Assembly: GCA_028717685.1 (NCBI GenBank)
Contig: JAQUNI010000001.1
Location: 207,451-271,450 of the forward strand
DNA: 64,000 nucleotides
Source of the DNA: Patescibacteria group bacterium
GTDB taxonomy: Bacteria > Patescibacteriota > JAQUNI01
Reading direction: 5' to 3'
Part shown: one piece after another, positions 1 to 64,000 of the stretch
Position numbering within the stretch: the first letter of the stretch is position 1
How the letters are laid out: every line of letters starts with the position of its first letter
Position numbers and translations under genes: made by a program
The notes under the pieces: model-generated
Told to the model about the DNA's origin: nothing
Database searches by the model: none
The model's input: only the letters and a program-made list of their open reading frames with translations

Positions 1-126
1 CAAGAGAGCCATAACGAAACTATGCGCATCACCGTCTTCGTCTTCATCTTCATCTTCGTTATCATCTGTATCCTCGTCTCCCGCTTCAGGGTCGAGGTCA
101 TTATCCTCATCATCAAAGTTTACCAC
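1..126 (-). CDS. partial CDS (N-terminal ~42 codons) of an unknown, highly acidic protein; the rest lies left of the window
   Basis: GTG start preceded by a strong SD (revcomp reads AGGAGGTGAATTAAGTG); open frame to the window edge; translation VVNFDDEDNDLDPEAGDEDTDDNEDEDEDEDGD...; absent from the ORF track because it is under 60 aa in the window. Confidence 0.35.
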   Translation of the reverse strand, partial: MVNFDDEDNDLDPEAGDEDTDDNEDEDEDEDGDAHSFVMALL

Positions 127-545
127 TTAATTCACCTCCTCGTTTTTGGCAGTAAAATATTAAAGTTCAAACGTTTCTCAAGAAGACGATGCAGATGAGA
201 TTTTGAATGGGATTATTTCGGAAACGGCAGCTGTCTTAGGGTGAATAATTAATATGAATATTACCCTAGGTAATCCTGCCAAAAAATAATCCGTTCGCAC
301 TCTCTCCTCCACATCATTCTCTTGAGGATTCTTCGACGTTGGTTCAAGTCAGGAGACTTGAACCAATATTAGTAAACAAATAGCCCCGAGGTAGAAAACC
401 TAAGGGCTATTTGCCAAAATTCTGAATAAGTATTAAAAGGTTCTCTCTCCTTGTGCCCTCCGAAGCACAAAGTGCATAGGCGGGCTTTTACTTATATATA
501 TAAAATTGTAAATTAGCATTTTTCTTATTTTGTTTTAGGACTATT

Positions 546-574
546 ATCATAGCATACTTTAATATTTTTGTCAA
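546..574 (-). promoter_or_regulatory. near-consensus sigma70 promoter on the minus strand (TTGACA-17-TATGAT)
   Basis: Revcomp ttgacaaaaatattaaagtatgctatgat; points leftward across a 400-nt hairpin-rich untranslated stretch toward the partial acidic-protein CDS at 1..126. Confidence 0.45.
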
Positions 575-1273
575 GGGTTTCACCCGATTTTGGCTCAAAT
601 AAAGCTCTTTTTTCCTGATAGGGGGTTAAACCCCTCTTTGTCTCCCCTTGTCTGGGGAGATGTTTGGATTATCCATTATTCTAAGACTATCAATAATTCT
701 TTGCTTAGGCAGAGAAGCAAGAGCGGTGAAGATCAAACAGAGTTGAATAAAAATCATCTACGATCCTCGTTGGTCTTCACCGTTTGCGGATTCAGAAATC
801 TTGTCTTGGATCCCCATCCAAAGGGGAGGAATTTTCTGAACCTTCTAAATCCCACATCACAAAAATCTGAAATTTAGAAGATTGGTGAGCTGGTTTTGCC
901 TAGGTGTTTTCTAATCCCTAGAAAAGTTACTTTCCAAATCTTGTTGGAGCAAGAATTAATTTGAATGAACATATATATAAATTTTCCCTGCCCCAACTGG
1001 ACTTGAAAATAACTTTTTTGATATTTTGTTTGAAGTGGTATTATATCATAATCGCATATTTTTGTCAAGAGTATATTCTCTTTTATAACAAAAAATGGCT
1101 TAGATAAGCCGAATTTGAATCGTGAATAATGAATCAGGAATTAGGAATTAGAGAATTTTTAATTTAGATGTCTTAATTAAACCATTGATGATTTTGTGCA
1201 CTTTTATTGTTTGTTCGGCAATTTTTAAAAAGTCCTCCTTTACAATATATCGGACATCACGAGCGATAATCAA

Positions 1274-1531
1274 TTAATTCTGCAATTCAGTAACCGATCC
1301 CTGCGCTCTAGAATAAAAACAAATTTTATCTTTATAGGTCTGACGGCTGAAACCTTCGGCAATATTAGAAGTGATTGAAACTACACAACGACGCATTTGG
1401 CTCACTAAACCAAACATCTCTTCTTTGGGAAATTTTTTGGTAATTTCGTAAACCATTAAAACTAACTTGTGCCCTTCTTTCCAAGCATCTAAATCCGTGA
1501 ATGACTTAATTTTCTTTAATTCATTATTCAT
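1274..1531 (-). CDS. four-helix-bundle protein (23S rRNA intervening-sequence protein family, PF05635-like), C-terminally truncated copy (85 aa; last helix missing)
   Basis: Family motifs DLDAWKEGHKL...LVSQMRRCVVSITSNIAEGFSRQ; paralog of the intact 118-aa copy at 11162..11518; the N-terminus MNNELKKIK is encoded by the ATTC-heptad repeat arm; possible pseudogene. Confidence 0.6.
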   Translation of the reverse strand: MNNELKKIKSFTDLDAWKEGHKLVLMVYEITKKFPKEEMFGLVSQMRRCVVSITSNIAEGFSRQTYKDKICFYSRAQGSVTELQN

Positions 1532-1558
1532 AATTCATAATTCCTGATTCATGATTCC

Positions 1559-2737
1559 CTATTCTCCCCTCAACGCTTCCACGGGATCCATCCTGCTTGC
1601 CCGAAACGCAGGATAAAGACCGGACAATAGACCCACAAGCGTGGCAAAAACAATAATACTGCCTATAAGCCACCAAGGCAGAGCGAATAAATCAACTTGA
1701 GTTTGGACAATGTTTTGCGCGGCAATGTAATTATTGAGCAGAGAACTTAAAATTAAAGTAATGCCCCAGCCACAGAGCACGCCAAAAAAACCGCCGATAA
1801 AACCAATCGCGGAAGCTTCCAAACTGAAAATTTTTAAAATGTCCCGCCGCGACGCGCCGACCGCGCGCATCACCCCAATCTCACGAGTGCGCTCTAGGGT
1901 AGCCATAATCATCGTATTGATAATCCCGAGGGAAGCGACGCCCAAGATGATAATCCCCACGCTTCCGAGAGCAAGTTCTAAAATCCTGAAATATTTGGTC
2001 ACGCGGTCAACTAAATCATCTAAAGCGACTGCTTCCAGCCCCATCCCCTTAATTTCTTTGCTAATCCCCGCGACCTTTTGCACGGAATTTGCCTTCACCC
2101 GCAGACTATCATAAGTTACCATCTTTTTAATCTCGCTCGCCTGGGTCAAAGGGATAAAAACCCCATAGCCCAAGATATTCTCTCCCCGAGCCACGCCGAC
2201 AATTTTTAAAACTAAATTCTTTTGACCGAAGGTCAGATTTAAAGATTTACCTAAAAATCTCTCCGGGTAATCGCTGGAAAACTCTTTCAAAAAATTCTCT
2301 CCTATGACAGCGCTTTCCCCTGCCAAGCTTGAAGCGGGACTACCAGCGATCAATTTAAAAACATCCGTCGCCCCTGACGGCACGGCAGTAACTAAGGTCT
2401 TGCCTACGTTTTTTTCAAAACCGCTCAAGGATACCTCATCAGCCATCAAAGTAACCATCGGATCCACCCGCGCGACATCAGGCAGGCTTTCCAGCTTGCT
2501 GATTGTTTCGGAGTCCAGAAGCCGATTCCCATCCTCTTTTTGATAAACATTAATGTCCGTTAATTCTCCTGTGTCTTTCAGGCCTTTAACGACGATCTGC
2601 TGCAAACCCACGCCCAAAGAAACCATAGAGCTAATTAAAGTCGTGCCAATAAGAATCGCGAAGGTTGTTAAAACCGTGCGCAACTTGCGGCGGCGCAGAT
2701 TTTTAAAAGAAAATAATATTGCTGAAGAAAGCTTCAT
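1559..2737 (-). CDS. ABC transporter permease, FtsX/MacB-like
   Basis: N-terminal TM helix, large periplasmic loop, C-terminal FtsX-like 4-TM block; adjacent to the cognate ATPase. Confidence 0.8.
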   Translation of the reverse strand: MKLSSAILFSFKNLRRRKLRTVLTTFAILIGTTLISSMVSLGVGLQQIVVKGLKDTGELTDINVYQKEDGNRLLDSETISKLESLPDVARVDPMVTLMADEVSLSGFEKNVGKTLVTAVPSGATDVFKLIAGSPASSLAGESAVIGENFLKEFSSDYPERFLGKSLNLTFGQKNLVLKIVGVARGENILGYGVFIPLTQASEIKKMVTYDSLRVKANSVQKVAGISKEIKGMGLEAVALDDLVDRVTKYFRILELALGSVGIIILGVASLGIINTMIMATLERTREIGVMRAVGASRRDILKIFSLEASAIGFIGGFFGVLCGWGITLILSSLLNNYIAAQNIVQTQVDLFALPWWLIGSIIVFATLVGLLSGLYPAFRASRMDPVEALRGE

Positions 2738-2800
2738 AAAAATTTAAATCTTTTTAGATTTTAAATTGTAATTTTTCATTTTACACTTTGAATTTTACAT

Positions 2801-3463
2801 TTATACTATTCTCCCATCCTGCATCCTTAAAACCCGAGGCGCGATTCCCGCCGCTTCCGAATCATGGGTCACTAAAAGCACGGTGACGCCCAGGTGCTGA
2901 TTAATATAAGATAAAATCTCTAAAATCTGCTGGCTTGCCTGCGAATCCAGATTTCCTGTCGGCTCATCCGCCAAAATAATCTCTGGCCGCGTCACAAGCG
3001 CGCGCGCGATTGCTACCCGCTGGCGCTGACCTCCTGAAAGTTCACTGCCCTTATGTTCAAGCCGATCGCCTAACCCGAGCCAAGTGAGCAAGCTAGCAGC
3101 GATTTTATTTCTTTTCCTCTTGGGAACATTGGCGAATAATAAAGGCAAAGCGACATTTTCCACGGCGGTTTGCGAGGAGTCTAAATTAAACATCTGGAAG
3201 ATAAAGCCGATTTTTTGATTGCGGTAAACAGAAATAGCTTGGTCCGACAGACTAGTCAAGCAAAGCTGGTCTACAAAAATATCGCCCTGATTCGGACGAT
3301 CCAAACCGCCGATCACGTGCAAAAGAGTGGACTTTCCCGAACCTGAGGGACCCGTGATCGCCAAAAATTCACCTCGGCTGATATTCAAATTAATGCCATC
3401 CAAGGCAAAAATATTTTCTCCGCCCATCTTGTAGATTTTAGAAACATTCTGGAGGGAAATCAT
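2801..3463 (-). CDS. ABC transporter ATP-binding protein (MacB/LolD-like)
   Basis: Walker A GPSGSGKST, ABC signature LSGGQRQRVAIARAL, Walker B ILADEPTGNLD. Confidence 0.9.
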   Translation of the reverse strand: MISLQNVSKIYKMGGENIFALDGINLNISRGEFLAITGPSGSGKSTLLHVIGGLDRPNQGDIFVDQLCLTSLSDQAISVYRNQKIGFIFQMFNLDSSQTAVENVALPLLFANVPKRKRNKIAASLLTWLGLGDRLEHKGSELSGGQRQRVAIARALVTRPEIILADEPTGNLDSQASQQILEILSYINQHLGVTVLLVTHDSEAAGIAPRVLRMQDGRIV

Positions 3464-3583
3464 AACAAATTAAAAATTTAAAATGAAAAATGTAAAATTA
3501 TAACGCAAAATTTAAAATTCTTCAATTTCTTAATTTTGAATTTTGAATTGCAATTTTCAATTTTGAACTTTTAATTTTTAATT

Positions 3584-4174
3584 TTATATTCTTCCCCAAT
3601 CCAATTCCGCTGGTTTGTGGCTGCCGATTTTGTCCACTAATTTTAAATAATCACTCTTAAAAATTGTATCCACAAAACGGTCATGCATTTCCTGACGATA
3701 CAAAAATTCAGCGAGCGACACTACCGTATAATTTAACTCCTCGCCTAATCCCTCTTCTAATTTCCTCACGATACGCACGAGCGCTTTTTTATTGATCCTG
3801 CCCACAACAAACAAATCCACCGGCGAATCATCTAAACCGATGAATTTACCCGAGAGACAGGCAAACTTGATCCCCGCCAACTGCTCAATGTCCCGAGCCA
3901 ATTTACTCCCCTCCAATCCCGCCTTGAAAATCAGACGCTTTAATTCCGGATACAGTTTGAACTGATCGTTCGGGTAATAATACTTCTTGCCGTCTTCAAG
4001 ACGGCTCGTAAGAAGCCCTAATGTTTCCAGATTCGCCAGCTCAATCCGCACTGAGTTAATCTTTTCATCTAAACGGCGGGTTAATTCCCGCACATAATAA
4101 GATTGGGGCTTACCCGCCAGAAAAAGCGCCAACAGCTTCACCCTTACCTTGGAAGAAAATAATTGTTCCAGCAT
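3584..4174 (-). CDS. putative winged-helix (ArsR-like) transcriptional regulator with a C-terminal nucleotidyltransferase-like region
   Basis: N-terminal HTH-like segment KVRVKLLALFLAGKPQSYYVRELTRRL; C-terminal 'DLFVVG' nucleotidyltransferase-like motif; pattern recognition only. Confidence 0.4.
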   Translation of the reverse strand: MLEQLFSSKVRVKLLALFLAGKPQSYYVRELTRRLDEKINSVRIELANLETLGLLTSRLEDGKKYYYPNDQFKLYPELKRLIFKAGLEGSKLARDIEQLAGIKFACLSGKFIGLDDSPVDLFVVGRINKKALVRIVRKLEEGLGEELNYTVVSLAEFLYRQEMHDRFVDTIFKSDYLKLVDKIGSHKPAELDWGRI

Positions 4175-4478
4175 AGAGTTGCTTTGAACAAGTTAGTTGT
4201 TCATTTTTAATATAGCATAACAAAAATCAGAATGCAAAGCCGCCAATTCAAATTTGATATAGTTAGTCTAACCTGACATTAAATATAATAACCAACGGTT
4301 AAAGTTTTTGTAACTTGTAACCTATAACATATAACTCAAGGTCTTGTGTTACATGTCTGCCGCCAGGCAGGCAAGTTTCAAGTTATAAATTACAAAAATT
4401 AGAAATTTTCAATCCCTATCTCTTTGCATTTTTATCTCATAAATATTATAATATAAGTAAATACTTTGTGTATATCTT

Positions 4479-6788
4479 ATGTTCCAACGCTCAAGGTTAG
4501 AAATTCAAAACACCAAACTGCTAATTTCTAATCCTAAGGTGCGCGAAGGCTTGTGTAATGTTTTTATTTTTGAACCTGAAAGAGGGAAAGAAAACTTAGG
4601 AGAGCTTCTTATTCTTGTCAAAATTGAGGAAGACAACAGAGATAATCGGGAGATCGCCCAAGGAATCGTGGAAATTGTAAAAAATGAATTTTACCGCGAC
4701 GCGGAAAAAAATCCCGAAGAAAATTTAGAAGCTAGTTTGGTGAAAATTAATGAGATTCTGAAAGAGTTAGCCTCTTTAGGCAAAGTGGCTTGGGTGGGCA
4801 AGTTGGACGCAATCATCGCTTGTCTCCAAAACAAAAAGCTAATTTTAACCCAAACAGGAAAAGCCTTGTCTCTTTTGGTCCGCGATGGCGAGGCTAGTTT
4901 TATTACGGAAGGACGAGAAGAGGAAAAAGAAGGTCAACCCCTTAAAACTTTCAAGGGTTTAACCTTCGGTCTTTTGGAATCTAATGATCACCTTATTCTT
5001 TCCACTGCCACTTTATTTGATTTCTTCTCTCCGGCAAAACTCATCCAAATCCTCTGCCGCGGCACCTTAAAAGAAGCAAAAAATTATCTGGAAGAATTGC
5101 TCAAGGAGCAGATTGAGACGGAAATGGTGGGGACAATCCTTGTCTCCCTAAAACGAATCCAGTCTAAAAAATCTTTCAAACAAGAAGAAGGACAATTATC
5201 CGCTTTAGAAAAAATCGGCAGGCTTGAGGATTTCCCTGAAGCAGTGGAGATGGCAACAGAGGAAGCGGAAACTCAAACTGATTTCCTGCAAGCGGTGGAT
5301 AAAAGGCTGGAAGCAAAAAGAAGGGGTAAGTTTCCTTTTTCCCTCTTTCACACTCTCAAAAGCTCCCTCTTGATTTTAAAACAAGGAAGGCGATCTTTCT
5401 TTAAATATGCCATTAAAATACTCCAATCTCTATGGCGGTTCATCCTTTTTCCTCTCCTTCTTCTCCTTAAGAAAATATTTTCACTGTTTCCCGTCCTTTG
5501 GAAAAAACTCCTGCCCCTCTTCAGGAAAGTAAAGGGTTTCTTGGCGCGCAAAAAGATAAAAACTCCAAGCGTCACCCCCATTCAAACTAATCAGGGAATA
5601 ACCACCAAATTATCCTTTGTAAAATACATTCCGGGATTGATCAAACCGATTTCTCTCCGCCTGCAAGCTGTTCCTCTGCGAAGCAAAATAATTCTTTCCA
5701 GCCTGATCGTCGCGCTATTATTCCTTGCTTCCGGCATCATCTTCCTTAAAAAATATCATTCCCCAAAGCCCCAAGCCGCGCAAGGCGAGGAAACAATTCT
5801 CCAAGAGGCCGAGGGCAAAAGAAAAGCGGCGTTAGACGCGATGGTTTACAAAGACGAAAAGCAAGCAAGGGAACTTCTAGAAGAAGCGGACAGCCTTACG
5901 GGTCAAATTTTGGGTTCGTCCACGCATCGCGAAGAGGCAGAGAGTTTAAAAAACGCAATTGTAGAGCAATTTGACAAGATGGATAATATCACCCGCATCA
6001 CAGAACCAGCGCTTATATTTAATGTTGACCAAATTAACTCTGATTTCAATCCATTAGACTTAATTGGCTTGGAGAACGGTCTCTACGCTCTCTGCAACCC
6101 TAACAATATCATCCTCCGCCTTGACCCGCAAAAGAAAGAAGCAGTCCAACTCTCGCCCAGTTTTAATGATATAGGCTACCTCGTCCGCGCTTCCCAGATT
6201 GATCAAGGAAAAAATATCCTCTTTGTCAACGCCGATAACAAATTTTCCCTTTTTGATTTTAATTCCTTTAAAATTGAACCAATCAGCGCAGAATCCCCCT
6301 TAGAGCCCAACAATATTCAGGATTTAGCTGAATATTCCAACAAAATCTATACCCTCAATCCTAGTGAAAACCAAATCGTGAAATACACGCGCACGATTGG
6401 GGGCTTATCCAAAGGAAGCTTATGGCTTTCTGAAGGCGATATTAAAAATGGCGCTTCTTTAGCAATTGACGGCGATGCCTATGTCTTGACCCTTAATGGT
6501 GAAATCTTGAAATTTCGCGCGGGAAAACAAGTGAATTTCAATAAAGCCGCAATCCAGCCCGCTCTGGAAAAACCCACGAAAATTTTCACGCGATTAAATG
6601 ACAAAAATCTCTATCTTGTTGACCCCCCCACGCGGCGCATTATTGTTTTGGGAAAAAACACGAGCGAAGTGCTCCGCCAATTTACCTCGGACAAGTTTAA
6701 CGACCTTAAAGATATTTGGGTAGCACCGGATGAAAAAATAATTTATGTTCTGGCGGGCAAAAGCGTCTATCAGATAGAAAACAGGTGA
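4479..6788 (+). CDS. hypothetical large membrane protein (769 aa)
   Basis: Long ORF; internal hydrophobic segments (LFPLLLLLKKIFSLFPVLW; ILSSLIVALLFLASGIIFL); C-terminal repeat-like beta-rich region; no recognisable catalytic motif. Confidence 0.5.
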   Translation: MFQRSRLEIQNTKLLISNPKVREGLCNVFIFEPERGKENLGELLILVKIEEDNRDNREIAQGIVEIVKNEFYRDAEKNPEENLEASLVKINEILKELASLGKVAWVGKLDAIIACLQNKKLILTQTGKALSLLVRDGEASFITEGREEEKEGQPLKTFKGLTFGLLESNDHLILSTATLFDFFSPAKLIQILCRGTLKEAKNYLEELLKEQIETEMVGTILVSLKRIQSKKSFKQEEGQLSALEKIGRLEDFPEAVEMATEEAETQTDFLQAVDKRLEAKRRGKFPFSLFHTLKSSLLILKQGRRSFFKYAIKILQSLWRFILFPLLLLLKKIFSLFPVLWKKLLPLFRKVKGFLARKKIKTPSVTPIQTNQGITTKLSFVKYIPGLIKPISLRLQAVPLRSKIILSSLIVALLFLASGIIFLKKYHSPKPQAAQGEETILQEAEGKRKAALDAMVYKDEKQARELLEEADSLTGQILGSSTHREEAESLKNAIVEQFDKMDNITRITEPALIFNVDQINSDFNPLDLIGLENGLYALCNPNNIILRLDPQKKEAVQLSPSFNDIGYLVRASQIDQGKNILFVNADNKFSLFDFNSFKIEPISAESPLEPNNIQDLAEYSNKIYTLNPSENQIVKYTRTIGGLSKGSLWLSEGDIKNGASLAIDGDAYVLTLNGEILKFRAGKQVNFNKAAIQPALEKPTKIFTRLNDKNLYLVDPPTRRIIVLGKNTSEVLRQFTSDKFNDLKDIWVAPDEKIIYVLAGKSVYQIENR

Positions 6789-6944
6789 ATTTTTAATTTT
6801 TATTCCTTATTTTTTAACTAATTTTTATTGAATTATTGTTTTATTTGTGATGTCAATAAAAATTTCTGCCCAAGGCGGATCAGCCTAGGGCTGAAAGAAA
6901 CAAAAATTCGTTAAAAATTAAAAATCAAAAAATAAAAATTATAA

Positions 6945-6968
6945 AAACAGCCTCTTAACGCTGTTTTT
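6945..6968. terminator. bidirectional intrinsic terminator between the 4479..6788 gene and the convergent sortase gene
   Basis: Hairpin AACAGC-CTCTTAAC-GCTGTT flanked by A-run and T-run. Confidence 0.55.
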
Positions 6969-6981
6969 GTTTAGTTTAGTT

Positions 6982-7593
6982 TTATTCCACCAACCTTCCT
7001 TTAACAACAAGTCTCTTAAGTGGCGTTCCAACCGGCCAACAAGTCATTAGGGAAATGGTGGGCTCGGGAGTGGATGCTAACACCTGCACTTCATTTTCGG
7101 AAACAATTATTTTATCAATGACTCTATATAAATATTCTTTACCTTGATAATATACTTTGATTTCGTCATTTATTTCTAATTTACCCAAGAGAGCGAAAAT
7201 ATCTTTATAATCTCCTTTGCGCCAAATATAATCTGATGAATGGCCAAGGATAAAATAATTCCCTACCTCCCCTGAATTTGCCGTCCCGGGATAATGGACG
7301 ACGCCGTTCTCCAGACCCTTTTGAATCGTGCTCTCTTGGCTATTTTCCACCTCAACGACTGGCACATTCACATTAATCTTAGGGATGATGAGCCGAGTTT
7401 CCGCTGGAATCCCCTCCTCGCGAGAGGGCTTCTCTAAAATAGTCCGGATTACTTCCGCCTTGGGATATTTAGAATAAAAATAATATTCCGCCTGCTTCAT
7501 CAAAGCCTGATAATTGATCACTCCAAAAACTACGGCTAAAAACAAAACCGCGTAGATTATTCTTTTAATTAAACGGAGGGGGTGAAAAAACAT
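6982..7593 (-). CDS. sortase family transpeptidase
   Basis: N-terminal TM anchor; catalytic His motif ILGHS; active-site Cys in LMTCWP (TLxTC-like). Confidence 0.75.
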   Translation of the reverse strand: MFFHPLRLIKRIIYAVLFLAVVFGVINYQALMKQAEYYFYSKYPKAEVIRTILEKPSREEGIPAETRLIIPKINVNVPVVEVENSQESTIQKGLENGVVHYPGTANSGEVGNYFILGHSSDYIWRKGDYKDIFALLGKLEINDEIKVYYQGKEYLYRVIDKIIVSENEVQVLASTPEPTISLMTCWPVGTPLKRLVVKGRLVE

Positions 7594-7633
7594 AGAAAAT
7601 AATTAACTATTCTAATTATACCAAACTTAGAAT

Positions 7634-7666
7634 AAAAAATCACCTCATACTCTGGAGGTGATTTTT
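7634..7666. terminator. bidirectional intrinsic terminator downstream of rplL
   Basis: Hairpin ATCACCTC-ATACTCTG-GAGGTGAT flanked by AAAAA and TTTTT. Confidence 0.6.
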
Positions 7667-7676
7667 AAATCTCTAT

Positions 7677-8114
7677 TTATTTCAATGTTACCGTCGCTCC
7701 CGCCTCTTCTAGTTTCTTCTTAAGCTCTTCGGCTTCAGCCTTACCCATCTTGGCTTTAATCACTTTAGGGGAGCTATCCACAATATCCTTCGCTTCTTTT
7801 AGTCCCTGCCCGGTGATTTCGCGGACGAGTTTGATCACCGCGATTTTGGCATCGCCAGGGGCGGTCAGTTCCACATCCCACTCTGTCTTTTCTTCAGCAA
7901 CGCCCGCGGCCTCACCGCCCCCAGCAGGGGCGCCAGCGGCAGACATAGCCATAGGGGCGCTCGCAGAAACGCCAAATTTTTCTTCGAAAACCCTAACCAA
8001 CTCCGATAGGTCCAATACGGTCATCTTTCCTATTTCTTCCACAATTTTTTTGAACTTCTCTGGAACTTTAACCTTTTTTTCTTCCTTGATTTCTTCTTTT
8101 GTTTCCTCGGCCAT
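7677..8114 (-). CDS. rplL: 50S ribosomal protein L7/L12
   Basis: Typical NTD, Ala/Gly-rich hinge, and CTD ...[39 protein letters not shown]. Confidence 0.95.
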
Positions 8115-8164
8115 AAATTTTGTATAAAAGGGAGAATACGAATTATCAAAATCTTGATGAATTA

Positions 8165-8698
8165 TTATTCTGCGCCTTTTTCGCTAATATTTTTTAAAAT
8201 ATAAATTAAATTACGCAAGTTGCCCGCCAAAACATTAACAAAACCAGAAACCGGAGCGGCGATCGCGCCAACAACCCTGGCACGCATCTCATCGCGACCC
8301 GGAAGTCCAGCTAAACTTAAAATTTCTGTGTCCGCCAGGAAACGTTTATCTAAAATACCGCCTAAAATTTTCAAATCCTTATGCGCTTTTTTAAAATTAA
8401 CTAAAACGCGGGCAGGCGCGATCTCATCTTCTAAACCAAATGCCAGAGAAAGCGGCCCCTCTACCTTCACTTCTTCCTTTAAAACCTTCAGGTTTTTGTC
8501 CTGTCCAATGGCGATTCCGAAAAGCTTTTTTTTCATAACTTTCAGAACAGCATTCTCTTTTTTTAGACAACGGCGCAGATCTTGGATTTCAGAAACTTTA
8601 AGGTTTGTAAAGTCCGCAAAAACAACGGTTTTCATTTTGCCGAAAATATCGCGTAACCATTCTACTTCTTTTTCCTTTTGTTTTCTGGTTTTGGCCAT
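8165..8698 (-). CDS. rplJ: 50S ribosomal protein L10
   Basis: Directly upstream of rplL in the conserved order; L10-like sequence with the C-terminal L12-binding helix. Confidence 0.9.
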
Positions 8699-8702
8699 GG
8701 AT

Positions 8703-8950
8703 TTGGAATTATGAATTAGGAATAGTGAATCAGGAATAACGAATTAGGAAGAATAAAATAAAGCCTTTTCCCAAGGCTTTATTCAAATATAAAAAAGTGG
8801 ATTCTTGCCTACACGAGATTTACCAAGCGGCTCACACCGCCCTACTCGTGGTCTTGGGAAGCATATGTATTATACACTGGCAGAATAAACTGTCAACCTT
8901 AAGGGGATTAGGAATTATGAATATTTTTATATTCCTGATTCATGATTCCT
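8703..8950. repeat. heptad-repeat palindromic element (GAATNAG arms, ~150 nt GC-richer core), empty copy between mltG and rplJ
   Basis: Left arm gaattatgaattaggaatagtgaatcaggaataacgaattagg; right arm ggaattatgaat...attcctgattcatgattcctgattcatt; core includes hairpin aaagcctt/aaggcttt. Confidence 0.7.
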
Positions 8951-8957
8951 GATTCAT

Positions 8958-9971
8958 TTACGGAAGATATTTTTGCTTATTTAAATTGTGCTCCTGCAAG
9001 TTTTTGGAAAAAACAACGGGTTGTCCTTCCGGATGCAGAAAATACAAATAGTCCGTCTCTTCGGGGTAAATCGCCGCTCTTATCGCGGCTAAACCTGGGT
9101 TGCAGATCGGACCTGGCGGCAATCCCTTGTAACGATAAGTATTGTAGCGCGAATCCATTTGAACATCCTCTAAAGTAGGCTGGCGCGATTTTTTACCGGT
9201 CACGTAATTCACCGTGGCGTCGGATTCCAAAGAACGGTCCAATTCAAGGCGGTTATAAAATACCCCCGCGATCTTCGGCATTTCCTCTTCGTTAGCCGAT
9301 TCTTTTTCCACAATGCTCGCCATAATTAAAATATCATATAAACTCTTTCCCTGCCTCTCTATCTCCACCAAAAGATCAGACCCAACTTTCTTTTGAAAAT
9401 TTGCCAACATCTTTTTCAAAAGATCTACCGCGGCTTGATCCTTGTAAACCCGATAAGTATCGGGAAACAAAAAACCTTCCAGGGAAGATTCCGGAGGTGC
9501 CTCAAAACGATCAGCGAAGATGCTGTCTTTAAAACCGCGGGTTGCGACAATGAAATCGTCTCGCTCAATAAGCTTTAACCCCGCTAAATACTGGTCAATA
9601 TCCTGCCGATCCCAACCTTCAATAATTGTAATATCTATCTCCTTGGGCTCTGGTTTGCCAGTCAAAACGCGGACAGTTTCGGGGATATTAATCTTGGGTG
9701 GCAATTTGAACTCACCCGCCTTAAAATCTTTCTCTCTCTTCTCTGTCCAGACATAGACTTCAAAATACCAAGCATCGCGAATAAAACCTTCCTTTTGCAA
9801 ATTGCCGGCAATCTCTTTTACTCCCTGACCTTCCGCAATCGCAAATTGCCGCGTCCCCTCGCTCTCGTTAAAAGATCTGTGGATCTGCCATTCAATGTAA
9901 AGTAAACCCGACAGCGCGGCGAATAAAAATAGAATTGTAAAAAAAATAACGGAACGAAATATTGTCTTCAT
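8958..9971 (-). CDS. mltG: endolytic murein transglycosylase MltG (YceG-like)
   Basis: N-terminal TM; YceG signature ...YNTYRYKGLPPGPICNPGLAAIRAA... Confidence 0.85.
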   Translation of the reverse strand: MKTIFRSVIFFTILFLFAALSGLLYIEWQIHRSFNESEGTRQFAIAEGQGVKEIAGNLQKEGFIRDAWYFEVYVWTEKREKDFKAGEFKLPPKINIPETVRVLTGKPEPKEIDITIIEGWDRQDIDQYLAGLKLIERDDFIVATRGFKDSIFADRFEAPPESSLEGFLFPDTYRVYKDQAAVDLLKKMLANFQKKVGSDLLVEIERQGKSLYDILIMASIVEKESANEEEMPKIAGVFYNRLELDRSLESDATVNYVTGKKSRQPTLEDVQMDSRYNTYRYKGLPPGPICNPGLAAIRAAIYPEETDYLYFLHPEGQPVVFSKNLQEHNLNKQKYLP

Positions 9972-10024
9972 ATATTGGAATCAGGAATAATGAATTAGGA
10001 ATCAGGAATAGAAAATATTCATAA

Positions 10025-11104
10025 TCACAAATACTTCTTCTGCCCATTCTTCTCCAATGTCTCCACAATCTTTTTTACATCCTGCGACCGATCCTTGGGA
10101 CAGATTAACAAAATATCTTCCGTGTCAATAACCACCATATCGCGCATACCGATAGTAGCCACTAATTTTTTAGCGGGCGCATAAATTAAACTGCCGTCCG
10201 TATCCAAACCAACGTGATGGCACTTGATGTAATTCTCGGCTTGGCCGTGCGTCAAAATTTCCTTGACCGCCTGCCATTGCCCCACATCAGACCAGCCAAA
10301 TTCAGCGGGAATGGTTAAAATATTTTTGGTTTTTTCCACAATGCCATAGTCCACGGAGATGGGCTTAATCTTGCTGTACTCTTGGTTTAAAACTTTTTTT
10401 TCTTCCTTTGTGCCAATGGCTTTCTGAATCTTCCTTAATTTTTTATAAGTGTCGGGAAGATATTTTTCAAAAAGCGCGACCAAGGACTTCGCTTTCCAAA
10501 AAAACATCCCCGAATTCCATAAATATTGGCCTGAAGCGATATAGCGTTGGGCGGTTTTTAAATCCGGTTTTTCCACAAAACGTTTCACATAATAAACAGC
10601 GTCCTTGCCTCGCTTTTTTAAAAGACGGCTGCGTTCAATATAGCCATAGCCGGTTTCAGGATAAGCCGGATTCATGCCCAAAATCACCGTGTATTCCGGC
10701 CTCTCCGCAACAATCTGTTCAGCCAATTTTGCCACCCGGCGGTATTCATCTTCATCCAGAATATAATGGTCAGAGTAGACGCAAGACATCACTGCCTCCG
10801 GATCCCGTTTTTCCAAAATCATTGCCGCGAGGCCTAGAGCTGCCGCTGTATCTTTGCGTTCCGGCTCCAAAGAAAAATTGGAAAGCGAAAGAGAAGGAAG
10901 TTGTTTTCTAATATCCTTAAAATTTTTCCGCCCCGTGGTAATGAGGATATGTTTTTTATCCACGGCTTTGGCTAGACGGGTGAAAGTTTTTTGTAAAAGC
11001 GTGCGGTTGCCAATAATGGCTTGGGATTGTTTGGGTTTAGCCTTGCGGCTTACAGGCCAAAGGCGCGTCCCCGTTCCGCCCGCCATAATCACGGCGTAGA
11101 ACAT
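10025..11104 (-). CDS. mannose-1-phosphate guanylyltransferase-like sugar nucleotidyltransferase
   Basis: Nucleotidyltransferase G-loop AVIMAGGTGTRLWP; the track ORF extends to 11152, but Met17 (MFYAVIMAGG) is the likelier start. Confidence 0.75.
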   Translation of the reverse strand: MFYAVIMAGGTGTRLWPVSRKAKPKQSQAIIGNRTLLQKTFTRLAKAVDKKHILITTGRKNFKDIRKQLPSLSLSNFSLEPERKDTAAALGLAAMILEKRDPEAVMSCVYSDHYILDEDEYRRVAKLAEQIVAERPEYTVILGMNPAYPETGYGYIERSRLLKKRGKDAVYYVKRFVEKPDLKTAQRYIASGQYLWNSGMFFWKAKSLVALFEKYLPDTYKKLRKIQKAIGTKEEKKVLNQEYSKIKPISVDYGIVEKTKNILTIPAEFGWSDVGQWQAVKEILTHGQAENYIKCHHVGLDTDGSLIYAPAKKLVATIGMRDMVVIDTEDILLICPKDRSQDVKKIVETLEKNGQKKYL

Positions 11105-11585
11105 AGAAATAAAGTTAAAAGGTAAAGTGCAAAGTGCAAAACTAAAGCGCAAAGTTCAAAATTATTTCCTTCCCTTAAGAGTTAGTAAGCTTGCTCCGAG
11201 TATTTTTGCTAGTTCCTCTACTTCTTTTAGAAGTAAACTAATTTCTTCCTTTGGGAATTTAGTCGCATCTCTTAGTAAACCTAACCAATACTTTGTTTCG
11301 TTTGCTGACTTTAAGGCAATTTCATAAAATCTAGTAAAATCCCTTTTAGAACTCGCAGCCTGGGCTTCTATAATGTTTGCTCCTACTGAAGTAGCTGATC
11401 TCAAAAGTTGATCTGCAATTATCCGAAAAATATTTTGGCTAGGTAATTTACTAACAAATTTAATAATCTGAATTGAAAAATAATATGCACGATATTTAAG
11501 TTGTTGTTTAACTTCCATAACTTTTACGCTTTAAGCTGTGGTTTTGCCTTTTGCACTTTGCCTTTTGCACTTTTACTAATGGCAC
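11105..11585. mobile_element. heptad-palindromic element carrying a four-helix-bundle protein gene (inverted GCAAAGT/ACTTTGC repeat arms flank the cargo ORF)
   Basis: Left arm aaggtaaagtgcaaagtgcaaaactaaagcgcaaagttcaaaa; right arm gccttttgcactttgccttttgcactttt; inserted between manC-like and pcm, overlapping the pcm stop by 11 nt. Confidence 0.5.
11162..11518 (-). CDS. four-helix-bundle protein (23S rRNA intervening-sequence protein family), intact 118-aa copy
   Basis: Family motifs ...LLRSATSVGANIIEAQAASSKRDFTRFYEIALKSANETKYWLGLL... Confidence 0.8.
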   Translation of the reverse strand: MEVKQQLKYRAYYFSIQIIKFVSKLPSQNIFRIIADQLLRSATSVGANIIEAQAASSKRDFTRFYEIALKSANETKYWLGLLRDATKFPKEEISLLLKEVEELAKILGASLLTLKGRK

Positions 11586-12203
11586 AAACGAAAACCCTGG
11601 CTCTTCGGTAATTTCAAAATCATCTTCACTTATCTTTTCCAATCGCGTCATTGTGCAAGCATAAGGCGAGCCCACGGGAATGACCATCACCCCGCCCACT
11701 TTTAACTGCGCTTTTAAAGCTTTAGGAATATTGACGGCCGCCGCCGCCACAATAATGCGGCCATAAGGTGCCGCTACCGGATGCCCCTTCCAACCATCGC
11801 CTAAAATAAATTGAACATTGCGGAGACCTAATGCTTTGACATTTTTCTCGCCAAACTCTTTTAATTCCGGAATTACTTCTAGGGCGTAAACTTTCCCTTT
11901 GGCGCCAACAATATGCGCGAGCAGCCCTGTCTGCCAGCCAGAGCCTGAACCCACATCCAAAATCTTATCTCCCCTTTTCGGAGCGAGCATCTCCAGCATA
12001 ATCGCGACGGTCAAGGGCTGGGAAATCGTCTGACCAAAACCAATGGGCAAAGGGGCGTTAATTTCCGACTGTTCGCGCAGATCCTCTGCGCTTCTACCCT
12101 CCCTGGGGATAAAACGAAAGCGAGGCACTCTTCTAAATGCCTCAATGATCCGCGGTGTGCGCAAATGCCCTTGACTGATTAGGGTCTCAATTAGAGCGGA
12201 CAT
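11508..12203 (-). CDS. pcm: protein-L-isoaspartate O-methyltransferase
   Basis: SAM-binding motif ILDVGSGSGWQT; PIMT signature TISQPLTVAIMLE. Confidence 0.9.
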   Translation of the reverse strand: MSALIETLISQGHLRTPRIIEAFRRVPRFRFIPREGRSAEDLREQSEINAPLPIGFGQTISQPLTVAIMLEMLAPKRGDKILDVGSGSGWQTGLLAHIVGAKGKVYALEVIPELKEFGEKNVKALGLRNVQFILGDGWKGHPVAAPYGRIIVAAAAVNIPKALKAQLKVGGVMVIPVGSPYACTMTRLEKISEDDFEITEEPGFSFVPLVKVQKAKCKRQNHSLKRKSYGS

Positions 12204-12500
12204 AATGATGTTTATAATCTATCACAAATTTCTTTCCGAATCAAGGGAAAGACCCCCTCTTGCCTCCCCCTTGGTAAGGGGGAGTGCCGCTCCCACCCCC
12301 TCTAGTGTCAGGTTCTTATAATGCGAGTTTCACTAATATAGGTCTGCATTCTGGCCTGCCGGCAGGCAGGCAGGCTCCATAATCCCCTCGCTTCGCTCGG
12401 GGATTATGGAGCTCCTTGACTTTTATCTTTGTATATTCTAAAATCAATGTGCCCTGAATATCCTTAGATCTTTACACTAATACTGAAAGGAGAGAAAAAT

Positions 12501-12827
12501 ATGTCTCAGGAAAAACCAAAGAGAAGGATTATGTCACAACTGGAATTGGAAGAGCTCACTGACCCAAAGATAGTTATGTCAGAAGAGGAACGAAAAAAGT
12601 ACACTGGCCTTCTATTTAAGTGCAAAAGAGTTCTCCGTGGTTTCGGCTGGCATTATCTGGAAGGTCCGAATGGCATTGGTAAAGATGGCACCTTGGCAAT
12701 ACTGCGGCTAATGTATACAAAGGGATTACCTGACCCACACAGTATACTACACACTATCCCTTCGTTCCTCTACACTCTAGAATATGTGATACAACTATTC
12801 AAGATGTATGAGGAAAAAATGGAATAA
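12501..12827 (+). CDS. hypothetical protein (108 aa)
   Basis: ORF with an upstream promoter-like TTGACT-17-TAAAAT (~12415-12445) and a downstream intrinsic terminator; no recognisable domain. Confidence 0.4.
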   Translation: MSQEKPKRRIMSQLELEELTDPKIVMSEEERKKYTGLLFKCKRVLRGFGWHYLEGPNGIGKDGTLAILRLMYTKGLPDPHSILHTIPSFLYTLEYVIQLFKMYEEKME

Positions 12828-12873
12828 GTGCTGCGGCATTAGATGTTAGTGATTTGACAAAACAAATGCCTTG

Positions 12874-12901
12874 ACCCACGGAATAAGCTGGGTCTTTTTT
12901 T
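12874..12901 (+). terminator. intrinsic terminator
   Basis: Hairpin GACCCACGGAATAAGCTGGGTC followed by TTTTTTT. Confidence 0.7.
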
Positions 12902-13222
12902 ATAATAAATACCTCCCACCCCCTCTTAATCAGAGGGTAAAAATCCTTGCTTTTTTTCTTTAGATATGATATAATATAACCATCAAGTACAAAGAGCTCG
13001 CCCCGTGTTTAAAGCGAGCTTTTCGGCTTTTTAGGGATGTCGTTCGAACGACATTCTAAAGACATCCTAAAGAACGGTGAGACCCGCCTCCGCTAAAGCT
13101 TCCCCCTTCGCTCACAAGCTTCGGGGGACAAGTCGGAGGGTGAGACCCGCCTGAAGCCGACTACGGCGAAGTAAATCAAAACAAAAAATATCCTGCTCCA
13201 AAATAAGGGTAGGACACATAAA

Positions 13223-14644
13223 ATGAATACCAAAACCATTCTCAAATGGTGCGTGCCGCGCAAGAACAATCAATACCAACCTTACGCTCTGCGTAAAAAG
13301 GCGCTTACCTTTTATGTCGCCGTGATTTTCATACTGAAGGCGAGCGTCGGTTTTTTGTTTTTCGCTTTTCCGGAAACCGCCTATCTCTCCCAAGTGAGCA
13401 TTAAAGAAATCGTAGACCTCGCGAACCAATCCCGCGCCGAGGTAGGCCTTGCTCCCCTTAAACTGAATGCCAAATTAAATATCTCGTCCGCGGGAAAAGC
13501 CGAAGATATGATGACGAAACAATACTTTGCCCATACCTCGCCCGAGGGCGTGGAGCCTTGGTATTGGTTTGAGAAAGCGGGCTATCCCTACACCTATGCG
13601 GGAGAAAATTTGGCTCTCGGTTTTGAAACAAGCGCGGGCGTGCATCAAGCCTGGATGAATTCTAAAGGTCATCGCGACAATATTATCAATCCTAATTACA
13701 AAGAGATTGGCGTCGCGATTATTTACGGCAGTTTTGAAGGCAATTTCACCACGATTATTGTTCAGCATTTCGGCTCTGTTGAATCCACAACTCCCCAAGA
13801 AGTCCCTGCCTATCCGCCTCCGAAAAAAGAAATACCCGCGCCGACCGCTCCGCCTCAAACTCCCGCTGGTGCCGACCGCACGGCTCCCGCTCCCCCGCGC
13901 ATTCTTACTCCCGCTCCCCGCTACCTGACGAATAATAAAGAAGTGACCATCACGGGACAAGCCGAAGCGGAAAGCACGGTTTTAATCTATGAAAAGAACG
14001 AAAAGATCGGCCAGACCAAAGCTACTAAAAAGAACCGCTTTAATTTTGCTTCCGCCTCTGATTTTTCCGATGGCGAACATTCTTTCCGCGCCATGGCGGT
14101 AGATAAAGCAGGAAACCGCAGCGCTTTCTCTAAAAGCGTGGCGGTGGTCATTGACACAACTCCGCCGGTGATTGATATGGAAAAATCATATATCCTGCCT
14201 ACTTATCTTAATCCGCTTAAAACCTTTGATGTCTTCGCTTATGTGACTGGCGAACCGGTGGAAGTCAAAGCCACTGCCGGTCAAAACGAGGTTATGCTCA
14301 AGGAAAAAGAGGCGCATCTCTATCGCGAAGTCATTAACCAATCCACTGGCGGGGTTTGGGTTCAAGCAAAAGATGCCGCCGGCAATATTACCAAAGCAAA
14401 ATTAAACTTTACCCAAAATGTCAGCAGTGAGCGCGACCTGCATCTGGTAGACTCCGACAATAGCTGGACGCTTTTCTTAAACACACTGGATCAAACTAGC
14501 CGCAATCTTATTATAGTCTTTAGCGCCGCGATTGCGATTCTTCTGCTTGTAAATATTCTTGTGCATATCAAAAAACAAAACAGTAAAACCATCAGCTCTG
14601 TCCTGCTGATTATCCTTATTAACGGTCTTCTCCTGGCGGTTTAA
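13223..14644 (+). CDS. secreted/membrane-anchored CAP (SCP/PR-1, YkwD-like) domain protein with Pro-rich linker, Ig-like region and C-terminal TM
   Basis: CAP motifs ...HTSPEGVEPWYWFEKAGY...GENLA...HQAWMNSKGHRDNIINPNYKEIGVAI...; PAYPPPKKEIPAPTAPP linker; C-terminal hydrophobic helix. Confidence 0.7.
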   Translation: MNTKTILKWCVPRKNNQYQPYALRKKALTFYVAVIFILKASVGFLFFAFPETAYLSQVSIKEIVDLANQSRAEVGLAPLKLNAKLNISSAGKAEDMMTKQYFAHTSPEGVEPWYWFEKAGYPYTYAGENLALGFETSAGVHQAWMNSKGHRDNIINPNYKEIGVAIIYGSFEGNFTTIIVQHFGSVESTTPQEVPAYPPPKKEIPAPTAPPQTPAGADRTAPAPPRILTPAPRYLTNNKEVTITGQAEAESTVLIYEKNEKIGQTKATKKNRFNFASASDFSDGEHSFRAMAVDKAGNRSAFSKSVAVVIDTTPPVIDMEKSYILPTYLNPLKTFDVFAYVTGEPVEVKATAGQNEVMLKEKEAHLYREVINQSTGGVWVQAKDAAGNITKAKLNFTQNVSSERDLHLVDSDNSWTLFLNTLDQTSRNLIIVFSAAIAILLLVNILVHIKKQNSKTISSVLLIILINGLLLAV

Positions 14645-14746
14645 TCTTGGTTATTCTTGGGGTTTTTAAAGTCGGAGCCTCAAAATAACAATAGTAAAAC
14701 CCGCCTTCGTCTAATAGACTTCGGCGAGGTAAAACAAAAACAAAAA

Positions 14747-14776
14747 AACACCCTTAAATAAGTAAGAGGGTGTTTT
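14747..14776 (+). terminator. intrinsic terminator (AACACCCT...AGGGTGTTTT family)
   Basis: Hairpin aacacccttaaataagtaagagggtgtttt; a near-identical hairpin lies at 19937..19965 after the last gene of the SipW locus. Confidence 0.6.
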
Positions 14777-14790
14777 AATTATTAAAAATA

Positions 14791-14820
14791 TTGACAGCAT
14801 GAAATAAAAAAGAATATAAT
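14791..14820 (+). promoter_or_regulatory. near-consensus sigma70-type promoter (TTGACA-18-TATAAT)
   Basis: ttgacagcatgaaataaaaaagaatataat; followed ~100 nt later by a terminator hairpin with no ORF between. Confidence 0.6.
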
Positions 14821-14826
14821 GGTAGC

Positions 14827-14925
14827 GGATAGGTAAATACCCCTCCCAAAAGAGTATGAGCTTATTCCAGCCTTCAGGGAGCCCTTGATTTTGAAGAAAG
14901 CTTCCGGAAGGCTTTTTATTATTTT
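14827..14925 (+). ncRNA. candidate ~100 nt small RNA (promoter-to-terminator unit, no ORF)
   Basis: Perfect promoter at 14791-14820; hairpin aaagcttccggaaggcttttt plus T-run at ~14897-14930; longest internal ORF 10 codons without an SD. Confidence 0.35.
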
Positions 14926-15092
14926 TTTAAAGAAACTGTGAACAACTTAAAACAAAAAACGCCTTTAAATAAACAAGAGAGTGTTTTAATAAAGCGAAAG
15001 GCGAAAAGTGTAAAACGTAAAACCGCAACTTAAAGCTCAAAGCTTTACACTTTGCGCTTTGCACTTTGCGCTTTCATCTGTGGATAACTTTT

Positions 15093-15121
15093 TGACTCCT
15101 TTAATCAAGATAGTATATAAT
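15093..15121 (+). promoter_or_regulatory. sigma70-type promoter (TTGACT-17-TATAAT) for the SipW-locus gene at 15437
   Basis: ttgactcctttaatcaagatagtatataat; leaves a ~300 nt leader containing several terminator-like hairpins. Confidence 0.55.
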
Positions 15122-15436
15122 GATATATCTTTCCTAGTTTAAGCCTCAAAAATAAAAAATAATGTTTCAGAAAGAGCAAGGAAACCGAGTCAAAAAAAAT
15201 CAATTCAGCTGGGGGCTCGTTTATATTTTATTGATAAAAAAACAACGCAGTCGAAAGTCCTTTTGTTAATTCAAGGGACTTTTTAAATAAAATAAGTTTG
15301 CTTTCTAGCCTCTTTGAAATCAAAGAGGTAAACAACAAAGACTTTAACAAGGAGGGATAAGTCTCCCCCTTTTTATTTTAAAGGGTAAAGGCAAGCTTAT
15401 TTCTTAAAAATTATTTATGAAAGGAGGTGTTAAAAA

Positions 15437-16657
15437 ATGAAAAAAATTATTCTAGGCTTAGTTGCTGGGGTCGCTATAGTCGGCGGCGTCGTGGCGATGT
15501 CCGCCTTTGAGGCGCATGTCGTCAATGTTACCGCCAAGATTGAGAACGCGTTGGATGTACCCATTACAGAACTCGATTTTGGTACAGTCTTCCCAGAAGA
15601 AGTGCTCAACAAAACCATGGCTGTGAACTTAAGCGAATCGTTTATGGAGCAAGCCCAATGCAGTACGACAAGCATTATTGAAAATGGCGGGTTTGAAATT
15701 CCAGAAGTTACAAACCCTGCCAAATGGGAGACATTTCCTGTAGTCCCTGGTTGGAATATTACATGGGTAAATCCTGGAGATGCCCCTGCTCCTGCTTTGA
15801 TTGAATACCAGGCAGGTGTTAATGGTTGGAATTCTCATGAGGGTAATCAATGGACAGAGCTTGCCTCTGATTGGGGTCAAGCGCCAAACAGCTTGCCCAA
15901 TGACGCGCGGGTAATCATTTCCCAAGAAATATCAACCACAGTCGGCGCGAAATACACATTAACCTATTGGTATTCGGGCCGTCCGGGCCAGTCAAGCGCT
16001 GATAATATGATGGATGTAAGAGTAAATGGCATAACTAAACCATACGCAGAAAACAATCCCGGAGCCAATACGAATTGGAAAGAAGACAGCATTGAATTTG
16101 TCGCAACTGCCAGCACAACCAAAATTGAATTTCAAGGAACTGGAGCAAACCATACCTACGGAATGTTCCTAGACGATGTCAGCTTGGTTGAATGCGGTCG
16201 GGTCAGTACGGTTGATTACGTCTTGCGCCAGAAGCCCAAGTGTGTTGACGACAATAATTCTTCTATTCATCCCCAAGTCACTCATAACACAAATGGCGAT
16301 TTTGCTTGCCCTGAAGGTTCAACGATGATGCCCTTGCTCTGTCCTTATCTCTCTAAATCAGAAACAACGAATGATGGCGGCGAAGGGCAAAATAATGATG
16401 GTGTCGCGATTGCGGCCTTCCATGGCCCACTGACTGGATGGACAATGAAAAACACAGAAGACTGGCAAACTGGCGGCACATTATCCGCGGCGATCGGAGA
16501 CATTATGGATGAATGGTTAATTGATCTCCATGCCCCCTGCTTTAAAGGTATGTGCGCCCAAGACAATAAGATTGACCCAGAGTACCAAGCCGATCCAGCA
16601 CTTGAACACGCAGTCTTTGGCTGTGATCTCTGGCTGGAAGTGACAGGTATTGATTAA
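15437..16657 (+). CDS. secreted protein, candidate SipW-cognate substrate: signal peptide, conserved N-terminal strand (FEAHVVNVTAKIEN), TasA-like 'LDFG' segment, jelly-roll lectin-like (DUF642/choice-of-anchor-like) domain, C-terminal WLIDL...GCD motif
   Basis: Signal peptide MKKIILGLVAGVAIVGGVVAMSA; ENGGFE...W..F..VPGW jelly-roll pattern; C-terminus EWLIDLHAPCFKGMCAQD...GCDLWLEV shared with 19112..19906. Confidence 0.6.
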   Translation: MKKIILGLVAGVAIVGGVVAMSAFEAHVVNVTAKIENALDVPITELDFGTVFPEEVLNKTMAVNLSESFMEQAQCSTTSIIENGGFEIPEVTNPAKWETFPVVPGWNITWVNPGDAPAPALIEYQAGVNGWNSHEGNQWTELASDWGQAPNSLPNDARVIISQEISTTVGAKYTLTYWYSGRPGQSSADNMMDVRVNGITKPYAENNPGANTNWKEDSIEFVATASTTKIEFQGTGANHTYGMFLDDVSLVECGRVSTVDYVLRQKPKCVDDNNSSIHPQVTHNTNGDFACPEGSTMMPLLCPYLSKSETTNDGGEGQNNDGVAIAAFHGPLTGWTMKNTEDWQTGGTLSAAIGDIMDEWLIDLHAPCFKGMCAQDNKIDPEYQADPALEHAVFGCDLWLEVTGID

Positions 16658-16863
16658 GCTAATATAGCCAATTAACTAACACAGGTACAACCTTTAATTC
16701 CCTTTAGACAACTTTCATTGTTGATCGTTTCCCCTCTGCTCCTGCGCAAGGCGGACGGAGGGGAGGGATTAGTAATGAAATCATTAAAAAAATTATGCTT
16801 GAAAATAATTCGGAGGAAGAAAAGAACCCCGAAAACGAAGCGGAAAATCCAGTCCAAAAGTTA

Positions 16864-17307
16864 ATGTCCGAAAAGAAGGCAGAAAAGCCCAAAAGAAAAA
16901 TAAAGGTCGGGCGCATTATTGGCTATGTAATCATTGCAATTATCGCGGTCTTTATTGTTGTCCAGCTTTTGAGCGCTTCCTATTATAAGATGACTGTCAA
17001 TGTCGTGGAGGGTGAAAATGTGGTCGGGGTCAATCCCACGGCGGAAAAATTGGATTTTGGCGATCTTTCCCGCGGCAGTAGTATGACCCGCTACGTAACT
17101 TTAAAAAGTGCGGGAAAATCCCCAAGTTACATTATAGTCTGGAAATTTGGCGGCGTTGCCTCGCTCGTTAAGGTGGAAAAAAACTACTTTACACTTAATT
17201 CCAGTGAAGAGGTAAAAATTACTTTTTCTCTTACCATTCCTCCTTCCGCCCAAATCAAACACTATAACGGTCAAGTGATTATTTTCAAACTACCCAAGAT
17301 TTTCTAA
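16864..17307 (+). CDS. small secreted/membrane-anchored protein, candidate SipW-cognate (K-rich n-region, TM, 'YYKMTVNVVEGEN' strand, 'KLDFGDLSRG' segment)
   Basis: The track ORF starts at 16795; Met24 (MSEKKAEKPKRKIKVGRIIGYVII...) fits a signal-peptide n/h region better; start uncertain (see findings). Confidence 0.45.
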   Translation: MSEKKAEKPKRKIKVGRIIGYVIIAIIAVFIVVQLLSASYYKMTVNVVEGENVVGVNPTAEKLDFGDLSRGSSMTRYVTLKSAGKSPSYIIVWKFGGVASLVKVEKNYFTLNSSEEVKITFSLTIPPSAQIKHYNGQVIIFKLPKIF

Positions 17308-17313
17308 GTAAGT

Positions 17314-17805
17314 ATGAAAAAGATTTTGCAATATTTTCAAAAGCGTAAGGAAGAAAAATGCACACAAGCGGAAGAATTAAGTAAGAGGCAAAAAATTTTC
17401 CGGAAAGCTATCGGTTATCTATTTTATGTTGGGATTTTAATTGGACTCTTCTACGGTACACCCAAAATTCTATCCTATCTTCTAAATACTAAATATCCCT
17501 TTGCGTCAATTACATCGGGGTCAATGTGGCCAGTCTTAAAGAAGGGAGATCTCGCCTTAATCTGCGGCGTAGAACCCTCTGAAATCAAAACGAATGATGT
17601 TGTGGTTTTCCCTAATGAAAATGGCGCTTTAGCAATCCATCGGGTGATTAAAATAAATGGCGATAAAATTATTACCAAAGGCGACGCCAACACTAAAGAA
17701 GATAAACCTATTAACCGCTCCGACATCTTGGGTCGACTTTGCACAGTGGGTTCCCTTGAGGCAAAAATCCCAAAAATCGGATTAATCGCTCCACTTTTTC
17801 ACTAA
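17314..17805 (+). CDS. signal peptidase I, Sec11/SipW type (family S26B)
   Basis: N-terminal TM; Ser box SGSMWPVL (compare the SGSMEP box of Sec11/SipW-type S26B peptidases); KGDAN...D box; size ~160 aa typical of SipW. Confidence 0.7.
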   Translation: MKKILQYFQKRKEEKCTQAEELSKRQKIFRKAIGYLFYVGILIGLFYGTPKILSYLLNTKYPFASITSGSMWPVLKKGDLALICGVEPSEIKTNDVVVFPNENGALAIHRVIKINGDKIITKGDANTKEDKPINRSDILGRLCTVGSLEAKIPKIGLIAPLFH

Positions 17806-17812
17806 ATTATTT

Positions 17813-19090
17813 ATGCCAAAGATGAGTAGCAAAAATAAGTATTTGACTCTTGGTCTCCAAACACTAGGAATATTTATTGTTTTTGTTTTAGCTTTTTTCT
17901 GGGCAAATAAATCATTTGCTTATGAAGCGCATGTGATTGGCGTAACAGCGATGTTTCAAAATTATGTTTGCGGCGATGGCAATCTCAATCCCGGCGAAGA
18001 ATGCGATGACGGCAACAACACTAATGGCGATGGCTGTTCGGCGACTTGCGTCCTTGAGAAAACACCTAGTTGCATGAAAATTAACGAGGTCTATTACTAT
18101 CCAGATGATGCGCATGGCGGCGGGGATGCCGAATGGATTGAGCTTTATAATGCTTGCGAATATCAAGTTAATCTTAAAAATTGGTATTTGAAAGACAACA
18201 CTCAAACGGAAACCATCCATCAAAATTATATTATTGACCCCAGTCAATTTGTAGTTCTCGCGCCCAATGCTTCAATTTGGGAAAAATACTGGGATATTAC
18301 CCCTACGAACGCCATAAAAATCGCTTTGGGCGGCGGACAAAAAATGTTTAATAATCTAGCGAATGACGGCGATCGGGTTTTCCTTTATGATAATCACGAT
18401 AATGAGATTGACGCAGTAAGCTGGGGCGCGGATACAACCGCTTTTGACCCGAGCGTCCCCGGTGTTACCGAAGGTCATTCTATCGCCCGTAAAACAAAAG
18501 GTGTGGATACCGATACAGCAGACGACTGGGGAGATTTACCTACACCCAACCCGGGCACAAATCCCCATTCAACAATCCAAACAACTGTTCCTGAACCGCC
18601 CAAATTACAAACCAGTAATCTTAATATCGCTGGCGACAGCACGCCGATAATAACTGACACGACTGTGGGCGATGCCGATGATTCCACGCCCGCGACCAAG
18701 AATAACATAATAACCGACCCTGGCGATTCTACGCCCGCGACTGATACCCTTGAGGTAAAAGAACAGGAAGATATATCCCCTGCCTTAGAATCAAATGAAA
18801 ACCAAGAAGATAATGATAGCGCGGAAAATCCTGGTGAAACAGAAGATATTTCTCCTCCCTCCGGTTCTGATGACTCTCAAACCGATTTAACGCAAGAAGA
18901 CCCTGTAACAGACAATACGCCACCTGCTGCTAATAAAGAAGACATCAATAACACTGATTCATCTCTATCCCCGCCTGAAAATCCAGAGCCAGAAGAGGAA
19001 ACCAGTCCAACCAATAACCCAGAATCAAATTCTTCTTCTGAATCCCCTCCCCCTAACCCCGCAGAAGGTACGGAAAATAATCCCTCTTAA
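17813..19090 (+). CDS. secreted protein, candidate SipW-cognate: signal peptide, conserved strand (YEAHVIGVTA), Cys-rich repeat (CGDG...GEECDDGN..GDGCS..C), lamin-tail domain (INEVYY...EWIELYN), long acidic S/T/P/D/E-rich tail
   Basis: Motifs read directly from the translation; LTD signature INEV..EWIELYN..W.L.D; the tail is ~170 aa of low-complexity acidic sequence. Confidence 0.6.
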   Translation: MPKMSSKNKYLTLGLQTLGIFIVFVLAFFWANKSFAYEAHVIGVTAMFQNYVCGDGNLNPGEECDDGNNTNGDGCSATCVLEKTPSCMKINEVYYYPDDAHGGGDAEWIELYNACEYQVNLKNWYLKDNTQTETIHQNYIIDPSQFVVLAPNASIWEKYWDITPTNAIKIALGGGQKMFNNLANDGDRVFLYDNHDNEIDAVSWGADTTAFDPSVPGVTEGHSIARKTKGVDTDTADDWGDLPTPNPGTNPHSTIQTTVPEPPKLQTSNLNIAGDSTPIITDTTVGDADDSTPATKNNIITDPGDSTPATDTLEVKEQEDISPALESNENQEDNDSAENPGETEDISPPSGSDDSQTDLTQEDPVTDNTPPAANKEDINNTDSSLSPPENPEPEEETSPTNNPESNSSSESPPPNPAEGTENNPS

Positions 19091-19111
19091 ACTCTCTGTG
19101 TATATAATTTT

Positions 19112-19906
19112 ATGATTAAGTTTGACCGCAAATTAAAACGAGTCCTCTTTTCTCCCCAAGAAAAAAGTTTTAGGACTAAATTATTTATTTTCTTAACAGG
19201 AGCAATAACCCTCGTTTTATTTTTCTTCGTTCTGCAAGAAGAAACAACGCGCGTCTCGGCGCAAGCCTTGCCTATTGCTGTCTCAATGAATCATATTGAT
19301 TTTGGTTTGGTCTTTCCCGGGGAGAGTCTGGAAAAAAACTTTATTGTTTATCTGGCCAATGGTCAAACCGAAAAAGTAAATTACAGTTTAATTCAAAGGA
19401 GAAAGCCCCTGCCGCCTGAATCCAAAATTGAGGAAGATCCAAATATGCCCGGTTTCTATCGCGACCTCTGCCCCTTTCTCACCAAAACCACCAAAGAGGG
19501 GGAAGGTGATTTGGAAATCGCAGCGTCGGTGACACCCACCACTGATCTTACCGATAAATGGCTGATTGACTTGGCAGTACCAGCGTTGGAAGGCTATGTG
19601 GCTCAAGAACACGGTGATAAGATAGTGAAGATTGCCGGCGACTATGGCTGTGATATCGTGATTGATATTGAGTCGAATGGTAATGGTACAGACGGAAATG
19701 GAGCTGGCGGCGGTCCAGAATGGTTTTGGCAGGATATGAATCTTGCGGGAGCCATGGAAATAGCTACCTCTCCAATCAAAAAAGTTGTGCAGGCAGCAGT
19801 CAAATTACCGGCTAAACTCCCCCGCGTTGGCGCGTGGGGCAGCCTTATTGCCGCCTCAATGGGCTTAATCGCGACAGCAGCCTTTTATAGAAGGAATAAA
19901 AAGTGA
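19112..19906 (+). CDS. secreted protein, candidate SipW-cognate TasA/camelysin-like: signal-anchor, 'IDFGLVFPGESLEKNFIVYLANG' segment, WLIDL...GCD motif, Gly/Asn-rich segment, C-terminal hydrophobic helix plus basic tail
   Basis: IDFG..PGE...F.V.LANG resembles the TasA N-terminal NLKPGD...F.F.NNG; DKWLIDLAVPALEGYVAQE...GCDIVIDIE is shared with 15437..16657; C-terminus GSLIAASMGLIATAAFYRRNKK looks like a membrane anchor. Confidence 0.55.
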   Translation: MIKFDRKLKRVLFSPQEKSFRTKLFIFLTGAITLVLFFFVLQEETTRVSAQALPIAVSMNHIDFGLVFPGESLEKNFIVYLANGQTEKVNYSLIQRRKPLPPESKIEEDPNMPGFYRDLCPFLTKTTKEGEGDLEIAASVTPTTDLTDKWLIDLAVPALEGYVAQEHGDKIVKIAGDYGCDIVIDIESNGNGTDGNGAGGGPEWFWQDMNLAGAMEIATSPIKKVVQAAVKLPAKLPRVGAWGSLIAASMGLIATAAFYRRNKK

Positions 19907-19936
19907 AATTCTAGGGAATTTTTTTTATTTATTAAA

Positions 19937-19965
19937 AACACCCCTAAAGAATAAGAGGGTGTTTT
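19937..19965 (+). terminator. intrinsic terminator (AACACCCC...AGGGTGTTTT family)
   Basis: aacacccctaaagaataagagggtgtttt; same stem and loop family as 14747..14776. Confidence 0.6.
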
Positions 19966-19968
19966 AAT

Positions 19969-20093
19969 TAATTTTCAATTTTCATTAAATTTTCAATGTA
20001 TTAATTTTCAAACTTTTTTGTTGATGAAAGTTTTTAAAAATTAAAAATTAAAAGAATTTAATAGAAATTAGAAATTGAAAATTAAAAATTATT
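19969..20093. repeat. heptad-repeat palindromic element (TTTCAAT / GAAATTA arms)
   Basis: aattttcaattttcattaaattttcaatg ... aatttaatagaaattagaaattgaaaattaaaaatta. Confidence 0.6.
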
Positions 20094-20431
20094 CGTCTGT
20101 GGATAACTTTCTTGAATCAAATCTTAAACAAAAATATAATAAAAGTGCGTGTTTCCGCTAGTGTCAAATATTGTCATGCCGTTCTTTCGCTCCTTAGCGT
20201 CTAGCGCCAAAAGGAGCAATTGCTTATCCGCCTTTTTAGGACAAAGGCGGACACCATGCCTCTTGGAGAACTTATATTTTTTATGCGCGTGTTGAGTAAG
20301 TTTTCCAAGAGCGCTTTTTTTTGACAAAAAAAATTAAAAATGGTATTATAGAAAGGCTTTATTCTAAGAACTTGTTATTATTCTTGCTATTATTTTGGTA
20401 CATTTTATTTCAAAAATAAGGAGAGCAAAAA

Positions 20432-20683
20432 ATGAAACAAGTTGCCCAGTATCTAGCTGTTTTTTTATTCTTCTTTCTATTGATTTTCGGCGGAGCGGAC
20501 GTGGATAACATAAGCTATCTCCTTGCCATTCTGGGAGTGGCTATATTGGGAATAATCACGATTATTATTCTGGTTGTCGTTGATAACCGCCGTCATCCGC
20601 CCATTACAACAGCGGACTTGATTAAAAAAATGAATTTTGACACGCATCAAGAGATTATTAAATCAGCCCGCCGTTCTCTTTAA
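20432..20683 (+). CDS. small hypothetical membrane protein (83 aa, two TM helices)
   Basis: Hydrophobic segments; upstream AAGGAGAG RBS; followed by an intrinsic terminator. Confidence 0.4.
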   Translation: MKQVAQYLAVFLFFFLLIFGGADVDNISYLLAILGVAILGIITIIILVVVDNRRHPPITTADLIKKMNFDTHQEIIKSARRSL

Positions 20684-20712
20684 GGATCTGACCATTCAAG
20701 ATCCTTTTTTTA
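20684..20712 (+). terminator. intrinsic terminator
   Basis: GGATCTGACCATTCAAGATCC followed by TTTTTTT. Confidence 0.7.
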
Positions 20713-21029
20713 TTTAAAATTTTATGGTTCAGATTGGGAGATCTGAACCAACAGTAAGGGAATATAAAAAGATCAAAAAGAAATTCTAAAAAATAAAAGT
20801 GGCTTCTAAAAAGCCACTTTTATTGCTGGCTCCATAGTCCTGAGCGTTAGCGAGGGCTATGGAGCCTTAATGCAAATCATTTCATCTAAAAGGACTGCAT
20901 CCCGCTCCCTCACTACTATGAAGCCAACGAGGTCGTCATTTACTCGTCATTCCCAAATGACGAGTTTTTTTAACACAAAACCCCGTTTCAAAACGGAGTT
21001 TTGTGTAGTATATTTCTTATCAATAACCG

Positions 21030-22103
21030 CTATAAAAGCAGGTCGTTAGGAAAATTATCGCTTATTACGGGCTTTTGTCTAACCTTCAGATAAGAAGAAG
21101 CATTTGCTTTAGCTTTAGCATAATCAAAAGCTTCTTCTATAACCACATCTTTTCTTTCTGGTTGTACTCCGTCTTTATCATGGTCATATTTATCTGCCAA
21201 GCCTTGCAACATTCCTTCATTGACAAAATAACGGGTGAACACTCCTTCGCCATCTTGGATTCCATTGCCATCCACATCCTCCCCGGCAGTGGAATAGACA
21301 TAAGCTGATTGAGTTTCTCCGGTTGCCATAGAAACTACTCTTCCAACGCTTGCCACATCGTTCATTCCGCCAGCAAGGCAAGAGTCAAAAACAAAAGCAA
21401 TCCTTGTAGTAGCAAAACCATCAAACCAATTTCTTAGTTCCCCGTCCCATATGTAAGTTATGTTATTCTCTGTATTAGCTTCGGTGTTCCAAACAACAAT
21501 GCCTTCATCTGTGAGTTCACTGTCTCCGTCCATAGCTGTCCCTTTTGTTCCATGTCCGCTGAAAAAGAATACCACTTCATCGCCCGATATAGCATGACCT
21601 TTAATATCCATTATAGCATTATAAATCTTTTCGCGGGTTGGAATACTATAGGCAACACTACCAAGGTTAGGACCAGTAGTACCTCCGTCGTCCTTAAACA
21701 ATTTGATATTTTCTGGTTTATATCCATAAAGCTCGATAAGAGCTTTATACATATGCAGTGAATCTCCATCGGACTGGCAGAGGTCAAGGTTTGTGCCTGG
21801 ATAATCACAAATTCCGATTATCACCGCATATTTATTACCTGTTGCCGGCGCGCCTAAAATTCCAGTGGCTGCGCTCCCCGTTTTAGAAGGAGGAGAAGGT
21901 TTGCCCTTTCCCTTACCCACATCTTCAGAAAAAACTTTCTTTACCACCTCTATATTAGTAGCAGGAATGGGTTTAGGCGCTTCTCTCTTCGGACCCTGCT
22001 GTTTTTCAGATGGCGCTGCTTGAGAGACTAAAACTCCGGATAAAATCAAAGTTAATCCGAGTATCGCTATACTAGATACTAAAATACTTAATCCTTTTTT
22101 CAT
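21030..22103 (-). CDS. secreted caspase-like cysteine peptidase (Peptidase C14 family) with a C-terminal Asp-rich Ca-binding (dockerin/EF-hand-like) tail
   Basis: Signal peptide; His motif VVFFFSGHG and Cys motif AFVFDSCLAGG in the caspase order and spacing; tail DVDGNGIQDGEG ... DHDKDGV. Confidence 0.65.
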   Translation of the reverse strand: MKKGLSILVSSIAILGLTLILSGVLVSQAAPSEKQQGPKREAPKPIPATNIEVVKKVFSEDVGKGKGKPSPPSKTGSAATGILGAPATGNKYAVIIGICDYPGTNLDLCQSDGDSLHMYKALIELYGYKPENIKLFKDDGGTTGPNLGSVAYSIPTREKIYNAIMDIKGHAISGDEVVFFFSGHGTKGTAMDGDSELTDEGIVVWNTEANTENNITYIWDGELRNWFDGFATTRIAFVFDSCLAGGMNDVASVGRVVSMATGETQSAYVYSTAGEDVDGNGIQDGEGVFTRYFVNEGMLQGLADKYDHDKDGVQPERKDVVIEEAFDYAKAKANASSYLKVRQKPVISDNFPNDLLL

Positions 22104-22297
22104 GTTTTATGTTTTTAATTAAATTATAAATATTTAACCTTTGAGTTAAGGATTTTTCTCTTAACCTATATTAAAATTTTAACATATTTTTTGTAGAAAA
22201 ACAATAAATTATTAGGGCTTAGAAAATTCAAAACACGGGCATTGGGGTCAAGGTCTTGAATCATCCCGCGCGGTCGCTTATCACTTCATTCTAATCT

Positions 22298-22371
22298 TGG
22301 CAGGGGTGGAGGGAATCGGACCCCCGACTACGGTTTTGGAGACCGTCGTTATACCACTTAACTACACCCCC
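22298..22371 (-). tRNA. tRNA-Trp (anticodon CCA), 3' CCA encoded
   Basis: Manual cloverleaf: acceptor GGGGGTG/CACCCCT, anticodon loop CTCCAAA, T-loop TCCGATT, 3' end GCCA. Confidence 0.75.
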
Positions 22372-22380
22372 GAAAATAAA

Positions 22381-22494
22381 ATTTCTAATTTTCAATTTCT
22401 AATTTCTATTAAATTTTCAATGAATCAATTTTTAGGCAGTTTAAAAATTAAGAAATTAGAAATTTAATAAAAATTAAGAAATAAAAATTAAAAA
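22381..22494. repeat. heptad-repeat palindromic element (TTTCTAAT / GAAATTA arms) between tRNA-Trp and rpmG
   Basis: atttctaattttcaatttctaatttctattaaattttcaatg ... aaattagaaatttaataaaaattaagaaataaaaattaaaaatta. Confidence 0.6.
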
Positions 22495-22656
22495 TTATTT
22501 CTTTACTTCTTTATGCAAGATGTGCTTGCGGCAATGGCGGCAGTATTTTTTTAATTCCAGTTTTTTCGCCTGCGGATCCTTCTTGTTGCGGCGGGTGAAA
22601 TAATTGATATTCTTGCACGCCGTGCATTGCAGGCGAACTAAAGTTTTTTGGGGCAT
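22495..22656 (-). CDS. rpmG: 50S ribosomal protein L33
   Basis: Not in the ORF track (53 aa); translation [53 protein letters not shown] with the L33 Cys4 zinc ribbon; the conserved rpmG/tRNA-Trp neighbourhood is present. Confidence 0.85.
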
Positions 22657-22695
22657 AGAAATAAGTTAAAAGATAAAAGTGAAAAGTCATTTTTG

Positions 22696-22767
22696 AGCCC
22701 ACGAGCGGATTTGAACCGCTGACCTACTCCTTACCATGGAGTTGCTCTACCACTGAGCTACATGGGC
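22696..22767 (-). tRNA. tRNA-Thr (anticodon GGU)
   Basis: Manual cloverleaf: acceptor GCCCATG/CGTGGGC (one G-U pair), D-arm GCTC..GAGC, anticodon stem ACTCC/GGAGT, loop ATGGTAA, T-arm AGCGG-TTCAAAT-CCGCT. Confidence 0.75.
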
Positions 22768-22864
22768 TAAAAAGGAATCATATATTATGAATCAGGAATT
22801 ATGAATGGGGAAAATTATGAATAAAAAAAATAATTCATTATTCCCGATTCCCTATTCCTTATTC

Positions 22865-22947
22865 CATGATTGTGGGGAGAGCAGGATTTGAACCTGCGTA
22901 GCCCGAAGGCGCGAGTTTTACAGACTCGAGCAATTGACCACTCTGCC
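22865..22947 (-). tRNA. tRNA-Tyr (anticodon GUA), long variable arm
   Basis: Acceptor GGGGAGA/TCTCCCC, anticodon loop CTGTAAA, long variable arm, T-loop TTCAAAT. Confidence 0.75.
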
Positions 22948-23092
22948 ATCTCCCCGTCTTCAAGTTAAAAGTCCAGAGTTCAAAATTCAAAGTTGAATCC
23001 AAAGTTCAAAGTTAAATTCCTGAGATTTTAAATTTTTAACTGTAACTTTTAACTTTGCACTTTGAACTTTTAACTATTTTTGAGCCGAGGAG

Positions 23093-23164
23093 AGGATTCG
23101 AACCCCCAACCTTGGCTTTACAAAAGCCCTGCTCTACCTTTGAGCTACCTCGGCAAAAGGGAAT
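23093..23164 (-). tRNA. tRNA-Thr (anticodon UGU)
   Basis: Acceptor GCCGAGG/CCTCGGC, D-arm GCTC-AAAGGTA-GAGC, anticodon loop TTTGTAA, T-loop TTCGAAT. Confidence 0.75.
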
Positions 23165-23248
23165 AATGAATCAGGAATTATGAATGAGGAAAATTATGAA
23201 TAAAAAAAATAATTCATTATTCTCCAATTACCAATTACTAATTACAGA

Positions 23249-24205
23249 TTACTGATTACCCTTAATCTTCCTCTGTTTTTCTAAAAGCTCAATATATTTA
23301 TAATTACCAGGATATGCTTTCACCAGTTCTTCATAGGTTCTTACTGTTTTATCAATATTGTTCTGATTGCGATACATCTTGCCTAATTCTAAGTAAAAAT
23401 ACTCTTTGGAGCGGTTCTTTTTAATCGCCCGACGATAAATTTTTTCCGCCTCCTTCATCTTACCTTCCTCAGTATAAGCGAATCCTAACTTCCTATAAAC
23501 ATCAATTTCGTCCGCTCCTCTTTTCAAGGCTTCTCGAAAAGAAGATTCGGCATCGCGAAAATTTCCCTGCTCAAAATAAAGAGTGCCCAATATTTTGTAA
23601 ACTTGGGCATTTTTAGGACTCTTGCGAATGACGGAAAAACAAATCTTTTCTGCCGCTTTGAAGTGTTTTATTTTAACAGCATTTTGAGCATCGGTCAACA
23701 ACTCTTCCAAGCTTAACTCTTCCTGCTCTTCCCGCTTTAAAAGCGCGGAGGGAATTTCCACTTTGACCTCTCTGGCTTTGAACCCTTGGGACGTAAATGG
23801 TTTCGGCTTTCTTAACCTCCGTGCTTCTTGCTCATCCCCTGCCCGCATTAATATTTTTTCTTCCTGTTGAATTTTTTCGTTTTGATATGGTATTTTTTGC
23901 TTGTTTTTTCTTCTCGCCTCGATGAGCCCTTTAATTCTACCTCCCAAGGCTTTCAGCCCCCTCCTGCATAAAACCAAAATTTTTTTTGCCGCTCCTCCGC
24001 CCTTCCGAGCAACGGACAAAATAAAATACCATATATGAGGCAGACACGTTTTAAAAACCGCTAAAACTGTTTTTCTATTTTTTCTCGGCTTTGATACCGC
24101 ATCTATTTTTAACTCTCGGACCTCGGGCAACTTCCGACCTAAAATCACAACAATACCCGCCAGCGCTAAAACAATTACGAATTGAGGAATGATCTCGTAA
24201 ATCAT
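23249..24205 (-). CDS. membrane-anchored TPR-repeat protein
   Basis: N-terminal TM; C-terminal TPR-like repeats (..YKILGTLYFEQGNFRDAESSFREALK.., ..YRKLGFAYTEEGKMKEAEKIYRRAIK..). Confidence 0.6.
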   Translation of the reverse strand: MIYEIIPQFVIVLALAGIVVILGRKLPEVRELKIDAVSKPRKNRKTVLAVFKTCLPHIWYFILSVARKGGGAAKKILVLCRRGLKALGGRIKGLIEARRKNKQKIPYQNEKIQQEEKILMRAGDEQEARRLRKPKPFTSQGFKAREVKVEIPSALLKREEQEELSLEELLTDAQNAVKIKHFKAAEKICFSVIRKSPKNAQVYKILGTLYFEQGNFRDAESSFREALKRGADEIDVYRKLGFAYTEEGKMKEAEKIYRRAIKKNRSKEYFYLELGKMYRNQNNIDKTVRTYEELVKAYPGNYKYIELLEKQRKIKGNQ

Positions 24206-24338
24206 TATTGTATAATGGTTTAAAGTGAAGGTCCTTAAAGAATGAAATTTGGATTTTAATTTTACGCCACCCTCCCCCTTTTCACTCTAGATAAACCTCT
24301 CTTAAGGGCGGTTATTTCCTTGCGCAAGCCCTTCACCT

Positions 24339-25133
24339 TTAACTAAAGGTGAATGGGCAAGAGATCTCAATTTCTGTCCCGTCCTGGCTCAACTTAACTT
24401 TAACTTTCTGCGCCAAAAGGCTGCGACTGACAACTATCCCCTTGCCTTGGGGAGTGTTAACCACTTCATTGATTTCCGGCATCTGGCGGGCCAGTTCTTC
24501 ATACATATCCGCTTCGTAAGAAAGACAACACTTTAAGCGTCCGCACAATCCGGAATTTTTTTCACTGCCCTTATGGGTCATTTCTTGCATTCTAGCCATA
24601 TCCGTGGTGACGCTTTTCAATTCCTCCAAGAAACGGCTGCAACAAATTTCGCGGCCGCACATCCCATAACCGCCTACCACTTTCGCGCCATCTCTGGAGC
24701 CAACTTGCTGCAAGCGAATTGATTTCTGAAAATGATGCGTCAAGTCCTTTAAAAGATTGCGAAAATCAATCCTTCCCTCCGCTGTAAAAGCAAAAGTAAT
24801 GCGGCTGCCGTCCAAAGCAAAATGGACATCAATCAGTTTCATCGTGAGTTTATATTCTTTGATTTTCTCTTGAAAAATTTTGACCGCCTCATCCTTCTTG
24901 GTTTTATAATATTGAATCTTTTCCAGGTCGGTATTGACCGCTTTTCTTAAAACCGGCTTCAAGGCCGTTACCGATTTTTCCTCTGCGCTCTCCCTCACAT
25001 AAAGCACTCTCCCCAACTCCAAACCCTGTTCTGTTTCCACAATCACAGCATCATTTTCTCTTAAATTCAAATCCCGCGGATTGAATTCCTCCGTCATCCC
25101 CCAAGATTTAATTTTGACATTTACCACCTGCAT
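24339..25133 (-). CDS. PSP1 C-terminal domain protein (RicT/YaaT-like)
   Basis: PSP1 signature with Cys cluster GMCGREICCSRFL...GLCGRLKCCLSYE; the track ORF starts at 25184 and overlaps tsf; Met18 (MQVVNVKIKSWG) is the likelier start. Confidence 0.7.
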   Translation of the reverse strand: MQVVNVKIKSWGMTEEFNPRDLNLRENDAVIVETEQGLELGRVLYVRESAEEKSVTALKPVLRKAVNTDLEKIQYYKTKKDEAVKIFQEKIKEYKLTMKLIDVHFALDGSRITFAFTAEGRIDFRNLLKDLTHHFQKSIRLQQVGSRDGAKVVGGYGMCGREICCSRFLEELKSVTTDMARMQEMTHKGSEKNSGLCGRLKCCLSYEADMYEELARQMPEINEVVNTPQGKGIVVSRSLLAQKVKVKLSQDGTEIEISCPFTFS

Positions 25134-25149
25134 ATTCTGAAGAAAAGAT

Positions 25150-25737
25150 TTAGATTTCAAATTTAATAAACTCCCCCACCTCAATCTTCTCGCCTAACTT
25201 CAATATTTTTTCCTGCACCAATGCTTGAACGCTCATCTCTGGGTTTTGAAAAAATGGTTGCGCGAGAAGACAAATTTCTTCCTGATATTTCTTTAATTTT
25301 CCTGCCACAATCTTCTCTTTGACCTGCCGCGGTTTCTTTTTTCCTTTAAGCTCTCCTAAAATGATTTCCTTTTCTTCTTTGATTTTTTCCGCGGGGATAT
25401 CTTCCGGACGAACATAAAGCGCGCCCGCGGCTAAAACCTGCATTGCCAAGAGATGAGCTAATTCTTGAAATTCCTTATTTCGCGCCACAAAATCACTCTC
25501 GCAATAGACCTTGATGAGAGAAGCTACCTTGCCATTATTGTGGACATAACAGCCAATTACGCCTTCATGCGCGACCCGATTTTCTTTCTGCCTCGCAATT
25601 TTCTGCCCTTTTTTTCTTAATATTTTTTCTGCCTCCTTTAAATCGCCATCCGCCTCGCAAAGCGCTTTTTTGCAATTCATCATTCCCGCACCCGTCATTT
25701 CCCTTAATTTTTGAATAGAAATGATTGCTATTTTCAT
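25150..25737 (-). CDS. tsf: translation elongation factor Ts
   Basis: EF-Ts N-terminal UBA-like motif IQKLREMTGAGMMNCKKALCEADGDLKEAEKILRKKG; conserved rpsB-tsf pair. Confidence 0.9.
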   Translation of the reverse strand: MKIAIISIQKLREMTGAGMMNCKKALCEADGDLKEAEKILRKKGQKIARQKENRVAHEGVIGCYVHNNGKVASLIKVYCESDFVARNKEFQELAHLLAMQVLAAGALYVRPEDIPAEKIKEEKEIILGELKGKKKPRQVKEKIVAGKLKKYQEEICLLAQPFFQNPEMSVQALVQEKILKLGEKIEVGEFIKFEI

Positions 25738-25749
25738 TTTTTAATTTAT

Positions 25750-26457
25750 TTAAGAAGGTTTTATGGTTTTTAAATTTTTTTGAACCTCGATAATAGCCTC
25801 GCCTACCTTTGCACAGATAACTTCAATTCCCCGAATAGCGTCATCATTGCCAGGAATGGGATAATCAATAAGTTCGGGGTTGCCGTTAGTATCTACTAAG
25901 GCGATAATAGGCACTTTCTTTCTCCGCGCTTCAAGCACCGCGTTCTTTTCCCTCACCACATCAATAATGAAAATCGCTTGAGGAAACCCTTTCAGGGTCG
26001 CGAGCCCCCCCACCATTTCCGTGAGTTTCTCTTTTTCTCGGGCAAGGGCTAAACGTTCTTTTTTTGTATATTTTTCCCATTCCCCTCCTTTTTCTCCTTC
26101 TTCCAGCTTTTTGAGCCTCTCTACCTTTTGATGGATAACATCAAAATTGGTAAAAGTGCCTCCCAACCATCTTTTTACCACATACGGCATCTGCGTTTTA
26201 AGGGCTGTTTCCCGGATAATCTCTTGGGCTTGTTTTTTACTGCCTAAAAATAAAATTTGACCCCCGCGAGAGACTATTTCCTGAACAAAATGTAAAACCT
26301 CTCCCAACTTTTCTTGCGTCTTCTGCAAATCAATAATAGAAATCCCATTCCGCACGGTAAAAATATAAGGCTCCATTTTAGGATGCCTTTTAGACTTTTG
26401 ATGGCCAAAATGCAATCCCGCTTCCAGCATTTTAACAATTAAATTTTCATTCTCCAT
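25750..26457 (-). CDS. rpsB: 30S ribosomal protein S2
   Basis: S2 N-terminal signature MLEAGLHFGHQKSKRHPKMEPYIF; upstream of tsf. Confidence 0.9.
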   Translation of the reverse strand: MENENLIVKMLEAGLHFGHQKSKRHPKMEPYIFTVRNGISIIDLQKTQEKLGEVLHFVQEIVSRGGQILFLGSKKQAQEIIRETALKTQMPYVVKRWLGGTFTNFDVIHQKVERLKKLEEGEKGGEWEKYTKKERLALAREKEKLTEMVGGLATLKGFPQAIFIIDVVREKNAVLEARRKKVPIIALVDTNGNPELIDYPIPGNDDAIRGIEVICAKVGEAIIEVQKNLKTIKPS

Positions 26458-26800
26458 AAATAATTTTCAAAAGTATAAATTAATCCTTCAACAAATTTCA
26501 GGACTAATGCCAAATAAAGCCGAAATGAAAATTCCATTCTCATTCCCGCCTTCTAGAGCCAATTATAAGCAGAGCTTGAAATTCTTGTTCGGTCTAAATG
26601 AAAGTAAACTTTTATTTATCCCTCTACTAGCGAATTATAGCATATAAAAAAATTTAATCAAGGGGAGCAAACCCAGTTAGAGAACCTCGTTCTCTCGGGG
26701 CAAAAAACCGCTTTGAAAACCTTGGAGAGGTTATAAAAGCCGATAAATCTTGCCTAAATTCATCTTTTATATTATATTAATCTCATAGTAATTAACTTCT

Positions 26801-27061
26801 ATGAAAGAAAAAATTCACCCTCAATACGGCAAATCAATTGTGACTTGTTCCTGCGGCAACACTTTTGAAACCGGCTCCGTGATTCCAGAAATTCACGTGG
26901 AGATCTGTTCGGCGTGCCATCCATTTTACACAGGGAAAAAGAAACTCGTGGACGAAGCGGGAAGAGTGGAACGTTTTGAAAAAATCATGGCTAAAACGAA
27001 AAATATCAAAAAAATGAAAAAAACAAAAAAGGTAAAAAGGGGCAAAAAAAGTAAAAAATAA
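26801..27061 (+). CDS. rpmE: 50S ribosomal protein L31 (Zn-ribbon form) with a Lys-rich C-terminal extension
   Basis: MKEKIHPQY...[11 protein letters not shown]...[11 protein letters not shown]; promoter-like TTGCCT-17-TATATT upstream. Confidence 0.85.
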
Positions 27062-27062
27062 A

Positions 27063-27123
27063 TATTTGTTTTGACCCCGTTAGAAACATGCCCCGCCCCG
27101 TTAGAAAAAATTTTCTAACGGGG
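27063..27123. repeat. 'CCCCGTTAGAAA' palindrome (12-bp perfect arms) with a partial extra half-site, between rpmE and prfA
   Basis: gaccccgttagaaacatgccccgccccgttagaaaaaattttctaacggggttgac; same arm sequence recurs at 32404, 36153-36232 and 51957. Confidence 0.7.
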
Positions 27124-27234
27124 TTGACTAAATTGAGCTGTAAATAGCAGGGGCGGACCAGTGTGTCCGCCCGGTTTCGGGTTAACAGGAGATTGCGGGT
27201 TGACACATGGGTCAATCCCTACAATTTTATCTTT

Positions 27235-28287
27235 ATGAAAGGAAAAATTAAAAAAATTCAAAAGGAATATGAAATGATTTTGAGCGCGCTCTCCGAGCCT
27301 GCTGCTATTTCTGATCCCGCGAAACGAACTTCCCTTAACAAAAGAAGCGCTAGGCTTCAGACCATACTTGCGGAGCATGAAAATTACAAAAAAATTCAGA
27401 AAGAAATTAGAGAAACTGAAACCTTGCTTGTTGATCCCGAACTCAAAAAGGAAGCGGAGCAAGAATTGCAGAATTTAAAGAGTAAAGAGACGCAGATCAG
27501 GCAGAGTTTAGAGGAAAAATTAAATCCCCCAAATCCCAATGACGTCAAAGATATAATTATGGAAATCCGCGCTGGCGCTGGCGGCGATGAAGCCGGACTT
27601 TTCGCCGCCGATCTTTTTCGGATGTATTCACGTTATACTGAACAACGCGGATGGGAGGTAAATCTTCTTAATTCCAGCCGCACGGGCATTGGCGGCTTTA
27701 AAGAGATTATCTTTGAGGTGAACGGCAGCGATGTTTTCAGCCACTTAAAATACGAAAGCGGAGTGCATCGCGTCCAACGCATACCGGAAACCGAAAAGTC
27801 GGGGCGCATCCATACCTCCACGGCTTCCGTCGCGGTTCTGCCTCAAGCCGAGGAAGTGGAAATCAAAATCAAACCGGAAAATTTACGCGTTGACGTTTAC
27901 CGTTCTTCCGGACCCGGCGGCCAAAGCGTAAACACCACCGATTCTGCTGTCCGCATCACCTATCTTCCCACCGGATTAGTTGTTTCCTGCCAAGACCAAA
28001 AATCACAACTTAAAAACAAAGAAAAAGCGCTTCAGGTTCTCCGCTCTCGCTTGCTCGTTCAAAGACAAGAAGAAGGAGAAAAAGCGCAAGGCAAGGCAAG
28101 GCGCGCTCAAATTGGCGGGGCTAAGCGCGCTGAAAAAATTCGCACCTATAATTTTCCCCAAGACCGCATCACGGATCACCGGATCAAGAAAAGCTGGCAC
28201 GGCATAGAAAGGATTATGAACGGAGAAATAGACGATATTATTCAAACAATTAAGAATAATCTTGGACAGAACAACAGCAAAAGTTAA
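27235..28287 (+). CDS. prfA: peptide chain release factor 1
   Basis: GGQ motif SGPGGQSVNTTDSAVRITYLPTG; tripeptide motif PET in RVQRIPETEKSGRIHTS (RF1 carries a PxT motif at this position, RF2 carries SPF); the track ORF starts at 27163, but Met25 (MKGKIKKIQ) fits RF1 length. Confidence 0.85.
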   Translation: MKGKIKKIQKEYEMILSALSEPAAISDPAKRTSLNKRSARLQTILAEHENYKKIQKEIRETETLLVDPELKKEAEQELQNLKSKETQIRQSLEEKLNPPNPNDVKDIIMEIRAGAGGDEAGLFAADLFRMYSRYTEQRGWEVNLLNSSRTGIGGFKEIIFEVNGSDVFSHLKYESGVHRVQRIPETEKSGRIHTSTASVAVLPQAEEVEIKIKPENLRVDVYRSSGPGGQSVNTTDSAVRITYLPTGLVVSCQDQKSQLKNKEKALQVLRSRLLVQRQEEGEKAQGKARRAQIGGAKRAEKIRTYNFPQDRITDHRIKKSWHGIERIMNGEIDDIIQTIKNNLGQNNSKS

Positions 28288-28289
28288 AA

Positions 28290-28385
28290 GTTCAAAATTC
28301 AAAGTTGAGTTTCAAATTAAAAGCTTTAAGATTATTAACTTTAAATTTTTAATTCAACTTTTCACTTTGCACTTTGAACCTTTAA
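28290..28385. repeat. heptad-repeat palindromic element (AAAGTTC / ACTTTGC arms) between prfA and prmC
   Basis: aaagttcaaaattcaaagttgagtttcaaatt ... caacttttcactttgcactttgaacctttaact; near-duplicate of 22962..23090. Confidence 0.6.
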
Positions 28386-28395
28386 CTAGAACAAT

Positions 28396-29265
28396 TTGAT
28401 AAAAATTGCCTATATTTTGTCCCAAGCTACCGCAAAACTTAGAAAGAGACTGATTCCCTCCGCCCCTTTAGAAGCGGAGATTTTATTATCTTCTGTTCTA
28501 AGGAAAAAACGAGAATACCTGCTTGCGCGCCCAGGGGACGCCATAATTTTAAGCCAAAGCCAAAAATACCAAGCCTTAATCTCGCGCCGCGTTAAAGGTG
28601 AACCCGCGGCTTATCTCACACATCACAAAGAATTTTACGGTCTGGATTTTTATGTTAACAAAAATACTCTCATCCCGCGGCCGGAATCAGAACTAATCAT
28701 TGAGGAGGTCAAAAAAATTACAGCATCCTGCGCAAAACCAATTATTATTGATGTAGGCACGGGATCGGGGTGTCTCGCAATTACCTTGGCGCACAGCATA
28801 CCGCGAGCTACTGTATACGCCACTGACCTTTCGCCAAAAGCGCTCTCTGTCGCCCGAAGAAACGCCCGCTTACACAAGGTAACAATCAAATTCCTGCAAG
28901 GCGATCTTATTTCGCCCTTGCCATCTTGCGTTTGGCAGCTACCTAGCAAAAAAATTATTATTGCCAATCTCCCCTATCTTTCAGAAAAATACCGCGAAGA
29001 TATCCGCGACACGAGCTTAAAATATGAACCCAAAGCAGCTCTTTGGGGCGGCAAAGACGGTTTAAAATATTATCGGCAATTATTTCAACAAATCCAAACA
29101 AGAATCAGGAATCAGGAATCAGGAATCAGGATATTTGCGGAAATCAACCCTGAACAAGTGAATAAAATAGAAAGAATAATCAGAAAATATTTTGTCCATA
29201 CAGATATAAAAATCAAAAAAGACCTTGCTGGTCTTGATAGAGTTGTCGTTATAAAAATAAACTAA
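28396..29265 (+). CDS. prmC: release factor glutamine N5-methyltransferase (PrmC/HemK)
   Basis: SAM motif IIIDVGTGSGCLAI; NPPY-type motif NLPY; contains an in-frame GAATCAG x4 tandem-repeat insertion (RIRNQESGIRIF) at 29100-29131. Confidence 0.85.
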   Translation: MIKIAYILSQATAKLRKRLIPSAPLEAEILLSSVLRKKREYLLARPGDAIILSQSQKYQALISRRVKGEPAAYLTHHKEFYGLDFYVNKNTLIPRPESELIIEEVKKITASCAKPIIIDVGTGSGCLAITLAHSIPRATVYATDLSPKALSVARRNARLHKVTIKFLQGDLISPLPSCVWQLPSKKIIIANLPYLSEKYREDIRDTSLKYEPKAALWGGKDGLKYYRQLFQQIQTRIRNQESGIRIFAEINPEQVNKIERIIRKYFVHTDIKIKKDLAGLDRVVVIKIN

Positions 29266-29276
29266 TGGTGCCCTAA

Positions 29277-29452
29277 GTTATTTATTTTGTCATTGCGAGG
29301 AGGGCTTATAGTCAGATCCCTCGCTTCCGCTCGGGACAGGCTCCGTAATCTCATCGAGCTATATTTATACAGATCTAGGAGATTGCTTCGGGCTCCGCCT
29401 AGGGCGGATCCCTCGCAATGACGGTATATTTCGTAATTCAAGGTAGGCTACG
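29277..29452. mobile_element. MITE-like GC-rich element with ~40 nt terminal inverted repeat (ACCTTGAATTACGAAAT...TGTCATTGCGAGGAGGG), copy A
   Basis: Right end ccctcgcaatgacggtatatttcgtaattcaaggtagg; internal ggagattgcttcg and gctcgatgagattacggagcctgtcccgagcggaagcgaggg shared with the copies at 34232 and 50212; no ORF. Confidence 0.6.
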
Positions 29453-29454
29453 AA

Positions 29455-29802
29455 TTACTCCTCATGAATTTCATCTGAAACGTTAAAAGCGGGAGAGTTG
29501 ATTAAAATTGCTTTAAAATTTCCACTCATTTTATAGGGAGTATTTGCTGGTACATATAAAACTGAATCTTTTTCAACTTTTATTTTTTTATCCTCAAAGT
29601 CAAAAATGGCGTTTCCTTCTAAAAAATAATAAATCCTATCACTGACAGTGTTCATTGTTTGAAGGGCGCTTCCGTGTAATTCAGACACGGCTAAACTTAC
29701 CTTATTAGTAATCTCTTTAGTAATGAAATTGGCTATCTTATAGGTTGCACCTTCACCCCGAATGACAGCCTCGGAACTTCTTTTAAAGATTGGTTTACCC
29801 AT
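29455..29802 (-). CDS. cupin-domain protein
   Basis: Cupin beta-barrel motif region ...YYFLEGNAIFDFEDKKIKVEKDSVLYVPANTPYKMSG... Confidence 0.55.
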   Translation of the reverse strand: MGKPIFKRSSEAVIRGEGATYKIANFITKEITNKVSLAVSELHGSALQTMNTVSDRIYYFLEGNAIFDFEDKKIKVEKDSVLYVPANTPYKMSGNFKAILINSPAFNVSDEIHEE

Positions 29803-29827
29803 ATCAATCCTTCATTTTTTTCATTAT

Positions 29828-30946
29828 TTAATAAGTGACGTTTTTTTCTGGCGGCACCACTTCCACCCAGGTTGTGCCGGGGTTAAATTTTATTTCTTTT
29901 CCTTTCTCATCATAAAACCGCGTCCGCTCTTCGCGGCTGCCCTTTTTCCAAATTCCCTGAATTACTTCGCCATCGCGGAAGACGAGAGCCTTATCCCCGC
30001 CAATCGTATGCATACCGAGCCGTCCTTTAATATCACCAGGATCTTTCAATTTAGCCACCATATATTGCACGACGACATTTTTCGCCGCAATCTCCGCGCC
30101 GGAATTTTTGTCTATATGTTTGAAGCCGCCATTGTAACGCAAATATTGATTGTTTTCGCGGTCATACTTCCAAACCACTTGATAGCTGGAAGTAGAAAAA
30201 GGAATCACAATGTCCCGAACCTCCGCTCCCCGGCCACCAAGCTCTTTCTCTTTTTTAAAGAGCCAAGGTTGAAAACTGCCCTTGTCCTCCCAACCTTTGG
30301 ATTGCACAGCTTCCCGCAAAGATTCTATCTTAGTAAAAAGATTATGAGGAGCGAGAGCGTCAGAGGCGCGCCAGAAAAAACTGCCATTATACATTTGATC
30401 TAATTCCTTAATCCCATATTCCCGCGCGAGTTTTAAGGCGTAAGGATCTCCCCCGCAATGGGCATAGACCGCATTGAGCTCGCTTGCCCAATCCAGATAA
30501 TAAACCCGCGCGCTCCGCACTGGTCCGATTTCAGGGATATCTCCATCCTCGGTAAAAAAGGCTAAAAAGCGAGTAATCCCGCCTTCGGCGAGCGCTTCAT
30601 AAACTAAATTGGCTTGAGAGAGACCGGATTGGGGTCTGACCGTTACCAAATTTTCAATCATCACCCCCAAAGGCAGCCTGTTTACTTCCTCTTCTTCAAC
30701 CGGCATTCCGTCAATGAGGCGAATCCCTTGGGGTAAAACGTAATTTTGATTTTGTTGCGCGTCCTCCTGACTTAACTTACTCTCTCCTTCTCCTCCTCGC
30801 GCCTTGGGCGCAAATCCCCGAATGTAAAAAGTACTCAAGAAAACAGCCACTACCAATAAAAAAACAGCCGCGCCAAAAATAATTTGATGCTTGCGGCTTT
30901 CTTTTAACAGAGTAAAAAATTGACGAAAAAAAATTTTGATATGCAT
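29828..30946 (-). CDS. DUF3048 (YerB-like) domain lipoprotein/secreted protein
   Basis: N-terminal TM; DUF3048 pattern PLGVMIENLVTVRPQSGLSQANLVYEALAEGGITRFLAFF. Confidence 0.65.
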   Translation of the reverse strand: MHIKIFFRQFFTLLKESRKHQIIFGAAVFLLVVAVFLSTFYIRGFAPKARGGEGESKLSQEDAQQNQNYVLPQGIRLIDGMPVEEEEVNRLPLGVMIENLVTVRPQSGLSQANLVYEALAEGGITRFLAFFTEDGDIPEIGPVRSARVYYLDWASELNAVYAHCGGDPYALKLAREYGIKELDQMYNGSFFWRASDALAPHNLFTKIESLREAVQSKGWEDKGSFQPWLFKKEKELGGRGAEVRDIVIPFSTSSYQVVWKYDRENNQYLRYNGGFKHIDKNSGAEIAAKNVVVQYMVAKLKDPGDIKGRLGMHTIGGDKALVFRDGEVIQGIWKKGSREERTRFYDEKGKEIKFNPGTTWVEVVPPEKNVTY

Positions 30947-30961
30947 ATAATGTTAAAAACA

Positions 30962-31471
30962 CTATTTTTCAAATCCTCCGGTTACCCAATCAAACTCACT
31001 TTGCCAATTACGCCCAGAACAACTCCAACCGGGGCTATTCGGATGAGGATTACCGCTTGTCTCAATATCTACTACTCCTAAAACATAAAAGGCTCCTCGG
31101 GAAGCATCGCAACTATAACTCCCAGCAGGATAACGGTAATAGCGATAATTTCCACAATCATAATTATTGATCGGATCTTTTACGTCTTGGCTTAAGAATC
31201 CTGCCGTTCTTAAAGAAGAAATAAAATCACCATCTCCGGGAGTATCCCAACCACCACAACCCTGATAGTCTGAACTAGGATATAACCCATATTGATCATA
31301 ATACAGTGCTAAGGCAGTTATCAATTGTTTCATTGACGCTAATCTTTGGGCGTCTCGCGCTTTTTTTCGGGCATTGTTCACGGACACAGTCACGATTGTT
31401 GCCAGAAGACCGATGATCGCAATCACAACCAAAAGTTCAATCAGAGTAAACCCCGTTAAATGCCGCTTCAC
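30962..31471 (-). CDS. prepilin-type N-terminal cleavage/methylation domain protein (type IV pilin-like), probable GTG start
   Basis: Class III signal (V/M)KRHLTG|[17 protein letters not shown]; the track ORF (to 31627) adds a 52-aa N-terminal extension with no pilin leader features; GTG at ~31471 gives a canonical 7-aa leader. Confidence 0.7.
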
Positions 31472-31682
31472 GGCAATTTTACCAAAAGCAAAATTATTTA
31501 ATGGGGTAAACCCGATAGAAATTTTAGAACTTACAGCCTGGTGCCTATTGTTACCCTTTATTTCTAATGAGGTAAATTCCCTTGAATGCATTAAAGGATC
31601 AACGCGCTTTTTAGTTTTGCAAGACATAATCTTCTTGAACTAAAGGATGTTATTCGCGAATAACATCCTGAAATTTGTATTT

Positions 31683-32396
31683 TTATTTTGCATCCTCTTG
31701 CTTTTCTCCTGCTTCTTCTGGGGCTCCAGGTTCGCCTCCTGCTTCGCTTTCAGCCCCTTCCTCTCCCTCTTTTTTAACGCCCTCAACCTCTTCCACTTTT
31801 TCCTCTACTTTTTCTTCTAATTCTTCTAATTCTTTTTCCGAACGTGGCGGCATCACGGAAACGACCACATCTTCAGGGTGAGCCAACACTTCCACATTTT
31901 TTGGAATATCCAAATCTTTGACATGAATAACGTCGTCAAATGTCTTTAAAGAAGATATAGAAACAAGAATAGAGTGAGGCAAGTCTTGAGGCAAACAGGA
32001 GACCTCAATCTCATCTAAACTTTTCACCAAAACGCCATCCAGATCCTTTACCGCCCGCGATACCCCCTTAAATTCCAAGGGCGCTTCCGCGGTAATCTTC
32101 TCGGTCATCTTGACCTCGTAAAAATCTATATGCAAATACTCCCCAGATACTGGGTCGCGTTGCACCTCTTTAACTAAAACCTTGCGCGGTTTTTTTTCTT
32201 TTTCAATGGTAAGATCGATCAAAGAGCTTTCCCCTGCTTCTTGAAAAACCTTTTGAAATTCCTTACGATCAGCAATCAAAAAAACATTTTTCACCTTATG
32301 CCCGTAGAGCACCGCCGGCACCATTGCTTCTCGCCGCAACTTTTTGGGTTTATTTTGAAGATCTCTTAATTTAACTTGTAAAACTAAATCAGCCAT
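31683..32396 (-). CDS. rplY: 50S ribosomal protein L25 (general stress protein Ctc form) with an acidic C-terminal tail
   Basis: L25/Ctc N-terminal domain ...REAMVPAVLYGHKVKNVFL... plus C-terminal beta-domain; E/K-rich tail. Confidence 0.8.
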   Translation of the reverse strand: MADLVLQVKLRDLQNKPKKLRREAMVPAVLYGHKVKNVFLIADRKEFQKVFQEAGESSLIDLTIEKEKKPRKVLVKEVQRDPVSGEYLHIDFYEVKMTEKITAEAPLEFKGVSRAVKDLDGVLVKSLDEIEVSCLPQDLPHSILVSISSLKTFDDVIHVKDLDIPKNVEVLAHPEDVVVSVMPPRSEKELEELEEKVEEKVEEVEGVKKEGEEGAESEAGGEPGAPEEAGEKQEDAK

Positions 32397-32403
32397 ATTT
32401 GTA

Positions 32404-32436
32404 AACCCTGTTAGAAATTTATTTCTAACAGGATGA
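32404..32436. repeat. 'CCTGTTAGAAAT' palindrome immediately upstream of the rplY start
   Basis: ccctgttagaaatttatttctaacagg. Confidence 0.6.
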
Positions 32437-32625
32437 ACTTTCTCAAATATCCCTTTAAAAGTCTGCCTTTTAAAGGGAATATAAGCTCAATTTAATAATA
32501 AGACGAAATTCCTCTGTAACTCAAGTTGCGTATTTTAGCGAGGGAAAATAAAATCCCTTTAAAATCTGCATTTGCGGTAGACAAACCTGCCCGCTAGCCT
32601 AGCGGCAGCTTAGACAGGCGGGTTC

Positions 32626-32952
32626 CTAGCGGGTTAAAGAAGCATTTCTAGTCTTCATCTTCTCATAGGTTTCAATGACCTCATCACAATTCACCATTAA
32701 ACTGTCCACAAACCTTTCCAAATCATCTCCCGTAAAATCAGTGACCATATAAAGGGAACTTGTACCCAAAGGATTATTTAAAATGATATTAATAATTGAA
32801 GAAAAGCAAGAAGGACAAAGGATATAAAAAAGATAACGCCCATTTGCTTCCCGAACCAATCTTAAATCCTCCCCACGGTAGACCGCCTGACAAATGGGGC
32901 AACGCGGTTTCACTCCCATTCTTTGGATTAACTCACGATCAGTTTGTGACAT
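32626..32952 (-). CDS. hypothetical protein with possible Cys4 zinc-ribbon (CPICQ...CPSC)
   Basis: ORF; GC-rich hairpin terminator downstream; no family recognised. Confidence 0.4.
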   Translation of the reverse strand: MSQTDRELIQRMGVKPRCPICQAVYRGEDLRLVREANGRYLFYILCPSCFSSIINIILNNPLGTSSLYMVTDFTGDDLERFVDSLMVNCDEVIETYEKMKTRNASLTR

Positions 32953-33007
32953 AAAGTATTCCCTCCTGAAATTTATTATAGCGTAAAATAATAGGTAGTC
33001 AATAAAA

Positions 33008-33105
33008 TCTTATAACTTAAAACCTATAGCTTGTAACTCAAGGAGGGAAATACAGATGCTAAGTCTTGAAATCTTGGGTTACACGTTATAAGTTACAAGT
33101 TACAT
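33008..33105. repeat. GTTACAA/GTTATAA heptad inverted-repeat element (core TGTAACTCAAGG...CTTGGGTTACA)
   Basis: cttataacttaaaacctatagcttgtaactcaaggagggaaatacagatgctaagtcttgaaatcttgggttacacgttataagttacaagttacat; related copies at 4300-4400, 40293-40370, 50898-50975. Confidence 0.65.
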
Positions 33106-33107
33106 AC

Positions 33108-34223
33108 TTATTTCTCCCTTCCAAACGCAACCTTGCGATAATTCATATAGATACTCTCTATAAGCCCCAAACTAATCAAAAAACTAATCAACGCTGAACC
33201 GCCATAGCTGATCAAAGGCAAAGCAATGCCTGCCACAGGGACTAAGCCAATATTCATCCCAATATTAATCATCACCTGGCTCAAAATCAAAATAGCTACC
33301 CCCGAAGCCAGAAAAACTCCGAATTTATCTAAAGAGAGGCGGCCTACTTTCAAAATTCTTAAGATCAAAAGCGCGAAGAGAACTAAAACAACGAAACCCC
33401 CAAAAAAACCAAATTCCTCGGCTGTAACCGCAAAAATAAAATCAGTATGCGGCTCGGGAAGAAACTTCAGCTGACTCTGGGAACCATGTCCCAACCCCTT
33501 TCCCCAAATTCCGCCCGAACCAACCGCAATCATGGATTGAATTAAATTATAATTTACTCCCAGCGGATCTGCATGGGGGTTAAAAAAAGCTATGATCCTT
33601 GACTTCTGATAAGGAACAAGCAGAAAAAGCCAAGCAACTAAACTAACCAGAATGAAAACCGATAAAGTGATCAAAATATGTTTTAGTTTTAGTCCCGCCA
33701 CAATAAGCATCCCGACCCACACCACAAGTAAAATGACGGCTGCCCCTAAGTCATGTTCCAGAATGATCAAGCTAACCGGAAGAGCAGTTAAAAACCCAGA
33801 AATTAATAAAACTTTGAGCCTACTAATATGTTCTTGATGGTCAGCAAAAAATGAAGCGAGCGTAATAATTAAAAAAATCTTTGCCATTTCTGATGGTTGA
33901 AATCGAAACGGTCCCAAAGAAAACCAACTCCTGCTCCCCCGAATCGTTGATCCCCAAAAAAGAACCGCAATTAAAAGAAGGAGCATTAAAATGTAAACAA
34001 TGAAACGATAATTCTTCAAAAAACGATAGTCAATAAGGCTTAAACCTATAAGCAAAAAAAAACCGATGCCGGCGGCGATTATTTGGACCTTAATCTTAGC
34101 CAAATTCGCTCCCCCTTCTTCCCATGTAGCGCTGTAAATTACCACCACTCCTATGGAGATTAATAAAAATAAAGGAATAAATAACCGCCAATCAAAATAT
34201 TTGAAAAATTGCAAGATTTTCAT
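33108..34223 (-). CDS. FtsW/RodA/SpoVE family peptidoglycan glycosyltransferase (SEDS)
   Basis: ~10 TM segments; SEDS motifs ...GSGGIWGKGLGHGSQSQLKFLPEPHTDFIFAVTAEEFGFFGG... Confidence 0.85.
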   Translation of the reverse strand: MKILQFFKYFDWRLFIPLFLLISIGVVVIYSATWEEGGANLAKIKVQIIAAGIGFFLLIGLSLIDYRFLKNYRFIVYILMLLLLIAVLFWGSTIRGSRSWFSLGPFRFQPSEMAKIFLIITLASFFADHQEHISRLKVLLISGFLTALPVSLIILEHDLGAAVILLVVWVGMLIVAGLKLKHILITLSVFILVSLVAWLFLLVPYQKSRIIAFFNPHADPLGVNYNLIQSMIAVGSGGIWGKGLGHGSQSQLKFLPEPHTDFIFAVTAEEFGFFGGFVVLVLFALLILRILKVGRLSLDKFGVFLASGVAILILSQVMINIGMNIGLVPVAGIALPLISYGGSALISFLISLGLIESIYMNYRKVAFGREK

Positions 34224-34231
34224 AAAAACCT

Positions 34232-34440
34232 TGAATTATGAAATGCGTCGTCTATTAGCGAGAGATCCGCCCTAGGCGGAGACCAAAGCCCGCCCGCCTC
34301 GCCTGAAGCGAAGCGATGGCGGGCAGGCAATCTCCTAAATCTGTATGAATAACAGCTCGATGAGATTACGGAGCCTGTCCCGAGCGGAAGCGAGGGATCT
34401 GACTATAAGCCCTCCTCACTAATAGGCAAAATGAATTCCG
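34232..34440. mobile_element. MITE-like GC-rich element, copy B (opposite orientation to copy A)
   Basis: Contains gctcgatgagattacggagcctgtcccgagcggaagcgagggatctgactataagccctcctc (revcomp of copy A's internal segment) and TIR-like ends aaccttgaattatgaaatg... / ...gaattccgcgattcaaggt. Confidence 0.55.
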
Positions 34441-34510
34441 CGATTCAAGGTAAAAAGCGGAAGGTTTAAAATCCCAAACCCAAAATCACGATTTTTAAAC
34501 TTTAAAGTAT

Positions 34511-35359
34511 TTAGATATCTCTGTATTCCCCGCTCCCCTGCGGGCTATCCTCTGGCAGAGGTTCCAAAAAATTGTCAGGATTATAGATATTAGTTTCTAT
34601 AAAAATATCCATCCGCTGCATCTCCCCCCGAAAATCTTGCAACCAACGCATCCTGAATTCTCTCTTGGTGTTGGAATAAAAATTGTTTAAGGTGGTGTAA
34701 TTTACAGCCAAAATCGCATCATTCTCCCCCCAACATACCACTTTCACTTCTACGTCTTTAAAATTATAATAACCCTGGTTTTGCACGATAGCAAAAAGCT
34801 CCAGCTGTCCTAGAGGATTTAGAGAAAGGCTCTTTGCATCCTCCAAAACGGAAAGTGAGGGGGACAAGAGATCACTACGGTTTAACCACCGCCCTACGGG
34901 TTTTAGTTCCAGTGTCGCTCTTTCTACTTTTATATCTTGAACTTCAATATCTGGACGAATAATATATTGGGTCTCTCCAGGTAAAATATAACTTGCTCCG
35001 GCAATCTCTTTAATAATCTCCCCTTGCGCGTTAAAAAGAAAAAATTTATAGTCCAAATTTTGCAAACCTAAAGCGGGATTAGGGTTTCTAATGACCGCAA
35101 CCAAATTATATTTATTACCCGAAGGCAAGGCTTCGCATCTAACAACCTCCAAATCCTCCGCAGCCACATTCCTCACGGGGAGAGTGACGAGAATGCCAGG
35201 TTCCGCCGGCCGGGGGTTCCCTAAATACTGCACTACCGAAGCAAAAATATAAATACCGATGACGGCATTCACGGCAATTAAAATCACAATTGCCATCCAA
35301 TCAATTAAACGACGATGTTTAATGTACCACAAAGCAAAACTCACGTTAAAATCTTTCAT
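34511..35359 (-). CDS. hypothetical membrane-anchored protein
   Basis: N-terminal TM (MAIVILIAVNAVIGIYIFASVV), beta-rich extracytoplasmic region. Confidence 0.45.
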   Translation of the reverse strand: MKDFNVSFALWYIKHRRLIDWMAIVILIAVNAVIGIYIFASVVQYLGNPRPAEPGILVTLPVRNVAAEDLEVVRCEALPSGNKYNLVAVIRNPNPALGLQNLDYKFFLFNAQGEIIKEIAGASYILPGETQYIIRPDIEVQDIKVERATLELKPVGRWLNRSDLLSPSLSVLEDAKSLSLNPLGQLELFAIVQNQGYYNFKDVEVKVVCWGENDAILAVNYTTLNNFYSNTKREFRMRWLQDFRGEMQRMDIFIETNIYNPDNFLEPLPEDSPQGSGEYRDI

Positions 35360-35489
35360 ATTTTTGTTTCTTATTTTGCGGAAAAGCGCATTGGATTATC
35401 AAGACCAAAACGCATCATTCCTGTCTTTTAATTTAACATAAAAAGCGATTTGTCGCAAATGGCTATATTTAGTATAATAAATCTTAGGA

Positions 35490-36155
35490 ATGGCGCAAAG
35501 ACTGCGTCATAAAATCTCAATGTCTCAAAAAGTTTACAACTGGGATGCAGTTTCTGATTATCTGCGGGAAAACACGCAGGCAGGACTTCAAATAGCCGTG
35601 CTAGAGGCGGATAAAATTTTAATCGCCGTAATTCGAGATTTAAACTATCCTGGCAAAAATGGCGAGGAAAGGTTACTCTTAGCCCAAAAATTATTTTCTG
35701 ATTTTGACCGTGTCAAAAAAGCCCATCGGTTCGCGCAAAAAATCAGAAGAGAAATCGGTTTTTCTCTCACGCCAAAAACTACGGAAGAAATTCTCGCTGT
35801 TTACTACCAAGCTCTTCTAGACATCAAAGAACATTCTAATCCTCGTTTCAAACTTTTCGAAAAAATTGTTTTCTATTTTCAGAAAAGGATTTTGAAGACC
35901 AAAAAATTATTAAAATGGATCGGCATAGGCTTACCTCTTTTTCTTCTTGCCACCCTTTTCCTCGATAAAACCAAAATTGGTCATAAGATAGTGAAAACAG
36001 TGCTCGCGATTAATGATTTTATTTTCTCTTGGCTGATCATTTTAATCTTTCTTGCTGGTGGTATTATCGCCTTGACCTTCGGAAGCATCTGGTATTTTAA
36101 AACGCGCCACAAGATAGATATAGATATGGATATTAACATCAATAAACCCCATTAG
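35490..36155 (+). CDS. hypothetical membrane protein
   Basis: Two C-terminal TM helices; no family recognised. Confidence 0.4.
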   Translation: MAQRLRHKISMSQKVYNWDAVSDYLRENTQAGLQIAVLEADKILIAVIRDLNYPGKNGEERLLLAQKLFSDFDRVKKAHRFAQKIRREIGFSLTPKTTEEILAVYYQALLDIKEHSNPRFKLFEKIVFYFQKRILKTKKLLKWIGIGLPLFLLATLFLDKTKIGHKIVKTVLAINDFIFSWLIILIFLAGGIIALTFGSIWYFKTRHKIDIDMDININKPH

Positions 36156-36232
36156 ACCCTGTTAGAAATTTATTTCAAATGGAGCTAACGGTTTTCGCTG
36201 ACCCCGTTAGATAAGTAAACATCTAACGGGGT
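36153..36232. repeat. 'CCCCGTTAGA' palindromes (two copies) immediately upstream of dnaE
   Basis: ccctgttagaaatttatttc...gagctaacgg and ccccgttagataagtaaacatctaacgggg. Confidence 0.6.
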
Positions 36233-36254
36233 AAATAAAATAACACGCAGTTTT

Positions 36255-39200
36255 ATGTTCACCCACCTTCATACCCACTCCCACTATAGCCTTTTGGATG
36301 GTTTAATTAAAATTGATGATCTCGTGCAGATGGCTTCAAAAAACGGAATGAAAGCCCTTGCCTTAACCGACCATGGCGTAATGTATGGCGTGATTGAGTT
36401 TTACGAGAAAGCGCTAAGTGTAGGCCTAAAACCTTTAATTGGCGTTGAGGCTTATCTTGCTAATAATGGGATGACGGACAAGCGGCCCAATATTGATAAT
36501 AAGCAGTATCATTTAGTTTTAATCGCTAAAAACCAACAAGGCTATCAAAATTTAATTAAACTTACCACCCACGCGCATCTTGAAGGCTTCTATTACAAGC
36601 CGCGGATTGACCGCGAACTCTTAAAAAAACACAAGGGAGGTCTCATCGCTCTTTCCGCCTGTTTAAAAGGGGAAATCCCTAACGCGATTATGAATGGTGA
36701 CTTCAAGAAGGCTGAAGAGAGTGCTCTTTTTTATCAAAACACCTTTGGCGCAGGCAACTTCTATCTTGAACTCCAACATCACCCCAACATTCCCGAACAA
36801 GCCAAAGTCAACGCAGAGCTCGTTAAAATTTCCAAAAAGCATAACATCCCTCTGGTTGCCACAAACGATATTCATTATTTGGAAAAAACTGATGCCGAGG
36901 CTCAGGAAATTCTCCTCTGTCTGCAAAGTAAAAAAACCCTTCTTGACCAAAATCGTCCTCTTTCCATGATCGGCGACGACTTTTCTTTCACTCCTCCTAA
37001 ATTAATGGAGGAATATTTTCGCGACATTCCTGAGGCTCTAGAAAATACAGCTAAAGTAGCGAAGATGTGCAATCTCAATATCGCCTTAGGTCAAACCAAA
37101 CTCCCCCATTATCAAGTCCCATCCGGCACTAATCCAATTTCTTATCTTAGAAAACTTTGCCTGTCTGGTTTGCAAAAACGCTACCAAACGAATTATCAAA
37201 AGGCGCCACGCACAATTATAGAACGTTTAAACTACGAATTCTCCGTCATTGAAAAAACCGGCTTTGCCACTTATTTCTTAATTGTCCAAGATTTCGTGAA
37301 TTGGGCCAAGAACCATAATATTATTGTTGGTCCTGGACGGGGTTCGGCCGCCGGCTCCCTGGTTTCTTATCTTCTGAACATTACCGATATTGATCCGATC
37401 GCCCATGAACTATTGTTTGAACGCTTCTTAAATCCAGAAAGAATCTCTATGCCGGATATTGATTTGGACTTCGCGGATACCAGACGCGATGAAGTAATCG
37501 ATTATGTGCGCCAAAAATACGGCCAGGACCATGTAGCCCAAATTATCACTTTCGGAACAATGGCGGCGCGAGCAGCGATACGCGATGTGGGAAGGGTTTT
37601 TAGCTATCCTTACAGTTTTTGCGATCAAATCGCTAAAATGATCCCAATGTTCTTTTCGCTAGAACGAGCTCTCTCCACCGTCCCAGAATTAAAAACCGCT
37701 TACAAGCAAGACGAAAAAGTGAAGAAATTAATTGATACCGCAAAAAAATTAGAGGGAGTAGCGAGGCACGCTTCTACGCATGCCTGCGGCATCTTAATTA
37801 CTAAAGATCCCATTGATGAGGTCGCCCCTCGCCAGTATGCCTCCGCTTCTGATCAGACTATTGTGAGCCAATATGAGATGCACGCGATTGAATCCACGGG
37901 TCTTCTAAAGATGGATTTTCTGGGCTTGAAAAATCTGACTATTCTGGAAAACACCCTGAAAATCATTGAAAAAATCCGCAACGAAAATGTTGAACTTAAA
38001 AAAATCCCGATGGATGATCTCCGAACCTTTAAGCTGCTTGCCCAAGGTAAAACCACTGGCGTCTTTCAATTAGAGTCTTCAGGAATGAAACGATATTTGA
38101 AAGAGCTCCAACCCACGACGTTTGAAGATATAATAGCAATGGTTTCTCTCTATCGTCCTGGTCCCATGGAATGGATTCCCGATTATATCGCGGGAAAAAA
38201 AGGAAAGAAAAAAATTACTTATCTGCATCCTAAACTCAAACCGATTCTGGAAAAAACCTATGGCGTGGCCGTCTATCAAGAACAAGTTTTGCAAATCGCC
38301 CGAGATCTCGCTGGTTTTTCCTTGGGAGAAGCCGACATCTTGCGCAAAGCGGTAGGTAAAAAAATCCCAAAGCTGCTCGCCGAACAAAAAGAAAAATTTG
38401 TTCAAGGCTGCAAGCAAAATGGACTCTCACAAGACCTCGCGGAAAAAATCTTTTCATTTATTGAGCCTTTCGCAGGTTATGGTTTTAACCGCGCGCACGC
38501 AGCTTGTTATGCCCTCATCGGTTATCAAACCGCTTATTTAAAGACTCATTATCCTGCCGAGTTTATAGCCGCTCTATTAACCTCGGATCAGAGTAATACT
38601 GATCGGATCGCTATCGAAGTTGATGAATGTTCAAGCTTAGGAATTAAGGTCCTGCCGCCGGACATTAATGAGAGCTTCGCTAATTTTACCGTCGTCCAAC
38701 AAAAAGACAAAAAAGAAGTGATCCGTTTCGGACTTTCCGCTATTAAAAATGTGGGGGCTAACATCGTCGCCGAAATAATCAAGGAAAGAAAACAAAACGG
38801 CCCTTATCAAAATCTTGATGATTTTATTAAGAGAGTGCAGGATAAGGATTTAAATAAAAAATCGTTAGAAAGTCTTTCAAAATGCGGGGCGCTGGACAAA
38901 TTCGGCGAACGCAACCAAATACTTGCCAATACTGACAAGATTCTGCATTATGCCCGCGAGTATCGCCGCGTCAACGCCATTGGACAACGCGACTTGTTTG
39001 GAAATCTTTCTACCACCCAAGCGAATTTCTCCAGATTGCGCCTAGGAGAAGTCGCTACTGCTTCCAAGGAAGAAAAGCTAACATGGGAAAAAGATCTCTT
39101 GGGTCTCTACATCTCCCATCATCCCCTTGATGATTATCGCGAATACCTCGCTTATAAAACGACACCCATTCACGCTTTGAATCCTCTCCAGAAGAATGAT

Positions 39201-39761
39201 CTTGTGACTTTGGGAGGTATTATCACAAAAATCAAAAAAATTATCACTCGCAAGGGCGATCCTATGCTTTTTGTGACTTTAGAGGATTTATCTGACAAAA
39301 TAGAAATTCTCGTTTTCCCCCGCCTTCTAGCGCAAAACCCCACTCTTTGGCAGGAAAATAAAATTGTCCTTCTCTCGGGTAAACTCTCGGATAAAGACGG
39401 TGAACTAAAACTTCTCGCCGACAGCGCCTCTCACGTTACTAAGGAGATATTGACAGAATTTCAACAAAAAGTCAGAGAGCAAAAAATAGATCCAGATTCT
39501 GTGTTTGTGGCGAAACAAAAATGTCCAAAGGTCCAAATCAAACTGCCGCGAGCGGCGGATCGCGACCTGTTGATTAAGTTGAAACAATTCTTGGCCTCCC
39601 ACCCTGGATCCTGCCCGGTTTATCTTTCTATTCCTAATGGCAACCCCTCTTCCCCAGAACAAATCAAAACCGAGTTTAAGGTGGATCTGCAACAGAATGT
39701 AACCCAAGAATTAAAAAACTTTATGGGGGGAGAAAATGTGTCGGTAATCAGTAATCGGTAA
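36255..39761 (+). CDS. dnaE: DNA polymerase III alpha subunit
   Basis: PHP domain MFTHLHTHSHYSLLDG; polymerase core and OB-fold; 1168 aa. Confidence 0.95.
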   Translation: MFTHLHTHSHYSLLDGLIKIDDLVQMASKNGMKALALTDHGVMYGVIEFYEKALSVGLKPLIGVEAYLANNGMTDKRPNIDNKQYHLVLIAKNQQGYQNLIKLTTHAHLEGFYYKPRIDRELLKKHKGGLIALSACLKGEIPNAIMNGDFKKAEESALFYQNTFGAGNFYLELQHHPNIPEQAKVNAELVKISKKHNIPLVATNDIHYLEKTDAEAQEILLCLQSKKTLLDQNRPLSMIGDDFSFTPPKLMEEYFRDIPEALENTAKVAKMCNLNIALGQTKLPHYQVPSGTNPISYLRKLCLSGLQKRYQTNYQKAPRTIIERLNYEFSVIEKTGFATYFLIVQDFVNWAKNHNIIVGPGRGSAAGSLVSYLLNITDIDPIAHELLFERFLNPERISMPDIDLDFADTRRDEVIDYVRQKYGQDHVAQIITFGTMAARAAIRDVGRVFSYPYSFCDQIAKMIPMFFSLERALSTVPELKTAYKQDEKVKKLIDTAKKLEGVARHASTHACGILITKDPIDEVAPRQYASASDQTIVSQYEMHAIESTGLLKMDFLGLKNLTILENTLKIIEKIRNENVELKKIPMDDLRTFKLLAQGKTTGVFQLESSGMKRYLKELQPTTFEDIIAMVSLYRPGPMEWIPDYIAGKKGKKKITYLHPKLKPILEKTYGVAVYQEQVLQIARDLAGFSLGEADILRKAVGKKIPKLLAEQKEKFVQGCKQNGLSQDLAEKIFSFIEPFAGYGFNRAHAACYALIGYQTAYLKTHYPAEFIAALLTSDQSNTDRIAIEVDECSSLGIKVLPPDINESFANFTVVQQKDKKEVIRFGLSAIKNVGANIVAEIIKERKQNGPYQNLDDFIKRVQDKDLNKKSLESLSKCGALDKFGERNQILANTDKILHYAREYRRVNAIGQRDLFGNLSTTQANFSRLRLGEVATASKEEKLTWEKDLLGLYISHHPLDDYREYLAYKTTPIHALNPLQKNDLVTLGGIITKIKKIITRKGDPMLFVTLEDLSDKIEILVFPRLLAQNPTLWQENKIVLLSGKLSDKDGELKLLADSASHVTKEILTEFQQKVREQKIDPDSVFVAKQKCPKVQIKLPRAADRDLLIKLKQFLASHPGSCPVYLSIPNGNPSSPEQIKTEFKVDLQQNVTQELKNFMGGENVSVISNR

Positions 39762-39862
39762 TCAGTAATTAGTAAATAGTAATTGGCAAATCTGCATTAA
39801 AATAATTACCAGTTACCAATTACCAATCACTAATTACCAATTTACTATTATTCTTGCTAAAA
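39762..39862. repeat. heptad-repeat palindromic element (GTAATCA / TTACCAA arms) downstream of dnaE
   Basis: ggtaatcagtaatcggtaatcagtaattagtaaatagtaattgg ... ccagttaccaattaccaatcactaattaccaatttactatta. Confidence 0.65.
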
Positions 39863-39890
39863 ACATTATTTTTCTCTATAATAAGAGACA

Positions 39891-40304
39891 ATGCATATGC
39901 GCGACAACCGTTCTCTTTTAAAAATCACGCGGATCTTATGGCAAAAATATTTTTCCGATATTCCGATTAAAAACAACATTCTAATATTTTTTTCACGCCA
40001 TAATAAACGTGTTTTAGGTTCGATTAAATACGACCGCCAAAAGAGAACCACCTCTATCCGCCTCAATGGTTATTTTCAGGACGAAACAATTCCCCTTTAT
40101 GTTGTGATAGCAACCCTCGCCCACGAAATAGCTCATTATGCTCACGGCTTCTCTTCTCCGAGAAGACGGCTCTATCGCTATCCGCACGAAGGAGGAATTG
40201 TAAGGCGCGAGCTTCTCCAAAGGAATTTAGGTATTTTGGAAAAGGCATCTAGGAGATGGCTCAAAAAAAATTGGCTAAATTACCTAAAATCTTGCAACTT
40301 ATAA
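39891..40304 (+). CDS. putative HExxH zinc metalloprotease-like protein (SprT/DUF45-like)
   Basis: LAHEIAHYAHG motif; otherwise weak. Confidence 0.35.
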   Translation: MHMRDNRSLLKITRILWQKYFSDIPIKNNILIFFSRHNKRVLGSIKYDRQKRTTSIRLNGYFQDETIPLYVVIATLAHEIAHYAHGFSSPRRRLYRYPHEGGIVRRELLQRNLGILEKASRRWLKKNWLNYLKSCNL

Positions 40305-40370
40305 CGTGTAACTCAAGCATTTTCTTGTGTTATAAGTTACAAGTTATATGTTACAAGAATTTAACGGACT
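40293..40370. repeat. GTTACAA/GTTATAA heptad inverted-repeat element
   Basis: ttgcaacttataacgtgtaactcaagcattttcttgtgttataagttacaagttatatgttacaag. Confidence 0.65.
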
Positions 40371-40382
40371 TGGAATTGTTAA

Positions 40383-41543
40383 TTGTACGCTTCATACTTT
40401 AAGTTTTATGCAACTATGTATTTAGGTCGCATTGAATCTGGAAAATCATACAAGAAATTTTATCTTTTTTTCATTCTCTTGAGTATAGGATTAATAGGAG
40501 CAATTGTTTATATTACCTTTTCCCGAGCCACAATCATAATTACGCCGAAAAAGGTAACCTTTGAGACTAATTTTGAGGCTGAAGTTTTGGAAAATCCCAA
40601 TACAGAGAATGCTATACCCGGCAAAGTCCTTTCCCTAGAGCTGGAAGAATCAAGGCTGGTCACCACTAATGATAAAAAGGGGGTGGATGGACGCAGCCAT
40701 GGTCTCGTTACCATCTTTAATAAACGCGATAAGGATCAGCCTCTTCTCCCTAAAACACGCCTCCTTTCCGATTCTGGAATCCTTTTCCGCACAGACAAAA
40801 GAGCAGTCGTGCCTAGCGGAGGTCAAATAAATATTGAAGTCACGGCGGACAAAGAAGGAAAGGAAGGCAATATTGGACCAGAGCGTTTTACCCTCGTCAA
40901 CATTTGGAAAGGCTGGCGGGATAAACTCTATGCTGAATCTTATACTCCAATGACTGGGGGCTACACTGAAGTGCCATATATTTATGGTTCCACGATTGAT
41001 AAGGCTTTAGATATGCTAACTGAAGATCTTTACGCTAAAAATCTCACCGCTCTCCACCAAAGAGTCTCTTCTAGCGAAACCATTCTGGAAGGGGCGGTGA
41101 AGAATGAAATGTTGGAATTCTCTTCTTCGGTTGAGCCGGAGACACAAGCGGATAAGTTTATTATTAAAGCCAAAGTGAGAACTGTAGCGCTTGTTTGCAA
41201 TGAAGAAAAATTAAAAGATCTAGCCCAAAAACATCTGAAGAACGATGCTCCCCGCGACAAAGAATTCCTGGGTATTCAGTGGGATAGCTTTAATTACAAG
41301 CTTAAATCCTATGATTTAGAAAAAAAGACTGCCCTCGTTACCACCCACCTTGAGGGCGAATCCCGCGCGAAAATATCGGCAGATCTTCTTGAAAAACAGG
41401 AACTCGTTAGTCTGGACCGTTATGAAGTGAAAAAATATTTTGAACGTTTTGACGATGTGGGAGAGGCCGAAGTCTATTTCAAACCATTCTGGGTGCATAA
41501 AGTGCCTTCAATGTTGGATCATTTTGAGATCCAAGTTAAATGA
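40383..41543 (+). CDS. hypothetical membrane-anchored protein
   Basis: N-terminal TM (FYLFFILLSIGLIGAIVYITF); no family recognised. Confidence 0.45.
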   Translation: MYASYFKFYATMYLGRIESGKSYKKFYLFFILLSIGLIGAIVYITFSRATIIITPKKVTFETNFEAEVLENPNTENAIPGKVLSLELEESRLVTTNDKKGVDGRSHGLVTIFNKRDKDQPLLPKTRLLSDSGILFRTDKRAVVPSGGQINIEVTADKEGKEGNIGPERFTLVNIWKGWRDKLYAESYTPMTGGYTEVPYIYGSTIDKALDMLTEDLYAKNLTALHQRVSSSETILEGAVKNEMLEFSSSVEPETQADKFIIKAKVRTVALVCNEEKLKDLAQKHLKNDAPRDKEFLGIQWDSFNYKLKSYDLEKKTALVTTHLEGESRAKISADLLEKQELVSLDRYEVKKYFERFDDVGEAEVYFKPFWVHKVPSMLDHFEIQVK

Positions 41544-41753
41544 TAATTTTTAATTTTCAATTTCTAATTTTCATTAAATTTCCATTTACTTAATTTTTAA
41601 ACAAATAAAAATCAAATTCTCTTAACCCGCTTACCATAGAATCCGAAAGTTTAAAAATTATTTCATTAAAAATTTAATAAAAATTGCCACACCTAACGGG
41701 TGGTCACCCATTAGGGTGAAAAATTATAAATTAGAAATTTTATTTACATAAAT

Positions 41754-43526
41754 ATGCCTTTAAAAAACACAAACCGGCGTGAAGAACAAGAAAAAATTTT
41801 TAAGCTCTCTACCCTCCGCCATTCCGCGAGCCACATTCTCGCTGCCGCAGTTTTAGAATTATTTCCCGAGGCTCGTCTTGGAATGGGACCCGCGATAAGT
41901 GACGGGTTTTATTATGATTTTGAATTATCTCACTCCCTCACCCCGCACGATCTGCCAAAAATAGAAGAAAGAATGAGAACATTGATCCGCGCCAACAAAA
42001 AATTTGAGAGAAAAGAGATGCAAATTGATGCAGCGCTTAAAATGTTTCAAAAACTAAACCAAAGCTATAAAGCGGAACTCATTCAGGACTTGAAAAATAA
42101 GGGCGAAAAAACAGTCTTTCTCTATAAAACCGGTGATTTTACCGATTTATGCCGCGGACCGCATTTAAAATCCACCAATAAGCTGAAACCCAAGGCTTTC
42201 AAACTCACCAAGATTGCGGGCGCCTATTGGAAAGGGAATGAAAAAAATCCTATGCTGCAAAGAATCTACGGCACAGCCTTTAACAAACCGGAAAATCTTA
42301 AAAAGCATCTTGCAAATCTTGAAGAAGCGCGCAGACGAGACCATCGCAAACTCGGACAGGAATTAAATTTATTCAGCTTCCACCCCGAAGCTCCAGGCAT
42401 GGTTTTCTGGCACGCGGCTGGATGGACTATCTTTCAAGAGATTTTAAAATATTGGCGCGAAGAGCATAGAAAAGCTGGCTACCAAGAAGTGAGCACGCCT
42501 CTTATCCTCTCCAAGCGGCTTTGGCTTACTTCCGGTCACTTCGATCACTATAGGGAAAATATGTATTTTACTAAAATAGACAAAAAAGAATCCGCCGTCA
42601 AACCAATGAATTGTCCGGGAGGACTTTTAATCTATAACGAAACAATGCATTCTTACCGCGATTTCCCTTTAAAAATCGCGGAGGTTGGAGTGGTGCATCG
42701 CTATGAAAAAGGAGGAGTGCTCGCTGGCCTATTTCGGGTGCGTCAATTTACTCAAGATGATGCCCATATCTTTTGCACGGAAAAACAGGCGAAGGAAGCG
42801 GTAGGCGGCGTGATTGATCTCATTACTCATATCTATCGTGTTTTCGGCTTTAAGGATTATCATATTGAACTCTCTACCCGTCCTAAAAATTCTATTGGCA
42901 CTGAAGAGATGTGGCGCAAGGCGGAAGAAACCTTAAGTGAAATTCTGGAAGAGAAAAAGATTGATTATAAAGTGAATCCGGGCGATGGAGCTTTTTACGG
43001 ACCTAAAATTGACTTTCATATCAAAGATGCCTTGGGACGCACATGGCAATGCGGTACGATTCAAGTAGATTTTGCGATGCCTGAAGCTTTTCATTTATTT
43101 TACGTGGCACGCGATGGAGAGAAAAAAACTCCGGTAATGATTCATCGCACTCTCTTGGGCTCTATTGAGCGTTTCATCGGTATTTTGCTGGAACATTATG
43201 GAGGAATGCTGCCTCTATGGCTTGCTCCCACGCAAGTGGCGATCCTTCCCGTTTCCGAAGAAAAACATCGCGGCTACGCCAAAAATATTGCCCACTCCTT
43301 GCTTGATTACCATATTCGCGCCGTGATCAATAAAAACAAAGATTCTGTCAACCGCAAGGTCCACGACGCCGAGAAGCAAAGGATCCCTTATATTTTAGTT
43401 GTGGGCGATGCTGAAGAGAAAGACAAAATGGTCGCTGTGCGCACCCGCGGCTCGCAAAAGATTGAAAAGATGAAATTAGATGTATTTATCAAAACCATTT
43501 TGGAAAAAATTAAAATTAAACAATGA
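41754..43526 (+). CDS. thrS: threonyl-tRNA synthetase
   Basis: Class II aaRS motifs; ThrRS signature RDHRKLGQELNLFSF; C-terminal anticodon-binding domain. Confidence 0.9.
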   Translation: MPLKNTNRREEQEKIFKLSTLRHSASHILAAAVLELFPEARLGMGPAISDGFYYDFELSHSLTPHDLPKIEERMRTLIRANKKFERKEMQIDAALKMFQKLNQSYKAELIQDLKNKGEKTVFLYKTGDFTDLCRGPHLKSTNKLKPKAFKLTKIAGAYWKGNEKNPMLQRIYGTAFNKPENLKKHLANLEEARRRDHRKLGQELNLFSFHPEAPGMVFWHAAGWTIFQEILKYWREEHRKAGYQEVSTPLILSKRLWLTSGHFDHYRENMYFTKIDKKESAVKPMNCPGGLLIYNETMHSYRDFPLKIAEVGVVHRYEKGGVLAGLFRVRQFTQDDAHIFCTEKQAKEAVGGVIDLITHIYRVFGFKDYHIELSTRPKNSIGTEEMWRKAEETLSEILEEKKIDYKVNPGDGAFYGPKIDFHIKDALGRTWQCGTIQVDFAMPEAFHLFYVARDGEKKTPVMIHRTLLGSIERFIGILLEHYGGMLPLWLAPTQVAILPVSEEKHRGYAKNIAHSLLDYHIRAVINKNKDSVNRKVHDAEKQRIPYILVVGDAEEKDKMVAVRTRGSQKIEKMKLDVFIKTILEKIKIKQ

Positions 43527-43732
43527 CACCTTCAACAACTAAAGAAATGATACAAATTACAATTCAAAAGATTGAAGAATTTATCAAGATACAAGAAGAA
43601 ATAATTGAGTTCAGGCGCAAGGAAAGAAAATATTCGGAGAGTAAGCACAAGTGGTTAAAAATGGACAAAATCTGACAAATCAAGCACAATAAAATCGAGC
43701 TTCCCTAAAAACTCGATTTTATTATTACCAAA

Positions 43733-45115
43733 ATGCAAACCTATTTTTTAAAAACTTTCGGCTGCCAAATGAACCAGTCGGACGCGGAGCGGATTGCCGC
43801 GGTTTTAGAAAAAGCAGGGCTCACTTTATCTTCTGAAAAAGAAGCAGATATTTTAATCGCCAATGTTTGCGCGGTGCGGCAGCGAGCAATGGATCGGGTT
43901 TACGCCCTGGTGAATAAATGGCAAAAACGGAAAGATGCAAAAATTATCCTCACAGGCTGCATCTTAGAAAAAGATAAAAAATTGTTCTGCGATAAGGCGC
44001 ATGGTATTGTTCCCATAGGCGCGATTGCGAAACTGCCACAAATCATTAAAGATGGAGACGCGAAACATTGCATCTCTATAAAATCATATTTGGGAATAAA
44101 ACCAAAACATCATAATTCCTTTTCGGCTTATGTGCCGATTATGACCGGCTGCAATAATTTCTGCGCTTACTGCGTTGTCCCCTACACGCGAGGCAGAGAA
44201 ATTTCAAGACCGGCGGATGAAATTATAAAGGAGGTGCGAAGTCTTATAAAGATTGGATATAAAGAAATTATCCTGCTTGGACAGAATGTGAATTCATACC
44301 AGAGTAAACTCAAATGTCAAAACTCAAATGCCAAAACTACAACTCAAAACTCAAAACTAATAAATTTCCCAAAGTTATTGCAAATGATAGATAGCATAAC
44401 GGGTAATTTTTGGATTGGATTTATTACCTCGCATCCTAAAGATATGTCAGATAAGTTAATTAACACAATTGCGCGATGTAAAAAGGTTTGCAAATATATC
44501 CATTTACCAATCCAATCAGGAGATGATGGGATTTTGAAAAGGATGAACCGAAAATATACGGTTGCGCATTATTTGGGTTTAATAAAGAAAATCCGCTCCA
44601 GAATCCCGAAGGTGGCGATTTCCACGGATGTCATTGTCGGCTTTCCTGGCGAAACCAAAAAGCAATTTGAAAATACGGTCAAAGTTTTTAAAAAAGTAAA
44701 ATTTGATATGGCTTATATTGCCCAATATTCCCCGCGTCCTGGCACAGCCGCGGCGAAATTCAAAGATGACGTCAAAAGCCAAGAAAAAAAACGGAGATTT
44801 CAAATCTTAAATCAATTGCTCAAAAAGATTGCGCTGGAAAATAATCAAAAATTAGTGGGGAAAGAAATGGAAATTTTAGTGGAGCAATATGAGAAAGGAT
44901 ATTGCGTAGGAAAAACGCGCGCTTTTAAAAATGTGAAATTTAGAAATAATGGGAAGAAAAATTTGGAAGGTGAATTTGTGAAGATAAAAATCGCAAAAGC
45001 AACGGCGTGGGGATTAGAAGGGAATATTTCTCCCCTGACAAGGGGAGATAAGAGAGGGGTTAATAAAAAACCGCAAAATCTTTTTTTCAAGACTTTGCGG
45101 CAAAGAACGCAATGA
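43733..45115 (+). CDS. miaB: tRNA methylthiotransferase MiaB-like (radical SAM, MTTase family)
   Basis: N-terminal MTTase domain MQTYFLKTFGCQMNQSD; radical SAM CNNFCAYCVVP; TRAM domain; in-frame low-complexity insertion QSKLKCQNSNAKTTTQNSKL. Confidence 0.85.
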   Translation: MQTYFLKTFGCQMNQSDAERIAAVLEKAGLTLSSEKEADILIANVCAVRQRAMDRVYALVNKWQKRKDAKIILTGCILEKDKKLFCDKAHGIVPIGAIAKLPQIIKDGDAKHCISIKSYLGIKPKHHNSFSAYVPIMTGCNNFCAYCVVPYTRGREISRPADEIIKEVRSLIKIGYKEIILLGQNVNSYQSKLKCQNSNAKTTTQNSKLINFPKLLQMIDSITGNFWIGFITSHPKDMSDKLINTIARCKKVCKYIHLPIQSGDDGILKRMNRKYTVAHYLGLIKKIRSRIPKVAISTDVIVGFPGETKKQFENTVKVFKKVKFDMAYIAQYSPRPGTAAAKFKDDVKSQEKKRRFQILNQLLKKIALENNQKLVGKEMEILVEQYEKGYCVGKTRAFKNVKFRNNGKKNLEGEFVKIKIAKATAWGLEGNISPLTRGDKRGVNKKPQNLFFKTLRQRTQ

Positions 45116-45455
45116 GCTTTCTGCGAACAGTGAAAACTATATACGGTAGAAGGGTTGAAAACCTATGCCAAGAGAATTGAATTCTATATGGCATAAGAAT
45201 TAAAAACTCATATGCTCTATTGAGTAATATTACCTGACCAGAAGAATGGATAATCTTTTTCTCCCCCGAAGAGAGAATAGTCATTTTTAAAGATCCTTCA
45301 TGTTCACTGTGAACAAACAGAACAACACCAATTTGTCCGGTTTCAATAATACGAACTAATCTTCCGGGCTTGATCTCGTGCTGATTTTTATCCAGAGCAA
45401 CCCCATACAAATCATTATAATCTTTTTGACTCCCGGCATTAAACACTCTTCTCAT
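45087..45455 (-). CDS. hypothetical protein (122 aa)
   Basis: ORF overlapping the miaB 3' end by ~29 nt; no family recognised. Confidence 0.35.
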   Translation of the reverse strand: MRRVFNAGSQKDYNDLYGVALDKNQHEIKPGRLVRIIETGQIGVVLFVHSEHEGSLKMTILSSGEKKIIHSSGQVILLNRAYEFLILMPYRIQFSWHRFSTLLPYIVFTVRRKLIAFFAAKS

Positions 45456-45473
45456 ACCTCAAGCTCCTTTCTA

Positions 45474-46022
45474 TTAAATCCAGCCTTTATACCAATAATA
45501 GCCAACGGTTGGGATTTCACGCAACCACCAGTAATAGTTGTTGCGTGTCCACCATTGGGCAGAAAAGGGATTGAAAGGGATAGTCTTTAAACTACCGAAG
45601 ACCGCAGTTTCTATCCCGAGTTTTTCTAAACACTTTGCGCAACGCCAGACGTGGTCAGGGTGAGCAACTACAATTGCCTTAGTCCAATCTTGCTTTTTCA
45701 TAAATTCTGCGGCCTGCCGAGCAAATTCATAAGTGTCTAGGTATTTTCCCGGGACACTGTGTTCTTTGATATTTAAAACTATATTACCAGACATACTATA
45801 GAAATCCAGACACTCGACAATTTCAACTTGGCAAATTATCGGTATTTGCGTATATCCGCCCATGCCATAAGCAATGCAATAAATTTTTTCAGCGATTTTT
45901 TGATTACTAATTCCTGGACCAGGTTTAATGTATTCCTCTTGCGGATCATTATATCCAAAAGCAAAAGCGATAATACAATGATATTTGATAGCTCCGCCAT
46001 TTATCTTAAACAATCCACTCAC
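45474..46022 (-). CDS. DUF218 (YdcF/ElyC-like) domain protein
   Basis: AIVVAHPDHVWRCAKCLEKLGIE resembles the DUF218 'H.pR' motif; pattern recognition only. Confidence 0.4.
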   Translation of the reverse strand: MSGLFKINGGAIKYHCIIAFAFGYNDPQEEYIKPGPGISNQKIAEKIYCIAYGMGGYTQIPIICQVEIVECLDFYSMSGNIVLNIKEHSVPGKYLDTYEFARQAAEFMKKQDWTKAIVVAHPDHVWRCAKCLEKLGIETAVFGSLKTIPFNPFSAQWWTRNNYYWWLREIPTVGYYWYKGWI

Positions 46023-46025
46023 CTC

Positions 46026-46349
46026 CTAATCTTTTCTCCCATTCTCTCTTTCTGGCGCGAGTGTAACCTCTATTTCGAGGTTAATTTTGGAACCCACAAC
46101 GTGATAGCCTGGATGATTTTTGAGAAGTTCCCCTATTTTGTTAGACACTTCCTGATCAACATCAAACATATTTTTACCATCCTTAATAGTAGTTTTCCAG
46201 GTGTTCGGTGGAATTTGACCACTCCTTACTGGCGCGACATCCATTGCCTCCCAATAAGTAGAACTCATCTCTTTTTCTCTCTCCTTGCACCCAAAAAGTA
46301 AAAGGCAAAGAAATAACCCGCAAAGCGCCAATACTGTTAACTTTTTCAT
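46026..46349 (-). CDS. lipoprotein (hypothetical)
   Basis: Lipobox LLFGC after MKKLTVLALCGLFLC; the track ORF extends to 46388, but Met14 is the likelier start. Confidence 0.5.
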   Translation of the reverse strand: MKKLTVLALCGLFLCLLLFGCKEREKEMSSTYWEAMDVAPVRSGQIPPNTWKTTIKDGKNMFDVDQEVSNKIGELLKNHPGYHVVGSKINLEIEVTLAPERENGRKD

Positions 46350-46396
46350 CTCATTTCTCCTTATAATGCGTAGCTTTAAGATCTTCAAATATATTT

Positions 46397-46933
46397 CTAA
46401 TCAATAACGCCGCCCGCGCAGATCCGATGGAATAATGCTTCTTTTTCTTCTTCATCTTTATGGATAAAAAATATCCATTCGTGATAAAGAAAACTCTCAA
46501 AAGACGCGTTATTCGGGTTTGAAAAACGAATAACAAAGACAAGATCATCCGAAACAAAACTTTGCAATTCTGCGGCGCCATTCCAAAGATCAGATATGAA
46601 CCTAGCGCGCCCTTTTCTGACCGAATCTAGAATCATTTCTTTGGTGTAATCACTAGTCGGCGAGGTAATGCCGTAATAACTGCGTCCCCAAACCGGAACA
46701 TCATAGTCTTGAAATATCATTTCTTGACCAGAAAATTTTTCTCTGCCAAAATACCTATCAATATAACGTAACTTCGGCTTCGGAGTATTTATGTTTAATC
46801 TGGAATATTCATAAACTATTTCTCGAGGCAAGCTAATAGAAAATTCAACCTTAAAAATATCACCTTCCTCACCCGCCAAATAGGTTTTACTTTCAGCTTC
46901 TATTAAAAACTGTGTAATCTGTTCAATATTCAT
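46397..46933 (-). CDS. hypothetical protein
   Basis: Met16 (MNIEQ...) start has SD AAGGAGGA 8 nt upstream; no family recognised. Confidence 0.45.
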   Translation of the reverse strand: MNIEQITQFLIEAESKTYLAGEEGDIFKVEFSISLPREIVYEYSRLNINTPKPKLRYIDRYFGREKFSGQEMIFQDYDVPVWGRSYYGITSPTSDYTKEMILDSVRKGRARFISDLWNGAAELQSFVSDDLVFVIRFSNPNNASFESFLYHEWIFFIHKDEEEKEALFHRICAGGVID

Positions 46934-47009
46934 TTTTTTCCTCCTTATACCTATCAAAAAGCAAAAACTGATTATCATTCTCGGCGCAACTGCCTCGGGT
47001 AAAACTGAG

Positions 47010-48056
47010 ATGTCTTTAGAATTGGCTAAAAAAATTCCAAACAGCTACATCATTTCCGCGGATTCGCGCCAAATCTATAAAGGCTTAGATATCGGCACGG
47101 GAAAATTGACCGGCGGAAGACACAAAATTTTAAAAGGACAAAATATTCTTCACTTCCACAATATCCCGCATTATATGATTGATATTATGGAGCCGAACCG
47201 AGAATACACAGTAGCACAATATCAGAAGAGTGTCAAAAAGGTTATCCGCGAAAACAAAGGCAGAATCCCATTTTTGGTCGGCGGCACAGGGCTTTATATT
47301 AACGCGATTGTGGACGGCTTGTCTATCCCCCCTTCGGCACCAGATTACAAACTGCGCGGAAAACTTGAGAAAGAAACGGACGGAAATTTATTTCAGAAAT
47401 TAAAAAAATTAGATCCAATTTGCGCCCAAAAAATTGATTCAAAAAATAAACGGCGCTTAATCCGCGCGCTGGAAGTGTGTTTAAAGACAGGGAAGCCATT
47501 TTCTAGTTTACAGAAAAAGAAAAAACCCAATTACGATGTTCTGCAAATTGGGATTTCTGTGCCGCGAGAAGAATTATATGAGCGCATTGATAAGCGCGTA
47601 GACAGAATGATAAAACAAGGACTAATTGAAGAAGCAAAAAAAATCTTAAAAAAATATGAGCTTTTGAATTCACTCCCCCTGCCCGAGAAGAGGAGACGTG
47701 AGGGGGTGGGAGTTTATGTAAGTTTAGACCTCTCCAACCTCCCCCCGCACTCGCGGCAAGCAGGCTTAGTAAGGAAAATTTGGAGTGGTACTGAAAAAGA
47801 TTTAAAAAGTCGCAATCTCCCTCCCCCCCTACCCCCCCTCGGGCAGGGGGGGATAATCCACGATTCCATCGGCTACAAAGAAATAATATCGTATCTGGAT
47901 GGTGAAATCAGTTTAGATGAAATGATAGTCTTGATCAAAAAAAACACGCGACATTACGCCCGCCGCCAAATGACTTGGTTTAAGAGGGATAAAAGGATTC
48001 AGTGGATCAAAAATAAAAAAGAGGCGGAAAGATTGGTTAAAAAATTTTTGAGATAA
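47010..48056 (+). CDS. miaA: tRNA dimethylallyltransferase; P-loop lies upstream of the first ATG, and a ~55-aa GC-rich insertion is present
   Basis: SADSRQIYKGLDIGTGK and C-terminal IGYKE...RHYARRQMTWFKRD; the in-frame upstream sequence encodes LIIILGATASGKT (P-loop) with no ATG/GTG/TTG, so the true start is probably CTG/ATT near 46968. Confidence 0.8.
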   Translation: MSLELAKKIPNSYIISADSRQIYKGLDIGTGKLTGGRHKILKGQNILHFHNIPHYMIDIMEPNREYTVAQYQKSVKKVIRENKGRIPFLVGGTGLYINAIVDGLSIPPSAPDYKLRGKLEKETDGNLFQKLKKLDPICAQKIDSKNKRRLIRALEVCLKTGKPFSSLQKKKKPNYDVLQIGISVPREELYERIDKRVDRMIKQGLIEEAKKILKKYELLNSLPLPEKRRREGVGVYVSLDLSNLPPHSRQAGLVRKIWSGTEKDLKSRNLPPPLPPLGQGGIIHDSIGYKEIISYLDGEISLDEMIVLIKKNTRHYARRQMTWFKRDKRIQWIKNKKEAERLVKKFLR

Positions 48057-48061
48057 AAAGA

Positions 48062-48083
48062 GGGGTATATTCATATATACCCC
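48062..48083. terminator. hairpin terminator between miaA and the convergent gene
   Basis: GGGGTATAT-TCA-TATATACCCC. Confidence 0.5.
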
Positions 48084-48090
48084 ATAAAAA

Positions 48091-48363
48091 TCATTTAAAA
48101 GCCTCTTCTATTATTTGGATAGTGGATTCCGCATCATGCAGTTCCCTATCCTCCAATTTTTCCCTGGACCATTTTGCCACGTCATTCAGCAAAAATCTTT
48201 TAGTTATGGCGGAACCTTTCCTAGCCTTTGCCACCAAATGCAAAAGGTTTAATTCGTTATCAGCCTCAATGGATCCGGCATGGGCCTCCTTTATGAGTTT
48301 GCGGATCTCATCTCTGCTCCTTTTTCCATTATTTTTAGGACTGATTTCTTCACTATCAGCCAT
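48091..48363 (-). CDS. hypothetical protein (~90 aa)
   Basis: ORF; likely start MADSEEIS; no family recognised. Confidence 0.35.
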   Translation of the reverse strand: MADSEEISPKNNGKRSRDEIRKLIKEAHAGSIEADNELNLLHLVAKARKGSAITKRFLLNDVAKWSREKLEDRELHDAESTIQIIEEAFK

Positions 48364-48413
48364 CAAAAATCCTTTCTGCCCGCCTCCTTGGCAAGATCGG
48401 TGTAAAAGAGCCA

Positions 48414-48444
48414 TATAAAAAAACGACCCACTTTACGAGTGGGC
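48414..48444 (-). terminator. intrinsic terminator downstream of gatB (minus strand)
   Basis: Revcomp reads CCCACTCGTAAAGTGGG followed by TTTTTT. Confidence 0.6.
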
Positions 48445-48648
48445 TTTCGAACGAGAAAAATAATAAATTCTTTTGAAAATTGGGGAAAATTTTTGTAATT
48501 TCCTTTGCCACATAAAAGAATTTATTATCTCTACACACTGTTCTTATTTTAACCTTTTCTATAAAACTGTCAAGCGCCGCCATTCTGGCTTAGATAAAAG
48601 AAAAATAAAAAAACTGGGGATAACCTTAATAAAGTTGTCCACAGTTTT

Positions 48649-50109
48649 TTATTTCAATTTTTCCCTTATCAAATCCTGCACTATCTGCGGATTTGCGCGA
48701 CCACCTGTTTTGCGCATCACCTGCCCCACGAGAAACATAAGGGTTTTTGCATTGCCAGCCCGCAAATCCTCCACGGGTTTAGGGTTCTCTTTGACTACTT
48801 CTTCAATAATCGCATTCAACTGCTCTACATCACTCACCTGCGCTAAATTTTTCTCGGCAATCACTTGCGAAGGATCCGCGCTCTTCTCAAACATTTCTTT
48901 TAAAACAATCTGCGCCGCGGAGGAATTTATCTCCCCGCGAGACACGATATTCATAAATTCGGCGAAATTTTCGGGCGTGATTTTTAAATGGCTAATACTG
49001 ACTTTGTTCACCCTTAATAATTTCTGTAATTCCGTTACCACCCAGTTCGCCGCGAGTTTAGATATTTTTTGACCTTGATCTTCTGCCGCCGCTTCGGAAA
49101 CCACTTGCTCATAATAATCGCCTAGGGCTTTATTATTGACTAAGGCGCTAATATCTTCAGGTCCCAAGCCATATTCCGCCTTCAGCCTTTTTCTTCTATG
49201 GACCGGCAGTTCTGGCATTTGAGCCCGCATTGCTTCTACAATTTTTTTGAGCCTTAAAGGCGGCAAGTCTGGCTCTCCAAAATAACGATAGTCATGCGCT
49301 TCTTCTTTCGTCCTCTGCTCCCGCGTAATCCCCTTGCGATCATCCCAGCCTCGGGTAATTTTACCTTTTTCTTTCTTTAGCGCCGCGAACTCATCCGTCT
49401 GTCTATCCACTTCATAAGCTAAAGCTTTTTCCACCATCTTGAAGGAATTTAGATTTTTAATTTCCACGATGGGCGTTTTAGCATTCCCAGATTTAATATT
49501 AACATTAGCATCGCACCGCAGTTCTCCTTTTTCCATATCCGCATTGGAAACCCCCAAGTAACGCATAATGAGGCGCAGCTCCCGCAAAAAAGCTCCGGCT
49601 TCTTCAGGGGAAGTGATATCGGGTTCCGTCACAATTTCCATCAAAGGCGTTCCTCCGCGATTATAATCCACTAAGCTGTAACTTTTGTCTTCGGCGTGCA
49701 AATTTTTTGCCGCGTCCTCTTCAAGGTGCACCCTCCTGATGCTAATCTTATGACCATTAATCTCTAAATAACCATTGACTGCGATAGGCATATCGTATTG
49801 GGAAATCTGATACCCCTTAGGCAAATCCGGATAAAAATAATTCTTGCGGTCAAATTTGCTTTCTTTCGGTATTGCACAATTTAAAGCGATGCCCGTTAAG
49901 ACAGTCCATTCCACAGCCTTTTTATTAATCACGGGTAAAACCCCCGGATGCCCCAAACAAATTGGGCAAATGTTTTCATTCGCTTGTTTGTTTGTAATAT
50001 CATTATCGCACGCGCAAAACATCTTGCTTCGGGTTTTGAGCTGAACGTGAATTTCTAAACCGATAATGGTTTTAAATGATGGCATTGTTTCATTGTTGAA
50101 TTGTTTCAT
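48649..50109 (-). CDS. gatB: aspartyl/glutamyl-tRNA(Asn/Gln) amidotransferase subunit B
   Basis: GatB N-terminal signature IIGLEIHVQLKTRSKMFCACDND; the track ORF extends to 50160; start likely Met18 (50109) or Met26 (50085). Confidence 0.9.
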   Translation of the reverse strand: MKQFNNETMPSFKTIIGLEIHVQLKTRSKMFCACDNDITNKQANENICPICLGHPGVLPVINKKAVEWTVLTGIALNCAIPKESKFDRKNYFYPDLPKGYQISQYDMPIAVNGYLEINGHKISIRRVHLEEDAAKNLHAEDKSYSLVDYNRGGTPLMEIVTEPDITSPEEAGAFLRELRLIMRYLGVSNADMEKGELRCDANVNIKSGNAKTPIVEIKNLNSFKMVEKALAYEVDRQTDEFAALKKEKGKITRGWDDRKGITREQRTKEEAHDYRYFGEPDLPPLRLKKIVEAMRAQMPELPVHRRKRLKAEYGLGPEDISALVNNKALGDYYEQVVSEAAAEDQGQKISKLAANWVVTELQKLLRVNKVSISHLKITPENFAEFMNIVSRGEINSSAAQIVLKEMFEKSADPSQVIAEKNLAQVSDVEQLNAIIEEVVKENPKPVEDLRAGNAKTLMFLVGQVMRKTGGRANPQIVQDLIREKLK

Positions 50110-50211
50110 TGTTAATTTTAACAGAAAATGAGCTGAAAGGCAAAATAAAAAACTGGCCAAGTTGACCAGCTTAAGATGGAGATATTATTTTTATCCCCTC
50201 AATTATTGATA

Positions 50212-50362
50212 AACCTTGAATTACGAAATTCATTTTGTCGTTGCGAGGAGGGCCTTAAAGCCCGACGAAGCAATCTCATTAAGTGATATTTATGCCTAAT
50301 TTAGGAGATTGCTTCGGTCGGCATCAAATGCCTCCCTCGCAATGACAATACATTTCGTAATT
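50212..50362. mobile_element. MITE-like GC-rich element, copy C, with a clean ~40-nt TIR
   Basis: Left aaccttgaattacgaaattcattttgtcgttgcgaggagggcc; right cctccctcgcaatgacaatacatttcgtaattcaaggta; internal palindrome cccgacgaagcaatctc...ggagattgcttcggtcgg. Confidence 0.65.
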
Positions 50363-50388
50363 CAAGGTATAATAATATCTTTAAATAT

Positions 50389-50877
50389 TTATTTTTTTCT
50401 CTCTAAAACAACAAAAGAATAAGGATAAAGGTTGTTTGCGTCGGCAGGATAATCCTTGCGGCTTACTTCCTGCCATTCTTCCTTATTAAACACTGGGAAA
50501 AAAATGTCGCCTTCAAATTCGTGATGGACGAAAGTGAGATAAAGCTTATCCGCGCGGGGCAAGAATTGCTCATAAACCGAAGCGCCGCCGCAGATCATCA
50601 CTTCTTGCGCTTCACCCGCTTCTTGAAGCGCTTCTTCAATAGAACCTACAATAATGGCGCCTTGCGCTTTATAATTTGGGTCACGATTTAAGACAATATT
50701 TTTTCTGCCGGGAAGAGCTCTGCCGATTGATTCAAAGGTTTTCGCGCCCATAATGACGGGCTTCCCTAAAGTCATTTTTTTGAAATACGCAAAATCCGCC
50801 GGCAAATGCCAGGGGATTTTATTTTGATAGCCAATAACATTATTTTCAGAGACAGCGGCGATGAGGGAAATAAGCAT
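50389..50877 (-). CDS. folA: dihydrofolate reductase
   Basis: MLISLIAAVSENNVIGYQNKIPWHLPADFAYFKKMTLGKPVIMG... Confidence 0.9.
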   Translation of the reverse strand: MLISLIAAVSENNVIGYQNKIPWHLPADFAYFKKMTLGKPVIMGAKTFESIGRALPGRKNIVLNRDPNYKAQGAIIVGSIEEALQEAGEAQEVMICGGASVYEQFLPRADKLYLTFVHHEFEGDIFFPVFNKEEWQEVSRKDYPADANNLYPYSFVVLERKK

Positions 50878-50897
50878 TTAAATTGTTCTAATTAATC

Positions 50898-50975
50898 CTT
50901 GTAACTTATAACTTGAAACTTGTAACACAAGCCTTGAGTTACACGTTATAGGTTATAGGTTACAAGTTACAACAT
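50898..50975. repeat. GTTACAA/GTTATAG heptad inverted-repeat element between folA and thyA
   Basis: cttgtaacttataacttgaaacttgtaacacaagccttgagttacacgttataggttataggttacaagttacaac. Confidence 0.65.
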
Positions 50976-51045
50976 CTGTTATTGCATTTGGTTTGCCGTG
51001 TTAAATTTTCTTGGCAAGTATTTAATGACATCAAACAGAGTTTTT

Positions 51046-51870
51046 TTAAACCGCCATCGGCGCTTTAATGGCGGGGTGATATTTGTAATTCACCAGTTTG
51101 ATGTCTTCCATTTTAAAATCATCAATGTCTTTGATTTTAGAGTTTAACCAAAGTTTGGGTAATTTATATGGCTTGCGTTTCAGCTGCTCTCTCACCTGTT
51201 TAAAATGATTGAGATAAATATGGGCATCACCCAAAGTATGAACAAACTCCCATGGCTTTAAGCCCACAGCTTGGGCAACCATACGCAACAATAAAGAATA
51301 AGAAGCGATATTGAAAGGCACGCCTAAAAACATATCGCAACTTCGCTGATACATATGCAAAGAAAGTTTGCCCTGAACAGAGAAAAATTGGAAAATCATA
51401 TGGCAAGGCGGCAAAGCCATCATTTCTAACTCGGCGGGATTCCAAGCACTAACAATTAAACGGCGATCATTGGGATTTTCTTTTAATCCGCGTATTACGC
51501 GCGCGATTTGGTCAATAGGCTTTTTTTGATAGGGCGATCGCCATTTGCGCCATTGCACGCCGTAAACCCTTCCCAAATCGCCTTTAAAGCGCGCCCTGGG
51601 CTTCCAATAAGGCGCTTCCGCGTTCGCATCCCAAATATGACAGCCTAGTTTCTGCAGGTCTTGAACTCTGGAACTCGCGCTTAAAAACCATAAAAGTTCC
51701 GCCTTCACCGCCTCAAAAGCGAGTTTTTTGGTGGTAACAGCCGGGAAACCGTCGGCCATATTAAAACGCATCTGCACACCTAAAACAGCTCGGGAGCCGA
51801 CATCTGTGCGGTCAGGACGATCAATACCATTTTTCATAACATATCTTAGGGTTTTTAAGTACTGCTGCAT
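51046..51870 (-). CDS. thyA: thymidylate synthase
   Basis: ThyA catalytic motifs; conserved thyA-folA adjacency. Confidence 0.9.
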   Translation of the reverse strand: MQQYLKTLRYVMKNGIDRPDRTDVGSRAVLGVQMRFNMADGFPAVTTKKLAFEAVKAELLWFLSASSRVQDLQKLGCHIWDANAEAPYWKPRARFKGDLGRVYGVQWRKWRSPYQKKPIDQIARVIRGLKENPNDRRLIVSAWNPAELEMMALPPCHMIFQFFSVQGKLSLHMYQRSCDMFLGVPFNIASYSLLLRMVAQAVGLKPWEFVHTLGDAHIYLNHFKQVREQLKRKPYKLPKLWLNSKIKDIDDFKMEDIKLVNYKYHPAIKAPMAV

Positions 51871-52046
51871 AGAATTAAATTTTCAATTTCTAATTTTCAA
51901 TTTTCATTAAATTTTTAATGAATCAATTTCTAAACAAATAATTTTCAAACTGTTTGCCCCGTTTAGAAATTTGTCATTTCTAACGGGGTTTTAAAATTAA
52001 AACATTGAAAATTTAATAGAAATTAGAAATTAAGAAATTAGAAATT
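51871..52046. repeat. heptad-repeat palindromic element with an embedded CCCCGTTTAGAAAT/ATTTCTAACGGGG hairpin (51957-51990)
   Basis: aattttcaatttctaattttcaattttcattaaattt ... aaatttaatagaaattagaaattaagaaattagaaatt. Confidence 0.65.
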
Positions 52047-52613
52047 CTAGAAATAATATTTCTTCATAATTTCTTTTTCTATCTTTGCATATAATTCTTC
52101 AAAAGTTCCGATGTTTTCAATTTTCACTTTTGCTTTCTGCGCGGTCGCCTTGATCACTGTCTCTGTCGGACTTATATCTTCAATCTCCTTAAATTTGTTA
52201 AAATCCATATTCTTTTCGTCTGCCTTTTCAGTGCGGTTCTTCATTCTTTCAAAACGGATTTTTATCGGCGCGGTAATATACACCAAGATGAAATTATCAA
52301 GCTGGCTGAACATTTCTGCTTCTTCCCGGAAACGCATACCATCCACAATGATCAAATCCGCTTTCTCATCTTTCACATCTTGAAACAAAGTTTTAGCTAA
52401 GATATCATCGCCAAAATTTTGACGCAAAGAAAGACCTAACTTAATTTCATTTTCACGGGTGATCGGCAGATAGAGTTTTTTTAAAACTTCATCTAAAATT
52501 TGAGAAAAACGAAAAACCACAGCATTATATTTTTCCGCTAAATAAGCGGCGGTCGTGCCCTTGCCGGCTAACTTTTCACCAGTTAATCCGACGATGAATT
52601 TTTGTTTTGGCAT
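52047..52613 (-). CDS. P-loop nucleotide kinase (dNMP kinase / dephospho-CoA kinase-like)
   Basis: Walker A GLTGEKLAGKGT; DxxG-like LIIVDGMRF; adjacent to dCMP deaminase/thyA/folA. Confidence 0.5.
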   Translation of the reverse strand: MPKQKFIVGLTGEKLAGKGTTAAYLAEKYNAVVFRFSQILDEVLKKLYLPITRENEIKLGLSLRQNFGDDILAKTLFQDVKDEKADLIIVDGMRFREEAEMFSQLDNFILVYITAPIKIRFERMKNRTEKADEKNMDFNKFKEIEDISPTETVIKATAQKAKVKIENIGTFEELYAKIEKEIMKKYYF

Positions 52614-52725
52614 TGTTTTTCCCCATCTTTTGAAAAAGGTGGGGGCTCAATTTTAAAATAAAATTCACAATTCTTAAAAACAATAATTGTATAATCCCTT
52701 ATTCTTACAAATTTATGAGATTACT

Positions 52726-53340
52726 TCACTTAATCCCTTCGGGCTCCGCTCGCAATGAAGGGCGATTATTATTCCGATTATTTAACTCCATAATTTGATC
52801 TGTTATTTCTTTTTCGGTTAAGACCTTTTGCCCCTGGCCATATTGCTCTTTGTCGTCAATGACATCCGCGATCTGCCAATCGTGCACCCAGTCCTCAATC
52901 CTGAAAATCCGACAACCCCCATCGCGAGTAGAGCAAATCATATGCGCGAGTCCCGCATTAATCACAATTTTCTTACAAATAAAACAAGGCAAGGCATCAA
53001 TCACCTCGCCTTGCTCGTCCGCGGCGTACAAATACATATCTCCGCCCAGCACGGACACGCCGGCGCGGCTCGCGTTGACAATCGCATTTTGCTCCGCGTG
53101 CACCGAGCGGCAAAGCTCGTAGCGATGACCGTGGGGAATGCCAAGTTTAGTTCGAAGACAAAAACCATGCTCATAACAATCCTTGCCTTTGCGGATCGCG
53201 CCGATGTATCCAGCGGAGATCATTTGGTCGTCGCGGACAATAATCGCACCCATGATGCGACGATAACACCTTGTTTTCCGCGATACCTCGCGGGCAATGT
53301 TCATATAATACTCGTCTTTGGATAGTTTTCTCGTTTCCAT
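52726..53340 (-). CDS. dCMP deaminase (zinc-dependent CDA fold)
   Basis: HAEQNAI and PCFICKKI zinc-ligand motifs; probable start at METRKLSK. Confidence 0.8.
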   Translation of the reverse strand: METRKLSKDEYYMNIAREVSRKTRCYRRIMGAIIVRDDQMISAGYIGAIRKGKDCYEHGFCLRTKLGIPHGHRYELCRSVHAEQNAIVNASRAGVSVLGGDMYLYAADEQGEVIDALPCFICKKIVINAGLAHMICSTRDGGCRIFRIEDWVHDWQIADVIDDKEQYGQGQKVLTEKEITDQIMELNNRNNNRPSLRAEPEGIK

Positions 53341-53450
53341 TTTGATTTTTCTTCCCCTCCTTGAAGGAAGCACTTTTTTTATTTTAACATATTGGTTTAT
53401 TTTAGCACAATTCTTTAAAAAAACAAAAAACCGGAGATATCCGGTTAGAT

Positions 53451-53771
53451 TTAAGAAGTTTCAATGAGGTGAAAATTCAATATACTTTCCTGATTATTAG
53501 TCCGTATCGGCTTACCCGAATGATCATCGGGTAATCTTACAATTTCCCAAGAAATATAGACATAAAATTCTTCTTCCCCAATTTTCACCAGAAATGCCCC
53601 ATGATCCTTTCCAGCTATTCTCCTCCAGCGAGGCATATTTGCCACCACTGATTCAACTTGCCCGTAAATCGACAACACCTCTTCTTTTTCAAAATGAGCT
53701 TTGCGAAAAAAAAGATTGCCACATCCCCACCACCATGAACTTTTATCAATAACCGCATCAGTTCCTTGCAT
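53451..53771 (-). CDS. hypothetical protein (106 aa)
   Basis: ORF; no family recognised. Confidence 0.35.
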   Translation of the reverse strand: MQGTDAVIDKSSWWWGCGNLFFRKAHFEKEEVLSIYGQVESVVANMPRWRRIAGKDHGAFLVKIGEEEFYVYISWEIVRLPDDHSGKPIRTNNQESILNFHLIETS

Positions 53772-53855
53772 TACGCAGCCTCCTTTCTTTTGATCATTGC
53801 CATCGTGCCTGCCTTACTAATATTTACACTAAATTTTCCTTTATAGGTGAACCAT

Positions 53856-54545
53856 TTAATTCCTCACCCGGACCCCCGGTCCCATAGTGGAACAGACAGA
53901 GATAGAATTCACAAGCTCCCCTTTCTGTCCTTCTGGAGCTTGTTTTTTTACTGTTTCTAAAAGAACCTTAAAATTATTTGCTAATTCTGCCTCGGAAAAA
54001 GACATCTTGCCAATCACCTGATGCACAATCCCCTGTTCATCGGATTTAAACGAAATCTTGCCCGAGGCAAACTCTTTGATTGCCGCAATAATATTGGGGG
54101 TCACTGTCTCACTCTTGGGGTTCGGCATTAAACCTTTTTGACCCAAGAGCTTGCCGATTTGCCCCAAATGCCGCATCATCGCCGGTTCGGCTAGGGCTAA
54201 ATCAAAATTAACCTTCTGGGTTGTCTTGATTTTTTGCACCAATTCTTCGCCGCCCGCAATGGCGGCGCCGGCTTCTTTTGCTTCTTTCATCTTTTCAGGA
54301 GTCACAAAAGCGGCAATCCTTCGGCTCTTGCCCCAACTTTTCGGAAAAACAATCGTGCCGCGGACTACTTGCGTGCCGCTTTTTTTATCTAAATTCAGTT
54401 TAATATGCGCTTCAATGGATTCGTCAAACTTTGCGTTCGCCCCTTCCTTCACTTTCTTCACCGCCTCTTCAATCTCAAAAATTCTCTTTTCTTCCTGGGA
54501 AAGTTTATTTTTTAAATTTTGATAACGTCTAGAATGCTTGGACAT
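53856..54545 (-). CDS. rplA: 50S ribosomal protein L1
   Basis: L1 signatures ...RGTIVFPKSWGKSRRIAAF...; start at MSKHS. Confidence 0.9.
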   Translation of the reverse strand: MSKHSRRYQNLKNKLSQEEKRIFEIEEAVKKVKEGANAKFDESIEAHIKLNLDKKSGTQVVRGTIVFPKSWGKSRRIAAFVTPEKMKEAKEAGAAIAGGEELVQKIKTTQKVNFDLALAEPAMMRHLGQIGKLLGQKGLMPNPKSETVTPNIIAAIKEFASGKISFKSDEQGIVHQVIGKMSFSEAELANNFKVLLETVKKQAPEGQKGELVNSISVCSTMGPGVRVRN

Positions 54546-54550
54546 ACACA

Positions 54551-54686
54551 AATTTTCAATTTCTAATTTTCAATTTTCATTAAATTTTTATTTAATAAAT
54601 TTTTAAACACCCCAACCAAACAAAACAGGAGGTTTAAAAATTAGTTCATTAGAAATTTAATAGAAATTAGAAATTAAAAATTATTT
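54551..54686. repeat. ~136-bp heptad-palindromic element, identical copy 1 of 2 (rplA|rplK spacer)
   Basis: aattttcaatttctaattttcaattttcattaaatttttatttaataaatttttaaacaccccaaccaaacaaaacaggaggtttaaaaattagttcattagaaatttaatagaaattagaaattaaaaattatttta is base-for-base identical to 55112..55247. Confidence 0.8.
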
Positions 54687-55106
54687 TATTATCTCAATCC
54701 CCATACTCCTCGCCGTCCCTGCGATTATCTTTTTTGCCTGTTCTAGATCATTGGCATTTAAATCCTGCATCTTGACCTTGGCAATTTCTTCAATTTGCAC
54801 TTCTGTAACCTTGCCCACCTTTTTTTTATTCGGCTCGCCCGAACCCTTTTTCACTTGCGCTATTTTCTTTAAAAGCTCTGCGGCGGGCGGAGTTTTCAGA
54901 ATAAAATCAAAAGTGCGGTCCTCATAAACCGTAATTTCCGCGGGGATGATCTCGTCCCCTTTATCTTTGGTCATCTCATTAAATTTGCTGCAAAAATCCT
55001 GAATGTTTAATCCGTGCTGACCCAAAGCGGGGCCTATAGGGGGAGCAGGATTTGCCTTACCTGCGGGGATCTGAAGTTTGATAATTGTTTTAATAGGCTT
55101 AGACAT
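54681..55106 (-). CDS. rplK: 50S ribosomal protein L11
   Basis: L11 N-terminal motif [27 protein letters not shown]. Confidence 0.95.
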
Positions 55107-55111
55107 GTAAA

Positions 55112-55247
55112 AATTTTCAATTTCTAATTTTCAATTTTCATTAAATTTTTATTTAATAAATTTTTAAACACCCCAACCAAACAAAACAGGAGGTTTAAAA
55201 ATTAGTTCATTAGAAATTTAATAGAAATTAGAAATTAAAAATTATTT
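55112..55247. repeat. ~136-bp heptad-palindromic element, identical copy 2 of 2 (rplK|nusG spacer)
   Basis: Identical to 54551..54686. Confidence 0.8.
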
Positions 55248-55792
55248 TAGATTTTTTTGATCTGTAAAAAGTCTAACTCTACTGGCGTTTCCCGGCCAAA
55301 CATATTCACCAGGACCTTGATCTTTCCCCGCTCTTCATCAAGATGAGAAACTTTCCCGTCAAAACCCTTAAAGGGTCCGTCAATAATTTTGACCGCCTCG
55401 CCAATCTCCACATCAATTTTATATTTCGGCTCGGTAACGCCCATCCTCTTTTTCAAAGACTTAATCTCTTCATCAGAAATCGGTGTCGGCGTAGTTCCAG
55501 AACCAACAAAGCCGGTCACATTAGGGGTATTCCTAACCACATACCAAGAATCATCGGTGACAACCATTTCCACTAAAACATAGCCGGGAAAAATCTTCTC
55601 TTCAATCACTTTCCGCCGGCCATTCTTAATCTTAATCTTTTTCTCTTTAGGCACTAAAACATCAAAGATTTTGTCCTCCATATCCAAGGACTCAATTCTC
55701 TGGCGAAGATTATGGGCTACGTTTTCCTCGTAACCAGAATAGGTGTGAAGCACATACCAACGTCGTTCTTGCTCCCCTAATTGCTTGGGCAT
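55247..55792 (-). CDS. nusG: transcription termination/antitermination factor NusG
   Basis: NGN domain WYVLHTYSGYEENV; KOW motif. Confidence 0.9.
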   Translation of the reverse strand: MPKQLGEQERRWYVLHTYSGYEENVAHNLRQRIESLDMEDKIFDVLVPKEKKIKIKNGRRKVIEEKIFPGYVLVEMVVTDDSWYVVRNTPNVTGFVGSGTTPTPISDEEIKSLKKRMGVTEPKYKIDVEIGEAVKIIDGPFKGFDGKVSHLDEERGKIKVLVNMFGRETPVELDFLQIKKI

Positions 55793-55881
55793 ACACTTTA
55801 CCTAGCGCAAATAAAGGATTTATTTATCCGAGTCCCTTCGGATAATTTGTCCTTGACGCGCTTAAAAATTAAAATGATTTT

Positions 55882-56073
55882 TCAAAAAAGCTGACTTAAA
55901 GCAACTATCAAAAGATAATCTATAAAGCCCAAAAAGACAGCTACCGCTAAGCTAAAAATAATAACTATGTAGGTATGGCGAAACAACTCTGGCCGGGAGG
56001 GCCAAACCACTTTCGCAAGTTCGGTTTTGGATTCTTTGAAAAAAAGAATAATTTTATTCAAAAGGCGAGGCAT
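55882..56073 (-). CDS. secE: preprotein translocase subunit SecE
   Basis: 63 aa, KESKTELAKVVWPSRPELFRHT plus single TM; immediately upstream of nusG. Confidence 0.85.
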   Translation of the reverse strand: MPRLLNKIILFFKESKTELAKVVWPSRPELFRHTYIVIIFSLAVAVFLGFIDYLLIVALSQLF

Positions 56074-56082
56074 ATCTCTTGT

Positions 56083-56107
56083 TTTTAAAAAGCCCGCAGG
56101 GGCTTTA
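56083..56107 (-). terminator. intrinsic terminator downstream of gyrB
   Basis: Revcomp AAAGCCCCTGCGGGCTTTTT. Confidence 0.6.
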
Positions 56108-56245
56108 TTACCCTAAGTATATACTAAATAAAAAAAATTGGCAAGACCCTCACTTTTATCTAAGGTCTTCACCTTTAGGATCCACCCTTAGCTAAAGATG
56201 GATCCTTTATGAAAGGTGAAGACTAAAGGCGAAAGGTCTTTATAA

Positions 56246-58385
<2,140 letters not shown>

Positions 58386-60452
58386 TTAACCCTCTCTGAT
58401 GATCGCCCCAAACCTATTCTTCAAACCATTAATGATTTTTTGATGAATCGCCTTGGCTTCTTCTTCTTTTAAACTCCTTTTTGCGGAACGATACACAATG
58501 CGCAAGAACAATCCCTTCTTTCCTTTACTAATTTGTTTACCATGATAGGCTTCTAAAAACCGCACCTCGCTCACAAGCTTACCGCCGCTCACTTTAATTT
58601 TATTTTCCACCTCTTGCCACAAAGTCTCTTCCGACACCACAATACTTAAGTCAAATCCCACTGCTGGATATTTGGGTAAAGACTGATATGTCTTGTGGCT
58701 GGAAAAATCTTTGAATAAATCTTCAAAATTGAGATCAAAAACCAAAACCGGCTCTTTAAGCTTAAAGTTGGAAGCGATCGCCGGTTTCACTATGCCCAAG
58801 AAACCAACATCTCGTCCCGCCGCGCTAATTTCGGCGCTCCCCAAGGGAGCCACCAGTTTTCCCCCTCCCTCTTTCCAACTCAAATCGCGCACCCCCAAAC
58901 TATGGAGCAAGTTCTCCACCACAGCCTTCATTTGATAAAAGAGAGCGGTTTTACCATTTTTTTGCCACCACAAACCGACAAGATGCCGCTCTTCGCGAGG
59001 CAAAACATGGTCTCCTCCTAAATAAATTCTGGCAAGTTCAAAAATTTTAACTTCCTCTGTCTTCTGCCGATTCTCTTTGGCTACATTCAGAAGACTAGGC
59101 AATAGATCCCGACGCAAATATTCAAATTCTTGCGATAAAGGATTTGTCACTTTAAGATTATCATCTGTCTCAAAGCCGCATTTCGCAAGCAGATCTTTGC
59201 CCACAAAAGAATAGGTATAAACCTCGGTAAGACCTGCGCCGACCAGCATATCTTTGGCTTTCTCCTCCCACAGAAATTCGCAAGGTCTAATCTCTTCCGG
59301 AATACGTGTATCCAATAATTTGCCTCGCAATCTATGGTAACCATAAATCCGCGCAATCTCTTCCACCAAATCTTCTTCTTCTCCCGTGTCATAGTACCGC
59401 CACGCTGGCACGGAAACGATAGTCTTACCCTTCTCTGTTTTAGCCTGAAAACCAAGCCCCTCTAAAATCGCAATGGCGCGAGGGCGCGGAATATCCTCTC
59501 CAAGCAATCTCCTAGCGCTCACGGGATCAAATTCTATTTTCTTCCGAACAAATTTCTTGGGGTAAACATCTACAGCGCGGCTTGCTATATTGCCCCGCGT
59601 AAATTTCTGAAGAAGATCAAGAGCGCGGCTGAAAGGCACCTCTAAACCCAAAGGAGAAAGACCCTTTTCAAAACGCGCCGAAGCATCAGTCTGCAGGGAT
59701 AATGCGCGCGAAGTTTGGCGAATGGAAATCGGGTTGAAATTCGCGCATTCCAAAATAATCCTTTTCGTCTGAAGCGTCACCTCTGCTTTCTTGCCGCCTT
59801 TGATGCCGGCAAGAGCAATCGAACTTTTGGCGTCGGCAATGACAAGCATATTATCTTTTAATTCAAAGGTCTGGTCATCCAAGGTGGTAATCTTCTCGCC
59901 GCGGCGCGCTCTGCGCACGATAATTTGAGGAATCCCCTTTTGGGTATCCAGCCGATCCGCGTCAAAGGCATGCAAAGGCTGACCATATTCCAGCATCACA
60001 TAATTAGTGATATCAACCACATTATTAATCGGCCGCAAACCTGCTTGCTCTAACCTTAAGGCAATACCCTCGGGTGAAGGTCCTATCTCCACATCCTCCA
60101 AAAGAATGCCTAAATAGCGCGGGCAAAGGGCAGGCTCTAAAATTTCAATCTCTAAATTTTTTGAGAAAGACACTAACGTGGAGACAGCGAGAATCTTGGG
60201 CACAACCAACTTTTCCTTTAAGATTGCCGCTACCTCGCGGGCAATGCCAATAACGGATAGCATATCCGGCCGATTAGAAGTCACTTCAATATCATAAATA
60301 TATTCCGGCTTTCCGCCGCTCACTCTAGAAGATACTTTTTCCACCTTTTCCACCGAAACCCCGCAAAGAGAAACCCGAGAGGCAATCTCTTGGGGTTTAA
60401 GATTGGTTTTACAATATTCCAAAAGCCAGTTGTGGGGAATTAAAATATTCAT
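58386..60452 (-). CDS. pheT: phenylalanyl-tRNA synthetase beta subunit
   Basis: B3/B4 and B5 domains, C-terminal FDX-like domain; start likely MNILIPHNWLLEY. Confidence 0.9.
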   Translation of the reverse strand: MNILIPHNWLLEYCKTNLKPQEIASRVSLCGVSVEKVEKVSSRVSGGKPEYIYDIEVTSNRPDMLSVIGIAREVAAILKEKLVVPKILAVSTLVSFSKNLEIEILEPALCPRYLGILLEDVEIGPSPEGIALRLEQAGLRPINNVVDITNYVMLEYGQPLHAFDADRLDTQKGIPQIIVRRARRGEKITTLDDQTFELKDNMLVIADAKSSIALAGIKGGKKAEVTLQTKRIILECANFNPISIRQTSRALSLQTDASARFEKGLSPLGLEVPFSRALDLLQKFTRGNIASRAVDVYPKKFVRKKIEFDPVSARRLLGEDIPRPRAIAILEGLGFQAKTEKGKTIVSVPAWRYYDTGEEEDLVEEIARIYGYHRLRGKLLDTRIPEEIRPCEFLWEEKAKDMLVGAGLTEVYTYSFVGKDLLAKCGFETDDNLKVTNPLSQEFEYLRRDLLPSLLNVAKENRQKTEEVKIFELARIYLGGDHVLPREERHLVGLWWQKNGKTALFYQMKAVVENLLHSLGVRDLSWKEGGGKLVAPLGSAEISAAGRDVGFLGIVKPAIASNFKLKEPVLVFDLNFEDLFKDFSSHKTYQSLPKYPAVGFDLSIVVSEETLWQEVENKIKVSGGKLVSEVRFLEAYHGKQISKGKKGLFLRIVYRSAKRSLKEEEAKAIHQKIINGLKNRFGAIIREG

Positions 60453-60615
60453 GAAAAAATTTCTAATTTTAAATTCCAAATTTTAATTCAAATCCCCGCC
60501 CGCCATCGCTACGCTCTAGGCGTTAGCGGGCAGGCAAATTTTAAATTTTTTAATTTTAAAACCCTTTCTTCTTTCCCTTGGTTTTAAAATTTAAAATTGA
60601 GAATTAAAAATTCTT

Positions 60616-61659
60616 TCAAAATTGTTCTAAAAACCTTAAATCATTCTGATAAAACATTCTCAAATCCGGAATCAGCAAACCTTCCTTCATTAAATAGCAC
60701 CTTTCTACGCCCCAACCAAAAGCAAAACCTGTCACACTCTCGGGGTCTTGGCCTCCGGCGCGCAACACATTGGGGTGCACCATCCCAGCGCCGCCCAATT
60801 CCGACCAACCCTGTTTGCAATAGCGGCAACCTTTTCCCCCGCATAAACCGCAGGTAACATCCACTTCAAAAGAAGGCTCGGTGAAACGGAAATGAAAAGG
60901 CCGCAACCTAATTTTGCGCTTTTCACCAAAAAATTCCCGACAGAAATATTCCAAAACACCCTTTAAATGCACGAATTGAATCCCCTGATCCACAACCAGA
61001 CCTTCAAATTGATGGAACATTGGCACATGATTAATATCAATCTGCCTTCTATAACATTTGGAAATATTCATCATCCGAATCGGCAAAGGATGGTTTTCCA
61101 TCTCCCGCACCTGACCCGAAGAGGTATGAGGGGTAAGAACAATTTTTTGACTGCTCTTTGTCTTCAATTTTGGGTTTTGCAAAAAGAAGGTTTCCCATTC
61201 ATCACGCGCGGGATGCCCAGAGGGCATATTTAAGGCTTCAAAGGCGTAATAATCAGTCTCCACTTCGGGATAACGCCGCCTCACAAAACCAATATCTAAA
61301 AATATTCTCTCAATCTCCCGAATCGCTTGGGTAACAAGATGCAGGTGTCCCCTCCCCATTTTTCTACTGGGCTGCGTAATATCAATAAAAATCCGGGCAT
61401 TAGAACTACCTACCGCCTTTCTTTTATCTTGAAATGCTGTCTCTAAATCACGTTTTACGCGGTTAGCGAATTGCCCTGCTTCCGGTTTTTCCGAGGCAGG
61501 CAAATCTTTAATTCCTTTTAACGCCTCTGCCAACTCTCCTTTGCGACCTAGATATTTGACGCGGAAAGATTCCAATTGAACATTGGATTGAATAGCGAGA
61601 AGATCTAATAAAGCTTTGCTTTTGATTGCTTCTAATTTTTCTCTTAATTTAAATGCCAT
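60616..61659 (-). CDS. pheS: phenylalanyl-tRNA synthetase alpha subunit
   Basis: Class II core motifs; conserved pheS-pheT pair. Confidence 0.9.
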   Translation of the reverse strand: MAFKLREKLEAIKSKALLDLLAIQSNVQLESFRVKYLGRKGELAEALKGIKDLPASEKPEAGQFANRVKRDLETAFQDKRKAVGSSNARIFIDITQPSRKMGRGHLHLVTQAIREIERIFLDIGFVRRRYPEVETDYYAFEALNMPSGHPARDEWETFFLQNPKLKTKSSQKIVLTPHTSSGQVREMENHPLPIRMMNISKCYRRQIDINHVPMFHQFEGLVVDQGIQFVHLKGVLEYFCREFFGEKRKIRLRPFHFRFTEPSFEVDVTCGLCGGKGCRYCKQGWSELGGAGMVHPNVLRAGGQDPESVTGFAFGWGVERCYLMKEGLLIPDLRMFYQNDLRFLEQF

Positions 61660-62041
61660 AACCCCTACTCATAAAATAAAATTCTAATAAACCTACGGAA
61701 ACGGCGAAGAGTGCCCCGTCCCACCAATTGAGAATCCGAAACTGCTGAAAGACCAAACACCCGACAATGACCGTCGCTAACAACACTGCCTGACGAAAAG
61801 CAACCCCAACATGGGCAAAAAGAATCTCATTATGCGAAAAACGAATCCGCAGAGCTAAACCCGTGAGTGTAAAAGTTCCCACCAAGCTAAAAAACAAACT
61901 TAAATGGAAACAAATTAAACCTACAATCCCCGCGGCCTCGGGATCAATATAGAAAAGAATTAAACCCCAAGCAGTCCAACAAAAAACCGTGGCGAACATC
62001 ATCCCAATGACGTATTTTTTCAAAGACATAAAACAAAGCAA
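61649..62041 (-). CDS. hypothetical membrane protein (4 TM)
   Basis: Hydrophobic profile; overlaps the pheS start by 11 nt. Confidence 0.4.
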   Translation of the reverse strand: MLCFMSLKKYVIGMMFATVFCWTAWGLILFYIDPEAAGIVGLICFHLSLFFSLVGTFTLTGLALRIRFSHNEILFAHVGVAFRQAVLLATVIVGCLVFQQFRILNWWDGALFAVSVGLLEFYFMSRGYGI

Positions 62042-62311
62042 AAATAAGGATTATTGTTCCCTTGACATTTCCTATTATAAATCATTTTTGAATCTTCCAC
62101 AAGGCTAGATTTATACACGAGAATAGCAGGAAATATAAGCAAGGGAAACACAATTTTGTCTCTTTTTATCCCTCCCCGTTCCATAGACTTTAAGCTAGTC
62201 TAAAGCAAAAAAGCCCATTTTATGAGCTTTAAAAGCGCGGTTTATCCTTATTTATAATGAGACTCACAAAACTCCCTTGCCCATCCTCCCTCGTCCTCTA
62301 TTTTAAACCCC

Positions 62312-62821
62312 TTAAACTGAACTACCGGAGCGTCCCTCTGCCTTTTTTAGCTCACGATATTCTAAATAGGTCAAAACAATAATTACGATGTCAAAAACGG
62401 TCAGCAACACCAGCCAAAATGAATGATCGTAGCTAAACCGATAAATCTGGTACAGAATAAAAAGAAAGAAAAAAAATATCGCCAAGGGGTAAGCCCAAAG
62501 CTTTCGTTCGAATAAAGCAACAACTAAGAAAATTTTGATCACGCCATGAGAAAAAAGATAAATAGCGCTAAAGATTTGCGTGTTCAAAGAAAAATTCCGA
62601 GCAAAATTAACAAGATAGTGAGCAATAATATCCTGGGGATCTTCAACAAGTTCGCCTTGAGTCCATAACAAAATAAAGCGGTTGATCGCCGCTGGTTTAA
62701 TAACAAAGAGCAACCCCCCGCCAATGGTCTCTAAAAATCCATTAACGCCTTTTAAAAAAATACCAATGCTGAAGGCTTTATGAACGGCCGCTTTTGAGTT
62801 TAATTTTTTTTCTTTGCTCAT
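62312..62821 (-). CDS. DUF2127-like membrane protein
   Basis: Segment LLWTQGELVEDPQDIIAHYL followed by TM helices; family call from memory. Confidence 0.4.
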   Translation of the reverse strand: MSKEKKLNSKAAVHKAFSIGIFLKGVNGFLETIGGGLLFVIKPAAINRFILLWTQGELVEDPQDIIAHYLVNFARNFSLNTQIFSAIYLFSHGVIKIFLVVALFERKLWAYPLAIFFFFLFILYQIYRFSYDHSFWLVLLTVFDIVIIVLTYLEYRELKKAEGRSGSSV

Positions 62822-62828
62822 TCTGTTT

Positions 62829-63149
62829 TTAAAATAAATGACTCTGCAGCTCTGTAAGTTTGGCGCACCTGTATTCAGGGCAGTCTTTGCAATTTTTCAA
62901 ACCTCTACCCAAACCGCAAATCCTCACCGCGCACTCGCGGCAGTGGGCATACAAAGGCCCCTTGGACAGACAACCACGGCAATTAATCTCTTTGGGCTGA
63001 ACCGGCGGTTCTTGACTGCCTTTCATCTGATGCCGCGCCGTCCACTCGGCGGCTGTCTTCTTCCGCAGTTCATTATCATTATTTTTGGTAGCAATAAACG
63101 CAAGGCACGCGCCGCAATCCAAACCGCAGAAAGCAATATTTTTTGGCAT
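62829..63149 (-). CDS. DUF3795-like Cys-rich protein
   Basis: MPKNIAFCGLDCGACLAF...CRGC...CRECAVRICG...CKDCPEYRC; the track ORF extends to 63212. Confidence 0.45.
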   Translation of the reverse strand: MPKNIAFCGLDCGACLAFIATKNNDNELRKKTAAEWTARHQMKGSQEPPVQPKEINCRGCLSKGPLYAHCRECAVRICGLGRGLKNCKDCPEYRCAKLTELQSHLF

Positions 63150-63214
63150 AGAAATTATTATTTTAGGACTTTCGCATCTGGTAACAATTAAATTGAATAT
63201 ACTTATTGTCATTC

Positions 63215-63345
63215 CCGTCCGCCTTAGGCGGAGGAATCCAGGATTAGTGCTATTAACCTGGATCCCTGAGCCTACTTCGCCGAAGTCCGCCCCAGGCGGA
63301 CGAAGGCTGAATCAGGTCGGGAACGACAGCAGATGCGAAAGTCCT
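63215..63345. mobile_element. GC-rich MITE-like element with TIR TGTCATTCCCGTCC / GGTCGGGAACGACAG
   Basis: Internal hairpins ccgccttaggcgg, aatccaggatt...aacctggatcc, ccgccccaggcgg; related to 'gtcattccc'-type elements at 20808-20990 and 20150-20290. Confidence 0.5.
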
Positions 63346-63474
63346 AATTTATTTTTTCGGCCCAAGGCCGATCAGCCTCGGGCTGATAATTTTAAATATC
63401 TTACCGTGCCCTTAGAATAATATAGTCGGCTAATGAGCTTCTTTACTTTTTAAGCAAGATCATTTAATGTTTAG

Positions 63475-63993
63475 TTGATAGAAAAAATTGCAACAATTAA
63501 AGAAAAGGGAGGGATTGAGTTGAATGATGTTGATGCTTTGTCTTTACCTGTATCTAAACAAGAAACTGATTTGGCAATACTGTTTGAAATCCCTGAGCGT
63601 AAAAGTTCGGAAAAACCAGGACGGATTTTGCAAATGATTTGGGATAAAAGATTCCCCCTTGTTAAAGGAATGGCAGGCGCTTATATGTATACTGTAACGA
63701 TAACATCGGGAGGCGCAAGACCGGGCAACCATTACCACAAAAAAAGAAAAGAGATTTATTTTGTTCTTTCGGGTATAGTTGAAGTGTTCTTGGAAAATAT
63801 TGCAACAAGAAAACAACAGAGATGTTCCTTGGGTGATAAGCCGCAAGCGCTTTACATTAAACCGGGAGTCGCGCATGTAGTAGTTCCTCATGCAGAGCAT
63901 TCTATCCTGTTGGTGGTAGCTGACAGTCCGAATTCGGATGGAGATGAATTTGGATATGAGATATCTAAGCAGACTTTAACTGATACCGCTTAA
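63475..63993 (+). CDS. WxcM/FdtA-like cupin (putative sugar 3,4-ketoisomerase)
   Basis: GARPGNHYHKKRKEIYFVLSGIVEV...IKPGVAHVV matches the FdtA/WxcM C-terminal domain pattern. Confidence 0.5.
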   Translation: MIEKIATIKEKGGIELNDVDALSLPVSKQETDLAILFEIPERKSSEKPGRILQMIWDKRFPLVKGMAGAYMYTVTITSGGARPGNHYHKKRKEIYFVLSGIVEVFLENIATRKQQRCSLGDKPQALYIKPGVAHVVVPHAEHSILLVVADSPNSDGDEFGYEISKQTLTDTA

Positions 63994-64000
63994 TTCAAGG

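Follow-up and report, generated by a model that had tools for sequence, protein, structure and literature searches.

Results

Two identical hairpin repeats flank rplK

The two palindromes that flank rplK are members of a hairpin-forming repeat family common in the gene spacers of this small Patescibacteria genome, and they are probably kept identical by recombination. We put the probability at about 60% that they are paralogous copies of an AT-rich heptad hairpin repeat, homogenised by recombination, and not a ribosomal-protein leader. Alignment and an exact-repeat search of the window, that is, the whole 64-kb stretch of DNA analyzed, revealed that copies A and B (cf. Table 1) are base-identical over 139 nt at an offset of 561. 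An earlier, sequence-only reading had placed identical elements in two 136-nt intervals, which lie inside this repeat and proved identical on alignment. Extending the match to 153 nt gave 97% identity, and this apparent extension arises because rplA and rplK both begin Met-Ser-Lys. Each copy (GC content 16-18%) occupies the spacer between the stop codon and a point about 5 nt 5' of the next ATG, with a slight coding overlap (the stop and final lysine codon of rplK, and the nusG stop in a different register); donation of the C-terminal lysine of RplK by the element was dismissed, as relatives also end in ...IK or ...VK. Across the whole window, there were no other exact repeats of at least 40 nt, except 41 nt of the left arm shared three ways with 51877-51917, and the loop of the pair (the "core") occurred twice, both times in this pair (0 expected by chance).

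The identical palindrome pair is thus confirmed as real. Its source is a metagenome-assembled genome, in which a short-read consensus may remove minor differences between repeats that are nearly the same. Contigs from two independent Logan assemblies of this organism end inside the shared arm, 32-34 nt 5' of rplA; the arm is therefore multi-copy, and these contigs do not independently confirm the 100% loop identity. An exact-protein look-up with RplK of the window gave no match, while look-ups with RplA and the PF05635 protein did.

The description of the elements as palindromes with heptad arms also held: both copies are imperfect palindromes with 51-nt arms, 80% complementary and separated by 23 nt, and TRF found period-7 repeats in each (AATTTTC, 4.1 copies; TAGAAAT, 3.3 copies). 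Copies A and B gave the same predicted RNA fold on the gene strand (-32.3 kcal/mol versus -15.9 ± 2.8 for shuffles, z = -5.8), a hairpin with an AT-rich stem of about 49 bp, at the top of which CCUCC of the loop pairs with GGGG (mRNA strand); the DNA fold of the repeat reached -21 kcal/mol (z = -4.65). Sense and antisense folds of 26 elements showed no consistent bias in energy or G-U pairs, as would be expected if the symmetry is maintained in the DNA, and the strand test therefore cannot show RNA-level structure. RNAalifold on seven family copies was uninformative, most pairs being invariant and double changes affecting 3 of 31.

Table 1. Coordinates of the repeats, genes and signals in the 64-kb window
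Feature	Coordinates	Strand	Description
Heptad inverted repeat (GGAATCA type)	1116..1566	-	Loop is a PF05635 "23S rRNA intervening sequence protein" ORF with in-frame TAA
Heptad inverted repeat (GCAAAAG / ACTTTGC type)	11103..11575	-	Loop is an intact 118-aa PF05635 ORF
Family copy	19949..20090	+	Downstream of gene 19112-19906
Family copy	22372..22500	-	Between rpmG and a tRNA
Family copy	41544..41753	+	Upstream of thrS; long loop; nested GC-rich hairpin in 3' arm
Third family copy	51871..52046	-	Upstream of thyA; 3' arm equals that of the rplK copies over 41 nt; 5' arm diverged
Intrinsic-terminator-like hairpin	53429..53446	-	GC-rich stem and T run; downstream of rplA and ORF 53451-53771; conserved in L001
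rplA (L1, 229 aa, ATG at 54545)	53856..54545	-	Exact protein on two Logan contigs; Pfam Ribosomal_L1
Copy A, 139-nt repeat	54550..54688	-	Occupies rplK/rplA spacer; includes rplK stop codon (54681-54683) and last Lys codon
Left (+ strand) arm, copy A	54558..54608		AATTTTC/AATTTCT heptads, then ATTAAATTT...TTTTTAAAC; 3' arm on mRNA, ending about 5 nt 5' of rplA ATG; copy B, 55119-55169
Variable loop ("core"), copy A	54609..54631	-	mRNA strand reads CCUCCUGUUUUGUUUGGUUGGGG; copy B, 55170-55192
Right (+ strand) arm, copy A	54632..54682		TAGAAAT heptads; 5' arm on mRNA, beginning within rplK stop codon; copy B, 55193-55243
rplK (L11, 141 aa)	54681..55106	-	Between both copies; 93% identity to best database L11; Pfam Ribosomal_L11_N, Ribosomal_L11
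Copy B, 139-nt repeat	55111..55249	-	Occupies nusG/rplK spacer; includes nusG stop codon (55247-55249)
nusG	55247..55792	-	Orthologues of relatives carry Pfam NusG
Promoter-like site TTGCCA-17-TATACT	56116..56144	-	Upstream of secE; same motif in L004, L098
Family copy	58271..58385	-	Between pheT (Pfam) and gyrB; no loop insert
Family copy	60480..60615	-	Between pheS and pheT; nested GC-rich palindrome

Signals in and around the elements

The consensus match upstream of secE would place both hairpins within one secE-nusG-rplK-rplA transcription unit. A promoter scan returned 13 sites against 10.3 expected; a 10/12 match (TTTACA-16-AATAAT, 55268-55241), which involves copy B alone, at its 5' arm and the end of nusG, is not significant. 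Neither element holds an intrinsic-terminator-like site, there being no GC stem and no T run; the hairpin at 53429..53446 illustrates how a terminator looks in this genome. A small ORF starting from the antisense AGGAGG in the core was rejected, as no ATG, GTG or TTG is suitably spaced and the one available frame, from ATT, has 6 codons. Lack of a Shine-Dalgarno sequence is no special feature here, since most genes go without one and it is present at about 12 of 64 genes in the window.

The repeat family in the window

Besides the pair, at least seven further copies have the same arms and different loops (the six in Table 1 and one at 6789), giving at least nine copies with related arms in 64 kb. 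The loops of the other members range from 0 to 60 nt, and that of the copy upstream of thyA contains a nested CCCCGTTAGAAA hairpin. The remaining tRNA spacers (22768-22872, 22956-23082, and 23155-23248) hold heptad hairpins of other unit types, and heptad hairpins lie inside classic operons (pheST, prfA-prmC, thyA-folA, rplKA) as well as in tRNA clusters. TRF found 49 period-7 and 21 period-14 arrays, compared with about 2 and 0.5 in local-composition shuffles; the period-7 arrays covered 1568 of 11,486 non-coding bases (14%) and 180 of 52,514 coding bases (0.3%), 90% of period-7 bases being non-coding.

Two heptad inverted repeats of other types enclose PF05635 ORFs, and the one at 11103..11575 sits exactly between a PCMT gene and a nucleotidyl-transferase gene. 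The same architecture, with a PF05635 ORF in the loop of a heptad inverted repeat, was seen in other Patescibacteria contigs, at L090/L091 and L092-L094, and hence at 4 of 4 loci examined. An alternative identification as a TIGR-Tas array was rejected. Such arrays consist of hairpin units with box C/D motifs and dual spacers and adjoin a Tas (Nop-domain) gene (PMC12045711), whereas the window encodes no Tas/Nop-domain protein, its hairpins are scattered through housekeeping operons and do not form one array, and the loop, inspected by eye, has no RUGAUGA/CUGA pattern.

The rplK spacers in relatives

A search of genome contigs with RplK returned distant relatives only (at most 75% identity), which served for the L1 mimic described below, and the close orthologues came from a search of protein-encoding contigs. 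Heptad palindromes with lineage-specific sequences also occupy the rplK spacers of L004-L007, L003, L002, L001, and L034, a range of relatives in which RplK identity falls from 93% to 70% (L034). The two whole spacers of a genome are 98% identical in the window and 93% identical in L004, while identity across genomes is about 0.75-0.88 of aligned columns. In L097, by comparison, the spacers around rplK measure 9 and 8 nt and contain no hairpin. The copy next to thyA is absent from the orthologous junction of L004 (a 3-nt spacer). In L003, GC-rich inserts largely replace the 5' arm, and the nusG/rplK spacer has a different heptad class. These cases speak for elements that are dispensable. In L005, rplK is present as two tandem copies without a difference over 423 nt, joined by a hybrid repeat; the arrangement looks like a footprint of recombination, although it could be an assembly loop. 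The arms of the window and L004 differ by three adjacent compensatory changes (ATTAAATTT/AAATTTAAT versus AAACAATTT/AAATTGTTT), and the window and L003-L007 share an identical stretch of 14 nt immediately 5' of the rplA ATG. Persistence in both rplK spacers, together with these 14 nt, could reflect selection rather than tolerance.

The sequence-only reading had named recent transposition or gene conversion as the cause of the identity. Gene conversion, or more broadly recombinational homogenisation, is the best reading, copies within a genome being more alike than orthologues across genomes; it is deduced from identity patterns in two lineages. This greater likeness within genomes, together with the empty spacers of L097, fits the homogenisation of resident repeats better than a pair of new insertions. 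That a distinct mobile element transposed recently is not supported: (i) the arms are a multi-copy family, (ii) the core is the variable loop of the pair, (iii) relatives have paired palindromes of their own, and (iv) no target-site duplication is present (flanks CATACAC / TTATCTC for copy A and CATGTAA / GATTTTT for copy B, although the true ends of the element may differ).

The L1 leader position

L1-interacting RNAs lie before rplK and/or rplA (PMC3616713), and copies A and B end in just this position, about 5 nt before the ATG of rplA and rplK. This leader-like position is not diagnostic, because the same arm also precedes thyA. An L1-binding mimic (GUGGGAG-stem-G-N4-5-ACCAC) was found 10-25 nt 5' of rplA in 18 other genomes, and a covariance model (R1) was built from these 18 loci. 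Run on 53000-57000 with filters off, R1 found no mimic, its best match (5.6 bits, E = 2.2) lying inside coding sequence, and a regular-expression search gave no match near the operon. The core, where the sequence-only reading had suggested looking for such a mimic, contained none by either search. At the gathering threshold, Rfam matched only 4 tRNAs in the whole window; at E ≤ 10 on 53700-56300, it returned chance-level matches and no leader family near the elements. Rfam leader models also failed to match, at the gathering threshold, seven related loci of which five carry the mimic.

No mimic was found 5' of rplA in close relatives, the hairpin-free L097 included, whereas in Buchananbacteria locus L034, a heptad palindrome precedes an intact L1 mimic. 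Leader loss and hairpin presence are therefore independent, because L097 has neither feature and L034 has both. It follows that the element neither replaces the L1/L11 leader nor supplies the leader structure, the two roles that had been proposed for it. Relatives do have a palindrome at this place, and its position and the last ~14 nt before the rplA ATG are conserved, which counts in part against the sequence-only reading of a mobile repeat; elsewhere, it is too variable for a conserved leader. The L1 mimic before rplA is widespread, Patescibacteria included, and has been lost in this sub-lineage.

Discussion

Origin and fate of the repeats

We propose that the rplK repeat is one family in a genome-wide population that would occupy the intercistronic and inter-tRNA spacers of this Patescibacteria lineage. 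Heptamer arrays would arise, expand (polymerase slippage is the published hypothesis), and become organised as inverted arms; the resulting hairpin elements are gained and lost between close relatives and would serve as landing sites for smaller GC-rich palindromes. Such elements would be selfish or near-neutral, comparable to intervening sequences (IVS), REP, MITE, and heptameric SSR elements. The pair would be identical because nearby direct repeats, here 561 bp apart, are homogenised by recombination, either by gene conversion or by cycles of unequal crossing-over. With the hairpins inside the putative transcription unit, the mRNA should carry two stems of ~49 bp, each spanning the distance between the upstream stop codon and a point ~5 nt short of the next ATG. 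The stems would most likely be cleaved by RNase III, as in 23S rRNA IVS, and the operon mRNA would thereby be split into cistrons; the window itself contains no rnc gene. From these sequence patterns, we infer homogenisation by recombination, transcription of the hairpins with the operon, cutting by RNase III, and that the elements have no regulatory role of their own; any function of the hairpins at the RNA level is likewise conjectural.

Competing explanations

The hairpins might instead be selected intercistronic RNA elements, serving as RNase III or other processing sites at which operons and tRNA clusters are punctuated, as stabilisers of mRNA ends, or as a means of translational coupling; for coupling, the 3' arm by the ATG would be freed only when a ribosome ending at the upstream stop melts the base of the stem. 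This is unlikely, though not negligibly so. Its favourable points are the exact fit of the stem, from inside the stop codon to ~5 nt before the ATG, which recurs at thyA, gyrB, and the S23p-type elements; the presence of a hairpin in every spacer of the tRNA/rpmG cluster and inside the operons named above; the persistence in the rplK spacers across several lineages, with the 14 conserved nt before rplA; and the three compensatory changes between the arms of the window and L004. However, in a DNA palindrome such changes may also come about by arm-to-arm repair or element replacement, L097 expresses the same genes from spacers of 8-9 nt with no hairpin, and in L003, the arm is broken by insertions, while the hairpin class at the same spacer varies among relatives. 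Moreover, there is no sense-strand G-U bias, covariation in the family is weak (the 3 of 31 pairs mentioned above), and the missing Shine-Dalgarno sequences, being the rule in this window, do not single out these genes.

Recent and independent transposition of a MITE-like element into both spacers would account for the terminal inverted arms, the many copies, the presence/absence polymorphism, and the perfect identity. We regard it as improbable: of the at least nine family copies in the window, none outside the pair has this loop, which makes it unlikely that a consensus element landed twice; each whole spacer is replaced by the element and not added to; relatives already have paired palindromes of lineage-specific sequence at both sites; and, besides the missing target-site duplication, Pfam identified no transposase or RAYT among window ORFs of at least 70 aa. 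In JGI metagenomes, the single exact match to the core forms a Shine-Dalgarno region in an unrelated high-GC contig and says nothing about mobility. It is very improbable that the assembly produced the perfect identity or the duplication by collapsing or looping a repeat. The metagenomic source, the breaks of same-organism short-read assemblies in the repeat, and the possibly artefactual duplication in L005 speak for it, but gene order, spacer lengths, and two-sided palindromes match several independently assembled relatives, and the copies have different, unique flanks with rplK between them; at most, an artefact could have removed a few single-nucleotide differences between the copies. Finally, the idea that the element is or contains an L1 or L11 autoregulatory leader in place of the canonical one is hardly tenable. 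It agrees with the position of L1-interacting RNAs and with the missing canonical mimic, but not with the R1 and Rfam results, with the occurrence of the same arm before thyA and of family copies next to tRNAs, pheT, gyrB, and thrS, or with the combinations found in L034 and L097.

Comparison with known repeats

The closest analogue is the IVS, because sibling heptad hairpins hold PF05635 ORFs in their loops. An IVS is a hairpin of inverted repeats that may or may not carry an S23p ORF; RNase III removes it by cutting mid-stem, and these elements are regarded as selfish and sporadically distributed (PMC4990558). The 23S rRNA IVS of Salmonella, Leptospira, Coxiella, and others are likewise compact, with inverted repeats that form a long stem and a loop that is short or holds a PF05635 ORF. 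Unlike them, the present elements lie in mRNA and tRNA spacers and not in helix 25/45 of 23S rRNA (the window has no rRNA gene), their arms are AT-rich and heptad-periodic, and neither rplK copy encodes an ORF. Because no member of the AATTTTC family in the window carries one, the link to IVS is one of architecture and not of sequence.

In Xanthomonas and Nostoc, intergenic DNA is enriched in heptameric SSRs, some of which form inverted pairs, and the positions of these repeats are conserved while their sequence varies (PMC4692102). These repeats, including the STRR of Calothrix and Nostoc and GGGAATC of Xanthomonas, share with ours the intergenic tandem heptanucleotides and inverted pairs able to form stem-loops. 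The published ones are G-rich or mixed heptamers from other phyla and mostly one-sided arrays, whereas nearly all of those described here are complete palindromes occupying operon-internal spacers, and they belong to dispersed families whose non-heptad inner arms are conserved and which are associated with PF05635 ORFs. REP/REPIN elements and MITEs are also multi-copy, intergenic, palindromic, variable between relatives, subject to nested insertions, and substrates for recombination. REPs, however, are 20-40 bp long, GC-rich, and mobilised by RAYT, in contrast to 139 nt, 16-18% GC, and no RAYT/Y1 transposase in the window. MITE-like traits are present (terminal inverted repeats, dispersed copies, and presence/absence differences such as the empty L097 spacers and L004 thyA junction), but MITEs are flanked by target-site duplications and can be traced to a parent IS element, whereas here we see no such duplication and no transposase in the window.

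In phage T7, early and late mRNAs carry RNase III sites between cistrons, with stems of about 20 bp and a defined internal loop, and their cleavage has been shown experimentally. The hairpins around rplK are likewise intercistronic in what would be polycistronic transcripts, but their stems are ~49 bp and AU-rich, and cleavage is only proposed. The L1-interacting RNA, a short stem with a G-A bulge that mimics the L1 stalk of 23S rRNA (H77/78), shares nothing but its position with them. The hairpin repeats of sponge, Volvox, and fungal mitochondria have similarly spread in the spacers of small reduced genomes and are read as selfish; they are unrelated in sequence and host, and heptad periodicity is not reported for them in the available part of those sources.

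Significance

A bolder proposal is that heptad hairpins are IVS-like punctuation throughout Patescibacteria, with long AU-rich stems set exactly between cistrons and tRNAs, that RNase III makes operon transcripts monocistronic at them, and that the loop-encoded PF05635 proteins, four-helix bundles of the Avd-like type, spread, maintain, or regulate them. This is speculative, and we would not expect it to be correct; if it were, the family named "23S rRNA intervening sequence protein" would at last have a role, and it would be clear why this lineage could do without the canonical L1 feedback leader.

The duplicated element itself is an ordinary outcome of repeat biology, and its context is less ordinary. 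In a streamlined Patescibacteria genome on the 0.7-Mb scale, about one-seventh of the non-coding DNA of the window is heptad-periodic hairpin repeat, found within textbook operons and in some cases with a PF05635 ORF otherwise known from 23S rRNA intervening sequences; our literature searches turned up no account of such repeats in operons, with PF05635, for these bacteria. Short-read assemblies break at the repeats, directly beside marker genes (L001, L095, and L096), and the repeats can generate or mimic the duplication of a marker gene, as with rplK present twice in GCA_964479965.1, so that completeness and contamination estimates are affected. For the organism, they are substrates for the deletion or duplication of the genes that they bracket.

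Results

Identity and fold of the repeats that flank rplK

On alignment, the two repeat copies flanking rplK (cf. the table) were base-identical along 139 nt, 561 positions apart, and both 136-nt intervals described as identical in the sequence-only reading lie inside this match. A repeat finder gave 153 nt at 97% similarity, the likeness past 139 nt arising solely because rplK and rplA both start with Met-Ser-Lys. The palindromic character and heptad arms noted earlier were also confirmed: both copies form imperfect palindromes whose 51-nt arms are 80% complementary and 23 nt apart, and TRF finds AATTTTC ×4.1 and TAGAAAT ×3.3 in each. The gene-strand RNA folds into a hairpin of about 49 bp at -32.3 kcal/mol (shuffles, -15.9 ± 2.8; z = -5.8), and the DNA fold reaches -21 kcal/mol (z = -4.65). 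Since the stem begins inside the upstream stop codon and stops about 5 nt short of the next ATG, the element is the entire spacer. Exact repeats of at least 40 nt in the window were limited to this pair, plus 41 nt shared with 51877-51917.

Coordinates of the repeats, genes and related features (window positions unless a locus, L, from another genome or assembly is named)
Feature	Position	Strand	Context
secE	55882-56073	minus	first in secE-nusG-rplK-rplA
nusG	55247-55792	minus	second
rplK	54681-55106	minus	third
rplA	53856-54545	minus	last
rplK-flanking copy	54550-54688		rplK and rplA spacer
rplK-flanking copy	55111-55249		nusG and rplK spacer
Same-arm family copy	51871-52046		before thyA
Same-arm family copy	58271-58385		pheT and gyrB spacer
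Same-arm family copy	60480-60615		pheS and pheT spacer
Same-arm family copy	41544-41753		before thrS
Same-arm family copy	22372-22500		rpmG and tRNA spacer
Same-arm family copy	19949-20090		
Same-arm family copy	6789-6941		
Nested GC-rich palindromes	60495-60535, 6865-6895, 41680-41715; L004:2924-2969; L003:1163-1195		
PF05635-bearing inverted repeat	1116-1566		GGAATCA-type arms; ORF copy 1274-1531, in-frame TAA, reading frame continues after
PF05635-bearing inverted repeat	11103-11575		GCAAAAG/ACTTTGC-type arms; ORF intact
PF05635 homologues	L090:700-1260 (L090/L091); L092:1410-2010 (L092-L094)		other Patescibacteria contigs
GUGGGAG...ACCAC examples	L009:6440, L013:6438, L014:6435, L020:6445, L026:6442, L034:6512, L065:6543, and 11 more		before rplA
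Tandem rplK	L005:3001-4021		GCA_964479965.1
106-aa ORF	53451-53771; L095:809-1129		between rplA and operon terminator
210-aa ORF	L002:2031-2663		between nusG and rplK
AAACTCA ×7.7 array	44306-44358		radical-SAM/MiaB-like gene, 43733-45115
Second repeat family	29266-29454, 34224-34510, 50161-50388		
(A)CCCCGTTAGAAA ... TTTCTAACGGGG(T) hairpins	27085-27135, 32400-32440, 36156-36250, 51955-52000		spacers
CTGTGGATAACTTT	15075-15095, 20085-20105		directly after heptad arrays, upstream of genes
AAAGTTGTCCACAG, related to CTGTGGATAACTTT	48630 (48630-48648)		
rplJ spacer	8699-8957		upstream of rplJ
Period-8 arrays	L003:1948-1990, L004:4234-4262		after rplA in relatives
Period-8 array	50083-50117		near 5' end of gatB

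Heptad hairpins across the window

The core quoted in the sequence-only reading occurs in the window only in the rplK-flanking copies; as the arms are common to many copies and the core to one pair, it is merely the loop of that pair. The family framework is (AATTTCT)n-ATTAAATTTCTAATGA..TAATTTTTAAAC / variable loop / GTTTAAAAATT..ATTCATTAAAAATTTAATGAAAATT-(GAAAATT)n, with loops of zero to about 60 nt. Several copies enclose a GC-rich mini-palindrome (e.g. CCCGCC...GGCGGG), often in the 3' arm of the AT-rich hairpin, and the heptad hairpins seem to be landing sites for a second mini-element class. The same architecture is built from other heptads (GGAATCA, ACTTTGC/GCAAAGT, GTTACAA, CAATTAC) in further spacers, including all those of a four-tRNA/rpmG cluster. 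TRF detected 49 period-7 and 21 period-14 arrays, compared with about 2 and 0.5 in shuffles preserving local composition, and these arrays covered 1568 of 11486 non-coding bases versus 180 of 52514 coding bases. Among the few coding heptad arrays is the AAACTCA array, which is in frame and codes for a low-complexity insert, SKLKCQNSNAKTTTQNSKL.

Two ORFs of the window encode PF05635 proteins ("23S rRNA intervening sequence protein", a four-helix bundle), one of which has the same sequence as MDD5626607.1, encoded on a 722-kb contig of a "Patescibacteria group bacterium" MAG. Each lies exactly in a loop enclosed by heptad inverted arms, the whole repeat occupying an intergenic spacer, and homologues on other Patescibacteria contigs are arranged likewise (4/4 loci examined, the ORF always oriented as its neighbours). 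Classical intervening sequences (IVS) are inverted-repeat hairpins in which a PF05635 ORF is optional (PMC4990558), and the heptad hairpins resemble them. Heptameric repeats are over-represented in Xanthomonas and Nostoc intergenic DNA, sometimes as inverted pairs; there their positions are conserved but their sequences are not, and an origin by polymerase slippage has been suggested (PMC4692102). A limited literature search found no published description of such heptad hairpin elements in Patescibacteria.

Other repeats were also observed. A second family of about 190-290 nt has inverted ends ACCTTGAATTACGAAAT / ATTTCGTAATTCAAGGT around a GC-rich core (GTCATTGCGAGGAGGGC ... CCCTCGCAATGAC), the third copy (50161-50388) being assigned by its inverted ends only. 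One of the recurrent (A)CCCCGTTAGAAA ... TTTCTAACGGGG(T) hairpins lies within the loop of the heptad hairpin that precedes thyA. The string CTGTGGATAACTTT includes TGTGGATAA, the complement of the DnaA-box-like TTATCCACA. Period-8 arrays (TTGTTTCA / CATTGTTT) indicate that short-period arrays are not all heptads. The 259-nt rplJ spacer, with rplJ-rplL 46 kb from rplK-rplA, bears GGAATTA-type heptad arrays at each end and, on the minus strand, a perfect match to the promoter consensus TTGACA-17-TATAAT, after which comes a GC-richer leader of about 100 nt; the Rfam L10 leader had no match there at gathering threshold.

Turnover and probable concerted evolution in relatives

The best RplK matches (93%, 89% and 89% identity) place the window in Patescibacteria. 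The L004-L007 lineage (RplK 88% identical) has TTTTCAA-type heptad palindromes in both rplK spacers, 93% identical to each other, with a nested GC-rich insert in one; such palindromes also flank rplK on both sides in L034 (Buchananbacteria, 70%). L003 carries a TTTTCAA-type element before rplA, its 5' arm mostly replaced by GC-rich inserts, and a different hairpin (GCGAAAA/ACTTTGC type) before rplK. Palindromes precede rplA in L001 and L002; in L002 (89%), a 210-aa ORF without Pfam match separates nusG and rplK and leaves just an 18-nt remnant, ATAATTGAAAATTCTTTT, ahead of rplK. The spacers around rplK measure only 9 and 8 nt in L097 (81%), and 73 and 76 nt, with one-sided heptad arrays, in L098 (80%). 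The thyA-upstream copy is missing from L004, whose orthologous spacer measures 3 nt.

Within-genome spacer pairs (98% in the window, 93% in the L004-L007 lineage) exceed all between-genome comparisons, which reach about 0.75-0.88 of aligned columns in low-complexity sequence; as we read these alignments, this is the signature of concerted evolution. The sequence-only reading had suggested recent transposition or gene conversion; these pairs favor the latter, while recent transposition is unlikely. L005 has a tandem duplication of rplK, with 0 differences in 423 nt, and between the two genes lies a repeat that is a hybrid of both flanking ones. Unequal crossing-over between those repeats would yield exactly this arrangement, but it could also be an assembly loop. 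In independent Logan assemblies of the window's organism, breaks fall inside the shared arm.

The L1 leader

The sequence-only reading held that the element had either replaced the L1/L11 leader or provides it. Rfam gave no match in the rplK region even at E ≤ 10. More distant loci (Patescibacteria, Peregrinibacteria, Gracilibacteria, Clostridia, Caldisericales and others) carry, 10-25 nt before rplA, the motif GUGGGAG, variable hairpin, G, 4-5 nt, ACCAC. The motif agrees with the base of the 23S L1 stalk, GGUGGGAG...UACCACC. The five motif-carrying loci compared with Rfam matched no model at gathering threshold. Depending on the phylum, the L1-interacting RNA sits ahead of rplA or of rplK, and the motif, a putative L1 mimic, matches its published description (PMC3616713). 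The search for an L1-binding mimic suggested by the sequence-only reading was negative: a covariance model derived from 18 instances of the motif, run with filters off on 53000-57000, gave a best score of 5.6 bits (E = 2.2) inside coding sequence, and found no match before rplA in L001-L007, L097 and L098. Since both features occur in L034, where an intact mimic comes after the palindrome, and both are missing from L097, the hairpin neither supplies the leader nor displaced it. Judged by sequence, the L1 mimic is simply missing from the window's sub-lineage.

Function of the hairpins

A promoter-like site precedes secE and a canonical terminator follows rplA, both conserved in relatives; by these consensus matches the two hairpins would belong to a single transcription unit. 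Ahead of this terminator lies a 106-aa ORF that has a good Shine-Dalgarno sequence but no Pfam match; the ORF was also called in a Logan assembly of this organism. Whereas the terminators otherwise used by this genome combine a GC stem with a T run, the rplK-flanking hairpins have neither. Sense and antisense strands showed no bias in fold energy or G-U pairs, and covariation within the heptad family was weak; the tests able to show RNA-level function are thus negative or uninformative. The absent Shine-Dalgarno sequence was rejected as a special feature because just about 12/64 genes carry one.

We consider it somewhat probable (about 0.6) that the heptad hairpins are selfish or near-neutral, IVS/REP/MITE-like elements, that recombination between the two direct repeats, which lie 561 bp from each other, homogenised the rplK pair, and that the transcribed copies would form long AU-rich stems expected to be cut by RNase III. 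Selection of the hairpins for processing, stability or translational coupling appears unlikely. Their exact stop-to-start placement, their persistence at both rplK spacers and the identity, in several lineages, of the 14 nt that immediately precede rplA speak for such a role; an indispensable one is argued against by their absence in L097, the disrupted arm in L003 and the change of hairpin class at the same spacer. The rplK-flanking pair in itself is ordinary repeat biology, whereas heptad hairpins with IVS-protein ORFs, filling the operon spacers of a reduced genome, represent a new form of known kinds of elements.
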